From contig CBDCWI010000001.1 in the NCBI GenBank assembly GCA_965223325.1, forward strand, positions 1-64,000: a DNA stretch of 64,000 nucleotides, written 5' to 3'. Shown one piece after another: positions 1 through 64,000 of the stretch. The position numbers were made by a program, and so were the translations under genes. This DNA is from Candidatus Multivoradales bacterium (GTDB lineage Bacteria > Acidobacteriota > Thermoanaerobaculia > Multivoradales > Multivoraceae). Below the pieces are notes generated by a model. It was given only the letters and a program-made list of their open reading frames with translations, made no database searches and was not told the origin of the DNA. The first letter of the stretch is position 1. The number at the start of each line of letters is the position of its first letter.

Positions 1-429
1 CGAACCCCCTACCACTCCCTCCACGAGTGGCAGCCAAGCCACCAGGTCGTCGCCTTGACTTATCCGCACATCGGCGATGCACGACCAATGATGGTCCGAC
101 AGCGAGCGAGCGCGGTTATCGCTAGAGAACGACACCAGCTCAACACCACCCACGCCAACAGCCCGCAGGGGAGGCATGGTCCCGTCTGGCGCTGGAAAGT
201 GGAATCCCTCGAGCGTTGGCATGCCATCGAAATAGTTGGCGTACCTCCCACTAGCCTGGCGAACGGCACAGACGTGGTGCCACCCGTCCCCTACCCTTTG
301 CCAGAACTCGAGTTTCAAGGCAGGGCTCCCAACCGGCGGCTTAGCCTCAACTTGCCCCATCGGCAGATACTCAGCCAGGGGCAAGAGCGCTGCCAGGGCC
401 AGCGAGCGAAGGAAGCTACGACGCTTCAG
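1..429 (-). CDS. Phage protein with a twin-arginine-like signal (3' end outside window; full copy at 46695-47138)
   Basis: In-frame CTG overlaps the upstream TGA (CTGA) and gives (M)KRRSFLRSLALAALLP. Confidence 0.5.
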   Translation of the reverse strand, partial: MKRRSFLRSLALAALLPLAEYLPMGQVEAKPPVGSPALKLEFWQRVGDGWHHVCAVRQASGRYANYFDGMPTLEGFHFPAPDGTMPPLRAVGVGGVELVSFSSDNRARSLSDHHWSCIADVRISQGDDLVAWLPLVEGVVGGS

Positions 430-686
430 TCGATTGATCCACCATACAGGGACGGCCTTCGGGTGAGTTCCTGCCCTACTACCTGTTCCACCCTGCGGTG
501 CAGTGCCTCACCGAAATCCGCACGATCGACCGGCGACTCGTCGAGGTCAACGACAACCACCTGTCCATCAAGGTGTTGGTCACATTGTTCGCAACTCACC
601 CACGCGCGTCGGCATCCGGCTTGAACGTCGATCACAGCGAGGAGTCGGTGGCCGGCGGCACTCTCTAGTCTTAGCAGCTCACTCAT
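426..686 (-). CDS. Hypothetical phage protein (CxxC)
   Basis: ATG (MSELLR) 10 nt after the HNH stop; tightly packed in the late-strand operon. Confidence 0.6.
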   Translation of the reverse strand: MSELLRLESAAGHRLLAVIDVQAGCRRAWVSCEQCDQHLDGQVVVVDLDESPVDRADFGEALHRRVEQVVGQELTRRPSLYGGSID

Positions 687-696
687 GGCCCCAATC

Positions 697-987
697 CTAC
701 CCCGGGTAGAACGCCCGGTCACGCCGGCCCAGGTTGCAGGGCTTGCACGTACCCCGAAGGTTGTCCTGGGCGTTGGTGCCGCCCTCTGAGACGGGGACGA
801 TGTGGTCCACCTGGGCGCTGGGTGCCAGGCCGCAGATGCAGCAGATGGGGTCCCGGCGCAGGATCGCTGCGCGGAGTGTGCGCCAGGCACGGGTGGAGCC
901 GCGGCGGCGGCCTACTCCTTGAACGGGTAGTCCTCTATCGCAACCTGACTGAACACATGCCTGTCGAGCGTTGTGTCGAACTCGCAT
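697..987 (-). CDS. HNH endonuclease (terminase-associated type)
   Basis: RDPICCICG..VDHIVP..GG.N..NLRGTCKPCN motif; lies upstream of cos/terS; start uncertain and overlaps the upstream gene. Confidence 0.85.
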   Translation of the reverse strand: MRVRHNARQACVQSGCDRGLPVQGVGRRRGSTRAWRTLRAAILRRDPICCICGLAPSAQVDHIVPVSEGGTNAQDNLRGTCKPCNLGRRDRAFYPG

Positions 988-1595
988 ATAGCGCAGCGGG
1001 TCTTGGTTAGGATGTCGCGAAAGACGATTCCGAACTCTCCCCGGCGATTGCCAGCGAGCTTGCACCTAACGTGCGGCGACTCCGATTTTCCAGGCATGAA
1101 GGTCCTCGCCTTGAGTTCCTCCACGACGCACCGCTGTACCCCAGCTCTGTGGCGGTCGACAAGCTCGACAAACTCGATGACCTCCACCCCGCCCGGTCCC
1201 TTGTTGACGAGAAGGAACTCCACCGTCTCGGCCGCCGCCCCTCCAATGGCCTTCTTCGGCCTGAAGTACGGCTGGTACTGCGCCTCGGTCAACTTTCTGG
1301 CCTGCTTCATCTCGAAGCGCTGCTCCCTGATCTCCTCCTTCTGGAGACTCAGTGACCCCCAGAGCAGTGCGAAGGCCAGGCCCGAGAACAGGACTCCAAG
1401 GGCGCCGAACGCGTCTCCGTAGAGGGCTCTCGTCGCGATGTCGTCGCTAACCGGTGCAACACCGGGCAGGAACAAGAAGAAGGCCCACAGGAGCCACAGG
1501 ACTACGACGAAGATCAGGACGTTCTTGAGGGACAGTACCCGCTCCAGCTTCGAGGCTCCCTGCTCGTCCTCCCTCTTGTCAGCGCTCGACTTCAT
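912..1595 (-). CDS. Membrane protein, 2 TM plus coiled coil (moron; N-terminus like putative phage Abi proteins)
   Basis: YGDAFGALGVLFSGLAF..LSLQKEEI motif after a TM helix; ATGA overlap with the upstream gene. Confidence 0.7.
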   Translation of the reverse strand: MKSSADKREDEQGASKLERVLSLKNVLIFVVVLWLLWAFFLFLPGVAPVSDDIATRALYGDAFGALGVLFSGLAFALLWGSLSLQKEEIREQRFEMKQARKLTEAQYQPYFRPKKAIGGAAAETVEFLLVNKGPGGVEVIEFVELVDRHRAGVQRCVVEELKARTFMPGKSESPHVRCKLAGNRRGEFGIVFRDILTKTRCAICEFDTTLDRHVFSQVAIEDYPFKE

Positions 1596-2110
1596 ATCGG
1601 TTTGACGGCCTGGAACTTCGCCAGGTTGTCGCCCTTCAGCGTCCAGGGTGGGAGGCGGGCCCTCGAGGTCTCCACCTGAACGACGATCGACTCGGCAGCT
1701 GCGAGGACTCGCTCCCAGGTAGAGAGCCCAAGCGAGCAAAGATGCACCTCGAGATCTATCGTCTGAATCTCGGAAAAGGAGCAGTCTTTGAAGATCGTTG
1801 GGGCACCGCCATCGATCGCCATCGCCACCGCGAGGACCTTCGCTGAACCAGGCCCTCCGCCGATCTTGACTAGCACGCCGTAGAGATCTTTGCCGTCTGC
1901 CCTGAGGGCCATTGATGCCGTCAGCAGTTCGTCGCGGTTGAGCTGAAAGGCGTCAGGGCCACCGCTGGCCATGACCCAGTCGCCCTGAAGTTGCCGCGCA
2001 ACGCCTGCTTCGGCGAAGAGGTCCTCCTGTGTTGCCGAGGGCTGCGCGCTGAACAGTAGGACGCCGAGAACTGCAAGGCCTTGAGCCCAAAGGGGTTTAC
2101 CCGTTTTCAT
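1592..2110 (-). CDS. Exported protein with Sec signal peptide (moron)
   Basis: MKTGKPLWAQGLAVLGVLLFSAQPSA signal; AAGGA upstream; directly downstream of cI. Confidence 0.7.
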   Translation of the reverse strand: MKTGKPLWAQGLAVLGVLLFSAQPSATQEDLFAEAGVARQLQGDWVMASGGPDAFQLNRDELLTASMALRADGKDLYGVLVKIGGGPGSAKVLAVAMAIDGGAPTIFKDCSFSEIQTIDLEVHLCSLGLSTWERVLAAAESIVVQVETSRARLPPWTLKGDNLAKFQAVKPI

Positions 2111-2364
2111 CGTTTTTATCGTCCTTCGAGCTGCGGAATCGTGCTCGTAATGCTAAGGTCTCGACTCATCCAGGATATGTCTTCTGCGCATTTCTTCCTA
2201 TCTCTCTGCTGCTTGCTTGTTCCGGTCCGAAAACCCCAAACTACTCAGATTTCTCGAGGCACGGCACATCATGGCGGTAAGAGCGAAGACCTGGAAGGAG
2301 GTGGCCGGACTGGTCACTGCCCTGAGCAAGCTACAAGCTTTTGAGGGCAACGACGGAAAGGCGA

Positions 2365-2691
2365 TCATTCGGCGATGCTCTCGGCGTGCTGACGACGAGC
2401 CATCTTCTCCACAGCATCCCGAATCTCGCGAATCGTCAGCGCCAAGTCCTCATCGGAGGGCGCATAGCCCATAACGACCGCCAGGTCGCCGATGTCCGCT
2501 CCCATCGCGTGGAGTAGACGAAAAAGCACGTCGACGGTCATACCCGATCGACCATGCTCATACTTGGAGAGGTTGGCTGGCGGAACTCCCGCCAGCTCAG
2601 CGACTTGCCGCTGACTGCGGGACGCGCGCAGATGCGTAAGGGCCTCCCCCAAGGCCAAATTCAGCTCGTTCCCCGAGAGCATCTTGGTCAT
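2365..2691 (-). CDS. CI-like XRE HTH repressor (no peptidase domain)
   Basis: SQRQVAELAGVPPANLSKYEHGR HTH; divergent from the cro-like gene. Confidence 0.85.
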   Translation of the reverse strand: MTKMLSGNELNLALGEALTHLRASRSQRQVAELAGVPPANLSKYEHGRSGMTVDVLFRLLHAMGADIGDLAVVMGYAPSDEDLALTIREIRDAVEKMARRQHAESIAE

Positions 2692-2786
2692 ACGACCAAG
2701 TCTAGTCTCTGGGGAACCAACCCACCAACGTTGATATCGCCAACTATGGTGTTGACATCGCCATCGCCTCAATCTAAGATGGCGGT
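2692..2786. promoter_or_regulatory. Divergent cI/cro switch promoters
   Basis: Plus strand TTGACA(2752)-17-TAAGAT(2775) ends 6 nt before the cro ATG; minus strand TAGACT lies 7 nt before the cI ATG. Confidence 0.75.
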
Positions 2787-3032
2787 ATGGACACGAATCT
2801 AGTTGATCTCGACACCATACCCGCAAACGAGCGGCTCCGAGTATGGAGGGCTCTTGAACGCTTGACCCTCATCGAGGCCGGCGAACGGTTGAGTTGTGAC
2901 CGGGCCAATCTGAGTCGATACGAGTGCGCGCGAACGAGGCCCTCGCTCGAAACCGCGGCCCGAATCGAAGCCGCGACAGGCATCCCGGTCCGGGCCTGGC
3001 TAGACGTTGAGCTACAGAAGCGAACGGCCTGA
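2787..3032 (+). CDS. Cro-like XRE HTH regulator
   Basis: LTLIEAGERLSCDRANLSRYECARTRPSLETAARIE HTH; first gene of the early operon. Confidence 0.85.
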   Translation: MDTNLVDLDTIPANERLRVWRALERLTLIEAGERLSCDRANLSRYECARTRPSLETAARIEAATGIPVRAWLDVELQKRTA

Positions 3033-3053
3033 GGTGCTGACACACCTCAGGCC
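3026..3053 (+). promoter_or_regulatory. Strong hairpin over the cro stop codon (terminator/attenuator candidate)
   Basis: GGCCTGAGGTG-ctgaca-CACCTCAGGCC, 11-bp perfect stem, no U-tract. Confidence 0.45.
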
Positions 3054-3103
3054 GGTCTGAATCCGAAGAACCACCAGTTGGATAAACGAAGGAGGGCTCC
3101 CGA

Positions 3104-3322
3104 ATGAACCAACGATACCAAACCCACCCCAGGCGGAAGGAAACCACAGTGGTTGTCTGTCCCCACGGATGCGGCCGCGCAAGGCGAAAGAACGGCACCT
3201 GGACGGCGGTCACCGCGACCGCGATCGAGAACCTGCGCCGCAGCGCCCGGCGGGGCCTCATCTGCACCAGTGACTGCCCCTGTCCCGACTGTGTTCGCCA
3301 CCTCTACCGGACGGCAGCATGA
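3104..3322 (+). CDS. Small Cys-rich hypothetical protein
   Basis: AAGGAGG RBS; CPHGC and CxxxCPCPDC; ATGA coupling to the next gene. Confidence 0.7.
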   Translation: MNQRYQTHPRRKETTVVVCPHGCGRARRKNGTWTAVTATAIENLRRSARRGLICTSDCPCPDCVRHLYRTAA

Positions 3323-3624
3323 TGACGGCGCCAGAGCTGGTCTTCTCGCCCGAGGAGCTTCTCCGTGTTGCGGCACGGAGCGCTACCGCTCCAACGAAGC
3401 AGCAGCCATCATCAGCCGACTCCGTGCACATTGGTGAGCTCGTGTGGCTCCTGGTCGGTAACTGGTGGTACCGGGGCATCATCGAGAGTCTTGAAGTCGG
3501 CGCCGCCGGCGCGTGTCGAGTTGCCTTCGTCAAGCCTGAGGACGACGACGAGGCGCTCCGGACGCATCAGATGTTCCGCTACCTCGACGAGCTGCGGATC
3601 GACCCGAAGGAGGTGCCCGAATGA
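3319..3624 (+). CDS. Hypothetical protein (SH3/Tudor-like C-terminus)
   Basis: Coupled start and stop; IGELVW..WYRGIIE..CRVAF beta pattern. Confidence 0.65.
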   Translation: MMTAPELVFSPEELLRVAARSATAPTKQQPSSADSVHIGELVWLLVGNWWYRGIIESLEVGAAGACRVAFVKPEDDDEALRTHQMFRYLDELRIDPKEVPE

Positions 3625-4265
3625 TGGACTTCTGGCTTGCGGCCTTCGTCTTCATCGCCGGCCTCGTCACAGGCGGAGTCGGCGTCTACTACCCCGCCTA
3701 CCATCGCGGGCTCGTCTCTGGGCGGGAGATCTGGCAGGGGAAGATCCGGCGCGCCAGACAGCGCCAGCATGGCGCCCTGGTGGGTCTTCTGATCCTCTTC
3801 ATCCTCCCCGCCGTTGCCGACGCACAACTGTCGCGCAACCACATCGTCGAACTCGGAATTCGATCGTGTGACCCCTCCGCCGCGAACTGCCTGGCCGATG
3901 GGCGCTGGGAAGTGATCGTGATCGAGAACCCGACGAACCTCATGACGGAGTCCTTCCGCTCGGCGACCTACCAGGCGCTGGAAACGAAGCCGCTCGAGGC
4001 GGGTGGCGTGCATGCGGTGGCCTGGGAGTCAGGGCCCCTGCAGCCGGTCGGGATGGTGTCCATCACGGACGACTGCGCGCGCACCGGTTTCGTGCGGGTG
4101 CGGATCGCCGGCGCCACGTTTCGTGCGACAGAGATCCACGTGGTCGACAACGAGACGTCGCTGCTCCGGACGTACTTCGGCTACGCCGCGGGCGAGCACG
4201 GTCGTTGGTCCACGGCTCCGCCTGTGTTTCGCGACGCCGAAGCGTTGCCTTGTGCCCCAAATTGA
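3621..4265 (+). CDS. Membrane-anchored or exported protein with a host-like CxxxxxxCLxxGR domain
   Basis: AAGGAGG RBS; two hydrophobic segments, the second ending AVADA; 4 Cys in the mature part. Confidence 0.7.
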   Translation: MMDFWLAAFVFIAGLVTGGVGVYYPAYHRGLVSGREIWQGKIRRARQRQHGALVGLLILFILPAVADAQLSRNHIVELGIRSCDPSAANCLADGRWEVIVIENPTNLMTESFRSATYQALETKPLEAGGVHAVAWESGPLQPVGMVSITDDCARTGFVRVRIAGATFRATEIHVVDNETSLLRTYFGYAAGEHGRWSTAPPVFRDAEALPCAPN

Positions 4266-4291
4266 AATCCGAAACCGAAAGGAACCGCACC

Positions 4292-4666
4292 GTGCCCGGA
4301 AGATGGTCCCACCTGTACGACAGCAAGTATCTGAACTCCGATGACCTCGCCCAGGAGTACACCACCGTTCGCATCGAGTCGGTCGGCCCCGAGATGATCT
4401 ACCAGGGCCACGGAAAGCCAGACGAGGAGCTTCTATGCCTCTCCTTTGCCGGGACCAGAAAGCGACTCGTGCTGAGAAAGACCACCTACTACCAGCTGGT
4501 CGACCTGCTTGGCGAGATCGAAGACGAGTGGGTTGGCCAGAAGGTCCGGCTGTGGAAGACCAAGGTCAAGGCGTTTGGAGAGATGGTCTGGGCGATCCGG
4601 TTCAAGGGTGTTGCCGCGGGAGAAGATCCGCCCAGGCCGGAACCTGAGCCGCGAGGTCGCGAGTGA
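4292..4666 (+). CDS. Putative phage ssDNA-binding/OB-fold protein
   Basis: GTG after AAAGGA; SKYLNSDDL..TVRIESV..L.F..TRKRLVL.KT..W.GQKVRL pattern typical of the SKYLxAxDL phage family. Confidence 0.65.
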   Translation: MPGRWSHLYDSKYLNSDDLAQEYTTVRIESVGPEMIYQGHGKPDEELLCLSFAGTRKRLVLRKTTYYQLVDLLGEIEDEWVGQKVRLWKTKVKAFGEMVWAIRFKGVAAGEDPPRPEPEPRGRE

Positions 4667-4992
4667 TGCAACAGAGCAAGCTCGTTCTAACCGCCCCGAT
4701 CGTCCACCGCACCGACCCCCTCTCGAGCTTCCAGGCGGCCGAGAAGAAGGACCGAAGCGGCACCCGTGTGAAACACGCCGAGATCGTTCTGGGCCTGGTC
4801 AAGCTCCGGCCTGGTCGGACAGCGGCGGAGCTCGCCGCCGGCACTGGAGCGATATGCGTCGACGACACGCGCCGGCTCATGGAGGTGAGGCGCAGGCTCT
4901 CTGACCTCAAAGAGGACGAGTACATCCGCCGAGGTGAGGCACGCAGGTGCTCTGTCCTCGGCTCTAACACAGCTACATGGTGGCCTTTATGA
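4663..4992 (+). CDS. Winged-HTH DNA-binding protein
   Basis: RTDPLSSFQAA N-terminus, PGRTAAELA, RRLSDL; common phage early protein. Confidence 0.7.
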   Translation: MMQQSKLVLTAPIVHRTDPLSSFQAAEKKDRSGTRVKHAEIVLGLVKLRPGRTAAELAAGTGAICVDDTRRLMEVRRRLSDLKEDEYIRRGEARRCSVLGSNTATWWPL

Positions 4993-5327
4993 CCCAGACA
5001 ATCGACAATCTCCCGACTCTCGACACCATCATGGAGGGTGCGCTCCTCGACCGCTTCCAGTCAGCGCTCCTAACCGTGCTGGCGAACATCGACGACCCGA
5101 ACACCGAGCACGGCTCGATTCGGAAGATCAAGATGATCGTGTCGTTCAAGCCGGATGCCGAACGCGTCGCACCCAAGATGAAGATCTCGGTCGACACCGT
5201 GCTAGCCCCAGACGCCCCGCTGGAGCGGACTGTCTTCGCTGGTACCGAGAAGGGCCAGTACGTGATGTACGACCACAATCCCAACCAGTTGCGCCTGGGT
5301 GTCGATGACACCTCGGGATCAAACTGA
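4989..5327 (+). CDS. Conserved phage protein (first of a gene pair)
   Basis: EGALLDRF..VLANIDDPNT..RKI.M.V.FKP motif; ATGA overlap. Confidence 0.7.
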   Translation: MTQTIDNLPTLDTIMEGALLDRFQSALLTVLANIDDPNTEHGSIRKIKMIVSFKPDAERVAPKMKISVDTVLAPDAPLERTVFAGTEKGQYVMYDHNPNQLRLGVDDTSGSN

Positions 5328-5340
5328 GAGGAGGCCGAAG

Positions 5341-6048
5341 ATGCTTGAGAGCTTCGCGAGATTCCTTGAAGAGCGCCGAGCGCCCGCGGTCATCGAGGGC
5401 ACCGAGTTTTTCACTGCCCAGCCCTGGCGAGCCCCTGGTCCGCCGGCGGCGTCATCTCTGGGTGTGTCAACCCTCACGGCCGTAACTAGCTACTTGAGAG
5501 ACAACCGAGACGCTCTTGACCTCAAGAAGGCGGTCTTCGCTCACATCGAGTCCCCGAACCAGGTCTCGATCGTCGGAACCCTGAGGGGTGATCGAACGCG
5601 TGAGGAGTTTCTGATTGCAAAGTGCTCTGATCTCGCCGACGACCTCCTGGGCCGCTGGCGGCCTCGTGAGGAGTTCCAGATCCAGCTTATGACCCGGTTC
5701 GCTCCGAACGATCAGCTCGACGAGCTCGTCAAGCTCGTTGGCAACATCCACTCCGGCGCCACACGAAAGGTCACTGATGACGGGGTATCGCAAGAGGTCA
5801 CAGTCCAGAAAACAGTTGGCTCTGTCGAGCGCAGAAAGCTGGGCGGCCGATTCTCTCTACGCCCCCACCGCAGCTTCCCGGAAATCGAGCCGACTGAACA
5901 GGTATTCCTGTTTCGGATCAAGGACACGGGCACAGACATCTCCTGCTGTCTGTTTGAAGCCGACGGCGGTCGGTGGAAGGTCCCGGCGATCGCGGCGATC
6001 GCGGAATACCTCGTCGAGAGCGGGCTCCCGGTCCCCGTCATTGGATGA
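5341..6048 (+). CDS. Conserved phage protein (second of the pair)
   Basis: GAGGAGG RBS; DDGVSQEVTV..LRPHRSFPEIE..LFEADGGRWK motifs. Confidence 0.75.
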   Translation: MLESFARFLEERRAPAVIEGTEFFTAQPWRAPGPPAASSLGVSTLTAVTSYLRDNRDALDLKKAVFAHIESPNQVSIVGTLRGDRTREEFLIAKCSDLADDLLGRWRPREEFQIQLMTRFAPNDQLDELVKLVGNIHSGATRKVTDDGVSQEVTVQKTVGSVERRKLGGRFSLRPHRSFPEIEPTEQVFLFRIKDTGTDISCCLFEADGGRWKVPAIAAIAEYLVESGLPVPVIG

Positions 6049-6293
6049 GTGGCTCCGCCTACAACCCCAGCCAGGACGAGAGCCCTGGCATCGTGCGGGG
6101 TAAGCACCGGATCACTCGGGGGCTCTACTACGAGCAGGGTGTCATGCAGCGAATGGTCAAGATCGTCGGCCGCAGCGGCGAGACGTCTGGCTGTGGCCGG
6201 TTCGAGACCTGCAAGGTCGAGATCGAGCCCGGGGTGCTGGCGGACCGCCAGGTGCTGGTGAACTCGATCATCACCTCGAGGAGTATGTCTTGA
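6045..6293 (+). CDS. Hypothetical protein
   Basis: 4-nt overlaps at both ends. Confidence 0.55.
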   Translation: MSGSAYNPSQDESPGIVRGKHRITRGLYYEQGVMQRMVKIVGRSGETSGCGRFETCKVEIEPGVLADRQVLVNSIITSRSMS

Positions 6294-7339
6294 GTGACCG
6301 CGACCGTGGCATCTATCGGCGGGTCTTCGTGAGGATCTGGAACCATCCGACGTTCATAGGTTTCGAGAACGACGCCCGGCTCCTGTTCCTCATGTTCATG
6401 ACCCACCCGAAAATGACTCGGCTCGGGGTGATGGAGATGGCCCTGTCCACCATGTGCCGCCAGGCGAAGCTCTCGAAGTCCGGGCTCGAGAGTGCACTGG
6501 CCGAACTCGAGGGCTCAGGTTGGGCCGAGTGGGACGAGGAAAACGAGCTTGTTCGGCTCCCGCGTTTCCTCGAACACAACCCCCCCGAGAACCCCAACGT
6601 CGCGAAGAGTCTGGGTCACATTCTTGACTCGCTTCCCCGGGTCGACCTGGTGTTCCGGCAGCTGAAGACTGCCGCGGAAGCCTTTCAGAATCTCTCGGAG
6701 CCGACCTCTCGCGCCTTCGCAAACGCCCTGCCAGGCTGGGCCCGAAAGGCTTTGCCCAACCCTTTAGAAAAGCCTTTGCCAGACCCTTCCGGAGACCCTT
6801 CACCAAAGCCTATGGCAAATAGGGAAGAGGGAAGAGGGATAAGGGATAAGGGAAGAGGGAAGAGGGAAGAGGGATTCCGGAGGGGCTCCCCCGAGGACGA
6901 AGAACAATTTCTAGACAGTGAATACTCGGAGAGTCTGGATTCGCTTCTCGGCCTGTGGCCCGAGCCACACCGGCCGATGTCGCCGGCGGCCGTCTCGAGG
7001 GTGCAGCGCGAGTTCGTGCTGGCGGCAGATGCGGCACACGGACCGCACCGGCTGACCGAGAACGGCGCGGCATATCTCGCGTTCTGCGAGATGACCGATC
7101 GGCCGGTGAGGTCGGTCCTGAACTGGGTGAAAGACCCGGAGACGTACGCAGAGGACTGGCTGGCGAAAGCTGCGGCGGCGGCGCGCAACCCACCCAAGAG
7201 CAGGGATCGAGTCACGGCGCAGTTCGAGATGGAGCAGCAGGCGATCAGGGGCAACCAACCAACACCGGAGCCGGAAATGTCGGATGAGCAGAGGGCGGCG
7301 ATAGCCGAAGCTCTTGCCGAAAGGCAGGGTGCGGCATGA
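6290..7339 (+). CDS. Phage replication initiator protein
   Basis: YRRVFVRIW.HP.F wHTH N-terminus, FLEHNPPENPN, repetitive linker with iteron-like DNA; GAGGAG RBS. Confidence 0.75.
   Translation: MSDRDRGIYRRVFVRIWNHPTFIGFENDARLLFLMFMTHPKMTRLGVMEMALSTMCRQAKLSKSGLESALAELEGSGWAEWDEENELVRLPRFLEHNPPENPNVAKSLGHILDSLPRVDLVFRQLKTAAEAFQNLSEPTSRAFANALPGWARKALPNPLEKPLPDPSGDPSPKPMANREEGRGIRDKGRGKREEGFRRGSPEDEEQFLDSEYSESLDSLLGLWPEPHRPMSPAAVSRVQREFVLAADAAHGPHRLTENGAAYLAFCEMTDRPVRSVLNWVKDPETYAEDWLAKAAAAARNPPKSRDRVTAQFEMEQQAIRGNQPTPEPEMSDEQRAAIAEALAERQGAA
6746..6876 (+). repeat. Putative phage origin: 12-bp imperfect iterons plus 8 x AGGGA(AG/TA/TT) heptamers
   Basis: AAGGCTTTGCCC/AACCCTTTAGAA/AAGCCTTTGCCA/GACCCTTCCGGA/GACCCTTCACCA/AAGCCTATGGCA, then heptamers at 6821-6876, inside the initiator gene. 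Confidence 0.6.
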
Positions 7340-7548
7340 GGCTCAACGAGTACGCCGTTTGCGTCGAGTGCGACGCCCTGGTCGAGGTTGACCGCGAGGG
7401 CGGCTGCTGGTCCTGCTGCTCGACCTCGCTGCTTCCGCTCGAGGTGCTCGCTGGGCGCGTGCGATTGGTGCCTGTCCAGGACTGGAAACGCCGGGAGCCG
7501 CTCGAGGCTGTGGGGCGCCCTGAGCTTCTTACGGAGGCGGCTTCATGA
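7336..7548 (+). CDS. Small Zn-ribbon protein
   Basis: CVEC...CWSC; ATGA coupling. Confidence 0.6.
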   Translation: MRLNEYAVCVECDALVEVDREGGCWSCCSTSLLPLEVLAGRVRLVPVQDWKRREPLEAVGRPELLTEAAS

Positions 7549-7805
7549 ACATCTCAGGAATCACCGATCTGCTCGAGCGCTGCGAGCGCGAAGGCGTGGA
7601 CGTGGCAAACGCACTTCGGGTCATGGATGACCCCATCGCAGCAGCCAAGAAGCTGGAACAGCTTCGGGCCGAGCGCGATTTTCTGAAGGGCGAGGTAGAG
7701 AACTCTCGCCGGCTCGAGGGGCTGCGCCGGCGCGAAACGGCAGCCGGTGACGCCGGCATTCTTGGGCCGGTGGTTCTTCCGCCGATTCCTGGAGGACAGG
7801 TATGA
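7545..7805 (+). CDS. Hypothetical coiled-coil protein
   Basis: GGAGG RBS; ATGA overlaps. Confidence 0.6.
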   Translation: MNISGITDLLERCEREGVDVANALRVMDDPIAAAKKLEQLRAERDFLKGEVENSRRLEGLRRRETAAGDAGILGPVVLPPIPGGQV

Positions 7806-7963
7806 AGACTGGACCTGGATGCGGCTTGCTGACTGGAGGTCTCGCGCTGGTCTGGTGCCTGGCCGATACGCGGACCGCGCTGATAACAACCCTCATGACT
7901 ATTGGCGGGGTAGCGATGGGGGCGATTGTCGCCATGCTCGCCGAGGAGGCAAAGAAGAAGTGA
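7802..7963 (+). CDS. Small 2-TM membrane protein (53 aa, not in the ORF track)
   Basis: GGAGG RBS and ATGA overlap; MKTGPGCGLLTGGLALVWCL..TIGGVAMGAIVAMLAEEAKKK. Confidence 0.55.
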   Translation: MKTGPGCGLLTGGLALVWCLADTRTALITTLMTIGGVAMGAIVAMLAEEAKKK

Positions 7964-8223
7964 GCGTTGCAGAACACATCGATCCCAACCTGCCCCCTTC
8001 TGTCGAAGAGCTCGCCCAGGAACTGAACCAGATGATCACGATCGACCAGGCTGCAGAGAAGATCTCTTGGCTGACTGATCATCAGATCCGGCATCAGGTC
8101 CGGGCGTGCAAGAAGAACGGGCTCCTAGAGTGTGGCGGCGTCTGGAGACCGCCTGGAGTGAGGAAGGTGATGATCAACTGGCCGCGCTACGTGGTGTGGC
8201 TGCGGAAGGGAGGGACGGTCTAG
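7960..8223 (+). CDS. Excisionase-like wHTH protein
   Basis: GTGA overlap; ITIDQAAE..LTDHQIR..RKVMINWPRYVVWL; near and convergent with the integrase. Confidence 0.6.
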   Translation: MSVAEHIDPNLPPSVEELAQELNQMITIDQAAEKISWLTDHQIRHQVRACKKNGLLECGGVWRPPGVRKVMINWPRYVVWLRKGGTV

Positions 8224-8466
8224 ATGGAGCAGCAGAACGAGCAGAGGGTCGCTGAATTCCTGGATGAGCTCTCGGCTCTGACGCGCAAACACAAGATTGT
8301 GATTGGAGGTTGCGGCTGCTGCGGATCACCTTTCCTCGAAGTGCTGGACGAGGAGGTTCCTGGGTCCGACCGTTACAAGGCTGACAGTGGCGACAGGGTT
8401 GGTGACCCATGGAGAGACTTGGAGCACACCTCTCAGTGCGGCGCCGCATCCCGAGCCAAATCATGA
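8224..8466 (+). CDS. Hypothetical protein (GCGCCGSP family)
   Basis: FLDELSALTRKHKIVIGGCGCCGSPFL motif seen in phage proteins. Confidence 0.6.
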   Translation: MEQQNEQRVAEFLDELSALTRKHKIVIGGCGCCGSPFLEVLDEEVPGSDRYKADSGDRVGDPWRDLEHTSQCGAASRAKS

Positions 8467-9497
8467 ATCCGGTCCCTCACAAGGTGCGCGTAGCGCATGG
8501 TCGACTGGAGACTCTTGTGCCCCAGGACCTGCCCGATCTCGATCAGCGTCGCACCGCGCTCCGCGAGGCGAGACGCGCAGGTGTGCCGCAGATCGTGGAA
8601 GCGAAACGAGGCCTCGATTCCTGCCCGTACCTTCGCCGAGTTCCACGCCTTGCGCGGAAAGTGGCAGTGCCCACGCTCTTCGAAAACGAAATCGTCAGGA
8701 GCGAGCGCCATGTCGCTGCACCAATCGTCCATCACGGAGATGGCGAGCTCGGAGAGCCCGACGCTGCGGTGAGTCTTGTTCTTGGTCTGCATGAGGTAGA
8801 CGATCCTAGATTCGAGGTCGAGATCGCGCCGCAGAAGGCCAAGCAGCTTCCCCTCTCGAGCCCCGGTGCAGATCCCGAGAACGACCAGCGGATAGAGGCG
8901 CGGCGAGCATCGTGCGGGCTTCTCTGGCCGGCACGCGGCCAGGAGGGCCGCCACCTCGTCATCGGTGAGAAACCGATCTCGCCCGGGGGCGAGCTTCCCG
9001 ATGGCCAGGCTCTCGATCGGACTCCGTTCCACGAATCGCTCGCTGGCCGCGAAGGCGAACGAGCGCTTGAGAACACGCAGGTAGTGAATGCGGGTGTTCG
9101 GCGCCTGCCTACCTCGAGCGCCAGGACGGTCAGGCCGGCGTGCGGCAATCCGCTCCCATGCGTCGCGCACCATCTGCGGCGTGAGGAGCGGCACGGGCAG
9201 CGTCCCGAGCTCCGAGCGCCACTCCGCCAGGCGCTGTCGGCAGTCCCGTGCGTAAGCGTCCGACCGACCCTCCAGACCACTGGCCAGGAAGTGATCGAAG
9301 ACGTCAGCCACCTTGAGCTGGCCGGCGACGATCCCAGAGACATCGCCGAGCCGGATCTTCGTCTCGGTAGCCGTCGCCCAGGCCTCCCCGTCCCTCTTTC
9401 GCTGGAAGGTTTCGGACAGGTCGACACCCTTCATCCGGATGCGAAAGCGGTGCGAGACGCTGCCATTCTTGGCGACTCGGCGGGCATAGCTGGCCAT
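8433..9497 (-). CDS. int: Tyrosine integrase
   Basis: TGAR, TKN, FHDLRH, LGHKS..TMRY catalytic motifs; adjacent to att. Confidence 0.95.
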   Translation of the reverse strand: MASYARRVAKNGSVSHRFRIRMKGVDLSETFQRKRDGEAWATATETKIRLGDVSGIVAGQLKVADVFDHFLASGLEGRSDAYARDCRQRLAEWRSELGTLPVPLLTPQMVRDAWERIAARRPDRPGARGRQAPNTRIHYLRVLKRSFAFAASERFVERSPIESLAIGKLAPGRDRFLTDDEVAALLAACRPEKPARCSPRLYPLVVLGICTGAREGKLLGLLRRDLDLESRIVYLMQTKNKTHRSVGLSELAISVMDDWCSDMALAPDDFVFEERGHCHFPRKAWNSAKVRAGIEASFRFHDLRHTCASRLAERGATLIEIGQVLGHKSLQSTMRYAHLVRDRIHDLARDAAPH

Positions 9498-9522
9498 CGT
9501 TCCCCCCAAAACTATTATCTGC

Positions 9523-9779
9523 AGTGGCCCATATTGGCCCACGCGGTGTTTTGGGAGTCTAGCCGATCTTTCGAAGTTGCCGTCTTTTCTGGTGCGCCCG
9601 GCAGGATTCGAACCTGCGACCTACGGTTTAGGAAAGCGAAAGTCGGCCGCGCATCGACGCCGGTAAATACGTTAACCGCCGCAAACCCTAGCAAAATCAG
9701 GGGCCTCCAGATAGGTCGAATGGCGGCTATTGGCGCTCAAGGCGACCCCCGCGGGCAGGAGTGGCCCACCAGTGGCCCA
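9523..9779. promoter_or_regulatory. Integrase arm-type sites flanking the core
   Basis: A(G/T)TGGCCCA tandem pairs at 9523/9533 and 9760/9771. Confidence 0.65.
9590..9635 (-). mobile_element. attP-type core (46-bp copy of the tRNA-Arg 3' half)
   Basis: TGGTGCGCCC...GGTTTAGGAAA identical to 56299-56344, with phage DNA on both sides. Confidence 0.92.
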
Positions 9780-9793
9780 CGGGTGTCGCGATT

Positions 9794-10189
9794 GTGAGTT
9801 GCTCCCACCTGCCCGGTGTCGAGTGCGACAACTGCCGGCACCTCCACTCGTCTCCGCGACGGCCGGTGGCGGCGCTACCACCAGACTGGCCGGCTGGGGT
9901 GAGCATCACCGTGTTCCTAGAGTACCTGCGCGAGGCCGTACTGGACACTGACGAATGGGGTCGTGTCGATAGCTGCCGGTGGCCCGACTGCGGATTCCGA
10001 CGGCAAGGTCCAGGGCCGGAACCCGCCATCGTCCGCGAACACTCCGTCGTCTGCCCGCTCCACCCCAACAACGGGGGTGACGGCCTAGAACGACACACAA
10101 GCAGCCAGCTTGAGACCCAGGCGGCCGCCGGCGGGGCACCCTCCGCCGAAGCCGGTGGCCGTCTGGACTCATCTGGGGGTGAGTCGTGA
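9794..10189 (+). CDS. Cys/His-rich hypothetical protein
   Basis: GTG start; CxxC and CRWPDC..H...CP.H; GTGA overlap with the next gene. Confidence 0.55.
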   Translation: MSCSHLPGVECDNCRHLHSSPRRPVAALPPDWPAGVSITVFLEYLREAVLDTDEWGRVDSCRWPDCGFRRQGPGPEPAIVREHSVVCPLHPNNGGDGLERHTSSQLETQAAAGGAPSAEAGGRLDSSGGES

Positions 10190-10404
10190 GCGCTAGCAAG
10201 GACCGCATCCTCGCCAGGGAGCGACTTGCGAGGCGCCTGGAGGCCGCGGGAAGAAGACTCTATGCCGCCGAGATGTGGCGCGTAGCAGCCCAAGACTGGG
10301 AAAGGCTTCACGATCCGCTGCGGGCCAGAGCATGCCAAGAGCGATACGAGCGCCTCTACCGGGAACAGGCCACCACCACCACCAGGGTTCGACTGTGGCG
10401 CTAA
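10186..10404 (+). CDS. Small helical hypothetical protein
   Basis: Coupled in the operon. Confidence 0.55.
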   Translation: MSASKDRILARERLARRLEAAGRRLYAAEMWRVAAQDWERLHDPLRARACQERYERLYREQATTTTRVRLWR

Positions 10405-11681
10405 GCCCCGAACAACGCCGGCGGCTCGCGATCGCTATGGCCAACCACGACGCCCAGGGCGTGGTTCGCCACGGGCAGAACGAAGAGGCTCTCGGCGTAG
10501 CGGTCGGCTGTCGGCTTCTAGGCGACGACATTCCGAAGCCGATCTGGGAGAAGGTCCTGAGAATCGCCGCCCGATTCCGCGCGAAGCTCGACGACGGCGA
10601 ACCACTGATCGGCGGCGGGCGGTCCGACAACTGGGCCGCCATGTTGGCGGCTCTTTTCCCCGACCTGTGCGACGTCCTGATCAGGGACGAGCAGGTTGTC
10701 GGCTGGCACGGGGGCGAGCTGGGCAACCGAGGCAACTACGGGGTCTGGTCGGCAGTCGCGTGGCTCTGCGTGCTCCTCTACTCGGGCAATGCGGGGCACC
10801 GCGCCTATGCCCGGGCCTGGCTGCGGCGATGGTCGATTCTCCACGGGCTCAACACCTTCCCCTGGCTGGACTCCAGCGAAGACGCGAAGCGAGCACCCAA
10901 GGTCGGCCAACGGTGGTGGACGGCATCCGCCGGGTTCCGGACCAAGTGGGGCGTGAGCACGGGATGGGCTCCAGTCACGAGCCTGGTCGAGAACCTCGCC
11001 GGCCTCGAGCTACTGCGCAAGAGCAAGGCGGTACCTGATCCGATCTTGCCCGCCGGCGAGATGGACCCAGACCGCGGATGGACCATCCCCGGGGTCGAGT
11101 GGCTCCTCGAGCACCGAGCCCACTTCGCCGGCCCCCGGATGGAAGAAGCGCTGCGCCAGGCGGTTGTTCACGGCCGGCCCGAAGCAGCGGTGGAACTCTG
11201 GAACGAACTCCCGCCGGCGAAGCTGATCACCGAGCTGCACGTTCGAAGAACTGCATCTTGGGGCGTCAGCTGGATGTCTCGCGGCTGGCACGACGCCGCA
11301 GAGATCGTCGCGATCGAGAAGGACGGCGGATCGACTTTCATCAAGGCCGCAAGCCCCGGGAGGCCCACGAAGGCCCGGGGCGAGGTGTCGGTCATGGAGA
11401 CGCGACGAACGCTGCGCGCATCGCCACACAACATCGAGCTCCCTGAGCGCACGTGGAGCCTCGGCCGAGAGACGCCCAGCGAGTACCACCTGCACTGGCG
11501 ACACCACGGGCAGCTACGCCTGCTCCGAAACAGTGCGCCGGCACCCATGCCCGAGCCCAGCGGGCCGGTCCGCCATGACAACAGCGACGACGACCTCGAG
11601 AAGGGGCTGGTCGCTGCCGCGGTCGCCGGCCTGGTCGGCTGGTTGGTGAGCTGGTGGCGGAAGAGGAAAGCGCGACGATGA
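10395..11681 (+). CDS. Hypothetical protein with C-terminal TM anchor and basic tail
   Basis: Long ORF ending GLVAAAVAGLVGWLVSWWRKRKARR; ATGA overlap with the next gene. Confidence 0.7.
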   Translation: MALSPEQRRRLAIAMANHDAQGVVRHGQNEEALGVAVGCRLLGDDIPKPIWEKVLRIAARFRAKLDDGEPLIGGGRSDNWAAMLAALFPDLCDVLIRDEQVVGWHGGELGNRGNYGVWSAVAWLCVLLYSGNAGHRAYARAWLRRWSILHGLNTFPWLDSSEDAKRAPKVGQRWWTASAGFRTKWGVSTGWAPVTSLVENLAGLELLRKSKAVPDPILPAGEMDPDRGWTIPGVEWLLEHRAHFAGPRMEEALRQAVVHGRPEAAVELWNELPPAKLITELHVRRTASWGVSWMSRGWHDAAEIVAIEKDGGSTFIKAASPGRPTKARGEVSVMETRRTLRASPHNIELPERTWSLGRETPSEYHLHWRHHGQLRLLRNSAPAPMPEPSGPVRHDNSDDDLEKGLVAAAVAGLVGWLVSWWRKRKARR

Positions 11682-12283
11682 GTAGCAACCGCCTCGAGGA
11701 GATCTTCGACCAGATCGGTATGCCACCCGAGCTAATCGCGCAGGCCTGTGAAGAGTTCGACGCGATTGAGCGAAGCGTGAGGCCGGGCGGTTTGATGGAA
11801 ATGGCAGCAACGTACGATCTCCACCCGCGGCGTTGCGCACTCATCCTCAGACGCGTCTCGCAAAGAACGTTCGAGCACAAGGGCCACTGGCTGACGACGT
11901 ACGCACTGTGCGGCCCTTCTTCGCCGCGCATAAGCGTCGGCCGAGGAAAGCACAGGCCGACCCAGTACTCCCTGACGCGGATGATGCACGTGGCCCTGAA
12001 AGAGACCGTGCCCAAGGGCAAATATCTCGTCCAAGCTTGCGGCACCCGAGGCTGCATCAAACCAGACCACTATGAAGTGCTTGACCACCAGCGGCGACAT
12101 CGTCGCCTGGCTCGTCACAGCAAGCCCAAGCGGCGCAGGCTTACGAACCAACAAGCTCGAGACGTTCACCAAATGTCTCGGGACGGCTGGAAGCCCTGGG
12201 CCATCGCGCGTCGCCTCGACGTAGGCGACAGTACCGTGCGGGCGATCCTCGCTGGACGCACTTACTGCGATGCCGTCTCGTGA
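11678..12283 (+). CDS. Degenerate HNH_3-like domain plus C-terminal HTH
   Basis: LVQACGTRGCIKPDHY, then LTNQQARDV..AIARRLDVGDSTVRAILAGRTY. Confidence 0.7.
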   Translation: MSSNRLEEIFDQIGMPPELIAQACEEFDAIERSVRPGGLMEMAATYDLHPRRCALILRRVSQRTFEHKGHWLTTYALCGPSSPRISVGRGKHRPTQYSLTRMMHVALKETVPKGKYLVQACGTRGCIKPDHYEVLDHQRRHRRLARHSKPKRRRLTNQQARDVHQMSRDGWKPWAIARRLDVGDSTVRAILAGRTYCDAVS

Positions 12284-12794
12284 CGGCACGGCGCCGAAAT
12301 GGACCGAGGAGCAGTTGCTTGAGCTGCGGAGGCTGTGGGTCTTTCAGTCTCGAGACATGCGCTTTGTTACCCGCGCCTTGGGCCGAACGATGCACGAGAT
12401 CTTCGAGGGGCTCGACCTGGTCGACGAAACGCCACCCTGGTCGTACTACCTGCCTGGCGGCGACCCTGGGTTGCCGACGCTCGATGAGTTCATCGCCGAG
12501 CGCGAGAGATGGCAGCGCCGCGCCGTTCTCGTTGGCGTGGTGGATGGACGGCGCCTGGAACAGCTTTGGCTCGACCTGTCGAGTATCTCCGAGCAGGTGT
12601 CGAGTGACGAGGACTGGGCGGAGATCGTCGTGCAGGAGCACATGGCGTGGCGAGCCCGTTGCGACAAAGAGGACGACGAGCGCCTCGCGCACTACCGCGA
12701 GACCGTGCGCCGAGAGCACGAAAGGCGAAAGGCTGACTTCTTCGCGCGGCTTGCAGCCAAGAGAGCTGCCGAGGACCAAAATGAGGGGGTCTGA
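12270..12794 (+). CDS. Protein with GcrA/Myb-like N-terminal HTH
   Basis: KWTEEQLLELRRLW..VTRALGRT. Confidence 0.6.
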   Translation: MPSRDGTAPKWTEEQLLELRRLWVFQSRDMRFVTRALGRTMHEIFEGLDLVDETPPWSYYLPGGDPGLPTLDEFIAERERWQRRAVLVGVVDGRRLEQLWLDLSSISEQVSSDEDWAEIVVQEHMAWRARCDKEDDERLAHYRETVRREHERRKADFFARLAAKRAAEDQNEGV

Positions 12795-12797
12795 TTG

Positions 12798-13148
12798 ATG
12801 CACATCAAAGCCGGCGAGAGCGTGCTCGCCGCCCTCGGAACCGCCGGCATCATCGGAGGCCTGGCAGTTGCGACGCTGCTACCGCGAAGCGGCGCCGCCG
12901 AGTGGAAGCGCCAGTCGAACGAGTCATGCGCAGAGTACGGACAGCGCGTCAACGCCGACAACTATGCCCTCTGGCGAGAGTTCTCGAGTGTGCGCAGCCC
13001 TCGGGGGCCCATGGTCCTGCGGAGGTACTGGGTAGAGCGCCAGCACGGGTGCCGTCCCGCTTTCCCGGCCTGGAAGGAGGCGCCGGCGGATAGTGGCTTG
13101 TTGTTCAGGGACGGGTTCGAGGCCGGCGACGTATCCCGGTGGTCCTAG
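12798..13148 (+). CDS. Small exported or anchored protein with C-terminal LFRDGFEAGDVSRWS motif
   Basis: N-terminal hydrophobic helix, 2 Cys, FxDGFE tail; GAGGGGG RBS. Confidence 0.7.
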   Translation: MHIKAGESVLAALGTAGIIGGLAVATLLPRSGAAEWKRQSNESCAEYGQRVNADNYALWREFSSVRSPRGPMVLRRYWVERQHGCRPAFPAWKEAPADSGLLFRDGFEAGDVSRWS

Positions 13149-13159
13149 AGGTTTGGGCA

Positions 13160-13233
13160 CAGCGGCCCGGGTCGGGTTTCCCTCCAACTACCCGTGCGAG
13201 CAGACTGCTCCGCCGGGTCGCTGACTTTTTCTT
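13160..13233 (+). terminator. Branched hairpin plus U-tract between convergent operons
   Basis: CAGCGGCCCGG...CCGGGTCGCTG stem with inner hairpins, followed by ACTTTTTCTT. Confidence 0.5.
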
Positions 13234-13293
13234 CCACCACCTCGAAAACCGCCGTGAATCTTCTCCCGATACCCTAGGGTAAACGGGATAAAT

Positions 13294-13665
13294 TCAGGGG
13301 CAGTTTTCGCACCCTGGAGGCGCCGGCGGTAGATCGGCCATGTCGAGGGCGCCGAGCTTCTGTTGTTCCTGGTAGACACGCCGGACAAGCTCCGTCACGG
13401 CGGAAATCTCCTCGCGGCGAATCCATTTCCAACGCCGGCGGCGCCACCAGCCGCCACGGGTTGGGAGCTCGTAGAGTTCGCCTACGACCCACGCGGCCCT
13501 CGAGGTTCCGGGCAGGTCGGTCATCCGCCTGGCGCGGAGCACCAGGTCCCACACCATCCACGAGATTCGGGCGTGACGTTTCTTGCCGCGTTGCGAGAGC
13601 ACGGCCGGCACGACCTCGGCAGCGATCCTGCCCAGGATCGTGCCGACCACTGCCCCGCTGGCCAC
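13294..13665 (-). CDS. Basic lysis-module protein (holin- or disruptin-like?)
   Basis: Last gene of the late operon after the endolysin; amphipathic N-terminus, WWRRRRWKW. Confidence 0.5.
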   Translation of the reverse strand: MASGAVVGTILGRIAAEVVPAVLSQRGKKRHARISWMVWDLVLRARRMTDLPGTSRAAWVVGELYELPTRGGWWRRRRWKWIRREEISAVTELVRRVYQEQQKLGALDMADLPPAPPGCENCP

Positions 13666-13666
13666 T

Positions 13667-13870
13667 TTAGACCCCGCCTTCGCTTTCGCTTTCGGCCCAG
13701 TCGGCGAGCCGGGAGCCGACGGCCGCCATCAGCTTGCCGGCCTCCTGGATGATCTTCTTGTCGGGCACGACCATCTCCATCTGCGCGTCAAACGCAATCG
13801 AACCCACCTCGAAATACTCGCGCACCTGGCGGATGCGCTCCGCGGCCTTGGCGTCGTCTAGATCAGGCAT
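13667..13870 (-). CDS. Small hypothetical protein
   Basis: AGGAGG RBS; overlaps the endolysin stop. Confidence 0.6.
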   Translation of the reverse strand: MPDLDDAKAAERIRQVREYFEVGSIAFDAQMEMVVPDKKIIQEAGKLMAAVGSRLADWAESESEGGV

Positions 13871-14339
13871 GTTGCTGACCTCCTGTGTGTTGCGGGGCAG
13901 GGAGCCCCATGTGTAGCGCCACGAGGGCGCGGAAATCCGACATCGGAAACTCGTGGCCGGGGCAGGCCGTTGCCTTGAAGTTCCGGTGGGGCTCGATGTC
14001 GCGAGGCTCGAAGCCGCAGATCATCGCCATGCCGGCAGCCCACCGGGCGCCTTCGACCAGGGCGTCGTTCGCCGGCTCGTGATCGCTGAAGTCGCCGACA
14101 AACGCGAGACCCAGGTGAGTGCGATTAGCGAGGGGTTCGTGGGCACCGTTCTCGTAGAGTGGACGCCCAGCGATCACCACGTAGTCCCGGCCGACACGCT
14201 CGACGATCGCGTGGTAGGAGATGTTTCTCCAACCGCGGCCCTCCATGTGCCATCGCTTGATCGAGGGCATCTCCATCGTGATCAAGTCGGGCCCCGCGGT
14301 GTGGTGCACAACGATCCCCTGCCACTGTCGGCGTATCAC
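13863..14339 (-). CDS. Endolysin, N-acetylmuramoyl-L-alanine amidase (Amidase_2/T7-lysozyme type)
   Basis: IVVHHTAG, GWRNISYH, GAH, PHRNFKATACPG Zn-binding motifs. Confidence 0.92.
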   Translation of the reverse strand: MIRRQWQGIVVHHTAGPDLITMEMPSIKRWHMEGRGWRNISYHAIVERVGRDYVVIAGRPLYENGAHEPLANRTHLGLAFVGDFSDHEPANDALVEGARWAAGMAMICGFEPRDIEPHRNFKATACPGHEFPMSDFRALVALHMGLPAPQHTGGQQHA

Positions 14340-14764
14340 CTCGCATGCTCCCGGCGATCGATCGACTCGCGCAGCGCAACGAGTTCGTTCAGGACGCGAG
14401 ACAGGTCCTGATTCATCGCGTCAACGACCTGCCTGGTGTCGGCGTGTGACGCCAGAATGCGGTCCGACTTGGCTGAGATTTCAGCCACCTTCTGCCGGTC
14501 GTACTGGGTGTTGTGCCAGTTCATCGCCGTTGGCTCGTTGGGGTCGGCGATGTTGTGCCAGGCGTGCAGGTCGTTGACCTCCGAGCGGATCTCCTTCACC
14601 TCCGACGTCATGGTCTTGAGGAGGTCGACGAGTGTCGTGAGGGGGTCGTCCTTCTTGCCCTGGCGCACCGCCCAGGCGTTCCAGATTTCGACGACCAGCT
14701 TGAGCAGCCCAAGGAAAGCAAGGAAGATGACGCCGATCTCGGTCGGTTGATACTGGAAGTCCAT
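14336..14764 (-). CDS. Putative holin (1 N-terminal TM plus coiled coil)
   Basis: AAGGA RBS; TM IGVIFLAFLGLLKLVV; immediately upstream of the endolysin. Confidence 0.55.
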   Translation of the reverse strand: MDFQYQPTEIGVIFLAFLGLLKLVVEIWNAWAVRQGKKDDPLTTLVDLLKTMTSEVKEIRSEVNDLHAWHNIADPNEPTAMNWHNTQYDRQKVAEISAKSDRILASHADTRQVVDAMNQDLSRVLNELVALRESIDRREHAR

Positions 14765-14799
14765 GTCGCGGGGTCCTTTAGAAGAAGAGGAATCAGGTA

Positions 14800-16311
14800 T
14801 CAGGTAAGGATCGGGCTATCGCCCTCGGTCAGAAGCGGGGAACCGGACTCGGAGAGAAGCGCGCCGACGATGGCGGACTCAGTCCCGGCAATCTGCTCGG
14901 AGAGCAGTTGGACGTTGATCTCCTCAACGCTGAATCGAGAAGTCCAGATACCCAGGGCATTGGGGGTCAGCGGAATGACCGACGGTCTGCCTAGGATGCG
15001 CCCGTAGACCGCCTCGTATCCGTAGACATCGGGATCGCTCGAGGAGGGGACGACAACGACCTCTCCGTGGTTGCCCGCTCGAGCGAATAGGTCGAGCAAC
15101 TCGTGAGCCCCTGCCCGCGCGAGACCAGGCAGGCGGAACTTCCACCCACGACGCCGGCGCCGATTGTCGGCGAAGTAGTCGCCTCCAATGGAGTGCGCGC
15201 CTGGCGACGGATCGTCAACGTTGAGCGGCTGGCCGAGAGAAAAGGACATCGCAGGGACTACCCCATCGCCAACGATTAGGCGTCCGAGGTCCACGAACCC
15301 CGCCACGTTGCTCGGGTCCCAGAACCGCACTTCGAGCACCTGGACGGTTGAGTCCAGGACCAGTGGCGTGTCGAGCACGTGGACGAAGTTTCGCCCGAAG
15401 GGCCAGAGGTCGACGTCCTCGGCGGCGGACGGGTACACGTCGAGCCAGCCGGAGTCGTAGTCGTAGTCGTCCAGGTCGGCGTACCACATGGCAGCCATCA
15501 GAGTTCCCGTCAGAGTGGACCCACCATCTGGCACGCACCGAATCCGTAGCTCGACGTTCGCGCCCTCCGCGTTGGAAAGGAGCGTGGCATCGAAGAAGAA
15601 GCTCCGGGCCTCACCGCCGTCGACCGCGGCGGCTGTCAGCGACCAGGCGGTTTCAAGTGCCGAGACCAGAGACCCGGACTCCCAGAGCTCGATCTCCACG
15701 GTCGCCGAGTCTCCGCTGTCAGCCTGGGCGACGCCGGTCCCATCGTCGAGCCCGACCAGGACGCGGAACTGTTGGAGGTTCGCGCCGCTGAGAAGGTCCG
15801 TTCCGCTTGCTGGCGTGCCGAAACCCAGGCGGACATCTGTCGTCGACGTGGCGGTGGAGGGAGCAAGGAGATCCGCTCCCGGGTCGTCTGGATCGTCGTC
15901 GACGCTGTTGACACTCGGCGACGAGTACCCGGAGTTGGCCTCGAGGCTGGTGGGCTTCTCCTGACGGAGCGGATACGTCGCCTCGCCGGCGGTCTCGGCA
16001 GAGGCGACGGTAACCCGAGCCTTCGCACCAGGTGAGAGCGTGTGGCCGACCAGGGCGAGGCCGCGTACGGTTCGTCCCGCGTTCGCCCCGCCGAACTCGA
16101 TCGAGGCGAAGGTCTTGGCTCTGTCGGCAGAAAGAACGCGATACACGTCCGACAACCGCCGCTCTTGAAGGTGTGTGAGAGGGAGACGAGACGACGTGAA
16201 CGCTGAAGTCACGAACCAGTGAGGGTGGGAGTCCGGCCCGACCAGCAACGGATCGGAACCCCCAATGTCGCCGGCAAGGTCGACGAGGTTTCGCTTCGGA
16301 AAGATCAGCAT
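14800..16311 (-). CDS. Tail tip/distal tail protein with inserted beta-sandwich domain
   Basis: GLALVGHTLS..YDSGWLDV..DPSN..GFVDLGRL pattern of GTA/siphophage tail proteins; C-terminal LLSESGSPLLTEG. Confidence 0.7.
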   Translation of the reverse strand: MLIFPKRNLVDLAGDIGGSDPLLVGPDSHPHWFVTSAFTSSRLPLTHLQERRLSDVYRVLSADRAKTFASIEFGGANAGRTVRGLALVGHTLSPGAKARVTVASAETAGEATYPLRQEKPTSLEANSGYSSPSVNSVDDDPDDPGADLLAPSTATSTTDVRLGFGTPASGTDLLSGANLQQFRVLVGLDDGTGVAQADSGDSATVEIELWESGSLVSALETAWSLTAAAVDGGEARSFFFDATLLSNAEGANVELRIRCVPDGGSTLTGTLMAAMWYADLDDYDYDSGWLDVYPSAAEDVDLWPFGRNFVHVLDTPLVLDSTVQVLEVRFWDPSNVAGFVDLGRLIVGDGVVPAMSFSLGQPLNVDDPSPGAHSIGGDYFADNRRRRRGWKFRLPGLARAGAHELLDLFARAGNHGEVVVVPSSSDPDVYGYEAVYGRILGRPSVIPLTPNALGIWTSRFSVEEINVQLLSEQIAGTESAIVGALLSESGSPLLTEGDSPILT

Positions 16312-16314
16312 CCT

Positions 16315-19300
16315 CTACCCCCACGCCACCAGTTCGAGAACGTCTCGCGACGGATCAAGCCGGTCGTCTAGAACTACCAGACCCTTCCCCATCACTCCGA
16401 AAGTCTCGCGGCGACTCTTGACCAGAATCTCGTCGCCGGCGCGCAGTCCGAGACTGGCTCCCTCGTGCAACAGAAGGTTCCACGGTCGCCGGCGAACACC
16501 GAAGTTCGCGGCCTCGAGATTCGCGGCGTCCTGGGCGCTGGCCGCGTCGACAAGCGCCGTCTCGAGCGTCAGCGCTCCTGGTGCAGAAGGGTGTCGCTCG
16601 GTGACGTCGTTCGCGACGTCGCGCCGCGCCAGAGAGCTGGCGCGGGTGTAGCGCTCTACGTCGGCCGGCGACTCGGTGACCAGCCCCAGGAGGTCGTCCC
16701 GGCTCATCGGTGACCAGTTCTTTCGGTACTTCACGACCACGCCCTGGCGTGGCACCTCGGCAGGCATCGGCACGACCCTCGAATGGATACCCGGCACGAT
16801 CTCGGTGGAGTCGGGGGTCAATGGCTCGCTGTGCCGGGCCACGAGATCCCAGGACGAGGACCCAAACAGGAGAAGATCCTCGCCGGCGGTAACGTGGCGA
16901 GACGATGCAAGGTTCGGCACTGTCGCACCTTCCGCCTGGTCCATTCGCCAGTAGCCGACCAGGTGATCGGTTTCGCCGTCGAGGCGCGCAAAACGGCTCG
17001 AGGCAATCTCGCTCGGTGTGCGAGCCCGCGACCAGACCCTCACTTCAGAGACGCGTACGTTCCCTCCCCTGCCAACCTCAATGGACTGAGCAACATGGCT
17101 GCCGCTCTCGGCCGTCGTTGAGCTGGTACCGGATGACGCCGGCGAGCCGTCCAGGTACAGAATCGGCTCGGAACCGCCGAGCACCAGCGCAATGTGTCGT
17201 CGGTTTCCGGGATCAAGCTTCCACCCTGAGTCAGTCCAGTCGACCAGGTCACCTGGGAAGTCGCCGTTCCATTCCTTGACGTGCAGCTGCCCGTCGGCGT
17301 TGTCGAAGTAGATCGCGTAGTTCGCCGTCACTTCGAAAAGCGTTTCCTCGGTCGTGCTGCCCTCGCCGAGTCGCTCGGCCCAAAGCTCCGCGGTGATCCT
17401 GCGGCTCTGACTGCCCGCAGTGAACTGCCCGTACTGCACTTCTGCGTAGGCGGACGCGCCGGCGTAGCCTCCCGAATGGAGTCGGAGTTCGCGATAGACA
17501 TCCGGTGCGGTGAGCCTGCCGAGCTCGAGTTCGCCGTTCGGGCCGAATCCGAAGAAGCCGGCGGGCCGGAGTAGGTCGTCGAGAACCGCCGAGACCGAGC
17601 TGTCTTCTGCGAGCCAGCCGATTCGAGGGGATGACAGCAGGGCGTCGTAGTCGCGTAGCGACTCGAGATCGACTTCGGTAGCCAAGAGCCCCGCACGGCT
17701 TGCCACCAGCCACCGAATCGCTTCGCCAGGCGTCTCGGGGAACACACCATCGTCCCAGACCGCACCCCCGTCAAGGGTGCCCGAGTCCAGGTTGGTGCTC
17801 AGGTCGTGCGTAGTGGTCCCCGTGTCTTCATTCATCGGAAGCCACCGGTAAAGCGCCGAGTCGTCCGGTGCTGGGCGCGTGTACGGAAGTGCCGCGATTT
17901 CGTCGGCGTCCATCGCCCGTGTCGCAATCAAGACGTCCGACACGGCGCCCAGGACGTGGTTCGAGGAGGACCCGGACCCGATGTTGATCAGACGCGTATG
18001 TGCTGGGCGCGTACCGGTGACGCTCTCGGAGTGTCCGAGCCGGCCGTCCAGGTACAGCCGAGCCTCGCCGGCGGTCTCGTCGAAGACGGCGGCAGCGTGG
18101 TGCCAGCGGCCAACCTCGAACTCGAGTGCAGAGGTCGAAACGGTGTGGCTTCCGGTTGAGGTTTGAAGGGCAAGCTCGAGCGAGTTCTCCAGCGGTCCGG
18201 ACTGGTCCGACAGTCGTAGCTGGAAGGCGCCCGCGTTCGCGTCCCACCGATAGACCATCGTTTGATTCGAACCAGCATCGCCGGCCGATCGATCCGACCG
18301 AAACCAGCCAGCCACGGTGAACGAGCCCGCCGGCATCTCTGCCGCGACCAACTTGACCCGACCAGTGCTACCGTCCAGAGCTACCGCTGGTCCGAACGGC
18401 ATCCAGCCCTCGACGTTCGCGCGGATCGGCGCGGCCGGCGCAAAGCTGAGGTCGAAGAGGCCGCGAACGCGATCAATCGCAACCTGCGCGTCAACCCAAG
18501 TGCCCGAGGTGATTGTGCCGTCGTTGGCGCCGGCTGCTAGGTCGCCGGCGGTCGTTCCGGTGCCCTCGTTCATCCTCCAGTAGCCCACCAGTGAGGCTGG
18601 GGCCGAGCGGATCGGTCGGAACGCCCAGGACTCGATCTCGTCGGGCTCGCGTTCCGTCTCCCAGAGACGCAGATCCCAGATCTTGCCGGGAAAGTAGTCA
18701 GGACTCCCGCCGGCCTCGACACCGACGAGGATGTCGGTGGTGGAGAGACCGAAACCGCCTGTCCAGGCCGGGTCGACCGGTTCGGCGGTGTTCTCCAGCC
18801 TTCCGTTCAGGTAGAGCGCGCCCCTGTCCTCGGCCGCGTTGACCGCAAAGGAAGTCCGGTATCGACGGCCCGAACTCACCAGGGTGTTCGACCAGACGGT
18901 GAGGCCTCCAGAGCCATCGCCTGTTGTGGCTACCCCAAACACCCGGAACTTTCCGGTCGAGGCCTTGATCGCGCGCAGATACCAGCCGTTCGCACTCCCG
19001 GTGCCCGGCTGATCCAGCAGGTTGACGATGTCGCCGCCGGCCCAGTCTGGATCGTCGATCTGGAAGAGCGTCTCAACGGTGAACTCGTCTGAGACCGTGA
19101 ACGCGTAGTCGGACGAACCAGAGATGGTCACCTTGGTGGCGGTTCCATCGAAATCGATTCGAGGCTGGTCGATCAAGACGCGCCCGCCCTCCGTCACCTC
19201 TACATGACGCACCGGGCCGTCCGACACCGCGTAGCGCTGAGCCCGGGCGTCGAGAAGGCTCGGTTCCAGGTTGAAGACGTGGCCGACGGGGAGAGGCTTG

Positions 19301-20472
19301 CGGACGCCGCCAGGCCCCTCGCCTGTGGACGACCACTCACCGTCCGTCACGAAGATGCCGTGGTGCTTGTTGGGGCCGGAGTCGAAGAAGATGCCATTGG
19401 AGTTGTTCGATGGGTCGTACCAGTTCGAATCCGTGGCAACCAGGCCCGTCGTCACGTCGACGCCTTCGTCCAGGCGCCAATAGGACCGCAACCCCTCCTC
19501 GGTTCCCTCGAGCCGAGCCTCTCGCAGAGACAGGAGCTGCTCGTCAGTGCGGCCGTGGTCCCAAGTGCGCACCTCCCAGATCTCGGCTTCCGGGTGCTCC
19601 CGCAGGCCGGTTGCGGTCTTGCGCGCGCCGATCGTGTAGTAGTTGTCCGTGACCGTGGTCGTTGAAACCGTCGCTTCGCAAACCATCTCGCCATCGATCA
19701 GCAGTTCGTAGTCGTCTCCACGCCGGCGTAGAGCTGCGTGATGTGCCATGCCATCTAGGTAGCTGCGGCCGCTGTAGGTGGCGCTTGTCCCGTTGATATT
19801 GATCTGAGCACCGCCGCCCCAGCTGCTGTTCCCGATGCGCACCGAGGCCTGGCCGTTCGGGTTGGTGTCGTCCCGGCCGAAGGACACGAGGGCCCCCCAA
19901 GCGGCCCCGGGCTGCATTCGAAACCGAAACTCAACGGTGTAGTTGGCGAGGTTGTAAGGCGAGGCAACGCTCGGCGCCTGGGCGGTCTTCGCTTCCGTAC
20001 CGAAAACCGCCGCAGTGTGATGAGGCAGAAAGAAGTCTGGTGCAGCCGGCGACTCGTCGAGCCGGAACTGTGGGCTTCGGATCATCAGCACGATTCGGTC
20101 GTGGCCCGGGAGAACATCGTCCATCGTCGAGACGAAGACCGTCGAGAACTCGTCTCGGGCAGCTTTGCCCGTCGGGTGGTAAAGCAGCCTCACGCTGCGG
20201 CTGTCGACCGCACAGCGCTCGAGGAAGTCCATCTCCCCGTCGAGATTGCTGATCCACGCTTCGCCGGCACTAGCCACAGACCGGCCGCCGATCGTTCCTG
20301 GCGAGTAAAGGCTCCGGGAGATCTTCGGCGGCCGCTCGAGCCGTGCAGCGTACGGCTGATTCGCCGGCGTATCCGTCGGTCGCGAGACCCAGGGATCGGT
20401 CGCGAGATAGAGCTGTTCCAGGCTGTCGGTTTCGAGGTTGTAGACCTCGAGCTCGAGGAGGTAAACGCCCAT
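16315..20472 (-). CDS. Tail hub/central tail protein with about 4 inserted LamG-like domains
   Basis: Follows TMP; SNLDGEMD hub motif; repeated FTVE..WHH.A..LYLDG..E.R.W..YWR(L/M)(D/N)E units. Confidence 0.8.
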   Translation of the reverse strand: MGVYLLELEVYNLETDSLEQLYLATDPWVSRPTDTPANQPYAARLERPPKISRSLYSPGTIGGRSVASAGEAWISNLDGEMDFLERCAVDSRSVRLLYHPTGKAARDEFSTVFVSTMDDVLPGHDRIVLMIRSPQFRLDESPAAPDFFLPHHTAAVFGTEAKTAQAPSVASPYNLANYTVEFRFRMQPGAAWGALVSFGRDDTNPNGQASVRIGNSSWGGGAQININGTSATYSGRSYLDGMAHHAALRRRGDDYELLIDGEMVCEATVSTTTVTDNYYTIGARKTATGLREHPEAEIWEVRTWDHGRTDEQLLSLREARLEGTEEGLRSYWRLDEGVDVTTGLVATDSNWYDPSNNSNGIFFDSGPNKHHGIFVTDGEWSSTGEGPGGVRKPLPVGHVFNLEPSLLDARAQRYAVSDGPVRHVEVTEGGRVLIDQPRIDFDGTATKVTISGSSDYAFTVSDEFTVETLFQIDDPDWAGGDIVNLLDQPGTGSANGWYLRAIKASTGKFRVFGVATTGDGSGGLTVWSNTLVSSGRRYRTSFAVNAAEDRGALYLNGRLENTAEPVDPAWTGGFGLSTTDILVGVEAGGSPDYFPGKIWDLRLWETEREPDEIESWAFRPIRSAPASLVGYWRMNEGTGTTAGDLAAGANDGTITSGTWVDAQVAIDRVRGLFDLSFAPAAPIRANVEGWMPFGPAVALDGSTGRVKLVAAEMPAGSFTVAGWFRSDRSAGDAGSNQTMVYRWDANAGAFQLRLSDQSGPLENSLELALQTSTGSHTVSTSALEFEVGRWHHAAAVFDETAGEARLYLDGRLGHSESVTGTRPAHTRLINIGSGSSSNHVLGAVSDVLIATRAMDADEIAALPYTRPAPDDSALYRWLPMNEDTGTTTHDLSTNLDSGTLDGGAVWDDGVFPETPGEAIRWLVASRAGLLATEVDLESLRDYDALLSSPRIGWLAEDSSVSAVLDDLLRPAGFFGFGPNGELELGRLTAPDVYRELRLHSGGYAGASAYAEVQYGQFTAGSQSRRITAELWAERLGEGSTTEETLFEVTANYAIYFDNADGQLHVKEWNGDFPGDLVDWTDSGWKLDPGNRRHIALVLGGSEPILYLDGSPASSGTSSTTAESGSHVAQSIEVGRGGNVRVSEVRVWSRARTPSEIASSRFARLDGETDHLVGYWRMDQAEGATVPNLASSRHVTAGEDLLLFGSSSWDLVARHSEPLTPDSTEIVPGIHSRVVPMPAEVPRQGVVVKYRKNWSPMSRDDLLGLVTESPADVERYTRASSLARRDVANDVTERHPSAPGALTLETALVDAASAQDAANLEAANFGVRRRPWNLLLHEGASLGLRAGDEILVKSRRETFGVMGKGLVVLDDRLDPSRDVLELVAWG

Positions 20473-23400
20473 CTAGCCGACCCTCTGGACGCGATCGCGC
20501 AGCAGAGTGGAGATGTCCCCGCGGAGACCGCGCATCTCCTCGCGAATGCCGCGCAGACCAGTTTCGGTTCCGGCGAGAGCGCCCGTAAACTCGTTGCGGA
20601 GGGTCCCCGGCTCGAACCGAACGGTGCCGTCGGCTGGATTGCCGACAAGTTCGCCGCGTCCTAGTGCGTCGAGCACCTGGAGAATCTGCTCGTCGATCAC
20701 TCCCAGGCCAGACCCGCCAAGCTGGTCGAGCGCTGCTTCCCGGAACTGCTGGATCACATCGGGTAGATCGTCAACCGCGTCCAGGTCGCCGCCTAGCGCC
20801 GCCTGGCTGAGCTGCTGGAACTGGTCCTGGAGGCTCGAGAAGAGGTCCGCTGAGGACAAAGACCCGGGGCCGCCGGCGAGGATCTCGTCGCGAAGGCTGA
20901 GGATCGGCGCCAAGATGTCGGACAGCAACCGATCCGATGCGGCAGCCCACGCCTCAGTCACTCGCTCAACGCCAAGCCCCAGCCGCTCGGCCGTGGCAAA
21001 CAGCTCCTCGAACTGCTCGTTCAGGGCATCGAGCCGGTCCGACGAACCGCCACTCTGAGAGCCCTGGTTGATGATCCGATCTAGCTGGGCGTTGAAGTCA
21101 CGGCGCTCCTTCGCGATCCTCTGCGTCTCGGCCTCTTGAGCCGCGAGCATGTCCGTGAACTTGGTCCCCAGATCGCCGATGATCTCGGTCGAGTCATTCG
21201 CATCGTCGTTGAGCCCCTCGAGCGTCGCAGGGATCTCGCTTATCAAGCCTGATATTCGGTCGAAGATCTCGGCCTCGAGCAGTCCGCGCTCGACCGCGAT
21301 CGCTAGCTCCGCCTCGCGAATCTTGAGCTCGGCGAGCATCAGATCGTGACGGAGCTGGGCAGCTTCCTCTTCCCGGCCCAAGAGATCGAGGACATCCAGG
21401 AGCAAGGAATCGGCATCGCTTGAGGCCTGCGCCGCGAACTGTTCGCGCAGCTCTTCGCCGGCCCGTGCGAAAGCGTCTTCGACAAGCGACAGGTCGAACC
21501 CGACATCGGTGGCGGTCGCTCGCATCGCGTCCAGTCGGTCCTGGAGCTCGAGAAGCGCCAGATCGAACTCGGGCAACCCCTGCCGTGACATCTGCTCGAG
21601 AGTCTTGGCGATCTGTTCGCGGCCACGCTCGCGCGCCTCGCGGCGCGATGCGGCTCCGGGGTTGCGCTGCTTCTTGGCTTGCTGCTCAGCCGCATCGATT
21701 TGGGCGATGTCAATGAGCTGCTCTTTCAGGAGATCAGCGTTCTGGCCGGCGGCCTCCATCACGGCAATCTGATCGAGGAGCGCCTGGTTGTAGGCCTCGG
21801 CCTGGTTGCGGACCTGGGAGAAAATCAGCTCCCAGCGGGTCATGTCCGGGAGGAACTGGGAGATCGGACCGAGAATCTGGTCCTTCAGACCACCGAAGGC
21901 GCCCTCTGCGATGAGTCGAACGGCATCCATGTCCGCGCCGTACTTCTGGGCAGCGGATGCTGCCTCGAGCACGATCTGGGCGACCTCGGCGACCTGCGTC
22001 CCGAACTTGGCGGAGGCCCCTTCGAAGGTAGCGAAAAACTCGAAGAACCCGAGTTCACGTGCAAACTTTTCGAAGTTGCCGGACGCCTGTGCCTCGGCAG
22101 CCGAAGCCTGGAGCGCTGCCAGAATGTGGTCCGGGATGCCGGAGATATCCGCTGTCTCGAGTGCCTCAGCGATCATGAAATTGACTGCAGCGTCGAGATC
22201 AGAACCGAACTCGGCGATCACCTGTTCGTTGACCCGAACCTGGATGTTCCCGTTCTGCTCGAAGAAGTTGAGGTTCCCGATACCCTCGATCGTGCCGCCC
22301 AGCGACGCGATGAAGTTGTTCAGGAAGTCTGTGATCCCGGTCCCGATCTCGGTGAGCTGTTCAACATCTCGCTTGTTCTGGTCGAGGTTCGTCTGCGTGA
22401 ACTGGCCGTTTTCGACACCGATGTCGAAGTTCGTGAAGGGCCGAGACGGACCTCCGAAACCGATCGGGTTGTTAGGGTTGAACGGGTCGGCAGTCGGCAG
22501 CCCCGAGCCCAGCTCGAACTGGAACGCCTCCTGGAAAGCCAGGTCGAAGATCGAGCCGAACCCCTCTCCCAGCCAGGCTTCGCCGAACCCGAATGCGACC
22601 TGGCGACCGAGGTCGAACTGTTCTTGAGTCGTGTCCTTGGTGAGGTTGAGGCCGGCTTCTCGGGACGCGCGGCCCTCCTCGCTCTCGAACTCCGATGCCC
22701 GCTTGTCCGCTTCGGCACCCAGGATCGCCCCGAGGGCTGCCACGCCGGCCTGTAGCCCGGCCTGAAGCTTCGATGCTCCTGAAGCTAGAGCACGGGCGAG
22801 GGTCTCGGAGGCGATCGAGACGGACCGAAGCCACTCGTTCCCCGAGTTGGCGAACGCCTCTGCGACCAGCGAGAGGTTGATCTCGAAGGCGTTGGATGCC
22901 GCGAGGTCCTTCTGCGACGTGAGCGTGGCCGTTTCGGTCACCCGTTCCAGCGCCTGCGAGGTGGCCTCAAGGCGTCGCGCGGTCTGGGCGGCTTGGGCAT
23001 CTTGGATATCGAGAAACTCCTCGAAAAAGCCACTCGACGAACCAGTGACCGGATCAATGGACACTTTCTGGATACCCGCGAAGGCCCGGGCTGCGCGCTC
23101 GGCCTCGTCAGCTGCGGCCGCTACGTTCTTCTCTACCTCTGCCGTCGAGGCTTCGCCACTGGCAAACGCTCCCTTTGCGACCAGAGCGGCTTCGGCGGCT
23201 TCGCCGAAGTTGTCCGCGATCTCCTTGGCAAGGCGACTGTTCTCTCGAACTGCCTTGTTGACCTGGCCGATGACCTGGGCGATACCTCCGGCAACGGCAT
23301 CCCCTCCCGGAACCAGGTTCGCGGCCTGAAACGCCAGGACCGCAAACCTGTTGAAGAGCTTCAGCAACTGGTTCACGACCTCGATGCCACGTTCGAGGAT

Positions 23401-24252
23401 CGCCTCGAGAACCAGAAAGACCGTTGGCTTGAGTTCTTTCCACTGTTCTTTCCAGGCACCAACGCCGTCGATCGCTGCGCCCACGAAGGGGCCCAGGACG
23501 ATCGCCACGACCTCGCCGATCTCCTCGGCAATGTCTCCGAGGTCGTTGCGCAACTGCTTGAGCTGGCCGCCGAATTCCTGGGTGGCGGCCTTCGCCGAGC
23601 CAACGAACTGAGACTCGAGCTCCGCCAGAATGATCGACTGCGCGCCGGCGAGGTCATTCATCTCGACCATCGCCTTGATGGCCTCTTTCTGATCCTTGGA
23701 GAACTGGATGCCGGTGCGCGAGAGCGCGCCGAGGTTCGCGATCGGATCGTTCAGAGCCTTGCCGAGCTGCACGACCGTGGTGTTGAGGTCCTGCCCCATC
23801 TTCTGCGAGACGTCCGCAACGGACTGGATGAACCGCGGAAAGACCTCGCCGGTGATCTTGGTGAAGGTCAAGCCGATCGCCTGGGCCTGGACGACCAGCT
23901 CGTCACCGAACGTGCTGTTGGCCTGGATCGAGCTGGCCATCTGCTGCAACTGCTGAGACGTCAGTCCAGCAGCACCACCGGTCGAGGCAATCGAGGCCTC
24001 GAGCTGCGCGATCGACTGACGCTGAGCGTCAAACGCCGCAACCGAATCGGTGGCGAACCTGATCAGGCTCCCGGTCAGCTTCGCGAGACCGAGAATCCCG
24101 ATCACCTTGCCCAGACCACCGAGGCTGGCAGTCAGCCCCCTGGCACCACGGTTGGCCTTGTCGAACGCAGGCCCCATCTCCTCGGCCTCACGGCGCGCAC
24201 GTCGAGCGTTGATCGTCCTGACGTCGATCTCGATGCGGTACCTAGCGCTCAC
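20473..24252 (-). CDS. Tail tape measure protein
   Basis: 1259 aa, helical; QLGKALNDP..LSRTGIQFS..AQSIILAELESQF.GSA motif; follows the chaperones. Confidence 0.93.
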   Translation of the reverse strand: MSARYRIEIDVRTINARRARREAEEMGPAFDKANRGARGLTASLGGLGKVIGILGLAKLTGSLIRFATDSVAAFDAQRQSIAQLEASIASTGGAAGLTSQQLQQMASSIQANSTFGDELVVQAQAIGLTFTKITGEVFPRFIQSVADVSQKMGQDLNTTVVQLGKALNDPIANLGALSRTGIQFSKDQKEAIKAMVEMNDLAGAQSIILAELESQFVGSAKAATQEFGGQLKQLRNDLGDIAEEIGEVVAIVLGPFVGAAIDGVGAWKEQWKELKPTVFLVLEAILERGIEVVNQLLKLFNRFAVLAFQAANLVPGGDAVAGGIAQVIGQVNKAVRENSRLAKEIADNFGEAAEAALVAKGAFASGEASTAEVEKNVAAAADEAERAARAFAGIQKVSIDPVTGSSSGFFEEFLDIQDAQAAQTARRLEATSQALERVTETATLTSQKDLAASNAFEINLSLVAEAFANSGNEWLRSVSIASETLARALASGASKLQAGLQAGVAALGAILGAEADKRASEFESEEGRASREAGLNLTKDTTQEQFDLGRQVAFGFGEAWLGEGFGSIFDLAFQEAFQFELGSGLPTADPFNPNNPIGFGGPSRPFTNFDIGVENGQFTQTNLDQNKRDVEQLTEIGTGITDFLNNFIASLGGTIEGIGNLNFFEQNGNIQVRVNEQVIAEFGSDLDAAVNFMIAEALETADISGIPDHILAALQASAAEAQASGNFEKFARELGFFEFFATFEGASAKFGTQVAEVAQIVLEAASAAQKYGADMDAVRLIAEGAFGGLKDQILGPISQFLPDMTRWELIFSQVRNQAEAYNQALLDQIAVMEAAGQNADLLKEQLIDIAQIDAAEQQAKKQRNPGAASRREARERGREQIAKTLEQMSRQGLPEFDLALLELQDRLDAMRATATDVGFDLSLVEDAFARAGEELREQFAAQASSDADSLLLDVLDLLGREEEAAQLRHDLMLAELKIREAELAIAVERGLLEAEIFDRISGLISEIPATLEGLNDDANDSTEIIGDLGTKFTDMLAAQEAETQRIAKERRDFNAQLDRIINQGSQSGGSSDRLDALNEQFEELFATAERLGLGVERVTEAWAAASDRLLSDILAPILSLRDEILAGGPGSLSSADLFSSLQDQFQQLSQAALGGDLDAVDDLPDVIQQFREAALDQLGGSGLGVIDEQILQVLDALGRGELVGNPADGTVRFEPGTLRNEFTGALAGTETGLRGIREEMRGLRGDISTLLRDRVQRVG

Positions 24253-24255
24253 GGA

Positions 24256-24654
24256 CTAGCCTCCCAGACCCTTGCCGCCACCCGGGCCCTCTTCACGCTC
24301 GTCTGCCCGAATCTGGGCCCTCTCGTCGTTGCACACCGCCCAGAGACGAAGCCAGAAGTCTCGTTCGCTGGGATCAACAATCCCACGCTCGTCGAGAAAC
24401 TGACGCTGCTCAGAGAGGAGTGTCCGCCCGTTCATGTCGCGGCCCATGCGCGAGTCGGCCAGCAACGTCTCACTCACGAGAGCATCGTCCTCGGGCACCT
24501 CGCACTCGAGGAGCTCGCCCAGGATGACGTGGCGCGGGCGAGAGTCTCCCGACTCCCGCCGCTCCTGGTAGACGCCCTCTGCCGCGTTGCGTACATGCGC
24601 GCTCAGTTGGCCCCAGGTGCCGATGTGCCATCTGAGCGCGCTTCGGATTTTCCC
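24256..24654 (-). CDS. Tail assembly chaperone, frameshifted C-terminal part (gpT-like)
   Basis: The -1 frame GKIRSALRWH... is entered at the slippery site and ends just before TMP. Confidence 0.75.
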   Translation of the reverse strand, partial: GKIRSALRWHIGTWGQLSAHVRNAAEGVYQERRESGDSRPRHVILGELLECEVPEDDALVSETLLADSRMGRDMNGRTLLSEQRQFLDERGIVDPSERDFWLRLWAVCNDERAQIRADEREEGPGGGKGLGG

Positions 24655-25247
24655 TCGACGGCCCTCAGCTCTACGGCCCGATAGGCCTCGTTCTTGGCCG
24701 CCTCCTCGAGCACCCACGACAGCACTGCCTGTCCGACGGTGTTTCCACCGTGGGGAATCTCGACGTCCTCGCCAGTGTCGGGGTGCCTCTTGGTCGCGGG
24801 GAACGATGTCGTGTCCGTTAGGAGCTCGACCGCGGCGTCGACTGTGTAGGGCACGGTCACGCCGTCAGCACTGAGCACGCCGGCCCAGCCGCGAATCAGG
24901 TGTTCCGCTACCCCTCGCGCCGCTCGAGCGGTGCTCTCGGCCATCTGCTCTGGGTCGAGCTCGAACGTTTCCGAGGCCTTAAGCATGACCTGCTTCCGGG
25001 TCGCCTCGAAATCCTCACCGCCGAGGTTCTGGCCTTCGGCCGCTGCCGCAAGCGCCGCCTGTGCCGACACGTTGGTCATTGCCCTAGCGAGCGGGTTGAG
25101 GGCCTGCTCCTGGCGCTGCCACTCTGCATAGGGGCGGCAGTCGAGTCGAGCGATCTCGAACTCCCAACCGAAGCCCCAGGGGTCGACAACGCGCCGCGTT
25201 TCCTGCATCGCGCCGAGTACGTTTGTCAGATCGAATCTTGTAGACAT
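24603..25247 (-). CDS. Tail assembly chaperone (gpG-like)
   Basis: Between MTP and TMP; LIRGWAGV..DG..VPYT..A.ELL; GGAG RBS. Confidence 0.85.
   Translation of the reverse strand: MSTRFDLTNVLGAMQETRRVVDPWGFGWEFEIARLDCRPYAEWQRQEQALNPLARAMTNVSAQAALAAAAEGQNLGGEDFEATRKQVMLKASETFELDPEQMAESTARAARGVAEHLIRGWAGVLSADGVTVPYTVDAAVELLTDTTSFPATKRHPDTGEDVEIPHGGNTVGQAVLSWVLEEAAKNEAYRAVELRAVEGKSEARSDGTSAPGAN
24648..24654 (-). promoter_or_regulatory. -1 programmed frameshift heptamer G GGA AAA
   Basis: X XXY YYZ site near the end of gpG that joins the two overlapping ORFs. Confidence 0.85.
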
Positions 25248-25363
25248 GGTTTTCTCCATGGAAAAGCGACGGCCGTGAGGGCGCCCGAGCAGCTCGCCTC
25301 TCACGGGGGAGAGTGGAGACGGTGTCTCGCCGCAGCCCGGGCCCCCTCAACCGCCGCAGGGAT

Positions 25364-26098
25364 CTAGATGACGCCGATCGCAACCATCACGCCGAAACTG
25401 GGTGTCGTACCTGCCACCGTGATGTCCACATCCCAGAACTCGTCAGTGATCGGGCCATCGACCTCGATGAGCTCGCTTCCCGCCGCTGTGATCTGAGTGA
25501 ACGTTCCGCGAGTCGTCGGCGTACCCATGCCGGTCGCCGCAGCGCTGCGCACGATGATGTCCATCGTTGGGCTCGTGCCGGACGCGTCTGTGCAATGCAC
25601 GATCATCTTGAGCGTCGAGCCGTTGGGCACGCCGCCGGGGATGTTGATCTCGGTGCCCGTCGCGCTCGCCGTAAGGGCGAGGCTGCTGTATGCGCCGTAG
25701 CCCTGCACGATGCCTTCAATCGGCTTGAAGTTCGCGGACAGCGTCGCGATCTGACCTACTCGGGTCTGGATCGGATTGCCACTACGTCGCGCCGTCGCGA
25801 AGTACACGAGATCGCCGGCTTCGACCGGGCGCTCCCGCGAGAACGACACAAGGACATCATCCTCGCGGGTCCAAAGTGCGCGCTCGAGGTCGCCAGACAT
25901 TGCGAATCCGCTGACCGTGAACGTTGCGCTCTTGTTGCCAGGCAACGTGTCTTCGAAGCCGCCAGGGCTCTCGAAGTTCGAAGCGTCGATGTCCTGTTGC
26001 GACAGATCAATCGACACGTCGTTTGAGTAGGGTGCATAGTTGAACTCTTCGTAGATCACTGTGGCGTTTCGAACCACCACTCTTTTCTCGCCTGCCAT
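25364..26098 (-). CDS. Major tail tube protein
   Basis: VSIDLSQQDIDASNFES.GGFEDTLPG.KSATFTVSG; AGGAGG RBS; position before the chaperones. Confidence 0.85.
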   Translation of the reverse strand: MAGEKRVVVRNATVIYEEFNYAPYSNDVSIDLSQQDIDASNFESPGGFEDTLPGNKSATFTVSGFAMSGDLERALWTREDDVLVSFSRERPVEAGDLVYFATARRSGNPIQTRVGQIATLSANFKPIEGIVQGYGAYSSLALTASATGTEINIPGGVPNGSTLKMIVHCTDASGTSPTMDIIVRSAAATGMGTPTTRGTFTQITAAGSELIEVDGPITDEFWDVDITVAGTTPSFGVMVAIGVI

Positions 26099-26101
26099 TG
26101 T

Positions 26102-26308
26102 CTAGACCTCCTGGTCGTCGGTTGGTGATGGCTCCGCGGCCGCGGGCCTTCGTGTTTTGAGGCCACTTGAGCGGCGCTCAGGTTTAGCTCCTGGGCGTTG
26201 CGCCACGCCAGCGGCTTCCCACGCGGCGGCGCGCTGGGCGTCCACCTCGTAGGTCTCGCCCGTCTTGTACTTGCCCTCTGTTCTCAACATCTCCATCTCG
26301 ACCAGCAT
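26102..26308 (-). CDS. Small hypothetical protein (DUF7210-like head/tail accessory)
   Basis: YKTGETYEVDAQRAAAWEAAGVA; GAGGAGG RBS. Confidence 0.6.
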   Translation of the reverse strand: MLVEMEMLRTEGKYKTGETYEVDAQRAAAWEAAGVAQRPGAKPERRSSGLKTRRPAAAEPSPTDDQEV

Positions 26309-29300
26309 CTAGTTGCCTCCTCGGGTTGTGACCTTTTCGCTGTTGGTGTCGAGCCCCAGCCCCTGCCAGCTCGACCAGTTGATTTCCGCGCGGCCGTCTG
26401 AGCCGCTCTGCCCCACGAACGCCTCCTCGCCGAGCAGCACGTACCGGTTGTCGTCGATCTTCGTGGGGTTCTTCGTTCCGTTGAACCAGTTGGCCAGCGT
26501 CGAATCGAGGTTCAGCGGGCAGCCGGACGTCGTCGTCGGGCTTACCTGCATCGACACCACGTATCCGCAAGACCAGCAACCGTCGTTATCGCCCTCAGAG
26601 ACGAAGATGTTGTTCTCGACCGTGACGTCGCGGGTGTAGTAGTTCGCCGGCGAAGTCCGGCAGTCGTTGCCGAGGCTCAGGCCGCTGTTGACCCCGGGTG
26701 AATCGACGATCGTGTTTTGAATCCATGAGTCTCGAACGATCGTGTCTTCGCTGTTCGCGACGGCGATCTGGGCGTCTTCGTTCCGCATCGCGATGACGCG
26801 CTCGATCGTGGCGGCAAACGCGATCTCGTGGCGGACGCCCTCCTGGTTGCCAGAGGCCCAGAGGTCGCGAAACACAATGCTCGAGCCAACGGCGTCGCCA
26901 ACGTCGATGTCAGTCCACCACCCGGGCCCGAGACAATCTTCGGCAGTACTGTTGGCGATCAGCAGGTTGTCGACGTTGCCCGTCGCAAACTTGGTGCAGC
27001 CGGCCTCCCAGACGTAGCTGTGCCCCTTGTCGCGGTTGACCCGCCTGATAGCAACGTTCTCGATCGTCAGGTCGTCGTTGTTGCCACCGATACCGAGCCG
27101 GCCGATGTCCTCGATGATCGAGTGCTGGACCGTCGAGCCGTCGCCGTCCATCATGATTCCGACGCCGCCGCTTTGGCCGAGGTACGAGTACTCGAAGATC
27201 GCGCCGGCGCCCATGTCGATCACGTTGTTCGTCTCGACCGGTGGTTCGGCGGACGCATTGAAGTATTTGACCGTGCAGTTTCGAACCGTGTGGGGGTTGG
27301 CCTCCGTGCTGTCCGAGAGGTCGAAAGCCTTCTCTTCGGACGTGGCTTCGATCACCAAATCCTGGTTGAGCTCGGGGTCGAAGTTCAGATAGATGCGATC
27401 GGCGGCGTAGTCGAAGTAGAACTCGTCGTCCTGGTCAAGGTTTGCTTTGCTGGTGACCGGAGTCAGGTGGACCCCGTCGAGATAGACCGCCTCCGACTCC
27501 TCGCAGTTCGTCCACCCGCTCTGGCATCCCTGGGTGTAGTCGGTCGAGTCCTGCGTTTGCCCGGTCACGTACCAGTCGCCCGTGTCAGACGTCCAGGCGA
27601 CGGTCGCCGGCGAAATGTCGTTGCTCCCGAGGATCAGAGTCGTGCTGTCCTCGCACACGATGTTTGTGGTTCCGGCGCCGGGGTCGATCACGCCGGCGGG
27701 CCGGCAGGTACCGCGGATCTCGTAATCGCCGCTGCTGGTGATCGTGACTGAGGGATCGCCGGACGCATCGCAATCGATCACAGTTGCACCGCCGGGGATG
27801 GTCGGCGAGTCGGTGGGCCCTCGATCATCGTCGTACTGAGCTGCCACAGCCGCCCGCAGATGACTCGGGTACATCGTGTCCCGCTCGAGACCGCCCCGCG
27901 AGGGATCGTCTCCGCGCTGCTTGTTGGCCCGATCGATCGCGCTCGTAAGGGCCGAGGTCCGCGCACCGAGAATGCAAGTGTCGTGGAGAGCTGGGCGCCA
28001 GTCATCGCCGGCGGTGTCCTCGAACACCGGTGTGCAGAGGTCGCTCCCCGTATCGCCAGACGCCGTCTCCCAAGTTGAAAAGGCTCCCGTCGAGTACTCC
28101 GTCGAGTTCCACCGCCAGTTTCCGGCGTCGTAGCTGTTGTCCTCGATCGTCCAGTTCGACCCGCCGGTGCGGTCGTCGATGTTGTCGCCGTTGTCGTAGA
28201 AGGCGTTTCCGCGAATCGTGACCTTCTGGAGCACGTGGGTCGCCGAACCCTCGTTCTCGACGTAGATGCCGTTGATGCACCCGACGAAGGTGTTGCCATC
28301 GAACACAAACTCTGCGTCGGCGGTGTAGGCCTCGGTGTTCTGGCCCACGTCCAAACGGACGCAGTTGCGTTGCGCCGAGTCCCCGTCGATCATCGTGCTG
28401 TTGCGAAGGGTGAAGTTCTCGATTCGCGAGTCGCCGTCACCGACGTTATCGATCGTGACGAAGATCACGTCTCCGAAACCGGTGTGGTCATCGTCCCCGT
28501 ACCACTCGAGACGATCAACGATGACCGGGCCGGTTATCTCGTCGACGTCACAGAAGGTGTTATCGGCACTCTCGACCACGAAGCTCCCGCACTGGTCGCA
28601 GTAGACGTTTGTCACCCAGACGTCCTGGATGCACTGGGCCGGGCTCCCGAAGTTGGGCATGTCGAGGGCGTGCCCGTCGCTCGTGCCTTCGATTCGGATG
28701 TCCCGGAACTCGACGTGGTCGACGCTGCCCCAGACGTCAAAAAGAACGTGGGTCGCGTCCCCGCCGCCGGCCGCGATGACGTCACGGTACGTGTAGTTGT
28801 CGAAGCGCCAGCGCGTGCGGCGGGTGAAGCCCGTACCGTCACACTCGCCGCGCATGGCATAGAAGAAGCTGTTTTCGGTGACCGCCTGGCCATCGACCAA
28901 GATGTTTCGAAACAGCAGATCGTCGCCGCTGTCTCCGTTCTGGCAGCCGAAGACGTTGAGCAGCTGAAAGGACTTGATGTCGTTGACCTCGATGTCGTGC
29001 AGGTACCACGAGTCGCGATCGCCGGAGGTCACGCCAGACGGGGACCAGATCGGGTCGGTGATGTCATCAAAGCGGATGTGCGCGATCTCGACTCGTGACA
29101 CACCGGTTTCCCACAGGAAGACCTCGTCGTCAGTCCCGTCGAAGATCGGCATGTCCTCGTGATAGTTGCCGTCGTTGTCGTCGTCCCAGGCAACGATCAA
29201 CGTCGGGTTCGTCGGAACCGCGACCGGAAAGGCTTCGTCGCCGGACTGGTCCCACCTGGTCCCGGCGTCGCCGCTCGGAATGTCATCAATCAGGTCGTCG

Positions 29301-29683
29301 CCAGTGCCGCCCGTGCCCTTGAGGCAGTAGGCGTCTTCGCCGGCTGCGAGGCCCGAGCGGTTGTCGATGGCGTATGCGAGTGTCGCGCACGGCGAGTCGG
29401 GTGTGCCGCAAGACCCGCTATCGGTGCCCGACGTCATGTCGACGTAGACCTCGGACTCCGTCGTGCTGTCGCCGTCCCAGTCGACCGCAACCATGCTCGA
29501 GCCCGAAGTCGAGTCGCAGACGTCGCAGTCCGAGGCTTCGCCGACAATGCCGTCGTCGTCCAGGTCGAGACCGCAGATCCGCGCCTCGTAGCCGCGGCCC
29601 CTGTGGTCGCCGAGCTCGGTGGCAACCAAATCGTTCACCCCAAAGGTGAACAGAACCAGGAGGACGCTAGAAAACCGCCGCAT
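26309..29683 (-). CDS. Exported parallel beta-helix (pectin-lyase-like) protein with two helix domains
   Basis: N-terminal MRRFSSVLLVLFTFGVNDLVA; DxDxDG motifs; CGTPDSPCATLAYA; PbH repeats; many Cys. Confidence 0.8.
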   Translation of the reverse strand: MRRFSSVLLVLFTFGVNDLVATELGDHRGRGYEARICGLDLDDDGIVGEASDCDVCDSTSGSSMVAVDWDGDSTTESEVYVDMTSGTDSGSCGTPDSPCATLAYAIDNRSGLAAGEDAYCLKGTGGTGDDLIDDIPSGDAGTRWDQSGDEAFPVAVPTNPTLIVAWDDDNDGNYHEDMPIFDGTDDEVFLWETGVSRVEIAHIRFDDITDPIWSPSGVTSGDRDSWYLHDIEVNDIKSFQLLNVFGCQNGDSGDDLLFRNILVDGQAVTENSFFYAMRGECDGTGFTRRTRWRFDNYTYRDVIAAGGGDATHVLFDVWGSVDHVEFRDIRIEGTSDGHALDMPNFGSPAQCIQDVWVTNVYCDQCGSFVVESADNTFCDVDEITGPVIVDRLEWYGDDDHTGFGDVIFVTIDNVGDGDSRIENFTLRNSTMIDGDSAQRNCVRLDVGQNTEAYTADAEFVFDGNTFVGCINGIYVENEGSATHVLQKVTIRGNAFYDNGDNIDDRTGGSNWTIEDNSYDAGNWRWNSTEYSTGAFSTWETASGDTGSDLCTPVFEDTAGDDWRPALHDTCILGARTSALTSAIDRANKQRGDDPSRGGLERDTMYPSHLRAAVAAQYDDDRGPTDSPTIPGGATVIDCDASGDPSVTITSSGDYEIRGTCRPAGVIDPGAGTTNIVCEDSTTLILGSNDISPATVAWTSDTGDWYVTGQTQDSTDYTQGCQSGWTNCEESEAVYLDGVHLTPVTSKANLDQDDEFYFDYAADRIYLNFDPELNQDLVIEATSEEKAFDLSDSTEANPHTVRNCTVKYFNASAEPPVETNNVIDMGAGAIFEYSYLGQSGGVGIMMDGDGSTVQHSIIEDIGRLGIGGNNDDLTIENVAIRRVNRDKGHSYVWEAGCTKFATGNVDNLLIANSTAEDCLGPGWWTDIDVGDAVGSSIVFRDLWASGNQEGVRHEIAFAATIERVIAMRNEDAQIAVANSEDTIVRDSWIQNTIVDSPGVNSGLSLGNDCRTSPANYYTRDVTVENNIFVSEGDNDGCWSCGYVVSMQVSPTTTSGCPLNLDSTLANWFNGTKNPTKIDDNRYVLLGEEAFVGQSGSDGRAEINWSSWQGLGLDTNSEKVTTRGGN

Positions 29684-30512
29684 CGCAGTCTCCTAGGTCG
29701 CCGGTGATCGATTCGTCATCGTAGAACCCACGGTCGAGGTAGACGCTGCCGCGACAAACACACAGCTCGCCCGTCGGGCCGCACGCCTGCATCTTGCGAA
29801 GCTCGGTGTCAGTCAGCGCCCCATTGGTCGAGATATCGATCCAGACCTCATCCATCTCGCCGTCGGTCGCGTTGCCCAGGCGAAGATCCTGGTTTCCCCC
29901 CACGATGTCGGCCGACGCCGGCGTGGAGGTATCCAGAGTCCCGTTGACAATCAGGTCGACAGTGCCGGCGCTGTCGTCCCACCGACCACAGATGGCCGCC
30001 CACGAGTCGCAAAGGTCGCCCGGGTTGTCGGTGTTGCGATAGACGGATGTGCCGTCATGGACCTCGAAGTCGACCGCATAGTTCGCGCAGAAGTTGGAGT
30101 ACCAGAAGTCCCAGCCTCCCGATCCGTTGCGGTTTTGGGCCAGGTAGCCACCGCTGCCGGTTGTGCCCTCCATCTGGTAGTAGGCGCAGACCACGACGTC
30201 CTCGCCACTCGCAGCGTCTACCTCGTCGCAGGTGGCATCGGTCGCAACCAGCCGATCAGTGGACGTATCAGGAAATGACGCGGCGTTGCCGAGAACGCCG
30301 GTTGCTGACGAGACTGTGCCCTCCTGCGTCAGGTCGCAATCCGTTCCCGCAGTCCCGGCGGTGAGGGCCCTGTTTCCGCTCGACTCATCGAGCGACCAGT
30401 ACGCGGTCATCGAGCCGGTCTCGTCAGGCGGTGACGACCGCCTGATCAGGTTGCCAGCGGCCACCGACTGTGCCGCAAAGGCAGCGACGAGTGCGACTAG
30501 AGCGATGCGCAT
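29667..30512 (-). CDS. Exported LamG/concanavalin-like protein
   Basis: Signal MRIALVALVAAFAAQSVAA; AYWSLDESSG..GVLGNAASF..DGEMDEVWI; 10 Cys. Confidence 0.8.
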   Translation of the reverse strand: MRIALVALVAAFAAQSVAAGNLIRRSSPPDETGSMTAYWSLDESSGNRALTAGTAGTDCDLTQEGTVSSATGVLGNAASFPDTSTDRLVATDATCDEVDAASGEDVVVCAYYQMEGTTGSGGYLAQNRNGSGGWDFWYSNFCANYAVDFEVHDGTSVYRNTDNPGDLCDSWAAICGRWDDSAGTVDLIVNGTLDTSTPASADIVGGNQDLRLGNATDGEMDEVWIDISTNGALTDTELRKMQACGPTGELCVCRGSVYLDRGFYDDESITGDLGDCDAAVF

Positions 30513-30515
30513 GAC

Positions 30516-32249
30516 TCAGTCCCTCGTCCAGCAGACGGTGATGATGTAGTCATCGGTGGTCGGGTCGGGCGTGTTGTCGACGTCCAAACGAAGCCCCTCG
30601 CCAGCAGTCAGGCCGCCGCCGGCGGTGATGGACTGAAACGTCGCGGCGGTGCCGCCCGTCGTGCAGGTCGGAACTGTGTGCGTCATCGCATTGCCACCGG
30701 TGTCCTCGAGACTCACCTGGCCGACGGTTGTGCCCGTGCCCTCATAGCGGCAGCCCACCTGCTCGACCGTCACCGCGTAGGGAAAGGGGCCAAGGATCAG
30801 AAGATCATCGTCGGCAGCCTGCATCGACTGAATCGTCGTGCTGTCGCAGGTCTCGTGCTCCTCGACGTCGTTGTTCGCGGCGTCGTAGTAGAGGACCCCA
30901 TTCGGAATCGCTTCGCCATCGAACTCGCTGCCGTCGCCGATCATGATCTGGTCATCGGCCGCGGTCACCGTGGCACCGGCGTCGATGAGGTCGGTCGTCG
31001 AGGCTGCCCCGATGTCTCCGCGGACCTCGGCCGAGGTGCGGTACTGGAACTGCGTGGTGTCGAGCGGATCAACCCGGACGTACTCACCGGCCAGCGGCGT
31101 ATCCGTCCCGTCGTCAAGCTCCGAGGTCCCAACGCTGTCCGCGCCGCCACCGCCACCCGTTTGGTCGAGGTACTCCTCGCCGGCGTCCTTGGTGCCGTCG
31201 CAGTCCTTGTCGGCGTATGGCCGGTCTGAGTCGATCGTGACGCAGGACGCAGAACCTACCGTCAGGCTCCCGAGCTGCACCCTCCCGGCCGTCGCGAGGT
31301 TCGCACTCGAGGCGACTGTGATGTCGTCTGGCACCTCACCGTCTGAGTCCGGCTGGTCGTCGTCCGTGCCGGTCTGGATTGCTGCCCCGTCGAGAGTGGT
31401 CCCGGCCGTCAGATTCCCGTCGACAGCGATCGTGATCGTGTCGGTTCCCGAGTTGCCCGTGATCGTGATGTCCTGGCCGGCTGCCCAGGTCAACGTATCT
31501 GTGGCAGAACTCGCAACAGGATCGGTTCCGCTGGGGGTGTCATGGGTCTCGAAGCTGTTGGCAGACCCTCCGCCGGTGTTGTCTGTCGCGCAGACGAACG
31601 AACTCCCGTTGTACTCCACGACCTCGCCGCTGGTGCACCCCGCTGTCGACATGTCCGAAAGGTCGTTCATGCCGTCGGTACCGGTCTGAATCGCGGCTCC
31701 GCCTAGGGTGGTTCCTCCGGTCAGATCTCCGTCGAACGCAATGGTGATCGAGTCGTTTGTCGAGTTACCTGTGATCGTGATGTCCTGCCCGGCGAGCCAC
31801 TGGAGGACGTCGGTCGCCGAATCTGCCACCGGATCGGTGCCGCTCGGCGTGTCCTGCGTCACGAACGAGTCAGACGAGCCACCACCCGACGCGTCGAGGT
31901 ACTCCTCGCCGGCGTCCTTGGTGCCGTCGCAGTCCTTGTCGGCGTACGCTCGGTCTGCGTCGTCGCAGATGCAAGTGGCAGAGCTCGAGGTCAGGCTCCC
32001 GATCTGGAGGCAGCCCGCGGTTTCGAGGTTCGACGAACTCGAGATCGTCAGGTTGTCGGGAACGTTCGAGTCGCTGATCAGCGCCAGGATCTGCGTGACG
32101 GTGAGCTTGCGCGTCGTACCACCCTGGTTGGAGGGCAGCTCATCGGAGCCAGAGGCAGATCCCGCCGCCGGCAGCTGGGAAATCCGCTGCGCGCCGGCCG
32201 GCAAGGCCGCAAAAAGCAGCGCGAACGCCGGAATCAGGATTCGTTTCAT
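30516..32249 (-). CDS. Exported fibre-like repeat protein
   Basis: GAGGA RBS; signal MKRILIPAFALLFAALPAGA, then QRISQLPAA; A-B-B-A internal repeats; 12 Cys. Confidence 0.8.
   Translation of the reverse strand: MKRILIPAFALLFAALPAGAQRISQLPAAGSASGSDELPSNQGGTTRKLTVTQILALISDSNVPDNLTISSSSNLETAGCLQIGSLTSSSATCICDDADRAYADKDCDGTKDAGEEYLDASGGGSSDSFVTQDTPSGTDPVADSATDVLQWLAGQDITITGNSTNDSITIAFDGDLTGGTTLGGAAIQTGTDGMNDLSDMSTAGCTSGEVVEYNGSSFVCATDNTGGGSANSFETHDTPSGTDPVASSATDTLTWAAGQDITITGNSGTDTITIAVDGNLTAGTTLDGAAIQTGTDDDQPDSDGEVPDDITVASSANLATAGRVQLGSLTVGSASCVTIDSDRPYADKDCDGTKDAGEEYLDQTGGGGGADSVGTSELDDGTDTPLAGEYVRVDPLDTTQFQYRTSAEVRGDIGAASTTDLIDAGATVTAADDQIMIGDGSEFDGEAIPNGVLYYDAANNDVEEHETCDSTTIQSMQAADDDLLILGPFPYAVTVEQVGCRYEGTGTTVGQVSLEDTGGNAMTHTVPTCTTGGTAATFQSITAGGGLTAGEGLRLDVDNTPDPTTDDYIITVCWTRD
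31164..31946. repeat. 54-bp exact direct repeat (31164-31217 and 31893-31946) in the fibre gene
   Basis: Both copies encode YADKDCDGTKDAGEEYLD with identical codons. Confidence 0.85.
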
Positions 32250-32260
32250 CGCGTCGTTCC

Positions 32261-32698
32261 TCATGCGGCAACCAGGGCGGGGTCAAGAGCGTCAGTCATG
32301 CGCTCGAATGGGATACGGAGCTCGCGCCGATCGAACTCCTCGTCTTGGATCTGTTGGCCGGGAAGGGGAACCGAAAAGTCCATTTCCCCGTCTGGCTTTG
32401 CCGAGTGAAAGGCCAGGACGAGAGCGTCAAAGAGCTCGCGGGCCCGGCCATCTCGAGCGCCGTGCTCGACATGCACGATCGCCGACACCTCGCCCTCGAG
32501 TCGGACACACTCGAACGTGAGATGCTCCGAAAACAGGTACTCGACGTCCCACGTCACGTAGACCGCCGGCGCGTCGATCGATCCGTTCGGAGTCGGCGGC
32601 GAAAACTTCTGGTTCGGCGCGAACACAACGAGGGCTCCGGGTGGAGCCCAGGTTGAGAAAACCTCGCCGATAGCCTGGCGCTCTTCTACGTAGTTCAT
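32261..32698 (-). CDS. Tail terminator/completion protein
   Basis: PNQKFSPP..YV..G.V..IV.V..G.G..A.EL.D.L..F pattern; neck position. Confidence 0.7.
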   Translation of the reverse strand: MNYVEERQAIGEVFSTWAPPGALVVFAPNQKFSPPTPNGSIDAPAVYVTWDVEYLFSEHLTFECVRLEGEVSAIVHVEHGARDGRARELFDALVLAFHSAKPDGEMDFSVPLPGQQIQDEEFDRRELRIPFERMTDALDPALVAA

Positions 32699-33072
32699 CC
32701 GCCACGCCTCCGAACAAGACCGCGGAGAAAGCGCGTCGAGTTGCGAGCAAGCTTCTCGATGATCGGACCGGCGATTCCCCGAGGCGCTTGAAGGGAACCG
32801 AGCACTCCCCGCGTTCCCTGACGACGGCCACCCTCAATGATCGAAGCGTGGTCGACGGTGTTGAGGTAGCGCGTCCGGTCGCCAGAGCGGACCTTTCGCC
32901 ACCCACTGGCCAACTCACCGGTTCGTTTCGGCGACCTGGACGCGAGCGCGTCGAGCTCCCTGTCGACGTGGGTTGCCGTGTCGACGCGAAGAGCCCTGAT
33001 CATCGAGGGCACCTGACGCCGAAAAGCACGACCGGCGGCATCGAAGCTGGTAAAGCGTCCTCCCACCCTCAT
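32695..33072 (-). CDS. HK97 gp10-like tail completion protein
   Basis: SPKRTGELASGW..N.VDHASIIEGG..S.QAPRG motif. Confidence 0.75.
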   Translation of the reverse strand: MRVGGRFTSFDAAGRAFRRQVPSMIRALRVDTATHVDRELDALASRSPKRTGELASGWRKVRSGDRTRYLNTVDHASIIEGGRRQGTRGVLGSLQAPRGIAGPIIEKLARNSTRFLRGLVRRRGG

Positions 33073-33644
33073 ATCGCACGCTCGCTTCCGAACTCGACAC
33101 GCCATGCGACCGGCGTTTCCGCTCGTCCTGACAGTCGCCGGAATCGCACAACCATCTCGGTTGCACCGTCTGCCTCGAGGAGCAGGTCACCAACCCGAGG
33201 GCGGTGGTCCTCGCTATATAGCCAGATCTCCCGCTGGCCAAACTCTTCGGAGGTGCCGACCGCAAGGCCTCGCCGGCTCGCGGGCTCGAACGCGAAGAAC
33301 TCGAGAACCGCCGGAGAAACGGTTACAGGGTCCGACTCCGCCACCGAGGCCGCAAGGCCCGTCGTCAGATCTATAGTGATCTCGTGGTCGGTGGCCGTCG
33401 CGTCGCTCGAGACGAGATAGTCCTGGCCGCCCACCGTCACCACCAGGCCGGCGGGCACGGAACCCGACAGCCCCGTCCCGCGGACCAGGATCTGAGTGGC
33501 GCCCGCCAGTGCCGGTGCTGCCACTTCAAGGGCTGCGGCGGTGCCCGAAACGTCATCGGCCAGCGAGTGGTTGCGCTGGAGCGTCACGGTGCCGTCTTGA
33601 CCGTTGTAGCGGATGCGGCGGCCCACCATGTCTCGCACCCTCAT
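33069..33644 (-). CDS. Putative head closure (stopper) protein with inserted domain
   Basis: Position after the connector; GGAGG RBS; PRVGDLL C-terminus. Confidence 0.55.
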   Translation of the reverse strand: MRVRDMVGRRIRYNGQDGTVTLQRNHSLADDVSGTAAALEVAAPALAGATQILVRGTGLSGSVPAGLVVTVGGQDYLVSSDATATDHEITIDLTTGLAASVAESDPVTVSPAVLEFFAFEPASRRGLAVGTSEEFGQREIWLYSEDHRPRVGDLLLEADGATEMVVRFRRLSGRAETPVAWRVEFGSERAI

Positions 33645-34897
33645 ACCGCGTACCTCCGCAGGGAATCGAGAAGGCGCATGGCATCCGGCGGAATCAGGCC
33701 GAGGTCCGCGCCATAGCGCTCCTCGAAGCCGTCGGCTTTCTGCGACACGAGCCCGAGCGCCCGGCTCTCGTCGCGAATCGCAGCCATCGTCATGTAGGCC
33801 GCGGTAAGAACCTGGCGCGGCAGGATCTGAGCCTCACGCGTAACCAGCGTCGCCGTGTTGTCGGTGACAGAAGCACCTGATTCGGTCGGCCAGACAGGCT
33901 CGTTCGCGCCGAGCACGCCGGCACTGGTTACTTCGAGCAGATACCGCGTTTGTGTGGCCTTGACCCACTGCCCCACCGCTACGCTTTCGCCAGCACTCCA
34001 CTTGACGACCGCCGAGGGCAGCACGTAGCCCGCGGTGTACTCGACCAGGATGCGTGGGACGCCCTCAGAGTTCCAACCGGAGCCACGCGGCCAACAACTG
34101 TCGCGGTAGAGCATGGCGTACTCGTCAGAATCGACCTGCCAATCAAAGACCTCTTCGCCGGCAATCCAGACCCGAATCGTCCCGAGCTCAATCGGATGCC
34201 GCGACAACAGAAGTGTTGACTTGCCGTGTCCGTCCGGAACCTCTCGGTAGCCCTGACGAAGTAGGCAGCCGGCCTCGTCCTCGATCGCGCTGCTCACCTC
34301 GGCGATGTAGTCGAGAATCACCGCGTCGTCATCAGTCATGCTCAATCGCGCCTTGACCGCATCGAGCGTGAGAAGGTCTGTGCTACTCGCAGGGATGGCC
34401 ACCTCGAGCTGGACCGTGGGCGCTGTGATCGTCGTCGCGGGAGAGGTGGAGTCCCGAACCGGGATGATCACGCTCTCTTCGAGAATTTGCGGTGTTGGCG
34501 CGAGGTCCGACGTGATGCGAACCGTTACCGTGTAGTCGACACCGTCCTCGCCACCGGCGACGAAGAATCGGACAGCCTTCGCACCTTCGAACAGCTCGTC
34601 GGAAACAAGGGTCAGGCCAGAGGTTTCGACGGTCGCGCTTGCGATGTCCTCACCGGCCGAGTCGTCGAGCTCGAACCGGTCGATCTGCCGCCAGTTCGCG
34701 GCGTCGTCACCGATCACCGACCCGCTCGAGCTGTGGCCGAGAACACACTCGTAGTAGAGGTCCCCGACAGGGTCTCGCCGGACGTCCCCCACGACAAACG
34801 ATCCAGCGGCCCAGTCCTGGGCGCCAAACCGAACGATGTACCACTTGGTCTCGCTCGGGTCCTTGGGGTCTAGACAAAGAGCGCTCACGCTGCTCAC
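33641..34897 (-). CDS. Head-tail connector (gp6-like) fused to an N-terminal Ig-like adaptor domain
   Basis: LLTLDAVKARL..DDA.I..I...S.AIE, VEYTAGY, LLDSLRR; N-terminal KDPSE..GG.DG.DY.VTV.ITS. Confidence 0.75.
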   Translation of the reverse strand: MSSVSALCLDPKDPSETKWYIVRFGAQDWAAGSFVVGDVRRDPVGDLYYECVLGHSSSGSVIGDDAANWRQIDRFELDDSAGEDIASATVETSGLTLVSDELFEGAKAVRFFVAGGEDGVDYTVTVRITSDLAPTPQILEESVIIPVRDSTSPATTITAPTVQLEVAIPASSTDLLTLDAVKARLSMTDDDAVILDYIAEVSSAIEDEAGCLLRQGYREVPDGHGKSTLLLSRHPIELGTIRVWIAGEEVFDWQVDSDEYAMLYRDSCWPRGSGWNSEGVPRILVEYTAGYVLPSAVVKWSAGESVAVGQWVKATQTRYLLEVTSAGVLGANEPVWPTESGASVTDNTATLVTREAQILPRQVLTAAYMTMAAIRDESRALGLVSQKADGFEERYGADLGLIPPDAMRLLDSLRRYAV

Positions 34898-35121
34898 GCT
34901 GCCCGCCTTCCCAGCGCCGCCGCAACGCTACGACCACCAGTAGCCGCCGCTCCTGCAACCCGCCCACGCCGGCGCACCTTGACGGGCAGCGCCACCAGGT
35001 CAACCTCGGGCAGGTCTGCGCGCTTGAGCGTAGGCGCCACAATCGTGCTGCCGGCCGCAACGCAATCACATGGGCGCGTCCGGATTCCGAGGTGGGTCTG
35101 GGTGTATCGGTCGAGGGTCAT
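34894..35121 (-). CDS. Small basic hypothetical protein
   Basis: 4-nt overlaps at both ends. Confidence 0.5.
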   Translation of the reverse strand: MTLDRYTQTHLGIRTRPCDCVAAGSTIVAPTLKRADLPEVDLVALPVKVRRRGRVAGAAATGGRSVAAALGRRAA

Positions 35122-35684
35122 TGTCTGTTGGTGCTGGTTGTTGTTCCGTCGTCTGCGTGGTCGATCACGATGTCGCTGGACTCGGTGCGGGTACGGGTGT
35201 CGGTTCTAAGGACCCCATCGGCCACGTCAAGCCCGAGCAGCTTCCAAACCTCGCGAAGCTGGTTCGATTGCGAAGTGTCGAGCCCGGACCCGGCCTGAAT
35301 CGATTGCGTAAGCAAGGACCTCTCCGCCTGGACGAGTACCTGGTGCGAGCTCGTCGTCGGAACGACTACCTGTTGCGCCCCGTCCTGGCCGAACAGCTGT
35401 CCAACCAAGATCAGCTCGTGATCCGCGTCGTAGGGCCGAATGCGCCACCCGAGATCGTTGCGGAGAAAGAAGTACGCGCCGACCGCCTTGCCGCCGCCCA
35501 CGTCGTCCCCGCCGACCGTCCTCCAAGGAAAGGTGAAGCGGTTCAAGACCGGATCGGACAGCCAATCGTTCTTGGCTGCCGAGTAGAGATCCTTCTGTAC
35601 GTCGACCGTGACAAACCCGCCGACCGGCGCAGCGGTCAGCGTGATCAGCTTGTTCACAGCGTCGTAGGTGGCGACCGCGCCCAT
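35118..35684 (-). CDS. Virion structural protein (head-appendage module)
   Basis: DLYSAAKNDW..RTVGGD..YFFL.N..GWRIRP motif; in the head operon. Confidence 0.7.
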   Translation of the reverse strand: MGAVATYDAVNKLITLTAAPVGGFVTVDVQKDLYSAAKNDWLSDPVLNRFTFPWRTVGGDDVGGGKAVGAYFFLRNDLGWRIRPYDADHELILVGQLFGQDGAQQVVVPTTSSHQVLVQAERSLLTQSIQAGSGLDTSQSNQLREVWKLLGLDVADGVLRTDTRTRTESSDIVIDHADDGTTTSTNRQ

Positions 35685-35688
35685 TCAC

Positions 35689-36069
35689 TTACTTCGCCCC
35701 CTTGGACTTCTTCTTCTTGGCCTTCTTCTTGACCTTCTTCTCGACCATCGCGGGCAAGATGGGCACCGACTTCAGGATTTCTTCGTCGTGCTCATCCCAA
35801 ACGCTCTTCTCGCGGAGGATGATCGTGGTCGGACTGAGTGGGTCGATGTCCCAGGACTTCGCGAACTCAGGCCAGCCAGCGAAGCCGGGCGTCGCCTCGT
35901 AGCGATCGACAAGCTCCTTTGGCACACCATCTGCCGTGCAACCTCCGGCTGCCTCGTTCTGGAGCCGAAACATCCAGTATCGAGTCGTCCGAAACTCGCG
36001 GCGGGCGTCGGGCGCAAGCAACCGCCGGCGCTCCTCGATCTCGACCTTCGTGTAGCGAAGTATCGGCAT
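35689..36069 (-). CDS. Hypothetical protein with Lys-rich tail
   Basis: TGATG coupling to the upstream gene. Confidence 0.6.
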   Translation of the reverse strand: MPILRYTKVEIEERRRLLAPDARREFRTTRYWMFRLQNEAAGGCTADGVPKELVDRYEATPGFAGWPEFAKSWDIDPLSPTTIILREKSVWDEHDEEILKSVPILPAMVEKKVKKKAKKKKSKGAK

Positions 36070-37688
36070 CAGACCGGGTTCTGGTAGACGAGCTCGTCGC
36101 CGGCGTTGATCTGGAATGTCAACCCTGTCGCGCGAGTGATGGTGAACGAGGCGACGACCCACTTGGAGTCACTGAGCCCCTGGGCGACGACCGTGACCGG
36201 CACGTCCGTCGCGGCGCTACCGCCACCCCGCTGCACGTTGCCGTCGTAGTCGTAGGTGAACGGAATCGAGGTCGCCGTCACCTGTCCTTCGATTGCTGCG
36301 GCGGCGTTGTCGTTGACGACGATTGCGTTGTCGGTGTCGAAGTCCGATCCGGCGTTCGACCCCGCGTCATCGTTGGTGAAGTACATCCGGTAGAGCGTGT
36401 CGGCGTTGGTCTCGCTGACGAGGTTGCTCGAGAAGACCAGGTTGCCGGCAGCAACGAACGGGAACACGCGCTTTGTCGACGTCGACGGCGTTCCTTCGGA
36501 GTCCAAGCCGCCACTGTCAACGGTGATGTCGAAGAACTCGATCCGGTTCTGGTCGTTGACGTCGAAATCGTCGACGTACACACCGGCGCGCGTCTGCAGG
36601 GTCTCGCCCAGAAAGTCGAGAAACGGGACTGCAATGTTGCCGTTGATGGTGCCCACGCCGTCTTGGTTTGGGCTGCCCAGGGTGTCGTCGTTGATGTCCG
36701 TCGTCCGACGCAGTTCACGACGCTCGAACTCGTAGATCTTTTCGGCTGAGCCGGAGTTGCCATCGATAATCCGGTTGAACGCGTACCACTCGGTACCGAT
36801 CTGTCGCTCGCCGGCGTAGGACTCCCAGTCCGTCACGCCGGTGTCGTCGGAGGTACCCGTGCCGCTCGAGGTGCCGCCGGCCGGCGTGAACCACCAGGTG
36901 CCGTTAGACGACCCCGACGCCTGGCGCCCAGCATCGAGCACTACCGCGCCGGCCGGATAGACCGTCGAGTTCGCCCAGGTGGTAAACCCTGAGCCGTCGA
37001 GGTAGTTGATCGTCATCCCCGTATAGGGGGTGTTCGCGTCGATGTTCGCGTCCGTCTCGACGATCTTCGGGTCGGTCGAGTTCGACAGCGGCAGACGATA
37101 GGCCTGGTAGGTCAGGACCGAGAGATCCTGGTCAACAAGCAAGTTGCCCTCGCTGATCGTCTTCCCTTGCTCGCGAAGATAGACCTTCAGAAAGTCTCGG
37201 TTGTCCGTGGCCGAACCATCGAAGATCTCAATGGCTTCGTTGAGCTCACCCGTCTTGTCAAAGTCGGTGGTCGACGCCGAGAATCCCGAAACCTGCTGGT
37301 AGTAGGCCTGGTCCGTCGACGAGTTGTCGAAGCCACCGAGAGAGATGATGACTGCGTACTCGGCGCCGGAGGTGTCCTCGCGCCAGCCACCATCTCGAAG
37401 CAGATCGCGGGTCTGGGCGTCCGCAGGCTCCCAGTCGTTGACGACGTTGAACTTCGCCTCGAAGATCGGGTCGATCGGGAAACGGTGCTTGTTCAGCGCC
37501 GTGTCGGTCAGCCACTCCTCCTTGCAGAACGAATAGAACGCCTGAAACGCAACGCCCGACGTTTGTCCGGGCGCGTTGTCGTCCAGGTTGCCGGCAACGA
37601 GCAGCTGGAACGTCTTGGGCGACCCGGTCGTGGTGAACACGACTTCGGTCGCTTGGTTGAGCTGATCTGGGTCGACGATCTTGGCCAT
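36069..37688 (-). CDS. Virion structural protein (539 aa, acidic, beta-rich)
   Basis: AAGGA RBS; head operon; W-rich CBM-like insert; ends YQNPV. Confidence 0.75.
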   Translation of the reverse strand: MAKIVDPDQLNQATEVVFTTTGSPKTFQLLVAGNLDDNAPGQTSGVAFQAFYSFCKEEWLTDTALNKHRFPIDPIFEAKFNVVNDWEPADAQTRDLLRDGGWREDTSGAEYAVIISLGGFDNSSTDQAYYQQVSGFSASTTDFDKTGELNEAIEIFDGSATDNRDFLKVYLREQGKTISEGNLLVDQDLSVLTYQAYRLPLSNSTDPKIVETDANIDANTPYTGMTINYLDGSGFTTWANSTVYPAGAVVLDAGRQASGSSNGTWWFTPAGGTSSGTGTSDDTGVTDWESYAGERQIGTEWYAFNRIIDGNSGSAEKIYEFERRELRRTTDINDDTLGSPNQDGVGTINGNIAVPFLDFLGETLQTRAGVYVDDFDVNDQNRIEFFDITVDSGGLDSEGTPSTSTKRVFPFVAAGNLVFSSNLVSETNADTLYRMYFTNDDAGSNAGSDFDTDNAIVVNDNAAAAIEGQVTATSIPFTYDYDGNVQRGGGSAATDVPVTVVAQGLSDSKWVVASFTITRATGLTFQINAGDELVYQNPV

Positions 37689-37709
37689 ATCGGTGAGTCC
37701 TTCGGGGCT

Positions 37710-39266
37710 TTAGGTTGGGTTCTCAAAAACGAGGTCGTCGGCTTGGGTTATCGGGAGCTCGCGATCGGCTGCCGTCAAAGTGTCGGCGTACTCGACGGCG
37801 CGCTTGTCCAGGTCGAGGATCATCACGTCGACCGCGGTGTCGGTCGTGTGGTTGTAGGTGTAGGTGTAGACCCCCGCCGTGGGGTTGCCCTGGGAAAGAA
37901 CCGTTCGGTCGCTGGTCTTGGCGATCGTGATCTGGCTGCCCGCGTCGAGCCCGGTCAACTTGTAGGTCGTGGGGTTGTTGACCGTGGTCGTCGACGTGGT
38001 GATGTTCTCGACCGTCGGCGTCGCACCACCGCCCAGGACGTCAATCGTCACCGCGCCCCCGCTGTCGTTGCGGACGTCTTTGGTGTTGCCGCTGTAGCTG
38101 TGCCCCGTGAACTCGTCCGTTCCGCCGGTTGGCACCGTGTCGATGAGGATGCCTTTAGCGTTGTTGATCCAACTGCAGTCCTCAACGTCGGCCGAATCGC
38201 TCCAAAGGACCGCCCCGGTTGTCGACGTTGACGAGATGAAGAAGGACTCGCGAAAAGACGCGCTGCCGGGATCGATCTGGCCACAACTGTCGAACGTCGT
38301 GCTCAAGATCTCGCAGGCAGAGTCTCCGAAGGTCGGATCGCCGGCGCCCTTGACGAGGCAGCCATACAACTCAAAGGAATCGAGGTCGGTGTCGCTGGCG
38401 TCAAAGACGTATGCGAGACCGGCCGAGAGGAAAATGGCCCCGTCGACGCCGACAGATCCGACTTTTGTCCCGAAGGTGATGTCCGTGGCGTTGATGACCG
38501 TCCGGTCGGCCTTCAGGCCGATCTTCGACGCAGTCAGCGCACTTACAACCGACGTACCGTTGTGGTATTGCGGGTCTTCGAAGACGAGAACACAACCCTC
38601 GTCACTAACGTCCGTCGCGGAGGTACCGCCAAGGATGATGAGCGCCTTGCTGTAGGTGATTCCGCCCTCGTCCCGAAAGATCCCCCATCCGTTCGTGTCA
38701 TCTGCGGCAATCAGGTCAGCACAGAGCGACGTGCTCGTTCCGGTGACCACCACGTCATCCCAGCGATGAATCGCGTCGACGTAGGTGTTCGGGTCGCCGC
38801 CGCCTACACTCGCGGTCATGTCGAAGATCACCCCGAAGTAGCGGGCCGTCGTCATCGAGAGCCCCGTACCTCCGGTCGCCGACGCGGTCTTACTCACGTC
38901 GATCACGAACTTCACCCAGCCGCCACCGTAGGTGTCGTTTCCTGCGACATACCACTCGGCATAGTTCGCAGTTCCGCTCGCGGACGCGATGCGAATCCGA
39001 ATTCCTCCGTTCGCGAGGGTGTCCAGGGAGCCCACGCCGCCGGTCACGTTCACCCACACGCCGACCATCTGGCCGGTGATGTCGATACCCGAGCTGTTGT
39101 CAAACAGGTACCCCTTGACGCCGTTGCTCACCTTGCGAGCGCGAGAGTTGGAGCCCTGTCGGACAACGTCCGTGTTGAACGACGAACCACCACCGCCACC
39201 GACGTCGACCCAGGTGCCGGTTTCGGCGGTGGTGATGGTGGTTACTCCTGTGACTGTGATTGCCAC
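37710..39266 (-). CDS. Virion structural protein with jelly-roll and beta-helix segments
   Basis: T/S/G-rich; YGGGWVKFVID; beta-helix repeats; ends VFENPT. Confidence 0.75.
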   Translation of the reverse strand: MAITVTGVTTITTAETGTWVDVGGGGGSSFNTDVVRQGSNSRARKVSNGVKGYLFDNSSGIDITGQMVGVWVNVTGGVGSLDTLANGGIRIRIASASGTANYAEWYVAGNDTYGGGWVKFVIDVSKTASATGGTGLSMTTARYFGVIFDMTASVGGGDPNTYVDAIHRWDDVVVTGTSTSLCADLIAADDTNGWGIFRDEGGITYSKALIILGGTSATDVSDEGCVLVFEDPQYHNGTSVVSALTASKIGLKADRTVINATDITFGTKVGSVGVDGAIFLSAGLAYVFDASDTDLDSFELYGCLVKGAGDPTFGDSACEILSTTFDSCGQIDPGSASFRESFFISSTSTTGAVLWSDSADVEDCSWINNAKGILIDTVPTGGTDEFTGHSYSGNTKDVRNDSGGAVTIDVLGGGATPTVENITTSTTTVNNPTTYKLTGLDAGSQITIAKTSDRTVLSQGNPTAGVYTYTYNHTTDTAVDVMILDLDKRAVEYADTLTAADRELPITQADDLVFENPT

Positions 39267-39272
39267 AGACGC

Positions 39273-39503
39273 CTACCCCTTCTTGCTTGCTGCCTTCTTC
39301 GTCGTCGACTTGACGGGCGGGGCGCCGGCGCTCGACGCGCCCTTGCCCATGACCTTCGCCCGGTCTTCTTCGGACTGGAACTCAACGCGGCCCGCTTCGG
39401 CCTTCGCCTTACACTCGGCCGCCGCGAAAGTGGCCAGGTCGCCACGCTTATAGGAACCATCGACCCCCGCGTAGTTGGTCAACATGCGCACGGTTACTTC
39501 CAT
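39273..39503 (-). CDS. Small head accessory protein
   Basis: VRML..YAG..GSYKRGD..F...E pattern typical of genes after the MCP. Confidence 0.6.
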   Translation of the reverse strand: MEVTVRMLTNYAGVDGSYKRGDLATFAAAECKAKAEAGRVEFQSEEDRAKVMGKGASSAGAPPVKSTTKKAASKKG

Positions 39504-39506
39504 GGT

Positions 39507-39947
39507 CTAGGCCGTCCCAACCGCGGGCGACACATGAATCGCGCTAGCGATGACTCCTGGACCGGCTCCAGAGATGTCACCCGGCTCGATTCGCTTGCCG
39601 TACCGAAACGCGAAAGCGGTCCCGAGGGTCGTCGAAACGGCTCGGTTCGTCACCAGCGTCAGATACCGCTGCATCGGCTTGTGAATCTCGATGACTACGT
39701 ACGGTTCGGAGGCAGTTGTGGTGATGAGGGTGCCTTCAAGGTCCGCGGCGTCTGCGCCATCAGACGCCTCGCCACCCTGGACCTTCACGGTGTGTCCCGC
39801 GTTACCGGTACCGAACTGGACGAGGATAAGGACGCCCTCACGGTTTGCCATGTCGAACGCGTCGCCGACCGTCTCACCGGTCGCCGCCGTTTCCGAGCTG
39901 GCAGCCTGAAGAATGTCGGCTTCGTTGCTGAGTTGCTTCGTGATCAC
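39507..39947 (-). CDS. Head decoration/spike-base-like protein
   Basis: Directly after the MCP; G..FDMA..EGV..V.FG..VQ......ADL.G..RYL; AAGGAG RBS. Confidence 0.65.
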   Translation of the reverse strand: MITKQLSNEADILQAASSETAATGETVGDAFDMANREGVLILVQFGTGNAGHTVKVQGGEASDGADAADLEGTLITTTASEPYVVIEIHKPMQRYLTLVTNRAVSTTLGTAFAFRYGKRIEPGDISGAGPGVIASAIHVSPAVGTA

Positions 39948-39962
39948 TGGGTTTGTCTCCTT

Positions 39963-41333
39963 TTATGCCGCGATCTTGAGGCGAGCGAAGGGCTCTTCGA
40001 GGATCGGCATGCCGTCGTTCTTCCCGCGGAAGAGGAGGGCGACCTGGTTGATTTCGGCGTAGAGCTCGGAGAGGCGCAGGACCTCCATGTCGAGCGACTC
40101 GGCGACCCAGTAGTAGGAGAAGTCGCCAAGAAGGCCGGTGTAGTTGCCGGCAGTGCTGAAGTCGCTCGGGAAACGCTCGTGCACATGCACGGGCAGACCG
40201 AGAAGCCGGTCCGGCTCGCCTACTCGAACGTCGCGCTGCCAGATGTATTGACCGTCGCCGTCCTTGATCTTCGAGATCTCCTTCTCGCCGTCGAGCGGGA
40301 AGAACCACCTAGCGTTGTTCCAGTAGCGGAAAACGCTGTACTTGGCATTCTTGAGCTCGTCGAAGGAGTAGGCGGCGCCGGCGGCCGAACCGCACGTGAC
40401 GTCGCGTGCCGTGGAAATCCCGTCAGTCGACGGAGTGAACAAGCCCAGGGGCTCCTGGCTGCCGTTGCCGGCGATCCACTCGTCTTCCTGCTTCTCGGCG
40501 ACGTCTCGGGTGACCTCGTCGATCGCAATGCTTTCGACGGGCATCACCGCGCGGCGAATGAGGTCGCGAGAGAGAAAAATCTCAGCAGTCCAAAAGTGCG
40601 GCGTGAGCGCCTTCAGACCGAACTTGAGACTTGTGTCCTTCGTGGGCGGGGTGATCTCGCCGCCGCGCGCGTACGTCGAAGCCTTGGCGGTGCGCCGGCG
40701 GACGCCGAGGGAATCGGCACCACGAACACGGAAGGTGCGGAAGAAGGACCGCAGCGGCAAGGCCTCGTCCAACGCCTTGAGGAGTCCACCGGTGAACTCC
40801 ATGGGCGTGTTGAGGTAGCCGCCGTCGACAGCCGAGTCTGAGACCAGGTCGGCGCGGACGCGGCCAACCAGTTCCCCGTCAGCACCAGTCGCGCCATGCT
40901 TCAAAAGCATTTCCTTCCAGAACGCGCGCCTGAACGAAGGCGTGGCCCGCAGCTGCTCGCGAACGCTCCAGGTGGCCTCGCCCAGCTCGACGTCGCCAAA
41001 CTGTTCACGCAGGAGCGTGAGGCCCTGTTCTTCAAGAGTGGCCTCTACGGCGGTAGCGGGGTCAACCAGCTCCGAGAGACGGCGTGTTCCGGCCGACTCT
41101 CGTCGGGCCTGGGCAGCGAGATCGATCTCGTTGGCTTCCTCAGCCTCGAGCTGCGCAAGCTTCTCGGCCTGGTCAATTCGCTTTTTGAGGTTCGTCGCGT
41201 CGTCGAACGCCTTGCTGTAGTTGGCGTCTTCCTCGCTGGTCATCGGCCGGCCTTCGGCCTCGGCGCGCTCGAGGATGGCGCGCGCGTCATGGACCGCCTT
41301 CGCACGGAGCTCGCGCATTTCTTGGAGGGTCAT
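39963..41333 (-). CDS. Major capsid protein (HK97 fold with delta domain)
   Basis: Coiled-coil N-terminus, DGGYL.TP, GNGS.EPLGL, KIKDGDGQYIW..LLGLPV, LLGDFS.Y. Confidence 0.95.
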   Translation of the reverse strand: MTLQEMRELRAKAVHDARAILERAEAEGRPMTSEEDANYSKAFDDATNLKKRIDQAEKLAQLEAEEANEIDLAAQARRESAGTRRLSELVDPATAVEATLEEQGLTLLREQFGDVELGEATWSVREQLRATPSFRRAFWKEMLLKHGATGADGELVGRVRADLVSDSAVDGGYLNTPMEFTGGLLKALDEALPLRSFFRTFRVRGADSLGVRRRTAKASTYARGGEITPPTKDTSLKFGLKALTPHFWTAEIFLSRDLIRRAVMPVESIAIDEVTRDVAEKQEDEWIAGNGSQEPLGLFTPSTDGISTARDVTCGSAAGAAYSFDELKNAKYSVFRYWNNARWFFPLDGEKEISKIKDGDGQYIWQRDVRVGEPDRLLGLPVHVHERFPSDFSTAGNYTGLLGDFSYYWVAESLDMEVLRLSELYAEINQVALLFRGKNDGMPILEEPFARLKIAA

Positions 41334-41562
41334 CGTCAAAGCCCCTTTCCACTGGTTCGGTATGTACCGGTGGGTCAGGGATTTGAAGATCAGAAACGAC
41401 AAAGCGCCGCCCACCGATCGAATTGCTTCGATCCGGTGAGGCGGCGCCTATCGACGGATGCGGCTTGCCTACACCCCGTCAGCGCTGGACTGCTGAGCCT
41501 TCGGGCTCGACTCCTACGCGGAGCACAGCGCGCTGCGGTTCGCTGTTAAATCAATCTACGAA

Positions 41563-42453
41563 CTACGACGCGACCATGTCAAGTTCATGGCGTCGAAGCT
41601 CTGTTCGCGCCCGCGCGATGCTGCGCGTCGGTACGGCCATCAAGTCGCGCAGCGTGTCGTCGAACGACTGGATTTCGTCGATCAAGCCGAGTGCAAGCGC
41701 CTCGCGAGCGCTGAACATCTGGCCGGTGTTCATCTCGCGTACCTGCGCATCGGAAAGGCCACGACCCTCGGCCACGGCACGCACGAAGAAGTTGTTGTGA
41801 TGGTCAACCTCGCGCTGCACCTCGACGAGCTGCTCTTCAGAGACCGGTGCGCCGTCAGCGTGGCCCTTGACGCCGCCGCTCGAGACCACATGAACCTTGA
41901 CCCCCTCGAGCTCCGCAGCGGCAGAGGTATCGGTAACGACAGCGTAGGCGCCAATCGATCCGATTCTCGCCGGCGCATTCGCCGTCACGCGGGACGCGCC
42001 CGCCATCGCAAAGACGGCGGCAGACGCGGAGAGGTCGTCAACGTGCGCATGAACCGGCTTCGAGCGTGCCGCGGCGCGGACGTCCTCAAAAAGCTGGTGC
42101 GTGCCGGCCGCCTGGCCGCCTGGCGAGTCAACCAGGAGCAGAATCGACCGCACGTCCTCGTCTCGAACCGCCTGGCGAAGCGCTCGTCGTGCCTCGAGGG
42201 TCGACGTGCCGAACTTCGTCTGCCCTTTCATGAGAGCACCTTGCAGTGCGACCACCGCGACCCCTCCTGGCCCCGCGTCGTACTTCCTGTCGCCTTCCCG
42301 AGTCGCCGCCGCCTGCTGGGGCTCGGGCCGCCAGGTGCCGGCCTGGAGCTGCGCGAGGGCGCTCTCGAGGGCTCGTGGCTCCACCATCCAGAGGCCCAGG
42401 TGAGCCGCAAGGCAAGCCGGATTGTGCGTAAGGTCTATGTCGTCATGCTGCAT
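41563..42453 (-). CDS. Prohead protease, S49 (SppA/gpC-like)
   Basis: LLVDSPGG, SASAA, IGSIG, F..AVAEGRG, A...GLIDEI. Confidence 0.9.
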   Translation of the reverse strand: MQHDDIDLTHNPACLAAHLGLWMVEPRALESALAQLQAGTWRPEPQQAAATREGDRKYDAGPGGVAVVALQGALMKGQTKFGTSTLEARRALRQAVRDEDVRSILLLVDSPGGQAAGTHQLFEDVRAAARSKPVHAHVDDLSASAAVFAMAGASRVTANAPARIGSIGAYAVVTDTSAAAELEGVKVHVVSSGGVKGHADGAPVSEEQLVEVQREVDHHNNFFVRAVAEGRGLSDAQVREMNTGQMFSAREALALGLIDEIQSFDDTLRDLMAVPTRSIARARTELRRHELDMVAS

Positions 42454-44143
42454 CGGCCGAGTCTCCGAGTGTGATGATCCCGCGGCTGTACTCTGCGGGG
42501 CGGGTAGATAGCCACTCGTCGAGCAGCTCCGTAAGACGTTCTGCAGGGGCGTCGGCTTCGACAACAGCAACCAGGTTGCGTTCCGAGTACGCGCACCACG
42601 CACCGGCGAGGTCCTCGGCGTCGCAGGGCACGGCCATCAGCGACGACCAGGCCTCGCACAGCGGGTCCAGGAAGAGCGCTAGGACGCCGCGGTGTTCGGC
42701 GTAGAAGGTTCGGGCCCAGTCCGCAAGGGTGCCGCTTGCCAGCGCTCGAGGGGCACCCTTCTCGATTGCGCGCGTCTCTCGTCGGATCGCCCGAGCAAAC
42801 ACGTCCGCAAACAGGACCTCGAATGCACCGGCGGCTGACGCGCGGTCTAGGCCACTTCTGACCGGCTGAGCCGCATCTGCGGGATCGGGTGGCGGTTCCT
42901 CTTCCGATCCTGCGCTGTCGCCGAGGTTGAGGGGCGTACGGTACACGTCGCCGCCCTCGATCGGATTCAGGTCCTCGATCTTGCGGACTTCGTTCTGGCT
43001 GAGAAAACCGTTCTGGAGGCCGATGGCGTGCGCGCCGTAGCGCGTCTGTGTGTTGCCGCGCAGCAGGGCGTCGACGTTGTGGCGCACAAAGTAGCGCCGG
43101 CGCTCTGAGGCCCTGAAGAGCTTCCTCTCGAGCTCTTGCTCGATCTTTACGAGTCGAGGACGAAGGAAGTACTTCAGGAAACCTCGGTCCTGCTCCTCGA
43201 TGTTGGAAAAAGTAGCCCGCTCGAGGTCCATCAGCAGGTGAGGTGGAACGCCGAAGTACCGCGCAATCTCACCGACCTGGAAGCGCCGGGTCTCGAGGAA
43301 CTGCGCCTCCTCTGCGGTGTACCCCATCTTCACGAACTCCATGCCCTCCTCGAGCACGGCGAGCCGATGGCGACCGTCTCCGCCGTGAACAGCGTCCATC
43401 TGCGCGCGGATGCGCTTGCCGGCTGCAGCCGGGTCCTTGAAGCGGCCTGGGTGCTTCAGGTAGCCCGTGGGGGTCTGGTAGTTGCCGAAGAACAGCGATC
43501 CGTGGCGCTCGGTGGCCATCGCCATCCCGATCGCCTCTCGAGCAAGATCGACCAGGCCCTGCCCGACGATGCCGTCGAGCGAAAGCGTGTTCGGAAAATG
43601 GAGGACGTCCTCGGCCCGCAGCTTGACCCGCTTCTTGCCCTCCTGCTCTCGAGTCACCTCGTAGACAAGTCGGCGTTTACGGACCCCTACGCGCCGCACA
43701 GACACTCGAGACGGCGGGTGTATGGGCCAAATCCACGCCGGCCTCCCTGCTTTGTCGCGCTCGATCTCGGCGAAATGGTTGCCCCACAGCAACTGGTGTG
43801 CGATCAACTGCGATCGCCACGAGCTCGCCGTCTGCTCGGGATTCGGCTCGACGGCCAGTAGCTCGCGGACCAGGTGGCGCTCGGCTATCTCCCGGCTGTC
43901 GTCGGCACCACGGCGAAACGTCTGGAGCGGTAGCGTCGAAGATACGTCGGCGATCAATCGAACCGCCGCGAAGACCGTCGACGCGCGCAGGGCGCCCGTC
44001 GTGCCGACCTCGATGCCGGAGCTCGTGCTCGGTGAGTCGACGAGCCAGCCGGGCAGATTGCTGTCTGACGGGTGGTAGGAGCCTGGTGTCGTTCTCGAGA
44101 GGGAGACGGCGCTGGCGCCGCCAAACAAGCCTGGAAGTATCAA
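42443..44143 (-). CDS. Portal protein (HK97 family) with C-terminal extension
   Basis: LLWGNHFA, EDVLHF, QFLETRRFQ..EIARYFGVPPHLL, ATFSNIEEQ, NEVR..EDLNPIEGGD. Confidence 0.95.
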   Translation of the reverse strand: MILPGLFGGASAVSLSRTTPGSYHPSDSNLPGWLVDSPSTSSGIEVGTTGALRASTVFAAVRLIADVSSTLPLQTFRRGADDSREIAERHLVRELLAVEPNPEQTASSWRSQLIAHQLLWGNHFAEIERDKAGRPAWIWPIHPPSRVSVRRVGVRKRRLVYEVTREQEGKKRVKLRAEDVLHFPNTLSLDGIVGQGLVDLAREAIGMAMATERHGSLFFGNYQTPTGYLKHPGRFKDPAAAGKRIRAQMDAVHGGDGRHRLAVLEEGMEFVKMGYTAEEAQFLETRRFQVGEIARYFGVPPHLLMDLERATFSNIEEQDRGFLKYFLRPRLVKIEQELERKLFRASERRRYFVRHNVDALLRGNTQTRYGAHAIGLQNGFLSQNEVRKIEDLNPIEGGDVYRTPLNLGDSAGSEEEPPPDPADAAQPVRSGLDRASAAGAFEVLFADVFARAIRRETRAIEKGAPRALASGTLADWARTFYAEHRGVLALFLDPLCEAWSSLMAVPCDAEDLAGAWCAYSERNLVAVVEADAPAERLTELLDEWLSTRPAEYSRGIITLGDSADAA

Positions 44144-44322
44144 CCTTCGGTGTCTCCGTCGCTTTGCAACCTCGGGCGCCAGGGGTCGACGAAGTAGTCG
44201 ACAAACAGCAACAGGCCCGCAAGGGCGAGACCGTAGTACCCGGTTTCAGCGCCCGCCACCAACACCACCAGAGCAACAACGCCTTGGGTCTCGGGACGGG
44301 CAATGGTTTTCAAAGGCGACAC
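44140..44322 (-). CDS. Small membrane protein between terL and portal
   Basis: AGGAG RBS; 2 hydrophobic segments; usual position in HK97-like phages. Confidence 0.6.
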   Translation of the reverse strand: MSPLKTIARPETQGVVALVVLVAGAETGYYGLALAGLLLFVDYFVDPWRPRLQSDGDTEG

Positions 44323-44377
44323 CGACTCCTGCTCTCATTTGTCAATATACGAGATAACGTAGGGGTCAATGCAACTG

Positions 44378-46177
44378 CTACACGAGGACGGGCTCTCGTT
44401 CGTCGTAAACTGAGCCCTGTGCCTCTGCGCGCATCCACGCTCCGATCGCCATGATCAGCGCCACGATGCCGTCGATCTTCTCGGCGGACCGGCCTTTGTC
44501 GGGTCGAATCTTCTCGTCGGGACTCTGTCGGACCACGACGTTCGAGGCCATCCAGGTGAGGACCGGGTTGTCGCCGTGCGCGATCTCGCCGGCGTAGACC
44601 TGGCGGCCGAGTTCCTCCATCGGGCCTGTCATCGCCTCGAACCCCTGCCCGTGCGGAACCATCTCGATGGCCTCTTGTTGTAGCTCGAGGACAAGCTGGT
44701 CCGCGTACGCCCGGTCGTAGGAAATCGACTGGACCGCGAACTGACCGATGATCTCGATAATCGACTCGCGGATGAAGGCGAAGTCCGTCGTCGCAGACGG
44801 AGTCGACACGATGGCGCCAGATCTAGACCATTCGACGTAGGGCACGCGGTCAACGTTCGAGCGCTCGACAATCTGCTGCTCGGGCGCCCAGAAATAGCTC
44901 AGGACTCGGGCGGGCTCTTCGTCTTCGAGCGGCGGGAAGTACAGAATCAGCGCCGAGAGGTCCTTTTTGCGTGCCAAATCGAGGGCACCGAAGCAAGGGC
45001 GCCCGCGAAGTTCCTCGAGATCGTTCCGACCAAGCTCGCGCGTACCGCAGCGCGCCCACCTCTCCATTTCGATCCACCGATCGACCGAGTTCACCCAGAC
45101 ATTGAGGTGGTAGCGCATGAACGACGACTTCGCGCCGACGCTGACCAGGGCCCGCTCGTAGGCCTCGAGGATGTTCTCCGGCTTCACCGATACGTTCCAG
45201 TTGGGATTTGCCTTGATCCAGCTTTTCTCCGCGTCCCAGGGATCGCCTTCGTCGATCGTCGCGATGTAGGCGAAGAATCGATCGTTCGTCATCGACCCCT
45301 CGAGCACCTTCTTGGCCATGGTGTGGAGTTCCCAGCCGATCGACTCGGGCTTGTACAGGCCCGCCGTGGTGATGCTCGAAAGCATGGGCTGCCGACGCGC
45401 ACCGGAAGCCGTGCGAATTACGTCGTACATCCCTCGGGTTTTGTGCTGGTGGAGCTCGTCGAGCAGCCCACCGTGGACGTTTAGGCCATCCTGCTTGTCG
45501 GAGTCCGACCCCAGGGGTTCGAACGAACTCGCGGTAGCCAGATCGTGGATGTTGGCGATGTAGACGCCTAGTCGGCTGCGCAGCGCCGGCGAGTTCTTCA
45601 CCATGAGGCGCGCACCGTCGAACATGATTTTCGCCTGCTGCTTCTTCGTGGCGGCCGAATAGACTTTCGCGCCGCCTTCCGGGCGGAAGACCCCGTCGGA
45701 CTCGACCAGGCCGTCGGCCTGCGTCAGGTAAAGGCCCTCGCCGGCAGCGGTCAGCGTTTTGCCGTTCTTGCGCGGCACCTCTTTGTAAGACTCCCGAAAC
45801 CGCCGGAAACCAGTGGCCTCGTCCACCCACCCATACGCGACCCCGTAGCAGAATTTCTGCCACAGCTCGAGCTGGATCAGCTTGCCAGCCCACTCGCCCT
45901 CGAAGTGCCGGCAATACCGCTCGATGTAGGTGACGATTCTGTCGGCTCGAGCGCCGTCGAAGACTAGGCCCCGCTGGCCGCCATCTTTGAGGTCGTCCAG
46001 GTGGCGCTGGCAAGCCAGGGATACCCATTTCGACGCGAGTACCTTGCCCTCGAGCACTTGGTTCGCGTACTCCACCTCCGGTCGGACTGGTTTCGAGTTG
46101 CGGCGCTTGCCTTTGGGCTTCTTTCGGCGGCTCTTCTTGGCCGATGACGCCTTCTTCTTCTTACGTCGCGCTGCCAC
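44378..46177 (-). CDS. terL: Terminase large subunit
   Basis: VPRKNGKT Walker A, GLLDELH Walker B, ITTAG, GALDLA, KIDGIVA. Confidence 0.97.
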   Translation of the reverse strand: MAARRKKKKASSAKKSRRKKPKGKRRNSKPVRPEVEYANQVLEGKVLASKWVSLACQRHLDDLKDGGQRGLVFDGARADRIVTYIERYCRHFEGEWAGKLIQLELWQKFCYGVAYGWVDEATGFRRFRESYKEVPRKNGKTLTAAGEGLYLTQADGLVESDGVFRPEGGAKVYSAATKKQQAKIMFDGARLMVKNSPALRSRLGVYIANIHDLATASSFEPLGSDSDKQDGLNVHGGLLDELHQHKTRGMYDVIRTASGARRQPMLSSITTAGLYKPESIGWELHTMAKKVLEGSMTNDRFFAYIATIDEGDPWDAEKSWIKANPNWNVSVKPENILEAYERALVSVGAKSSFMRYHLNVWVNSVDRWIEMERWARCGTRELGRNDLEELRGRPCFGALDLARKKDLSALILYFPPLEDEEPARVLSYFWAPEQQIVERSNVDRVPYVEWSRSGAIVSTPSATTDFAFIRESIIEIIGQFAVQSISYDRAYADQLVLELQQEAIEMVPHGQGFEAMTGPMEELGRQVYAGEIAHGDNPVLTWMASNVVVRQSPDEKIRPDKGRSAEKIDGIVALIMAIGAWMRAEAQGSVYDEREPVLV

Positions 46178-46616
46178 TGAGGAACTCGTCCAGGCCGTCC
46201 GATTCCTCGTCGCCAGTTTGCATCGCCAGCCTCAGTCGAGCGACTGGCGTGAGTCCGAATTCCGACGAAAAGCTGCGGAGGGCGCGTTCGGCGGCTCCCA
46301 GGACGAGCCGAGCCTCTCGGCGCTCCTCCAGTCCCCACTGTTCAGCGGCCCGAAAGTCCCTTTCGGCCTGTTGGTAGGCGGCGTAGCTCGAACAGTAGGC
46401 GGCGAAGTTCGCTAGGTCGAGGTCCGACAGGCACCCGAGCATCGCCAGCGGCTCGGCGAGGCGCTTCCACTCCGCTAGCGCCGCCTTCGAAAGCCACTTT
46501 GGGGGGTCGGGGACCGATGGGGCCGGCTTGAGCTCGTTCGCCGGCAGAGGTCGTCGGCCTGCGTTGCCCTGGACGAGCTTCAGGCCGGTCGGTTTGGGCT
46601 TGCGTCCACGTGCCAT
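46161..46616 (-). CDS. terS: Terminase small subunit (P27 family)
   Basis: RGRKPKPT.LK..GN.GRR, PP.WL...A..EW, EFGLTP..R. Confidence 0.93.
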   Translation of the reverse strand: MARGRKPKPTGLKLVQGNAGRRPLPANELKPAPSVPDPPKWLSKAALAEWKRLAEPLAMLGCLSDLDLANFAAYCSSYAAYQQAERDFRAAEQWGLEERREARLVLGAAERALRSFSSEFGLTPVARLRLAMQTGDEESDGLDEFLSGSAT

Positions 46617-46644
46617 CGCTCCACCAATATACGAAAAACGACAC

Positions 46645-46718
46645 CTCAATTTCGCGCATGCACACTCGCGGCGGTCGTGTCCGCAGAGGTCGCGTCAGCT
46701 CCAGAGATTCGAACCCCC
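46645..46718 (-). other. Putative cos packaging site
   Basis: GGGGGTTCGAATCTCT...GACCGCCGCGAG...GCGCGAAATT just upstream of terS, like HK97/P27-type cos regions; exact cut site unknown. Confidence 0.6.
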
Positions 46719-47138
46719 TACCACTCCCTCCACGAGTGGCAGCCAAGCCACCAGGTCGTCGCCTTGACTTATCCGCACATCGGCGATGCACGACCAATGA
46801 TGGTCCGACAGCGAGCGAGCGCGGTTATCGCTAGAGAACGACACCAGCTCAACACCACCCACGCCAACAGCCCGCAGGGGAGGCATGGTCCCGTCTGGCG
46901 CTGGAAAGTGGAATCCCTCGAGCGTTGGCATGCCATCGAAATAGTTGGCGTACCTCCCACTAGCCTGGCGAACGGCACAGACGTGGTGCCACCCGTCCCC
47001 TACCCTTTGCCAGAACTCGAGTTTCAAGGCAGGGCTCCCAACCGGCGGCTTAGCCTCAACTTGCCCCATCGGCAGATACTCAGCCAGGGGCAAGAGCGCT
47101 GCCAGGGCCAGCGAGCGAAGGAAGCTACGACGCTTCAG
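46695..47138 (-). CDS. Phage protein with a Tat-like signal, probable CTG start
   Basis: ORF 46695-47093 extends 15 codons upstream to a CTG overlapping the previous TGA: KRRSFLRSLALAALLP. Confidence 0.55.
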   Translation of the reverse strand: MKRRSFLRSLALAALLPLAEYLPMGQVEAKPPVGSPALKLEFWQRVGDGWHHVCAVRQASGRYANYFDGMPTLEGFHFPAPDGTMPPLRAVGVGGVELVSFSSDNRARSLSDHHWSCIADVRISQGDDLVAWLPLVEGVVGGSNLWS

Positions 47139-47395
47139 TCGATTGATCCACCATACAGGGACGGCCTTCGGGTGAGTTCCTGCCCTACTACCTGTTCCAC
47201 CCTGCGGTGCAGTGCCTCACCGAAATCCGCACGATCGACCGGCGACTCGTCGAGGTCAACGACAACCACCTGTCCATCAAGGTGTTGGTCACATTGTTCG
47301 CAACTCACCCACGCGCGTCGGCATCCGGCTTGAACGTCGATCACAGCGAGGAGTCGGTGGCCGGCGGCACTCTCTAGTCTTAGCAGCTCACTCAT
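47135..47395 (-). CDS. Hypothetical protein (copy 2)
   Basis: Same as 426-686. Confidence 0.6.
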   Translation of the reverse strand: MSELLRLESAAGHRLLAVIDVQAGCRRAWVSCEQCDQHLDGQVVVVDLDESPVDRADFGEALHRRVEQVVGQELTRRPSLYGGSID

Positions 47396-47405
47396 GGCCC
47401 CAATC

Positions 47406-47696
47406 CTACCCCGGGTAGAACGCCCGGTCACGCCGGCCCAGGTTGCAGGGCTTGCACGTACCCCGAAGGTTGTCCTGGGCGTTGGTGCCGCCCTCTGAGA
47501 CGGGGACGATGTGGTCCACCTGGGCGCTGGGTGCCAGGCCGCAGATGCAGCAGATGGGGTCCCGGCGCAGGATCGCTGCGCGGAGTGTGCGCCAGGCACG
47601 GGTGGAGCCGCGGCGGCGGCCTACTCCTTGAACGGGTAGTCCTCTATCGCAACCTGACTGAACACATGCCTGTCGAGCGTTGTGTCGAACTCGCAT
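47406..47696 (-). CDS. HNH endonuclease (copy 2)
   Basis: Same as 697-987. Confidence 0.85.
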   Translation of the reverse strand: MRVRHNARQACVQSGCDRGLPVQGVGRRRGSTRAWRTLRAAILRRDPICCICGLAPSAQVDHIVPVSEGGTNAQDNLRGTCKPCNLGRRDRAFYPG

Positions 47697-48304
47697 ATAG
47701 CGCAGCGGGTCTTGGTTAGGATGTCGCGAAAGACGATTCCGAACTCTCCCCGGCGATTGCCAGCGAGCTTGCACCTAACGTGCGGCGACTCCGATTTTCC
47801 AGGCATGAAGGTCCTCGCCTTGAGTTCCTCCACGACGCACCGCTGTACCCCAGCTCTGTGGCGGTCGACAAGCTCGACAAACTCGATGACCTCCACCCCG
47901 CCCGGTCCCTTGTTGACGAGAAGGAACTCCACCGTCTCGGCCGCCGCCCCTCCAATGGCCTTCTTCGGCCTGAAGTACGGCTGGTACTGCGCCTCGGTCA
48001 ACTTTCTGGCCTGCTTCATCTCGAAGCGCTGCTCCCTGATCTCCTCCTTCTGGAGACTCAGTGACCCCCAGAGCAGTGCGAAGGCCAGGCCCGAGAACAG
48101 GACTCCAAGGGCGCCGAACGCGTCTCCGTAGAGGGCTCTCGTCGCGATGTCGTCGCTAACCGGTGCAACACCGGGCAGGAACAAGAAGAAGGCCCACAGG
48201 AGCCACAGGACTACGACGAAGATCAGGACGTTCTTGAGGGACAGTACCCGCTCCAGCTTCGAGGCTCCCTGCTCGTCCTCCCTCTTGTCAGCGCTCGACT
48301 TCAT
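47621..48304 (-). CDS. Abi-like membrane protein (copy 2)
   Basis: Same as 912-1595. Confidence 0.7.
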   Translation of the reverse strand: MKSSADKREDEQGASKLERVLSLKNVLIFVVVLWLLWAFFLFLPGVAPVSDDIATRALYGDAFGALGVLFSGLAFALLWGSLSLQKEEIREQRFEMKQARKLTEAQYQPYFRPKKAIGGAAAETVEFLLVNKGPGGVEVIEFVELVDRHRAGVQRCVVEELKARTFMPGKSESPHVRCKLAGNRRGEFGIVFRDILTKTRCAICEFDTTLDRHVFSQVAIEDYPFKE

Positions 48305-48819
48305 ATCGGTTTGACGGCCTGGAACTTCGCCAGGTTGTCGCCCTTCAGCGTCCAGGGTGGGAGGCGGGCCCTCGAGGTCTCCACCTGAACGACGATCGAC
48401 TCGGCAGCTGCGAGGACTCGCTCCCAGGTAGAGAGCCCAAGCGAGCAAAGATGCACCTCGAGATCTATCGTCTGAATCTCGGAAAAGGAGCAGTCTTTGA
48501 AGATCGTTGGGGCACCGCCATCGATCGCCATCGCCACCGCGAGGACCTTCGCTGAACCAGGCCCTCCGCCGATCTTGACTAGCACGCCGTAGAGATCTTT
48601 GCCGTCTGCCCTGAGGGCCATTGATGCCGTCAGCAGTTCGTCGCGGTTGAGCTGAAAGGCGTCAGGGCCACCGCTGGCCATGACCCAGTCGCCCTGAAGT
48701 TGCCGCGCAACGCCTGCTTCGGCGAAGAGGTCCTCCTGTGTTGCCGAGGGCTGCGCGCTGAACAGTAGGACGCCGAGAACTGCAAGGCCTTGAGCCCAAA
48801 GGGGTTTACCCGTTTTCAT
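48301..48819 (-). CDS. Exported moron protein (copy 2)
   Basis: Same as 1592-2110. Confidence 0.7.
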   Translation of the reverse strand: MKTGKPLWAQGLAVLGVLLFSAQPSATQEDLFAEAGVARQLQGDWVMASGGPDAFQLNRDELLTASMALRADGKDLYGVLVKIGGGPGSAKVLAVAMAIDGGAPTIFKDCSFSEIQTIDLEVHLCSLGLSTWERVLAAAESIVVQVETSRARLPPWTLKGDNLAKFQAVKPI

Positions 48820-49073
48820 CGTTTTTATCGTCCTTCGAGCTGCGGAATCGTGCTCGTAATGCTAAGGTCTCGACTCATCCAGGATATGTCTTCTGCGCAT
48901 TTCTTCCTATCTCTCTGCTGCTTGCTTGTTCCGGTCCGAAAACCCCAAACTACTCAGATTTCTCGAGGCACGGCACATCATGGCGGTAAGAGCGAAGACC
49001 TGGAAGGAGGTGGCCGGACTGGTCACTGCCCTGAGCAAGCTACAAGCTTTTGAGGGCAACGACGGAAAGGCGA

Positions 49074-49400
49074 TCATTCGGCGATGCTCTCGGCGTGCTG
49101 ACGACGAGCCATCTTCTCCACAGCATCCCGAATCTCGCGAATCGTCAGCGCCAAGTCCTCATCGGAGGGCGCATAGCCCATAACGACCGCCAGGTCGCCG
49201 ATGTCCGCTCCCATCGCGTGGAGTAGACGAAAAAGCACGTCGACGGTCATACCCGATCGACCATGCTCATACTTGGAGAGGTTGGCTGGCGGAACTCCCG
49301 CCAGCTCAGCGACTTGCCGCTGACTGCGGGACGCGCGCAGATGCGTAAGGGCCTCCCCCAAGGCCAAATTCAGCTCGTTCCCCGAGAGCATCTTGGTCAT
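49074..49400 (-). CDS. CI-like repressor (copy 2)
   Basis: Same as 2365-2691. Confidence 0.85.
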   Translation of the reverse strand: MTKMLSGNELNLALGEALTHLRASRSQRQVAELAGVPPANLSKYEHGRSGMTVDVLFRLLHAMGADIGDLAVVMGYAPSDEDLALTIREIRDAVEKMARRQHAESIAE

Positions 49401-49495
49401 ACGACCAAGTCTAGTCTCTGGGGAACCAACCCACCAACGTTGATATCGCCAACTATGGTGTTGACATCGCCATCGCCTCAATCTAAGATGGCGGT

Positions 49496-49741
49496 ATGGA
49501 CACGAATCTAGTTGATCTCGACACCATACCCGCAAACGAGCGGCTCCGAGTATGGAGGGCTCTTGAACGCTTGACCCTCATCGAGGCCGGCGAACGGTTG
49601 AGTTGTGACCGGGCCAATCTGAGTCGATACGAGTGCGCGCGAACGAGGCCCTCGCTCGAAACCGCGGCCCGAATCGAAGCCGCGACAGGCATCCCGGTCC
49701 GGGCCTGGCTAGACGTTGAGCTACAGAAGCGAACGGCCTGA
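49496..49741 (+). CDS. Cro-like regulator (copy 2)
   Basis: Same as 2787-3032. Confidence 0.85.
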   Translation: MDTNLVDLDTIPANERLRVWRALERLTLIEAGERLSCDRANLSRYECARTRPSLETAARIEAATGIPVRAWLDVELQKRTA

Positions 49742-49812
49742 GGTGCTGACACACCTCAGGCCGGTCTGAATCCGAAGAACCACCAGTTGGATAAACGAAG
49801 GAGGGCTCCCGA

Positions 49813-50031
49813 ATGAACCAACGATACCAAACCCACCCCAGGCGGAAGGAAACCACAGTGGTTGTCTGTCCCCACGGATGCGGCCGCGCAAGGCGAAAGA
49901 ACGGCACCTGGACGGCGGTCACCGCGACCGCGATCGAGAACCTGCGCCGCAGCGCCCGGCGGGGCCTCATCTGCACCAGTGACTGCCCCTGTCCCGACTG
50001 TGTTCGCCACCTCTACCGGACGGCAGCATGA
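49813..50031 (+). CDS. Cys-rich hypothetical protein (copy 2)
   Basis: Same as 3104-3322. Confidence 0.7.
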   Translation: MNQRYQTHPRRKETTVVVCPHGCGRARRKNGTWTAVTATAIENLRRSARRGLICTSDCPCPDCVRHLYRTAA

Positions 50032-50333
50032 TGACGGCGCCAGAGCTGGTCTTCTCGCCCGAGGAGCTTCTCCGTGTTGCGGCACGGAGCGCTACCGCTC
50101 CAACGAAGCAGCAGCCATCATCAGCCGACTCCGTGCACATTGGTGAGCTCGTGTGGCTCCTGGTCGGTAACTGGTGGTACCGGGGCATCATCGAGAGTCT
50201 TGAAGTCGGCGCCGCCGGCGCGTGTCGAGTTGCCTTCGTCAAGCCTGAGGACGACGACGAGGCGCTCCGGACGCATCAGATGTTCCGCTACCTCGACGAG
50301 CTGCGGATCGACCCGAAGGAGGTGCCCGAATGA
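50028..50333 (+). CDS. Hypothetical protein (copy 2)
   Basis: Same as 3319-3624. Confidence 0.65.
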   Translation: MMTAPELVFSPEELLRVAARSATAPTKQQPSSADSVHIGELVWLLVGNWWYRGIIESLEVGAAGACRVAFVKPEDDDEALRTHQMFRYLDELRIDPKEVPE

Positions 50334-50974
50334 TGGACTTCTGGCTTGCGGCCTTCGTCTTCATCGCCGGCCTCGTCACAGGCGGAGTCGGCGTCTACTA
50401 CCCCGCCTACCATCGCGGGCTCGTCTCTGGGCGGGAGATCTGGCAGGGGAAGATCCGGCGCGCCAGACAGCGCCAGCATGGCGCCCTGGTGGGTCTTCTG
50501 ATCCTCTTCATCCTCCCCGCCGTTGCCGACGCACAACTGTCGCGCAACCACATCGTCGAACTCGGAATTCGATCGTGTGACCCCTCCGCCGCGAACTGCC
50601 TGGCCGATGGGCGCTGGGAAGTGATCGTGATCGAGAACCCGACGAACCTCATGACGGAGTCCTTCCGCTCGGCGACCTACCAGGCGCTGGAAACGAAGCC
50701 GCTCGAGGCGGGTGGCGTGCATGCGGTGGCCTGGGAGTCAGGGCCCCTGCAGCCGGTCGGGATGGTGTCCATCACGGACGACTGCGCGCGCACCGGTTTC
50801 GTGCGGGTGCGGATCGCCGGCGCCACGTTTCGTGCGACAGAGATCCACGTGGTCGACAACGAGACGTCGCTGCTCCGGACGTACTTCGGCTACGCCGCGG
50901 GCGAGCACGGTCGTTGGTCCACGGCTCCGCCTGTGTTTCGCGACGCCGAAGCGTTGCCTTGTGCCCCAAATTGA
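50330..50974 (+). CDS. Membrane or exported protein (copy 2)
   Basis: Same as 3621-4265. Confidence 0.7.
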   Translation: MMDFWLAAFVFIAGLVTGGVGVYYPAYHRGLVSGREIWQGKIRRARQRQHGALVGLLILFILPAVADAQLSRNHIVELGIRSCDPSAANCLADGRWEVIVIENPTNLMTESFRSATYQALETKPLEAGGVHAVAWESGPLQPVGMVSITDDCARTGFVRVRIAGATFRATEIHVVDNETSLLRTYFGYAAGEHGRWSTAPPVFRDAEALPCAPN

Positions 50975-51000
50975 AATCCGAAACCGAAAGGAACCGCACC

Positions 51001-51375
51001 GTGCCCGGAAGATGGTCCCACCTGTACGACAGCAAGTATCTGAACTCCGATGACCTCGCCCAGGAGTACACCACCGTTCGCATCGAGTCGGTCGGCCCCG
51101 AGATGATCTACCAGGGCCACGGAAAGCCAGACGAGGAGCTTCTATGCCTCTCCTTTGCCGGGACCAGAAAGCGACTCGTGCTGAGAAAGACCACCTACTA
51201 CCAGCTGGTCGACCTGCTTGGCGAGATCGAAGACGAGTGGGTTGGCCAGAAGGTCCGGCTGTGGAAGACCAAGGTCAAGGCGTTTGGAGAGATGGTCTGG
51301 GCGATCCGGTTCAAGGGTGTTGCCGCGGGAGAAGATCCGCCCAGGCCGGAACCTGAGCCGCGAGGTCGCGAGTGA
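51001..51375 (+). CDS. SSB-like protein (copy 2)
   Basis: Same as 4292-4666. Confidence 0.65.
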   Translation: MPGRWSHLYDSKYLNSDDLAQEYTTVRIESVGPEMIYQGHGKPDEELLCLSFAGTRKRLVLRKTTYYQLVDLLGEIEDEWVGQKVRLWKTKVKAFGEMVWAIRFKGVAAGEDPPRPEPEPRGRE

Positions 51376-51701
51376 TGCAACAGAGCAAGCTCGTTCTAAC
51401 CGCCCCGATCGTCCACCGCACCGACCCCCTCTCGAGCTTCCAGGCGGCCGAGAAGAAGGACCGAAGCGGCACCCGTGTGAAACACGCCGAGATCGTTCTG
51501 GGCCTGGTCAAGCTCCGGCCTGGTCGGACAGCGGCGGAGCTCGCCGCCGGCACTGGAGCGATATGCGTCGACGACACGCGCCGGCTCATGGAGGTGAGGC
51601 GCAGGCTCTCTGACCTCAAAGAGGACGAGTACATCCGCCGAGGTGAGGCACGCAGGTGCTCTGTCCTCGGCTCTAACACAGCTACATGGTGGCCTTTATG
51701 A
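51372..51701 (+). CDS. wHTH protein (copy 2)
   Basis: Same as 4663-4992. Confidence 0.7.
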   Translation: MMQQSKLVLTAPIVHRTDPLSSFQAAEKKDRSGTRVKHAEIVLGLVKLRPGRTAAELAAGTGAICVDDTRRLMEVRRRLSDLKEDEYIRRGEARRCSVLGSNTATWWPL

Positions 51702-52036
51702 CCCAGACAATCGACAATCTCCCGACTCTCGACACCATCATGGAGGGTGCGCTCCTCGACCGCTTCCAGTCAGCGCTCCTAACCGTGCTGGCGAACATCG
51801 ACGACCCGAACACCGAGCACGGCTCGATTCGGAAGATCAAGATGATCGTGTCGTTCAAGCCGGATGCCGAACGCGTCGCACCCAAGATGAAGATCTCGGT
51901 CGACACCGTGCTAGCCCCAGACGCCCCGCTGGAGCGGACTGTCTTCGCTGGTACCGAGAAGGGCCAGTACGTGATGTACGACCACAATCCCAACCAGTTG
52001 CGCCTGGGTGTCGATGACACCTCGGGATCAAACTGA
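51698..52036 (+). CDS. Conserved phage protein (copy 2)
   Basis: Same as 4989-5327. Confidence 0.7.
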   Translation: MTQTIDNLPTLDTIMEGALLDRFQSALLTVLANIDDPNTEHGSIRKIKMIVSFKPDAERVAPKMKISVDTVLAPDAPLERTVFAGTEKGQYVMYDHNPNQLRLGVDDTSGSN

Positions 52037-52049
52037 GAGGAGGCCGAAG

Positions 52050-52757
52050 ATGCTTGAGAGCTTCGCGAGATTCCTTGAAGAGCGCCGAGCGCCCGCGGTC
52101 ATCGAGGGCACCGAGTTTTTCACTGCCCAGCCCTGGCGAGCCCCTGGTCCGCCGGCGGCGTCATCTCTGGGTGTGTCAACCCTCACGGCCGTAACTAGCT
52201 ACTTGAGAGACAACCGAGACGCTCTTGACCTCAAGAAGGCGGTCTTCGCTCACATCGAGTCCCCGAACCAGGTCTCGATCGTCGGAACCCTGAGGGGTGA
52301 TCGAACGCGTGAGGAGTTTCTGATTGCAAAGTGCTCTGATCTCGCCGACGACCTCCTGGGCCGCTGGCGGCCTCGTGAGGAGTTCCAGATCCAGCTTATG
52401 ACCCGGTTCGCTCCGAACGATCAGCTCGACGAGCTCGTCAAGCTCGTTGGCAACATCCACTCCGGCGCCACACGAAAGGTCACTGATGACGGGGTATCGC
52501 AAGAGGTCACAGTCCAGAAAACAGTTGGCTCTGTCGAGCGCAGAAAGCTGGGCGGCCGATTCTCTCTACGCCCCCACCGCAGCTTCCCGGAAATCGAGCC
52601 GACTGAACAGGTATTCCTGTTTCGGATCAAGGACACGGGCACAGACATCTCCTGCTGTCTGTTTGAAGCCGACGGCGGTCGGTGGAAGGTCCCGGCGATC
52701 GCGGCGATCGCGGAATACCTCGTCGAGAGCGGGCTCCCGGTCCCCGTCATTGGATGA
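52050..52757 (+). CDS. Conserved phage protein (copy 2)
   Basis: Same as 5341-6048. Confidence 0.75.
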   Translation: MLESFARFLEERRAPAVIEGTEFFTAQPWRAPGPPAASSLGVSTLTAVTSYLRDNRDALDLKKAVFAHIESPNQVSIVGTLRGDRTREEFLIAKCSDLADDLLGRWRPREEFQIQLMTRFAPNDQLDELVKLVGNIHSGATRKVTDDGVSQEVTVQKTVGSVERRKLGGRFSLRPHRSFPEIEPTEQVFLFRIKDTGTDISCCLFEADGGRWKVPAIAAIAEYLVESGLPVPVIG

Positions 52758-53002
52758 GTGGCTCCGCCTACAACCCCAGCCAGGACGAGAGCCCTGGCAT
52801 CGTGCGGGGTAAGCACCGGATCACTCGGGGGCTCTACTACGAGCAGGGTGTCATGCAGCGAATGGTCAAGATCGTCGGCCGCAGCGGCGAGACGTCTGGC
52901 TGTGGCCGGTTCGAGACCTGCAAGGTCGAGATCGAGCCCGGGGTGCTGGCGGACCGCCAGGTGCTGGTGAACTCGATCATCACCTCGAGGAGTATGTCTT
53001 GA
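52754..53002 (+). CDS. Hypothetical protein (copy 2)
   Basis: Same as 6045-6293. Confidence 0.55.
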   Translation: MSGSAYNPSQDESPGIVRGKHRITRGLYYEQGVMQRMVKIVGRSGETSGCGRFETCKVEIEPGVLADRQVLVNSIITSRSMS

Positions 53003-54048
53003 GTGACCGCGACCGTGGCATCTATCGGCGGGTCTTCGTGAGGATCTGGAACCATCCGACGTTCATAGGTTTCGAGAACGACGCCCGGCTCCTGTTCCTC
53101 ATGTTCATGACCCACCCGAAAATGACTCGGCTCGGGGTGATGGAGATGGCCCTGTCCACCATGTGCCGCCAGGCGAAGCTCTCGAAGTCCGGGCTCGAGA
53201 GTGCACTGGCCGAACTCGAGGGCTCAGGTTGGGCCGAGTGGGACGAGGAAAACGAGCTTGTTCGGCTCCCGCGTTTCCTCGAACACAACCCCCCCGAGAA
53301 CCCCAACGTCGCGAAGAGTCTGGGTCACATTCTTGACTCGCTTCCCCGGGTCGACCTGGTGTTCCGGCAGCTGAAGACTGCCGCGGAAGCCTTTCAGAAT
53401 CTCTCGGAGCCGACCTCTCGCGCCTTCGCAAACGCCCTGCCAGGCTGGGCCCGAAAGGCTTTGCCCAACCCTTTAGAAAAGCCTTTGCCAGACCCTTCCG
53501 GAGACCCTTCACCAAAGCCTATGGCAAATAGGGAAGAGGGAAGAGGGATAAGGGATAAGGGAAGAGGGAAGAGGGAAGAGGGATTCCGGAGGGGCTCCCC
53601 CGAGGACGAAGAACAATTTCTAGACAGTGAATACTCGGAGAGTCTGGATTCGCTTCTCGGCCTGTGGCCCGAGCCACACCGGCCGATGTCGCCGGCGGCC
53701 GTCTCGAGGGTGCAGCGCGAGTTCGTGCTGGCGGCAGATGCGGCACACGGACCGCACCGGCTGACCGAGAACGGCGCGGCATATCTCGCGTTCTGCGAGA
53801 TGACCGATCGGCCGGTGAGGTCGGTCCTGAACTGGGTGAAAGACCCGGAGACGTACGCAGAGGACTGGCTGGCGAAAGCTGCGGCGGCGGCGCGCAACCC
53901 ACCCAAGAGCAGGGATCGAGTCACGGCGCAGTTCGAGATGGAGCAGCAGGCGATCAGGGGCAACCAACCAACACCGGAGCCGGAAATGTCGGATGAGCAG
54001 AGGGCGGCGATAGCCGAAGCTCTTGCCGAAAGGCAGGGTGCGGCATGA
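52999..54048 (+). CDS. Replication initiator (copy 2)
   Basis: Same as 6290-7339. Confidence 0.75.
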   Translation: MSDRDRGIYRRVFVRIWNHPTFIGFENDARLLFLMFMTHPKMTRLGVMEMALSTMCRQAKLSKSGLESALAELEGSGWAEWDEENELVRLPRFLEHNPPENPNVAKSLGHILDSLPRVDLVFRQLKTAAEAFQNLSEPTSRAFANALPGWARKALPNPLEKPLPDPSGDPSPKPMANREEGRGIRDKGRGKREEGFRRGSPEDEEQFLDSEYSESLDSLLGLWPEPHRPMSPAAVSRVQREFVLAADAAHGPHRLTENGAAYLAFCEMTDRPVRSVLNWVKDPETYAEDWLAKAAAAARNPPKSRDRVTAQFEMEQQAIRGNQPTPEPEMSDEQRAAIAEALAERQGAA

Positions 54049-54257
54049 GGCTCAACGAGTACGCCGTTTGCGTCGAGTGCGACGCCCTGGTCGAGGTTGA
54101 CCGCGAGGGCGGCTGCTGGTCCTGCTGCTCGACCTCGCTGCTTCCGCTCGAGGTGCTCGCTGGGCGCGTGCGATTGGTGCCTGTCCAGGACTGGAAACGC
54201 CGGGAGCCGCTCGAGGCTGTGGGGCGCCCTGAGCTTCTTACGGAGGCGGCTTCATGA
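54045..54257 (+). CDS. Zn-ribbon protein (copy 2)
   Basis: Same as 7336-7548. Confidence 0.6.
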   Translation: MRLNEYAVCVECDALVEVDREGGCWSCCSTSLLPLEVLAGRVRLVPVQDWKRREPLEAVGRPELLTEAAS

Positions 54258-54514
54258 ACATCTCAGGAATCACCGATCTGCTCGAGCGCTGCGAGCGCGA
54301 AGGCGTGGACGTGGCAAACGCACTTCGGGTCATGGATGACCCCATCGCAGCAGCCAAGAAGCTGGAACAGCTTCGGGCCGAGCGCGATTTTCTGAAGGGC
54401 GAGGTAGAGAACTCTCGCCGGCTCGAGGGGCTGCGCCGGCGCGAAACGGCAGCCGGTGACGCCGGCATTCTTGGGCCGGTGGTTCTTCCGCCGATTCCTG
54501 GAGGACAGGTATGA
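54254..54514 (+). CDS. Hypothetical protein (copy 2)
   Basis: Same as 7545-7805. Confidence 0.6.
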   Translation: MNISGITDLLERCEREGVDVANALRVMDDPIAAAKKLEQLRAERDFLKGEVENSRRLEGLRRRETAAGDAGILGPVVLPPIPGGQV

Positions 54515-54672
54515 AGACTGGACCTGGATGCGGCTTGCTGACTGGAGGTCTCGCGCTGGTCTGGTGCCTGGCCGATACGCGGACCGCGCTGATAACAACC
54601 CTCATGACTATTGGCGGGGTAGCGATGGGGGCGATTGTCGCCATGCTCGCCGAGGAGGCAAAGAAGAAGTGA
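54511..54672 (+). CDS. Small membrane protein (copy 2)
   Basis: Same as 7802-7963. Confidence 0.55.
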   Translation: MKTGPGCGLLTGGLALVWCLADTRTALITTLMTIGGVAMGAIVAMLAEEAKKK

Positions 54673-54932
54673 GCGTTGCAGAACACATCGATCCCAACCT
54701 GCCCCCTTCTGTCGAAGAGCTCGCCCAGGAACTGAACCAGATGATCACGATCGACCAGGCTGCAGAGAAGATCTCTTGGCTGACTGATCATCAGATCCGG
54801 CATCAGGTCCGGGCGTGCAAGAAGAACGGGCTCCTAGAGTGTGGCGGCGTCTGGAGACCGCCTGGAGTGAGGAAGGTGATGATCAACTGGCCGCGCTACG
54901 TGGTGTGGCTGCGGAAGGGAGGGACGGTCTAG
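54669..54932 (+). CDS. Excisionase-like protein (copy 2)
   Basis: Same as 7960-8223. Confidence 0.6.
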   Translation: MSVAEHIDPNLPPSVEELAQELNQMITIDQAAEKISWLTDHQIRHQVRACKKNGLLECGGVWRPPGVRKVMINWPRYVVWLRKGGTV

Positions 54933-55175
54933 ATGGAGCAGCAGAACGAGCAGAGGGTCGCTGAATTCCTGGATGAGCTCTCGGCTCTGACGCGCAAACA
55001 CAAGATTGTGATTGGAGGTTGCGGCTGCTGCGGATCACCTTTCCTCGAAGTGCTGGACGAGGAGGTTCCTGGGTCCGACCGTTACAAGGCTGACAGTGGC
55101 GACAGGGTTGGTGACCCATGGAGAGACTTGGAGCACACCTCTCAGTGCGGCGCCGCATCCCGAGCCAAATCATGA
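54933..55175 (+). CDS. Hypothetical protein (copy 2)
   Basis: Same as 8224-8466. Confidence 0.6.
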   Translation: MEQQNEQRVAEFLDELSALTRKHKIVIGGCGCCGSPFLEVLDEEVPGSDRYKADSGDRVGDPWRDLEHTSQCGAASRAKS

Positions 55176-56206
55176 ATCCGGTCCCTCACAAGGTGCGCGT
55201 AGCGCATGGTCGACTGGAGACTCTTGTGCCCCAGGACCTGCCCGATCTCGATCAGCGTCGCACCGCGCTCCGCGAGGCGAGACGCGCAGGTGTGCCGCAG
55301 ATCGTGGAAGCGAAACGAGGCCTCGATTCCTGCCCGTACCTTCGCCGAGTTCCACGCCTTGCGCGGAAAGTGGCAGTGCCCACGCTCTTCGAAAACGAAA
55401 TCGTCAGGAGCGAGCGCCATGTCGCTGCACCAATCGTCCATCACGGAGATGGCGAGCTCGGAGAGCCCGACGCTGCGGTGAGTCTTGTTCTTGGTCTGCA
55501 TGAGGTAGACGATCCTAGATTCGAGGTCGAGATCGCGCCGCAGAAGGCCAAGCAGCTTCCCCTCTCGAGCCCCGGTGCAGATCCCGAGAACGACCAGCGG
55601 ATAGAGGCGCGGCGAGCATCGTGCGGGCTTCTCTGGCCGGCACGCGGCCAGGAGGGCCGCCACCTCGTCATCGGTGAGAAACCGATCTCGCCCGGGGGCG
55701 AGCTTCCCGATGGCCAGGCTCTCGATCGGACTCCGTTCCACGAATCGCTCGCTGGCCGCGAAGGCGAACGAGCGCTTGAGAACACGCAGGTAGTGAATGC
55801 GGGTGTTCGGCGCCTGCCTACCTCGAGCGCCAGGACGGTCAGGCCGGCGTGCGGCAATCCGCTCCCATGCGTCGCGCACCATCTGCGGCGTGAGGAGCGG
55901 CACGGGCAGCGTCCCGAGCTCCGAGCGCCACTCCGCCAGGCGCTGTCGGCAGTCCCGTGCGTAAGCGTCCGACCGACCCTCCAGACCACTGGCCAGGAAG
56001 TGATCGAAGACGTCAGCCACCTTGAGCTGGCCGGCGACGATCCCAGAGACATCGCCGAGCCGGATCTTCGTCTCGGTAGCCGTCGCCCAGGCCTCCCCGT
56101 CCCTCTTTCGCTGGAAGGTTTCGGACAGGTCGACACCCTTCATCCGGATGCGAAAGCGGTGCGAGACGCTGCCATTCTTGGCGACTCGGCGGGCATAGCT
56201 GGCCAT
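55142..56206 (-). CDS. int: Tyrosine integrase (copy 2)
   Basis: Same as 8433-9497; next to the intact tRNA. Confidence 0.95.
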   Translation of the reverse strand: MASYARRVAKNGSVSHRFRIRMKGVDLSETFQRKRDGEAWATATETKIRLGDVSGIVAGQLKVADVFDHFLASGLEGRSDAYARDCRQRLAEWRSELGTLPVPLLTPQMVRDAWERIAARRPDRPGARGRQAPNTRIHYLRVLKRSFAFAASERFVERSPIESLAIGKLAPGRDRFLTDDEVAALLAACRPEKPARCSPRLYPLVVLGICTGAREGKLLGLLRRDLDLESRIVYLMQTKNKTHRSVGLSELAISVMDDWCSDMALAPDDFVFEERGHCHFPRKAWNSAKVRAGIEASFRFHDLRHTCASRLAERGATLIEIGQVLGHKSLQSTMRYAHLVRDRIHDLARDAAPH

Positions 56207-56298
56207 CGTTCCCCCCAAAACTATTATCTGCAGTGGCCCATATTGGCCCACGCGGTGTTTTGGGAGTCTAGCCGATCTTTCGAAGTTGCCGTCTTTTC

Positions 56299-56375
56299 TG
56301 GTGCGCCCGGCAGGATTCGAACCTGCGACCTACGGTTTAGGAAACCGGTGCTCTATCCTGCTGAGCTACGGGCGC
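56299..56375 (-). tRNA. tRNA-Arg(CCT), phage integration target
   Basis: GCGCCCGTAGCTCAGCAGGATAGAGCACCGGTTTCCTAAACCGTAGGTCGCAGGTTCGAATCCTGCCGGGCGCACCA, 77-nt cloverleaf with encoded CCA. Confidence 0.97.
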
Positions 56376-56390
56376 CTCGCGCAAGCGCAG

Positions 56391-56419
56391 ATCGTAGCGC
56401 GTCGCAAAATTGTAGACAA
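56391..56419 (-). promoter_or_regulatory. Sigma70-type tRNA promoter
   Basis: TTGTCT-17-TACGAT with a GC-rich discriminator before the tRNA. Confidence 0.6.
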
Positions 56420-56528
56420 CACGGCAAAGGAGTGTGAGGAAGGCGAAAGGCCCGTCGTAGGGCGCTCCGACGCAGAAACACCGAGATCCTCCCAGGGTTG
56501 AGCCCTCCAGCGCCGTAGCCCGAAGGGA

Positions 56529-56959
56529 CCAATCACTCCACCAAGTCGCCGAAGGCGCGCGCACGAGTGCGCGATGTGCGAAGCACGAGCGAGCAAGTCC
56601 AGCCATCCGGCTCCGAAACCGATCACTCCGCGCAAGTCGCCGAAGGCGCGCGCATGAGTGCGCGATGTGCGAAGCACGAGCGAGCGAGACCAACCATCCG
56701 GCTCCGAAGCCAATCACTCGGCGCAGGTCGCCGAAGGCGCGCGCATGAATGCGCGATGTGCGAAGCACGAGCGAGCAAGACCAGCCATCCGGCTCCGAAA
56801 CCAATCACTCCGCGCAAGTCGCCGAAGGCGCGCGCACGAGTGCGCGATGTGCGAAGCACGAGCGAGCAAGACCAGCCATCCGGCTCCGAAACCAATCACT
56901 CCGCGCAAGTCGCCGAAGGCGCGCGCACGAGTGCGCGATGTGCGAAGCACGAGCGAGCA
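56529..56959. repeat. Tandem array of 91-bp palindromic units (about 4.7 copies)
   Basis: Units start at 56531, 56621, 56712, 56803 and 56894; near-identical, with no spacers. Confidence 0.92.
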
Positions 56960-56996
56960 CCCCCCTCACCAACCCCGTTGTGCGCAGACTCCGAAA

Positions 56997-57286
56997 GGGC
57001 GGGAGGTGGAGCTTCGGGACTGCCCGCGGAGCAGTCAGACGGTAAAGGCGCAGGATCCAGCTTAGGGGCGCACGGGGTGCGGGGCGGATCAGGGTGGGCA
57101 AGTGTTTGAGCGGAGCGCCCACCCGAAGACCGGGCGGCATCGAACGCAGATGAATCGTCGAGGTCCACCGCACTCCCAGCGAAGCGCAGCGAGTTTTGCC
57201 CACCCCCGCCCCGCGCCCCGGGCACCCCTTAGCTGGATGCGCCGGCCGTCGCGGAGCGGGCAGTGCCGAAGCTCCACCTCCCGCCC
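56997..57286. repeat. MITE/REPIN-like long imperfect inverted repeat
   Basis: GGGCGGGAGGTGGAGCTTCGG.ACTGCCCGC and ATCCAGCT.AGGGG.GC.CGGGG.GCGGGGCGG are each mirrored at the right end. Confidence 0.7.
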
Positions 57287-57421
57287 GGCGCCCTGGCACA
57301 CCCACACAACCCCACACTCCCGCCCACGCCTACAACGCCCACGCCTACAGGCCCCCACCCTGCGAGCTCCGCGTATTCCAGACTCGGCACTCTCACCGGA
57401 TCAGTGAGCGCACAACTCCAC

Positions 57422-58084
57422 TCAAGTGCCCTCGCCGCCCGGCCGCTCGAACCCATGTCGGCCGAGCAACGGCACAAACGACACCGCCTCGCCGACGCGT
57501 TTCTTGGCGGCGCCCCAGGCGTCACGCTCGAGCAATACCAGACGCTGATTGCCGTGCTCACCCACCGGAATGACCATCCGGCCCCGTGGGGCGAGCTGCT
57601 CGATGAGCGGGGGTGGAACATCCGGCGCCCCAGCGGTGACCAGGATGCGATCGTATGGCGCCCGATCGCTGAAGCCGATCGAGCCATCGAAGACCTGGAT
57701 CTTGACGTTGTCGAACCCGAGTGTCTGGATCCGCTGGACTGCCTGCCGGGCCAGCGCCGACACCCGTTCAATGCTGTACACCACGCGCGCCAGCTGGGCC
57801 AGGACTGCCGTCTGGTAGCCAGAACCCGTACCAATCTCGAGCACGCTGTGCTCCTTCTCGAGCTCGAGCAACTCGGTCATCCGAGCGACGATCCAGGGAG
57901 CGGAGATGGTCTGCCCTTCCCCGATCCTAAGGGCGTAGTCCTTGTAGGCGCGTGCCCCAAGGGCTTTGTCGACAAAGTCGTGACGCGGCACCGCACGCAT
58001 CGCCTCGAGCACCCGCTGATCACGGATTCCCTTCGCTTCGAGATCGCGCAGCATCCGGTCGCGAGCGTAGTCCAGCCCAACCAT
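57422..58084 (-). CDS. pcm: Protein-L-isoaspartate O-methyltransferase
   Basis: VPRH.F, GQTISAP, VLEIGTGSGYQTAVLA, APYDRILVTA; follows surE. Confidence 0.96.
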   Translation of the reverse strand: MVGLDYARDRMLRDLEAKGIRDQRVLEAMRAVPRHDFVDKALGARAYKDYALRIGEGQTISAPWIVARMTELLELEKEHSVLEIGTGSGYQTAVLAQLARVVYSIERVSALARQAVQRIQTLGFDNVKIQVFDGSIGFSDRAPYDRILVTAGAPDVPPPLIEQLAPRGRMVIPVGEHGNQRLVLLERDAWGAAKKRVGEAVSFVPLLGRHGFERPGGEGT

Positions 58085-58092
58085 GGCTGCCC

Positions 58093-58884
58093 TCAGCGCG
58101 CTCCGGCCGGCGCGGAGAGACGGCGGTGCCAGGCCGCGCGCTTCTCGAGCTGGGCGAAGTCGGTCAGGTCGAGATGGAGCGGGGTGACCGAAATCACGCC
58201 GTGTTCGAGCGCATCGTGATCCGTCCCCTCGCCACCCTGCCACTCAGGGCGGCCACCGATCCAGTAGTACGAGCGCCCCCTCGGGTCCTCCTTCTCGACG
58301 ACGACTTCGCGGTAGAACCGCCGACCGAGGCGGGTCATCGACCAACCTTCGAAGTCGCCCGCCGGGAAGTTCACGTTGAGCAGGAGCGACGGCTCGAGTG
58401 GGTCCCCCAGAAGAGTTCTGACGAGCTCCGCGGCCCACTCCGCGGCGCGCTCGTAGGAGTACTCGCCACCGGTGTCTTGGCTGAACCCGACCGCCGGTAC
58501 TTCGAGCAGATGTGCCTCGAAGGCTGCTCCGAGGGTGCCCGAGTAGGTGACGTCGTCGCCAATGTTGAGCCCGGCGTTGATTCCCGAAACCACCATCTTG
58601 ATCTCGCGGTCGGCAAGTAGATGATGCAGGGCGAGGTTGACGCAGTCGGTGGGCGTCCCATCGACCGCAAAGCGACCATCAGGAAGCTCTCGCGCCCGCA
58701 GGGGATGATGCAGGGTGATTGAGTGACTGCTGCCCGACCGCTCACGATCCGGTGCCACGACCCATACGTGGGCGATCTCGGCAAGGGCATCAGCGAGCGC
58801 CGTCAGCCCTTCGGCGAACACACCGTCGTCATTCGAGAGGACGATCTCGGGCTTCTCGCCAGTCGGCATGTTCTTGCGGGTCAT
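58093..58884 (-). CDS. surE: 5'/3'-nucleotidase SurE
   Basis: LSNDDG, VVAPD, DGTPTDCV, VSGINAG.N, YSGT, SVTPL. Confidence 0.96.
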   Translation of the reverse strand: MTRKNMPTGEKPEIVLSNDDGVFAEGLTALADALAEIAHVWVVAPDRERSGSSHSITLHHPLRARELPDGRFAVDGTPTDCVNLALHHLLADREIKMVVSGINAGLNIGDDVTYSGTLGAAFEAHLLEVPAVGFSQDTGGEYSYERAAEWAAELVRTLLGDPLEPSLLLNVNFPAGDFEGWSMTRLGRRFYREVVVEKEDPRGRSYYWIGGRPEWQGGEGTDHDALEHGVISVTPLHLDLTDFAQLEKRAAWHRRLSAPAGAR

Positions 58885-58996
58885 CTCGTTCTCGTTCCCT
58901 GGCGAGGTTCGCCGCTCGGCGAGCGCCTACCTGAAACTCGACATTGTTGGGTTCTGCTAGACGGGGTGCTCTTTCAGGTCGCACAACGACCTGGCT

Positions 58997-59926
58997 TCAG
59001 TTCTTGATCGCCTCGACAATATCGAGCGCCGTAGCCAGAGCGCGGCGGGCCGCGTGGCCATCTACCGCCGCGACATCTTCTCCGCCACAGGTTGCCAGGA
59101 AGCACTCGAGCTCAGCCCGCAGAGGCTCCTGCGGTTCGATCTCGAACGTCTCGGGCACAATCGCGCGCCCCAGCGCCTCCTGCGGGGCGCTCTCGAGCCG
59201 CGCTCCACTGAGACTCTGGTGTTGGTAGTCGAGCGAATAGTAGCGCTCTGAGTAGAAAGCTCGCAGTTGCCGGACACGCTCAGCCGAAACCCGTGAGGCG
59301 GTCACGTTGGCGACACACCCCGACCCGAATTCGAGCCGCACATCGGCAATGTCAATACGCGGCGACAGGACCTCGATTCCCATCGCGCGGACCTCCTCGA
59401 TGGCGGACGCGTCGAGGGCGTGGAGAATCTGGATGTCGTGAATCATCAGGTCGAGGACCACATCAATGTCGAGGCTGCGCGGGGAGAACACCGAAAGCCG
59501 ATCGATCTCGACAAACCGAGGCGTCTCTCCCACCGCCAGGAGCGCCTGAACCGCCGGATTGAAGAACTCGACATGGCCGACCGACAAAACACGGTCCCCG
59601 GCCGCGGCGAGCAGCTGATCTGCCTCCTCCAGGCTCGCCGCGATGGGTTTCTCGATCAGAACATGCACCCCGGCCTCGAGCAGCTGACATCCGAGCTCGG
59701 CGTGGTGAATGGTCGGTGCGGCGACGACCACCGCCTCGACTTCTGCTGCCAGGCTGGCAACGTCTGGGAACACCCGTGCACCGAACTCTTCGGACACCGC
59801 GCTCGAGGTCTCGGGGTTCGAATCGTAGATTCCGACCAGCTGCGAACCGTCCAAATGCGTCAGGATTCGGGTGTGATGCCGACCGAGTGCGCCAGTACCG
59901 ACAACGCCAGTGCGTAGTGTCTTCAT
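58997..59926 (-). CDS. Gfo/Idh/MocA oxidoreductase (GnnA-like)
   Basis: GVVGTG.LG, LIEKP, VGHVE.FNPA, DVVLDLMIHD; directly after lpxA. Confidence 0.88.
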   Translation of the reverse strand: MKTLRTGVVGTGALGRHHTRILTHLDGSQLVGIYDSNPETSSAVSEEFGARVFPDVASLAAEVEAVVVAAPTIHHAELGCQLLEAGVHVLIEKPIAASLEEADQLLAAAGDRVLSVGHVEFFNPAVQALLAVGETPRFVEIDRLSVFSPRSLDIDVVLDLMIHDIQILHALDASAIEEVRAMGIEVLSPRIDIADVRLEFGSGCVANVTASRVSAERVRQLRAFYSERYYSLDYQHQSLSGARLESAPQEALGRAIVPETFEIEPQEPLRAELECFLATCGGEDVAAVDGHAARRALATALDIVEAIKN

Positions 59927-59999
59927 TCAGAAGATGTCCAGTGCAGAGAGTGCATGACGAGACAGGCCGATCGCGAAGGGAGACGATCGTTGGACCTCA

Positions 60000-60809
60000 T
60001 CACCCGGCGCCCCGGGCACCGCGCCGGCCGGCCTTGATGACCCCTCGCTCACTCGAGCGAATGAACTCGAGCAAGACCTCCACCGAAGGATCGCCGGCGT
60101 GGTCGCGCTCGAGTGCCTCGACGGCCTGGGTCGTGTTCAACGACGAACGCAGGAGAACCCTGAACGCCCTCTGTAGTGATCGAATCTGCGCACCGTCGAA
60201 ACCTCGCCGCTCGAGACCGATTCGGTTGACTCCGTAACACTGTGGCTTCTGCCCCACCGTCGTGGCGAACGGCAGGGCATCCATCGTCACAATGGTGTAC
60301 CCGCCGACGTAGGCGTGCTGCCCGAGTCGACAAAAGGGGTGCATCGAACTGAACGCCCCGAGCGTCGCCCAGTCTTCGACAACGCAATGCCCTCCGGCGG
60401 TGGCATTGTTGATGAACACCGTCTGATCACCGATCACGCAGTCGTGAGCGACGTGAGCGCCAGTCAAGAACAGATTGTCAGCGCCAATGGTCGTGCGGCC
60501 ACCGCCGAAGCCGGTGCCGCGGTTGATCGTTGTGTACTCCCTGAAGTGATTGCGAGCCCCGACGATCAACCAGGTCTCCTCACCCTCGAACTTCTTGTCC
60601 TGAGGATCGGTACCGACCGACGCCTGGCCATGGATCACGTTGTCGGCACCAATCTCGGACGGACCCATGACCTGAGCCTGAGGGCCAATGCGGCAGCGGT
60701 CGCCTACCTGAGTGTTGGGCCCGATGTAGGCAAAGGGCCCGACCCAGACGTCTCTTCCGAGCTCTGCGCCCGGATCGACGACCGCCGTTGGGTGAATCGA
60801 CACAGCCAT
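60000..60809 (-). CDS. lpxA: UDP-N-acetylglucosamine acyltransferase
   Basis: IHPTAVV, PQDKKF.GE, RE..TINRGT, HVAHDC, G.N.IGLERRGF. Confidence 0.96.
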   Translation of the reverse strand: MAVSIHPTAVVDPGAELGRDVWVGPFAYIGPNTQVGDRCRIGPQAQVMGPSEIGADNVIHGQASVGTDPQDKKFEGEETWLIVGARNHFREYTTINRGTGFGGGRTTIGADNLFLTGAHVAHDCVIGDQTVFINNATAGGHCVVEDWATLGAFSSMHPFCRLGQHAYVGGYTIVTMDALPFATTVGQKPQCYGVNRIGLERRGFDGAQIRSLQRAFRVLLRSSLNTTQAVEALERDHAGDPSVEVLLEFIRSSERGVIKAGRRGARGAG

Positions 60810-60817
60810 CCCGGTCG

Positions 60818-61273
60818 CTACCCCACCCGAACCGAGTGGCACGTCGCCTCGGCAGCGACCTCGCCGTCGACCATGGCCTTGCCCGCAAAACGCACATGTC
60901 GCGGGCGAAAGCGCAGCACGTCGATCTCGAGCCGCACCTGATCTCCCGGAACCACTGGCCGTCGGAAGCGCGCCTTCTCGATGCCCGCGAACAGAAACAA
61001 CGAGTCGGCGGCAGAGCCCACCGCCAGAATCGCCAGAATGCCGGCGGTCTGCGCCATGGCTTCAATCAGAATGACTCCTGGCATGATCGGTTTGCCGGGG
61101 AAATGACCTTCGAAGAACGCCTCGTTCGCGGTCACGTTCTTGATACCAACGATCCTCTTTTCGGGTTCGACGGAGACGATGCGGTCCACGAGCAGCATCG
61201 GATACCTATGCGGCAGGATGGATTGAATCTCGGTGACCCCGAACGGGGTTTCTGGAATCTCGAGGGCACTCAA
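60818..61273 (-). CDS. fabZ: 3-hydroxyacyl-ACP dehydratase
   Basis: LPHRYPMLLVDR, FFEGHFPG.PIMPGV..IEAMAQ. Confidence 0.97.
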   Translation of the reverse strand: MSALEIPETPFGVTEIQSILPHRYPMLLVDRIVSVEPEKRIVGIKNVTANEAFFEGHFPGKPIMPGVILIEAMAQTAGILAILAVGSAADSLFLFAGIEKARFRRPVVPGDQVRLEIDVLRFRPRHVRFAGKAMVDGEVAAEATCHSVRVG

Positions 61274-62328
61274 CGATCTTTCTCCTCATCTAACACGCGT
61301 TCGGCGTCTCTCTCCTCTAGAACCTTCTCGAGATGCCGTACTCGCCGGCGTAGGTCGTCGAGTCGTTGCAGCCCCACCGCCTGACGCCGCCAACCGGCGA
61401 TCGGTTGGGCGGGAATCCCGGCCACCGTCGCACCCGCCTCGACACCCTGAAACACTGCCGTCTTTGCCGCCACCTGCGCGCCATCACCAATCGACAGGTG
61501 CCCGGCGGAGCCAGACTGACCACCCATCACGACGCCATCGCCGAGGGTCGCGCTCCCCGAGATTCCCACCTGTCCACAAAGAATGCAACCGCGCCCCAGA
61601 ACGACGTTGTGCCCGATCTGCACGAGATTGTCGACTTTGGTCCCGGCGCCGATACGAGTCGCCGTCAAGGTCGCGCGGTCGACTGTCGAGTTGGCACCGA
61701 TCTCGACGTCTTCCCCCACCTCGACGGTTCCCACCTGTGGCAGCTTGATTCGCGCGCCCGCTGACTCCGCGTACCCAAAACCGTCGGCACCGATGACGGC
61801 ACCGGCATGCAGAATGGTGCGTGCCCCGAGGACCGTTCCGTCGTAGAGCGTCACATGGGGATGAAGGACAGAACCCTCGCCGAGCAGGCAACGCTCACCA
61901 ATCACGCTATGCGCTCGCACCACGACGCCGGCCTCGATCTGACTGCCTGCTCCGACGACTGCGAACGGACCGATCGAGGCGCTCTCGTCGACCGCGGCGT
62001 CATCGTCGACGACCGCGGTGGGGTGCACTCCCGCCGCCACCGAAGGCTCCGGATGAAGGTAGGCCAGGATCTTCGCCAGGCCGAGGTACGGATCTTCCGC
62101 CACCAGAAGTGGCCGGTCTGCCAACAACGGCGCAACTTCGGGTGAGACCAGAAGAGCACCGGCACGCGACACCTGGGCCGCATCGCGATAGCCCGGCGAA
62201 GTCACAAACGAGAGATGGTCGGCCTCGGCCTCAGCCAGCGGCCGAACGGCACGTATTTCCAACTCGCCCGGGCCTTCAACCCGGGCCCCGGCAGCGCTCG
62301 CCAGGTCGACCAGCCGAACGACACCCAC
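61270..62328 (-). CDS. lpxD: UDP-3-O-acylglucosamine N-acyltransferase
   Basis: Hexapeptide repeats, IGADGFGY, VEIGANSTVDR, KVDNLVQIGHN; probable GTG start. Confidence 0.95.
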   Translation of the reverse strand: MGVVRLVDLASAAGARVEGPGELEIRAVRPLAEAEADHLSFVTSPGYRDAAQVSRAGALLVSPEVAPLLADRPLLVAEDPYLGLAKILAYLHPEPSVAAGVHPTAVVDDDAAVDESASIGPFAVVGAGSQIEAGVVVRAHSVIGERCLLGEGSVLHPHVTLYDGTVLGARTILHAGAVIGADGFGYAESAGARIKLPQVGTVEVGEDVEIGANSTVDRATLTATRIGAGTKVDNLVQIGHNVVLGRGCILCGQVGISGSATLGDGVVMGGQSGSAGHLSIGDGAQVAAKTAVFQGVEAGATVAGIPAQPIAGWRRQAVGLQRLDDLRRRVRHLEKVLEERDAERVLDEEKDR

Positions 62329-62335
62329 GCCCGCG

Positions 62336-62908
62336 TCAGTTGCCGGTCGAACCGGAGTCCGTCGCGCTCGTGCCGAGGGCGTTGTAACGCTCGACCACCA
62401 GAGCGGTGATATCGGTCGTTGGATCGGCATACACCAACCCACTCTGGAACTTGTTGAAGATCGCCGTGTAGCCGAACTCTGCACCGATCGCGTTGATGAT
62501 CGGCATCACCTCGGCCTCGATCTCCTTGAGCTCATCGAGCTGGCGCTTCTCGAACTCACGCTTCGCGTCATCCTGTGTGCGACGAAGGCGAATCTCGATG
62601 TCCTCGACCTCCTTCTGGAGATCGGCAAGCTTCTCTTGCGACAAGGTCAGGCGACCGTCCTCGAAACGCTTCACCGCCGCGTCCCGCTCGGCAAGGATCG
62701 CCTTGAGCTCAGCCTCCTTCTCGAGCTGCAGCGCTTCGAGCTCCTTGGCGACCGCCTGCGCTCGCGACGAAGACTGCATGACGGCTTCGACATCGAGAAC
62801 GGCGATCTTCTGCTGCGCCGCAGCGGGGCTCACCAAAACGGTCACGATGCCCAGCAACAGAGCAGCCAGGGCCAGAGGACGTGATGTGGAAAAGGCAAGA
62901 CGAATCAT
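62336..62908 (-). CDS. skp: OmpH/Skp periplasmic chaperone
   Basis: Signal peptide, KIAVLD, long coiled coil, YAD...DIT..V; upstream of lpxD. Confidence 0.92.
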   Translation of the reverse strand: MIRLAFSTSRPLALAALLLGIVTVLVSPAAAQQKIAVLDVEAVMQSSSRAQAVAKELEALQLEKEAELKAILAERDAAVKRFEDGRLTLSQEKLADLQKEVEDIEIRLRRTQDDAKREFEKRQLDELKEIEAEVMPIINAIGAEFGYTAIFNKFQSGLVYADPTTDITALVVERYNALGTSATDSGSTGN

Positions 62909-63162
62909 TGTGAAAGCTCCAGGATCCCGAAGAACAAGAGCAGCACCGCGCGGGAGCGGACCACAGCGGGCGAGCGGCCAAGCCGCCCTCGGACTGGGAT
63001 CGAGACGTTGAATGGGGCCCGGCCCGATGACACACCAGCGCGCCAGGCACAGGCATAGGGCCGTTCCGGATAGTTCGCGTATGAGTCAGACATCGTATCA
63101 AGTAGTGCCGAAGTGAACCCCGGGGCACCAAGCCCCAGAGCTGCGGAGATCAAAGGGCCCAG

Positions 63163-63410
63163 GAAGGCACGATCCGCGGCGCGCGACGGGCGACCGAGGT
63201 CCTGGAAAGCAACTACAGGGCGGCCACCAAGGCAGACGGCCCACCCAACAAACGCCCGACCCGGCACATCTGATTCGACCTCGGGCACCGTCACAATCCT
63301 GAGATCAGAAACACAGTTCCAGCGAAGGCACGATCCGCGGCGCGCGACGGGCGCCCGAAGTCCTGGGAAGCTACTGCAGGGCGGCCACCAAGGCAGCCGG
63401 CCCACCCAAC
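63163..63410. repeat. Two 87-bp imperfect direct repeats (63163-63249 and 63324-63410)
   Basis: GAAGGCACGATCCGCGGCGCGCGACGGGCG...CAGGGCGGCCACCAAGGCAG.CGGCCCACCCAAC occurs twice. Confidence 0.85.
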
Positions 63411-63421
63411 GGACCGCTTGG

Positions 63422-64000
63422 ATACGCCGGGATAAACCGGCATGGAGAAAGGAATGAGAGAGTCCCACCCTCGAAGGGGTAGCGACCCAGAGGGTCCCCG
63501 AGTCATGCGCCGGCTCCCGCGAGGGTGCGGTGAAGCGTTGACAGGGGCACACACAGGCCGGGTATTGAGCCGCGAAATAAGAATTTGGGAGTGCCGACGC
63601 TGTCAAGCGAAGCGGAAGGCGAGACTCCGTAGCGCGCTATCGCGAGCTCTGCGGCGACTCCCCGCGGTCGTAGACCCTGTGCATGTGTGGAATCTCCATG
63701 CGCGAGAACCGGGAGATCCGCGATCTGGCCAGTTGGGTATCTGGTCCGCATCGGGAAGGCTAGAGGCCGTAAGCCGATGACGCACGGATGGCGGAAGTCA
63801 GACAGGCCCGTAGTACCTGCGAAGTCGTCGAACAACGGTGGGAGACCAGCGGCGGAGGCGGTGGAGGGAAGGGGCCTGGCCAAGGGGAACACGGGCAAGC
63901 AAAACGCACCCCGGACACAGAGCCGGATGGAGAGTGCGAGCAATGCGCTGGGCCGTGTACGAGAAGCCGCCCGCAGGGGCAAGGAAGTGAAGTTCACAGC
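63422..64000 (+). mobile_element. Group II intron, 5' part (domains I-III, class E-like), truncated by the window
   Basis: CCCCGAGTCATGCG..GTGAAGCGTTGACAGGGG..GGTATTGAGCCGCGAAA..GAGAACCGGGAGATCC..GAAGTCAGAAC-like (GAAGTCAGAC)..GTAGTACC..GGAGGGAAGGGG motifs; 5' end approximate. Confidence 0.88.
63777..64000 (+). CDS. Group II intron reverse transcriptase/maturase, N-terminus (partial)
   Basis: MTHGWRKSDRPVVPAK..AAEAVEGRGLAKGN..RTQSR..ALGRVREAARRGKEVKFT, a typical intron-encoded protein start. Confidence 0.85.
   Translation, partial: MTHGWRKSDRPVVPAKSSNNGGRPAAEAVEGRGLAKGNTGKQNAPRTQSRMESASNALGRVREAARRGKEVKFT

Follow-up and report, generated by a model that had tools for sequence, protein, structure and literature searches.

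Three genes, here called A (577 aa), B (281 aa) and C (1124 aa), lie on the minus strand of a 46.7-kb siphovirus prophage, 33 ORFs of which were examined; the window is the whole 64,000-nucleotide stretch of DNA that was analysed. The genes are translationally coupled and are bounded by the tail terminator on one side and by a 68-aa ORF and the major tail protein on the other. The initial annotation had placed a coupled trio between tail terminator and major tail protein: its coordinates and gene order stand, but the 68-aa ORF (26102-26308) intervenes. The features are as follows.

39963-41414: major capsid protein (PF05065, E 7e-37)
33641..34897, minus strand: head-tail adaptor extended at its N-terminus by 163 residues, in which a Gp77 "fiber-tail adaptor" domain lies (phrog_442 and PF23148)
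32261..32698, minus strand: tail terminator gene, the upstream flank (phrog_179, E 5.4e-6); its stop lies 11 nt ahead of the A start
30516..32249, minus strand: gene A, 577 aa, predicted exported fibre-like protein with 12 Cys (ORF; phrog_677 fibre-connector repeat, E 3e-6)
32190..32249, minus strand: predicted signal peptide of A, residues 1-20, MKR, hydrophobic core, AGA/Q (heuristic pass)
32025..32189, minus strand: fibre N-terminal motif of A, residues 21-75, from the predicted mature N-terminus (match to leaderless phage fibres)
30519..30842, minus strand: C-terminal tip domain of A, residues 470-577, 3 Cys (alignments A1 and A4)
29667..30512, minus strand: gene B, 281 aa, predicted exported LamG/ConA-like lectin-fold protein with 10 Cys (heuristic, relatives, fold)
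30456-30512, minus strand: predicted signal peptide of B, residues 1-19 (heuristic)
26309..29683, minus strand: gene C, 1124 aa, predicted exported two-module right-handed beta-helix protein with 28 Cys (Pfam PF13229, E 6.6e-8)
29621-29683, minus strand: predicted signal peptide of C, residues 1-21 (heuristic)
26729-27196, minus strand: Pfam Beta_helix in C, residues 830-985 (PF13229)
26102..26308, minus strand: 68-aa ORF between C and the major tail protein (coding GC3 signal; start directly after the C stop)
25364..26098, minus strand: major tail protein gene, the downstream flank (phrog_9522, E 4.5e-26)

From the tail terminator through A, B, C and the 68-aa ORF to the major tail protein, successive gaps measure 11, 3, -17, 0 and 3 nt, and a GGAG-like Shine-Dalgarno sequence stands ahead of each start from A to the major tail protein. 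There is thus no room for a separate promoter or terminator, and neither promoter-like sites (1 versus 1.2 in shuffled sequence) nor terminator-like sites (5 versus 5.4) are in excess at the cassette. Late co-expression of A, B and C with the tail genes would, on this arrangement, appear well supported. The 68-aa ORF is part of the basic tail module and lies outside the cassette; a 69-aa ORF occupies the equivalent place in the G108 relative, which is without A-B-C. Indeed, the cassette is absent from all three related prophages examined, and is therefore dispensable for a working particle of this type.

The head-tail adaptor matches phrog_442 at residues 163-299 (E 1.6e-18) and PF23148 at residues 81-132 (30.3 bits against a cut-off of 27), while the G107 and G108 relatives match it only from residue 164 on and have no fibre-adaptor domain. 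The extra Gp77-like domain is a candidate docking platform for accessory fibres, as a lead only. Leaderless candidates for host recognition are also present in this phage: the 1385-aa LamG protein, a 503-aa protein, g518 and g539. A 539-aa ORF previously taken for a head protein was rejected in that role; it resembles Syn5 gene 53 "structural protein", and the capsid match (PF05065) lies elsewhere, in the major capsid protein at 39963-41414.

Predicted export signals and cysteines

The Sec-type N-termini of A, B and C read exactly as first quoted. By our own crude n/h/c-region heuristic these are the sole passes among the 33 phage ORFs, the other 30 failing; the chance of three adjacent positives is 31/5456, or 0.006. 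Each protein has a positive n-region, a hydrophobic core that carries no charge for 10 residues or more, and a small -1/-3 site; the predicted mature N-termini are QRISQ (A), GNLIR (B) and TELGD (C). The cleavage site of C (LVA/T) is weaker than those of A and B. AlphaFold2 places helices at residues 2-20 in B and 2-21 in C.

A recount of cysteines agrees with the initial annotation: A has 12, B 10 and C 28 – all even counts, amounting to 2.1-3.6% of residues – and two of the three proteins carry DxDxDG motifs, two in A (both DKDCDG) and two in C. There are 2 Cys in the leaderless 1385-aa LamG protein and 1 in the 539-aa protein. Among host ORFs, 110 of 502 (~22%) pass a laxer version of the signal test, with a median Cys content of 0.42% versus the 2.1-3.6% of the cassette proteins. 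Within the A family the median is 1.45% in signal-bearing relatives versus 0.28% in leaderless ones (p 2.6e-4); within the B family the figures are 1.42% and 0.61% (p 0.0035).

A second prophage allele in the same genome carries A-B-C at the same operon position. All three signals are kept, as are all 50 Cys, even in B, and dN/dS ranges from 0.05 to 0.16. The alleles of A are 95% identical in protein (dN/dS 0.14, 12/12 Cys kept) and those of C 97% (dN/dS 0.05, 28/28 Cys kept); B is the most diverged, at 78% (dS 0.95, dN/dS 0.16, 10/10 Cys kept). In the signal peptide of A, 10 of 20 residues differ, and the second allele is still n/h/c-shaped, ending AYA/Q. Judged from two alleles, the signals of A, B and C appear conserved in kind, not in sequence. 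The 55 codons that follow the cleavage site of A show no amino-acid changes and 10 synonymous-only codon changes: the fibre N-terminal motif is evidently under strict purifying selection.

The host is a diderm, with 3 Omp85 and 8 DsbA-family matches above cut-offs. A Sec signal in such a cell delivers to the periplasm only, and action outside the cell must await lysis. That disulfides need the periplasm, a premise of the initial annotation, proved too strong: virion proteins with disulfides and without signal peptides are described in PMC13576161, and Cys richness alone thus does not demand the periplasm. Phages Milano and Pam3 are both named in a literature listing on disulfide-linked virions. 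Signals and cysteines, both kept in the second allele, nonetheless strongly indicate that A, B and C are exported and oxidatively folded, very probably folding outside the cytoplasm; to this extent the proposal of late co-expression, Sec export and periplasmic oxidation survives, by inference.

Module composition of A, B and C

By alignment, A is a chimera of a signal peptide, the N-terminal motif of leaderless fibres and a tip domain of exported proteins; each of its 81 homologues shares single modules. Residues 22-73 align without gaps, at 46% identity, with residues 5-56 of CRP-4 gp53, a leaderless "putative fiber protein" of a Roseobacter phage (tblastn E 6e-5; BLASTP 2e-9). This motif, which in A begins right after the predicted cleavage site, is found at residues 4-7 in 15 of 15 distinct leaderless viral-contig proteins with 0-3 Cys each, and the repeat units of A are common to leaderless tail-fibre-like proteins. 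The tip domain, by contrast, belongs with signals: it occurs at 11 viral-contig and 6 MAG loci, where all 14 ORFs with intact N-termini start signal-like and are located inside phage structural modules, mostly with further signal-bearing genes beside them; 34 of 147 ORFs are signal-positive, in contiguous runs. Cys468 falls just before the tip domain, a fourth Cys beside its three. A profile search returned no PDB relative of the domain, and a search of 50,697 deposited phage records with whole A did not find it there. The N-terminal motif of A is not present after the signals of other tip-domain proteins, the motif-bearing fibres have no conserved neighbours shared with this phage, and the position of the cassette differs between phage operons.

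The assignment of B to a LamG lectin fold is upheld by family and by fold, but not by the Pfam LamG threshold, below which B itself falls. B has 383 relatives at E<=1e-3, Laminin_G_3 is matched by 52 of the 58 that were aligned, and the AlphaFold2 model (pLDDT 90.8) predicts an N-terminal helix and then a beta sandwich with jelly-roll fold matches. Hundreds of free-standing relatives of similar size carry signals.

C had been described as a double beta-helix. By Pfam this holds for its C-terminal module, which passes Beta_helix (32.8 bits versus a cut-off of 25.9), and not for its N-terminal module, which at 17.3 bits stays below threshold; the model is poor (pLDDT 46), and its beta-helix matches (alginate epimerases and lyases, rhamnogalacturonan lyase and tailspikes) are all weak. 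The N-terminal module is ~30% identical to a multi-copy cellular family, and 9 of 12 relatives examined start signal- or lipoprotein-like and continue with RGYEARACGFD; some members carry LamG, F5/8-C or DUF5123 carbohydrate modules as fusions. C has host paralogues, and by homology it belongs to this cellular family of exported proteins and lipoproteins.

Proposed docking on the virion and its alternatives

The reading that we favour, with a probability of roughly 0.4, is that exported proteins dock on the virion. What the sequence itself shows is the gene order, the coupling, the signal-like N-termini, the conserved Cys and the homologies. A-B-C would form an accessory cassette within the late tail operon and be produced alongside the tail proteins. 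Its products would be routed by the Sec translocon to the periplasm and trimmed by signal peptidase I; host Dsb enzymes would join their cysteines (12, 10 and 28) into pairs, and calcium would probably be bound by the DxDxDG loops. A would be a phage fibre whose mature start is the N-terminal motif of cytoplasmic fibres and whose end is a tip domain found on exported proteins alone; B would be a LamG-type lectin, and C a carbohydrate-active type of beta-helix protein with two modules. Assembly of particles takes place in the cytoplasm, so exported proteins would meet them only after the holin opens the inner membrane; at least A would then dock via its N-terminal motif, as an accessory fibre, with B and C acting alongside it on envelope or matrix glycans. 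Docking of A gains support from a mature N-terminus that coincides with the leaderless-fibre motif under strict purifying selection. B and C could, on the evidence, equally well be an exported lectin and glycan enzyme that act freely.

Several observations were counted against docking: the leaderless host-recognition candidates, the free-standing exported relatives of B and C, the other tip-domain proteins without the motif of A, and the variable place of the cassette, as for a mobile accessory. So too were the want of a conserved neighbour of motif-bearing fibres in this phage and the absence of the cassette from relatives.

It is quite possible, if short of probable, that the proteins never become virion-bound. 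They would then be a late-made, exported periplasmic adhesin, lectin and glycan-cutting or -modifying enzyme, freed at lysis, which loosen a capsule or exopolysaccharide matrix, or mask or destroy receptors on debris to spare progeny, in the manner of soluble depolymerases or T5 Llp. Such a role would suit C as a phage-borne member of a multi-copy exported or lipoprotein family, some of it joined to carbohydrate modules, and is in keeping with its weak fold matches; the many signal-bearing relatives of B, and a cassette that is missing from related prophages and varies in place in other phages, point the same way, and B diverges most between alleles, as expected for a specificity determinant. 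It accords less well with A, which retains under strict purifying selection a motif otherwise marking leaderless virion fibres, or with the translational embedding of all three genes between two tail genes; and with a Sec signal that reaches only the periplasm, outside action still waits for lysis.

It is unlikely that A, B and C are lysogenic-conversion morons whose promoter is concealed within coding sequence upstream and drives them in the lysogen. Their products would change the host surface, exclude superinfection or feed the host through polysaccharide degradation; exported morons have precedents close to tail genes (lambda lom and bor, T5 llp), the block is an accessory one, C has paralogues in the host, and A and C have a somewhat higher GC3 (0.82-0.84) than the tail genes on either side (0.73-0.79). 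Yet intergenic space is zero, each start is coupled to the preceding gene, promoter- and terminator-like sites are not in excess, the operon position is identical in both alleles, and A is assembled from phage-fibre modules.

Highly improbable is the suggestion that the hydrophobic N-termini remain uncleaved and that cytoplasmic or membrane-anchored proteins assemble as usual, their Cys oxidising after release: signal-free disulfide-linked virion proteins exist (PMC13576161), our signal test is only heuristic and the site in C is the weaker one, but all three proteins have the full n-region, charge-free core and -1/-3 site, in a form kept in the second allele, the fibre motif starts right behind the predicted cleavage site of A, signal and Cys content go together across the wider families, and lipoboxes occupy the corresponding position in cellular relatives of C.

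Relation to known systems

We found no description in the literature of such an exported fibre, lectin and beta-helix cassette in a tail operon, and its closest counterparts each share part of it. Among leaderless fibres, CRP-4 gp53 (Roseobacter podophage), gene 83 of Erwinia phage phiEt88 ("putative tail fiber protein") and 15 distinct IMG/VR proteins share with A a ~50-residue N-terminal motif (K-I-S-x-L-P-A-A) and fibre-type repeats downstream. They carry the motif at residues 4-7, with no signal peptide and 0-3 Cys, whereas A has a 20-residue Sec signal, 12 Cys and the tip domain.

The setting of A recalls T4 fibritin (wac), a neck/collar fibre encoded beside neck genes, in that A adjoins neck and terminator genes; and, like podophage GP4 with its gp77 fiber-tail adaptor (PF23148), this phage has an adaptor with a Gp77-like domain, which related prophages are without. 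Neck and collar fibres, unlike A, are leaderless and assembled in the cytoplasm. Exported phage accessory proteins encoded near tail genes include lambda Lom and Bor, T5 Llp, and Cor, small outer-membrane proteins or lipoproteins that typically have their own promoter and lysogen or early expression. A-B-C resembles them in being phage-encoded, signal-bearing and dispensable for particle assembly, and differs in comprising three large fibre, lectin and beta-helix proteins coupled inside a late operon.

The cellular beta-helix family of C is found in the same bacterial order: 20 out of 200 other genomes have it, and in one family 15 of 24 do. Its members share with C ~30% identity over ~570 residues, a signal or lipobox followed by RGY-x-x-R-x-C-G-F-D, and many Cys; unlike C they lie on the chromosome in multiple copies, span 650-1000 aa and have LamG, F5/8-C or DUF5123 tails, whereas C joins the N-terminal module to a second beta-helix module, in a prophage.

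Cysteines also stabilise extracellular virion parts in gp39, which forms the tail tube of a siphovirus, and Agrobacterium phage Milano is named among disulfide-cross-linked tailed virions (PMC13576161). As described there, such virions have few Cys per subunit, no export signal, and oxidation during or after release; in A, B and C, Cys make up 2-3.6% of residues, together with a Sec signal.

Finally, the MAT (mosaic adhesive trimer) fibres of Bdellovibrio bacteriovorus are signal-bearing, phage-fibre-like trimers at the cell surface (Caulton et al. 2024, PMC10769870). By their description they are like A in having a signal peptide and swappable tips, in folding after export and in acting outside the cytoplasm. 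They differ in that a predator encodes them on its chromosome and displays them at its own cell surface, and in a conserved ~130-aa domain after the signal, many with an S74 chaperone-protease (PMC10769870); A, in a phage tail operon, has neither of these by Pfam. As portrayed in that account, the MAT fibres show that it is feasible for signal-bearing, phage-fibre-like trimers to reach the cell surface.

The cassette within the late operon

The three genes under study lie in a siphovirus prophage of a 6.69-Mb genome (64% GC, two contigs), and the window is the beginning of the contig designated C1. The main features are these.

Features of the prophage region (coordinates, strand where it applies, description)
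8433-9542: integrase gene
9636-56344: prophage, 46,709 bp
25364-26098, minus: major tail protein; a 68-aa ORF precedes it in operon order, both after C
26309-29683, minus: C, 1124 aa, beta-helix protein
29667-30512, minus: B, 281 aa, LamG protein
30516-32249, minus: A, 577 aa, fibre-like protein
32261-32698, minus: tail terminator, directly before A, B and C in operon order
39963-41414, minus: major capsid protein (PF05065, E 7e-37)
56299-56375: tRNA-Arg(CCT) gene, within which the right end of the prophage falls

The late operon (minus strand) opens with genes for the small and large terminases, the portal and an S49 protease. The capsid gene is followed by five genes without a clear name – including those for a 518-aa and a 539-aa protein – and then by genes for a 418-aa head-tail adaptor, a protein of 191 aa, a Neck1/tail-completion protein and the tail terminator; the operon closes with genes for a tail chaperone and the tape measure, for two proteins of 1385 aa (four LamG domains) and 503 aa, and for a membrane protein and an amidase. 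The five junctions from tail terminator to major tail protein have gaps of 11, 3, -17, 0 and 3 nt, a GGAG-like ribosome-binding site stands before every start in this stretch, and promoter-like or terminator-like sites around the cassette (A-B-C) were no more frequent in our scan than in shuffled sequence. With no room for transcription signals of their own, A, B and C should thus be co-transcribed and co-translated with the tail genes.

The coordinates, N-terminal sequences and cysteine counts (12, 10 and 28) in the initial annotation all proved correct. Two of its neighbouring assignments required revision: the 68-aa ORF between C and the major tail protein had been missed, and the 539-aa ORF, taken for the head protein, resembles gene 53 of phage Syn5, the capsid being the PF05065 protein. 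The 539-aa and 518-aa proteins (36069-37688 and 37710-39266) are leaderless and acidic, and are encoded between the capsid and head-tail adaptor genes; the former is 41% identical to the Syn5 gene 53 'structural protein', which may be a 'horn' protein of that phage, with further matches in S-TIP28 and in a Maribacter phage. Among deposited phage records nothing matches the major tail protein.

The ends of the window have features of their own. Positions 1-9635 repeat exactly the last 9.6 kb of the prophage (46710-56344), and the copies diverge within tRNA-Arg(CCT), indicating that tRNA-Arg is the integration site and that the assembly contains about 1.2 copies of the prophage, in tandem or circular form; the duplicated right end may reflect phage that was excising or replicating in the culture used for sequencing. 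Positions 63297-64000 form a repeat, probably an insertion sequence, of which at least 12 other copies, 95-100% identical, are spread over both contigs.

Export signals, cysteines and the second allele

The case for export begins at the N-termini. A opens with MKR, followed by ILIPAFALLFAALP and a putative cleavage site AGA/Q; B opens with MR, followed by IALVALVAAFAA and VAA/G; C, whose signal is weaker than those of A and B, opens with MRR, followed by FSSVLLVLFTFGV and LVA/T. By a crude test of our own, which asks for a net positive charge ahead of the core, a 10-residue window that is free of charge and has a mean hydropathy of at least 1.6, and small residues at -3 and -1, these are 3 positives among 33 phage ORFs, the remaining 30 failing this heuristic. 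Three adjacent positives in 33 ORFs would arise by chance with a frequency of 31/5456, and chance clustering (p about 0.006) was set aside as an explanation. A lipoprotein reading was rejected because cysteine is absent at +1 in all three proteins, and no sorting signals were seen at their C-termini.

Cysteine makes up 2.1-3.6% of A, B and C, compared with a median of 0.42% in the 110 of 502 host ORFs (1-Mb sample) that pass a laxer form of the signal test. Within the A family, signal-bearing members have a median of 1.45% cysteine against 0.28% in those without a signal (one-sided Mann-Whitney p 2.6e-4), and in the B family the values are 1.42% and 0.61% (p 0.0035), comparisons in which the relatives do not count as independent samples and some of the start codons are certainly misassigned. 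The DxDxDG pattern, noted previously as Ca-binding-like in two of the proteins, is indeed present, twice in A and twice in C; it matches no Pfam model, and would correspond to putative calcium-binding loops of the thrombospondin-type-3-like kind. The host itself is diderm, as judged from three Omp85 hits over cut-off, and yields eight DsbA-family hits.

A second allele of the cassette allowed these features to be compared. Contig C2 of the same genome (G000:C2:1-50264) opens with the same host flank over 3.7 kb, at 98.6% identity, and continues into a second prophage copy, about 94.5% identical over the structural genes, which may represent either a genuine second locus or another strain present in the assembly. 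The divergence is mosaic: the terminase, portal and protease genes are 99.9% identical between the copies and gene B only 77% (nucleotide), with above-average divergence also in the tail terminator and in parts of the tape measure.

In the second allele A, B and C are all intact, their order is kept, and their N-termini are again signal-like: MKRIITIAVLAGTLALPAYA followed by Q in A (site AYA/Q), MRLALVALTIVLAAQSVAA followed by G in B (site VAA/G) and MRLSSSALLILFTLGVNGFAA followed by A in C (site FAA/A). Every cysteine is retained – 12/12 in A, 28/28 in C and 10/10 in B, even though the B alleles are only 78% identical in protein. Between alleles dN/dS is 0.14 for A, 0.16 for B and 0.05 for C, with 0.065 for the major tail protein. 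The changes in A are unevenly placed: its signal peptide has 10 amino-acid changes in 20 codons, the 55 codons after the signal have 10 synonymous and no amino-acid changes, and the tip region (166 codons) has 19 synonymous changes and one amino-acid change. A drifting signal of constant form joined to a frozen mature N-terminus is the pattern of what would be a working, cleaved signal peptide.

The natural reading, to which we assign a probability of about 0.85, is that A, B and C would be exported by Sec, relieved of their signals and disulfide-bonded through Dsb. Export and periplasmic oxidation, as put forward in the initial annotation, are favoured by the sequences, in which signals and all cysteines have been kept, and in that sense we infer them.

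Gene B deserves separate mention. Between the alleles (29667-30512 against G000:C2:29063-29905) it is a divergence hot spot, its neighbours A and C being 95-97% identical. Its dS of 0.95 lies far above the value of about 0.3 in the flanking genes, which points to allelic replacement, a process common for specificity determinants.

Protein families and the recurrent tip domain

A is a modular protein consisting of a fibre N-terminal motif, repeat units, two Cys/DKDCDG modules and a tip domain. Its residues 22-73 correspond to residues 5-56 of gp53 of the Roseobacter podophage CRP-4 (46%, 24/52 identical, no gaps; BLASTP 2e-9; tblastn E 6e-5 in 2.3 Gb of phage records), a leaderless protein annotated 'putative fiber protein', and the N-terminus of the tail-fibre protein of Erwinia phage phiEt88 gives a weaker match. 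A scan of IMG/VR with this N-terminal motif returned 42 loci with 15 distinct N-termini, and in all 15 the K-I-S-x-L-P-A-A motif stands at residues 4-7 of a signal-less protein with 0-3 cysteines. A departs from these relatives in having 12 cysteines and in carrying the motif from residue 22, behind a signal, so that it is N-terminal only after cleavage. Given that the motif relatives are all leaderless, A has a Sec signal set exactly before the usual N-terminus of a cytoplasmic phage fibre; if cleaved at AGA/Q, mature A would start as the leaderless fibres do.

The repeat units (residues 120-300) are common to many leaderless, cysteine-poor proteins with a tail-fibre-like N-terminus, and occur also in signal-bearing, cysteine-rich proteins; 24 of 80 A relatives are positive in the signal test. 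The two Cys/DKDCDG modules, each of about 50 residues, recur elsewhere at 71-79% identity (homologues P0024, P0029 and P0030). The host genome holds no relative of A besides the second allele, which was also the sole return of a word-indexed protein search with residues 21-110, and A as a single-protein query found nothing in IMG/VR. Complex prediction of residues 21-140 with the adaptor, tail terminator and major tail protein scored 0.00, without an informative answer. Searching PDB sequences with each of A, B and C yielded no match, and NCBIfam nothing but one chance match.

The tip domain – the last 100 or so residues of A (470-577), strongly conserved and with conserved cysteines – has a distribution of its own. 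It was found at 11 IMG/VR loci (GC 38-65%) and on six MAG contigs (16-44 kb, several phyla), with no match in 50,697 deposited phage records (tblastn, whole A) and only chance antibody matches in a profile search of the PDB (E 0.5). All 10 viral tip-domain ORFs with an intact 5' end begin with a classical signal; since L036 and L037 encode the same protein these amount to nine distinct viral ORFs, and L035 is truncated by a contig end. Four of the six MAG ORFs are signal-bearing, the other two being split or decayed, which brings intact tip-domain ORFs with a signal-like N-terminus to 14/14. At L042 a signal-bearing 931-aa ORF is followed by the tip as an ORF of its own (186 aa), and L046 appears to be a damaged version of L045.

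The tip-domain gene stands within structural modules, in varying positions: it comes after the head genes in L029, L030 and L031, after baseplate, collar-fibre and fibre-chaperone genes in L033 and after the tape measure in L036, and it adjoins the terminase in L039. The ORF directly downstream is signal-like in seven of the eight loci that hold a downstream gene, and in the eighth the next but one is; in L029 and L030 it encodes 269 aa and matches LamG-type phrog families, a fibre-then-LamG order like that of A and B. Across nine tip-domain loci 34 of 147 ORFs are signal-like, in contiguous runs of two to five around the tip-domain gene. The cassette defines a module that recurs and can be recognised, in which a signal, a fibre and a cysteine-bearing, conserved tip domain are followed by further exported proteins, on contigs from 38% to 65% GC. 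Two loci have further features. L039 carries, at 11011-13404, a reverse transcriptase (phrog_1423, E 4e-128) beside a 'tail protein', an arrangement suggestive of a diversity-generating retroelement near the signal-bearing genes. At 5235-8414 of the MAG contig L047 lies a gene for a signal-bearing 1059-aa tip-domain protein with 52 cysteines, followed by two more signal-bearing ORFs, which makes this locus an extreme example of the pattern.

The description of B as a LamG protein holds by family and by fold, and fails by Pfam's own threshold. Among 383 relatives at E<=1e-3 (phmmer, 1.84 billion representatives), 52 of the 58 aligned match Laminin_G_3 (PF13385); B alone exceeds no Pfam gathering score, the only hit being Pentaxin at 16.4 bits against a cut-off of 25. 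Its AlphaFold2 model (pLDDT 90.8) has a helix at residues 2-20 and then a beta sandwich, for which Foldseek matches at E<=1e-3 numbered at least 399 in the PDB and at least 500 in BFVD, those listed being all jelly-roll or LamG-like. They include a GH43 arabinanase (its carbohydrate-binding domain), the lectin-like subdomain in the binding domains of clostridial toxins, a tailspike from a cyanopodophage and LamG proteins of viruses in their hundreds; on this model B is predicted to be a generic sugar-binding fold with nothing toxin-specific. The family splits into leaderless members, which open with the domain and have 0-2 cysteines, and signal-bearing ones, often with 12-20. A recent origin of B by copying of the phage's own 1385-aa LamG protein was rejected, because the two share the generic LamG motif alone (E 0.005).

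Of the two modules in C, described earlier as a double beta-helix, one reaches the Pfam threshold: the C-terminal module (residues 830-985) passes Pfam Beta_helix with 32.8 bits against a cut-off of 25.9, and the N-terminal module scores only 17.3. The host genome encodes four paralogues of C at 30-37% identity, those of the C-terminal module matching Beta_helix and NosD. Relatives of the N-terminal module occur in 20 of 200 other genomes of the order – 15 of 24 within one family, often in several copies per genome – and in none of 33 sampled from the host's own family. Nine of 12 examined have a signal or lipoprotein-like N-terminus and then RGYEARACGFD, as in mature C (among the 12, one is truncated at a contig end and another has a lipobox that the signal test missed), and some relatives have LamG, F5/8-C or DUF5123 tails. 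The structural model is poor (pLDDT 46, with residues 577-1124 below 50), and the Foldseek matches drawn from it are weak (best E 4.8e-4, rmsd about 10 A): right-handed beta-helix carbohydrate enzymes – alginate epimerases and lyases, rhamnogalacturonan lyase – and tailspikes. Searched as a single protein, C found nothing in IMG/VR, and by word-indexed search the second allele alone. The cellular relatives and weak fold matches make C a phage-borne member of a cellular exported family, whose proteins are probably carbohydrate-active.

Proposed docking, its alternatives and known systems

A central issue is what exported A, B and C would do. They would be made together with the tail proteins, exported by Sec, cleaved and disulfide-bonded by host Dsb. 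Canonical holins perforate the inner membrane with very large holes, and the outer membrane is the last to go, broken by spanins; for a short time finished particles would then be together with periplasmic proteins, at high concentration, in a single compartment. T4 fibres can reportedly join finished particles in in-vitro complementation. We propose that A would dock on finished particles in this interval. Its frozen fibre N-terminus fits such docking, as the rapid allele turnover of B fits a role in specificity and the family of C a glycan enzyme. That at least A docks on the virion is a prediction from sequence that we hold at a little short of even odds.

Related prophages supply both a lead and a difficulty. 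Relatives of the major tail protein occur in 4 of 299 other genomes of the order. The prophage of G108 is syntenic in terminase, portal, protease, capsid, adaptor, terminator, major tail protein, tape measure and large LamG protein, and has only about 200 nt between terminator and major tail protein; in G107 about 690 nt separate the Neck1 gene from the major tail protein. A, B and C are absent from these spaces of 0.2-0.7 kb, and G014 has no match to any of them. Also missing from the related prophages is the block with the 518-aa and 539-aa genes. The adaptors of G107 and G108 match that of this phage (33641-34897) from residue 164 onward only, and residues 1-163 hold a Gp77 'podophage GP4 fiber-tail adaptor' domain (Pfam 30.3 bits, cut-off 27), odd in a siphovirus. 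The relatives' lack of both cassette and adaptor N-terminus indicates that this phage gained fibre-like genes plus a neck fibre-adaptor domain, and the Gp77-like domain offers a lead as a candidate docking place for accessory fibres.

Several observations argue against docking. The cassette is dispensable in related prophages, the phage has leaderless candidates for host recognition, other tip-domain proteins lack the N-terminal motif of A, and no conserved partner gene was found beside motif- or tip-bearing fibres that is present also in this phage. Disulfide-linked virions whose proteins lack signal peptides have been published, and that account considers it likely that phages rely on enzymes of the host, DsbA for example, or on oxidation that happens spontaneously (PMC13576161). 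A, B and C might instead all act free at lysis, on capsule, matrix or receptors, as the many virion-independent relatives of B and C would suggest; the fibre N-terminus of A is a feature that speaks for docking, and free action is a serious alternative that we rate only a little below it. The cassette might also be a moron expressed in the lysogen, perhaps via an internal promoter within coding sequence. Like a moron it is missing from related phages at the same site; a promoter and terminator of its own were not found, the gaps being -17 to 11 nt and site scans at chance level, and we consider this reading improbable. That A, B and C are not exported at all is more improbable still, with signals kept in both alleles. 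Met35 of B, a candidate internal start that would give a leaderless LamG protein, has no clear Shine-Dalgarno sequence.

Docking of A could form part of something larger: a second assembly line outside the cytoplasm, in which fibre, lectin and glycan-enzyme parts, exported by Sec and then Dsb-bonded and calcium-loaded in the periplasm, would dock on cytoplasm-built particles after the holin acts and ahead of outer-membrane rupture, A-B-C would form one appendage, and the tip domain, on 17 other phage-like contigs beside more signal-bearing genes, would mark the route in many uncultured phages. Of this wider proposal we are doubtful. According to textbook accounts tailed-phage particles, fibres included, are built wholly in the cytoplasm; should fibres mature in the periplasm and then join, the definition of a structural gene would change. 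Host-range prediction would change also, signal-bearing receptor-binding proteins now being discarded as 'non-structural', phage engineering would need periplasmic expression with Dsb for such fibres, and the last seconds before lysis would acquire a new purpose. The prophage described here offers a clean test case: its head, tail and lysis gene sets are complete, it exists as two natural alleles, and the predicted mature end of its fibre is that of a known fibre without a leader.

Among known systems, leaderless fibres of the CRP-4 gp53 type share the N-terminus of A. Small exported phage accessory proteins – Lom, Bor and Llp – differ from A, B and C in size, architecture and regulation. The MAT fibres of Bdellovibrio are signal-bearing, phage-like and trimeric, and fold after export, but are cellular (PMC10769870). 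MAT fibres have a beta-rich, conserved domain about 130 aa long after the signal and, in many, an S74 chaperone-protease, whereas A has no Pfam domain at E<=0.01 and hence no S74. Within the full-text literature searched, which takes in few subscription journals, we found no description of Sec-exported tailed-phage fibres, nor do the accessible sections of PMC3556154, PMC6102473, PMC5384007, PMC13266070 and PMC5723332 describe any. A-B-C belongs with two known kinds, phage fibres and exported phage accessory proteins, and docking, if shown, would constitute a new assembly route.
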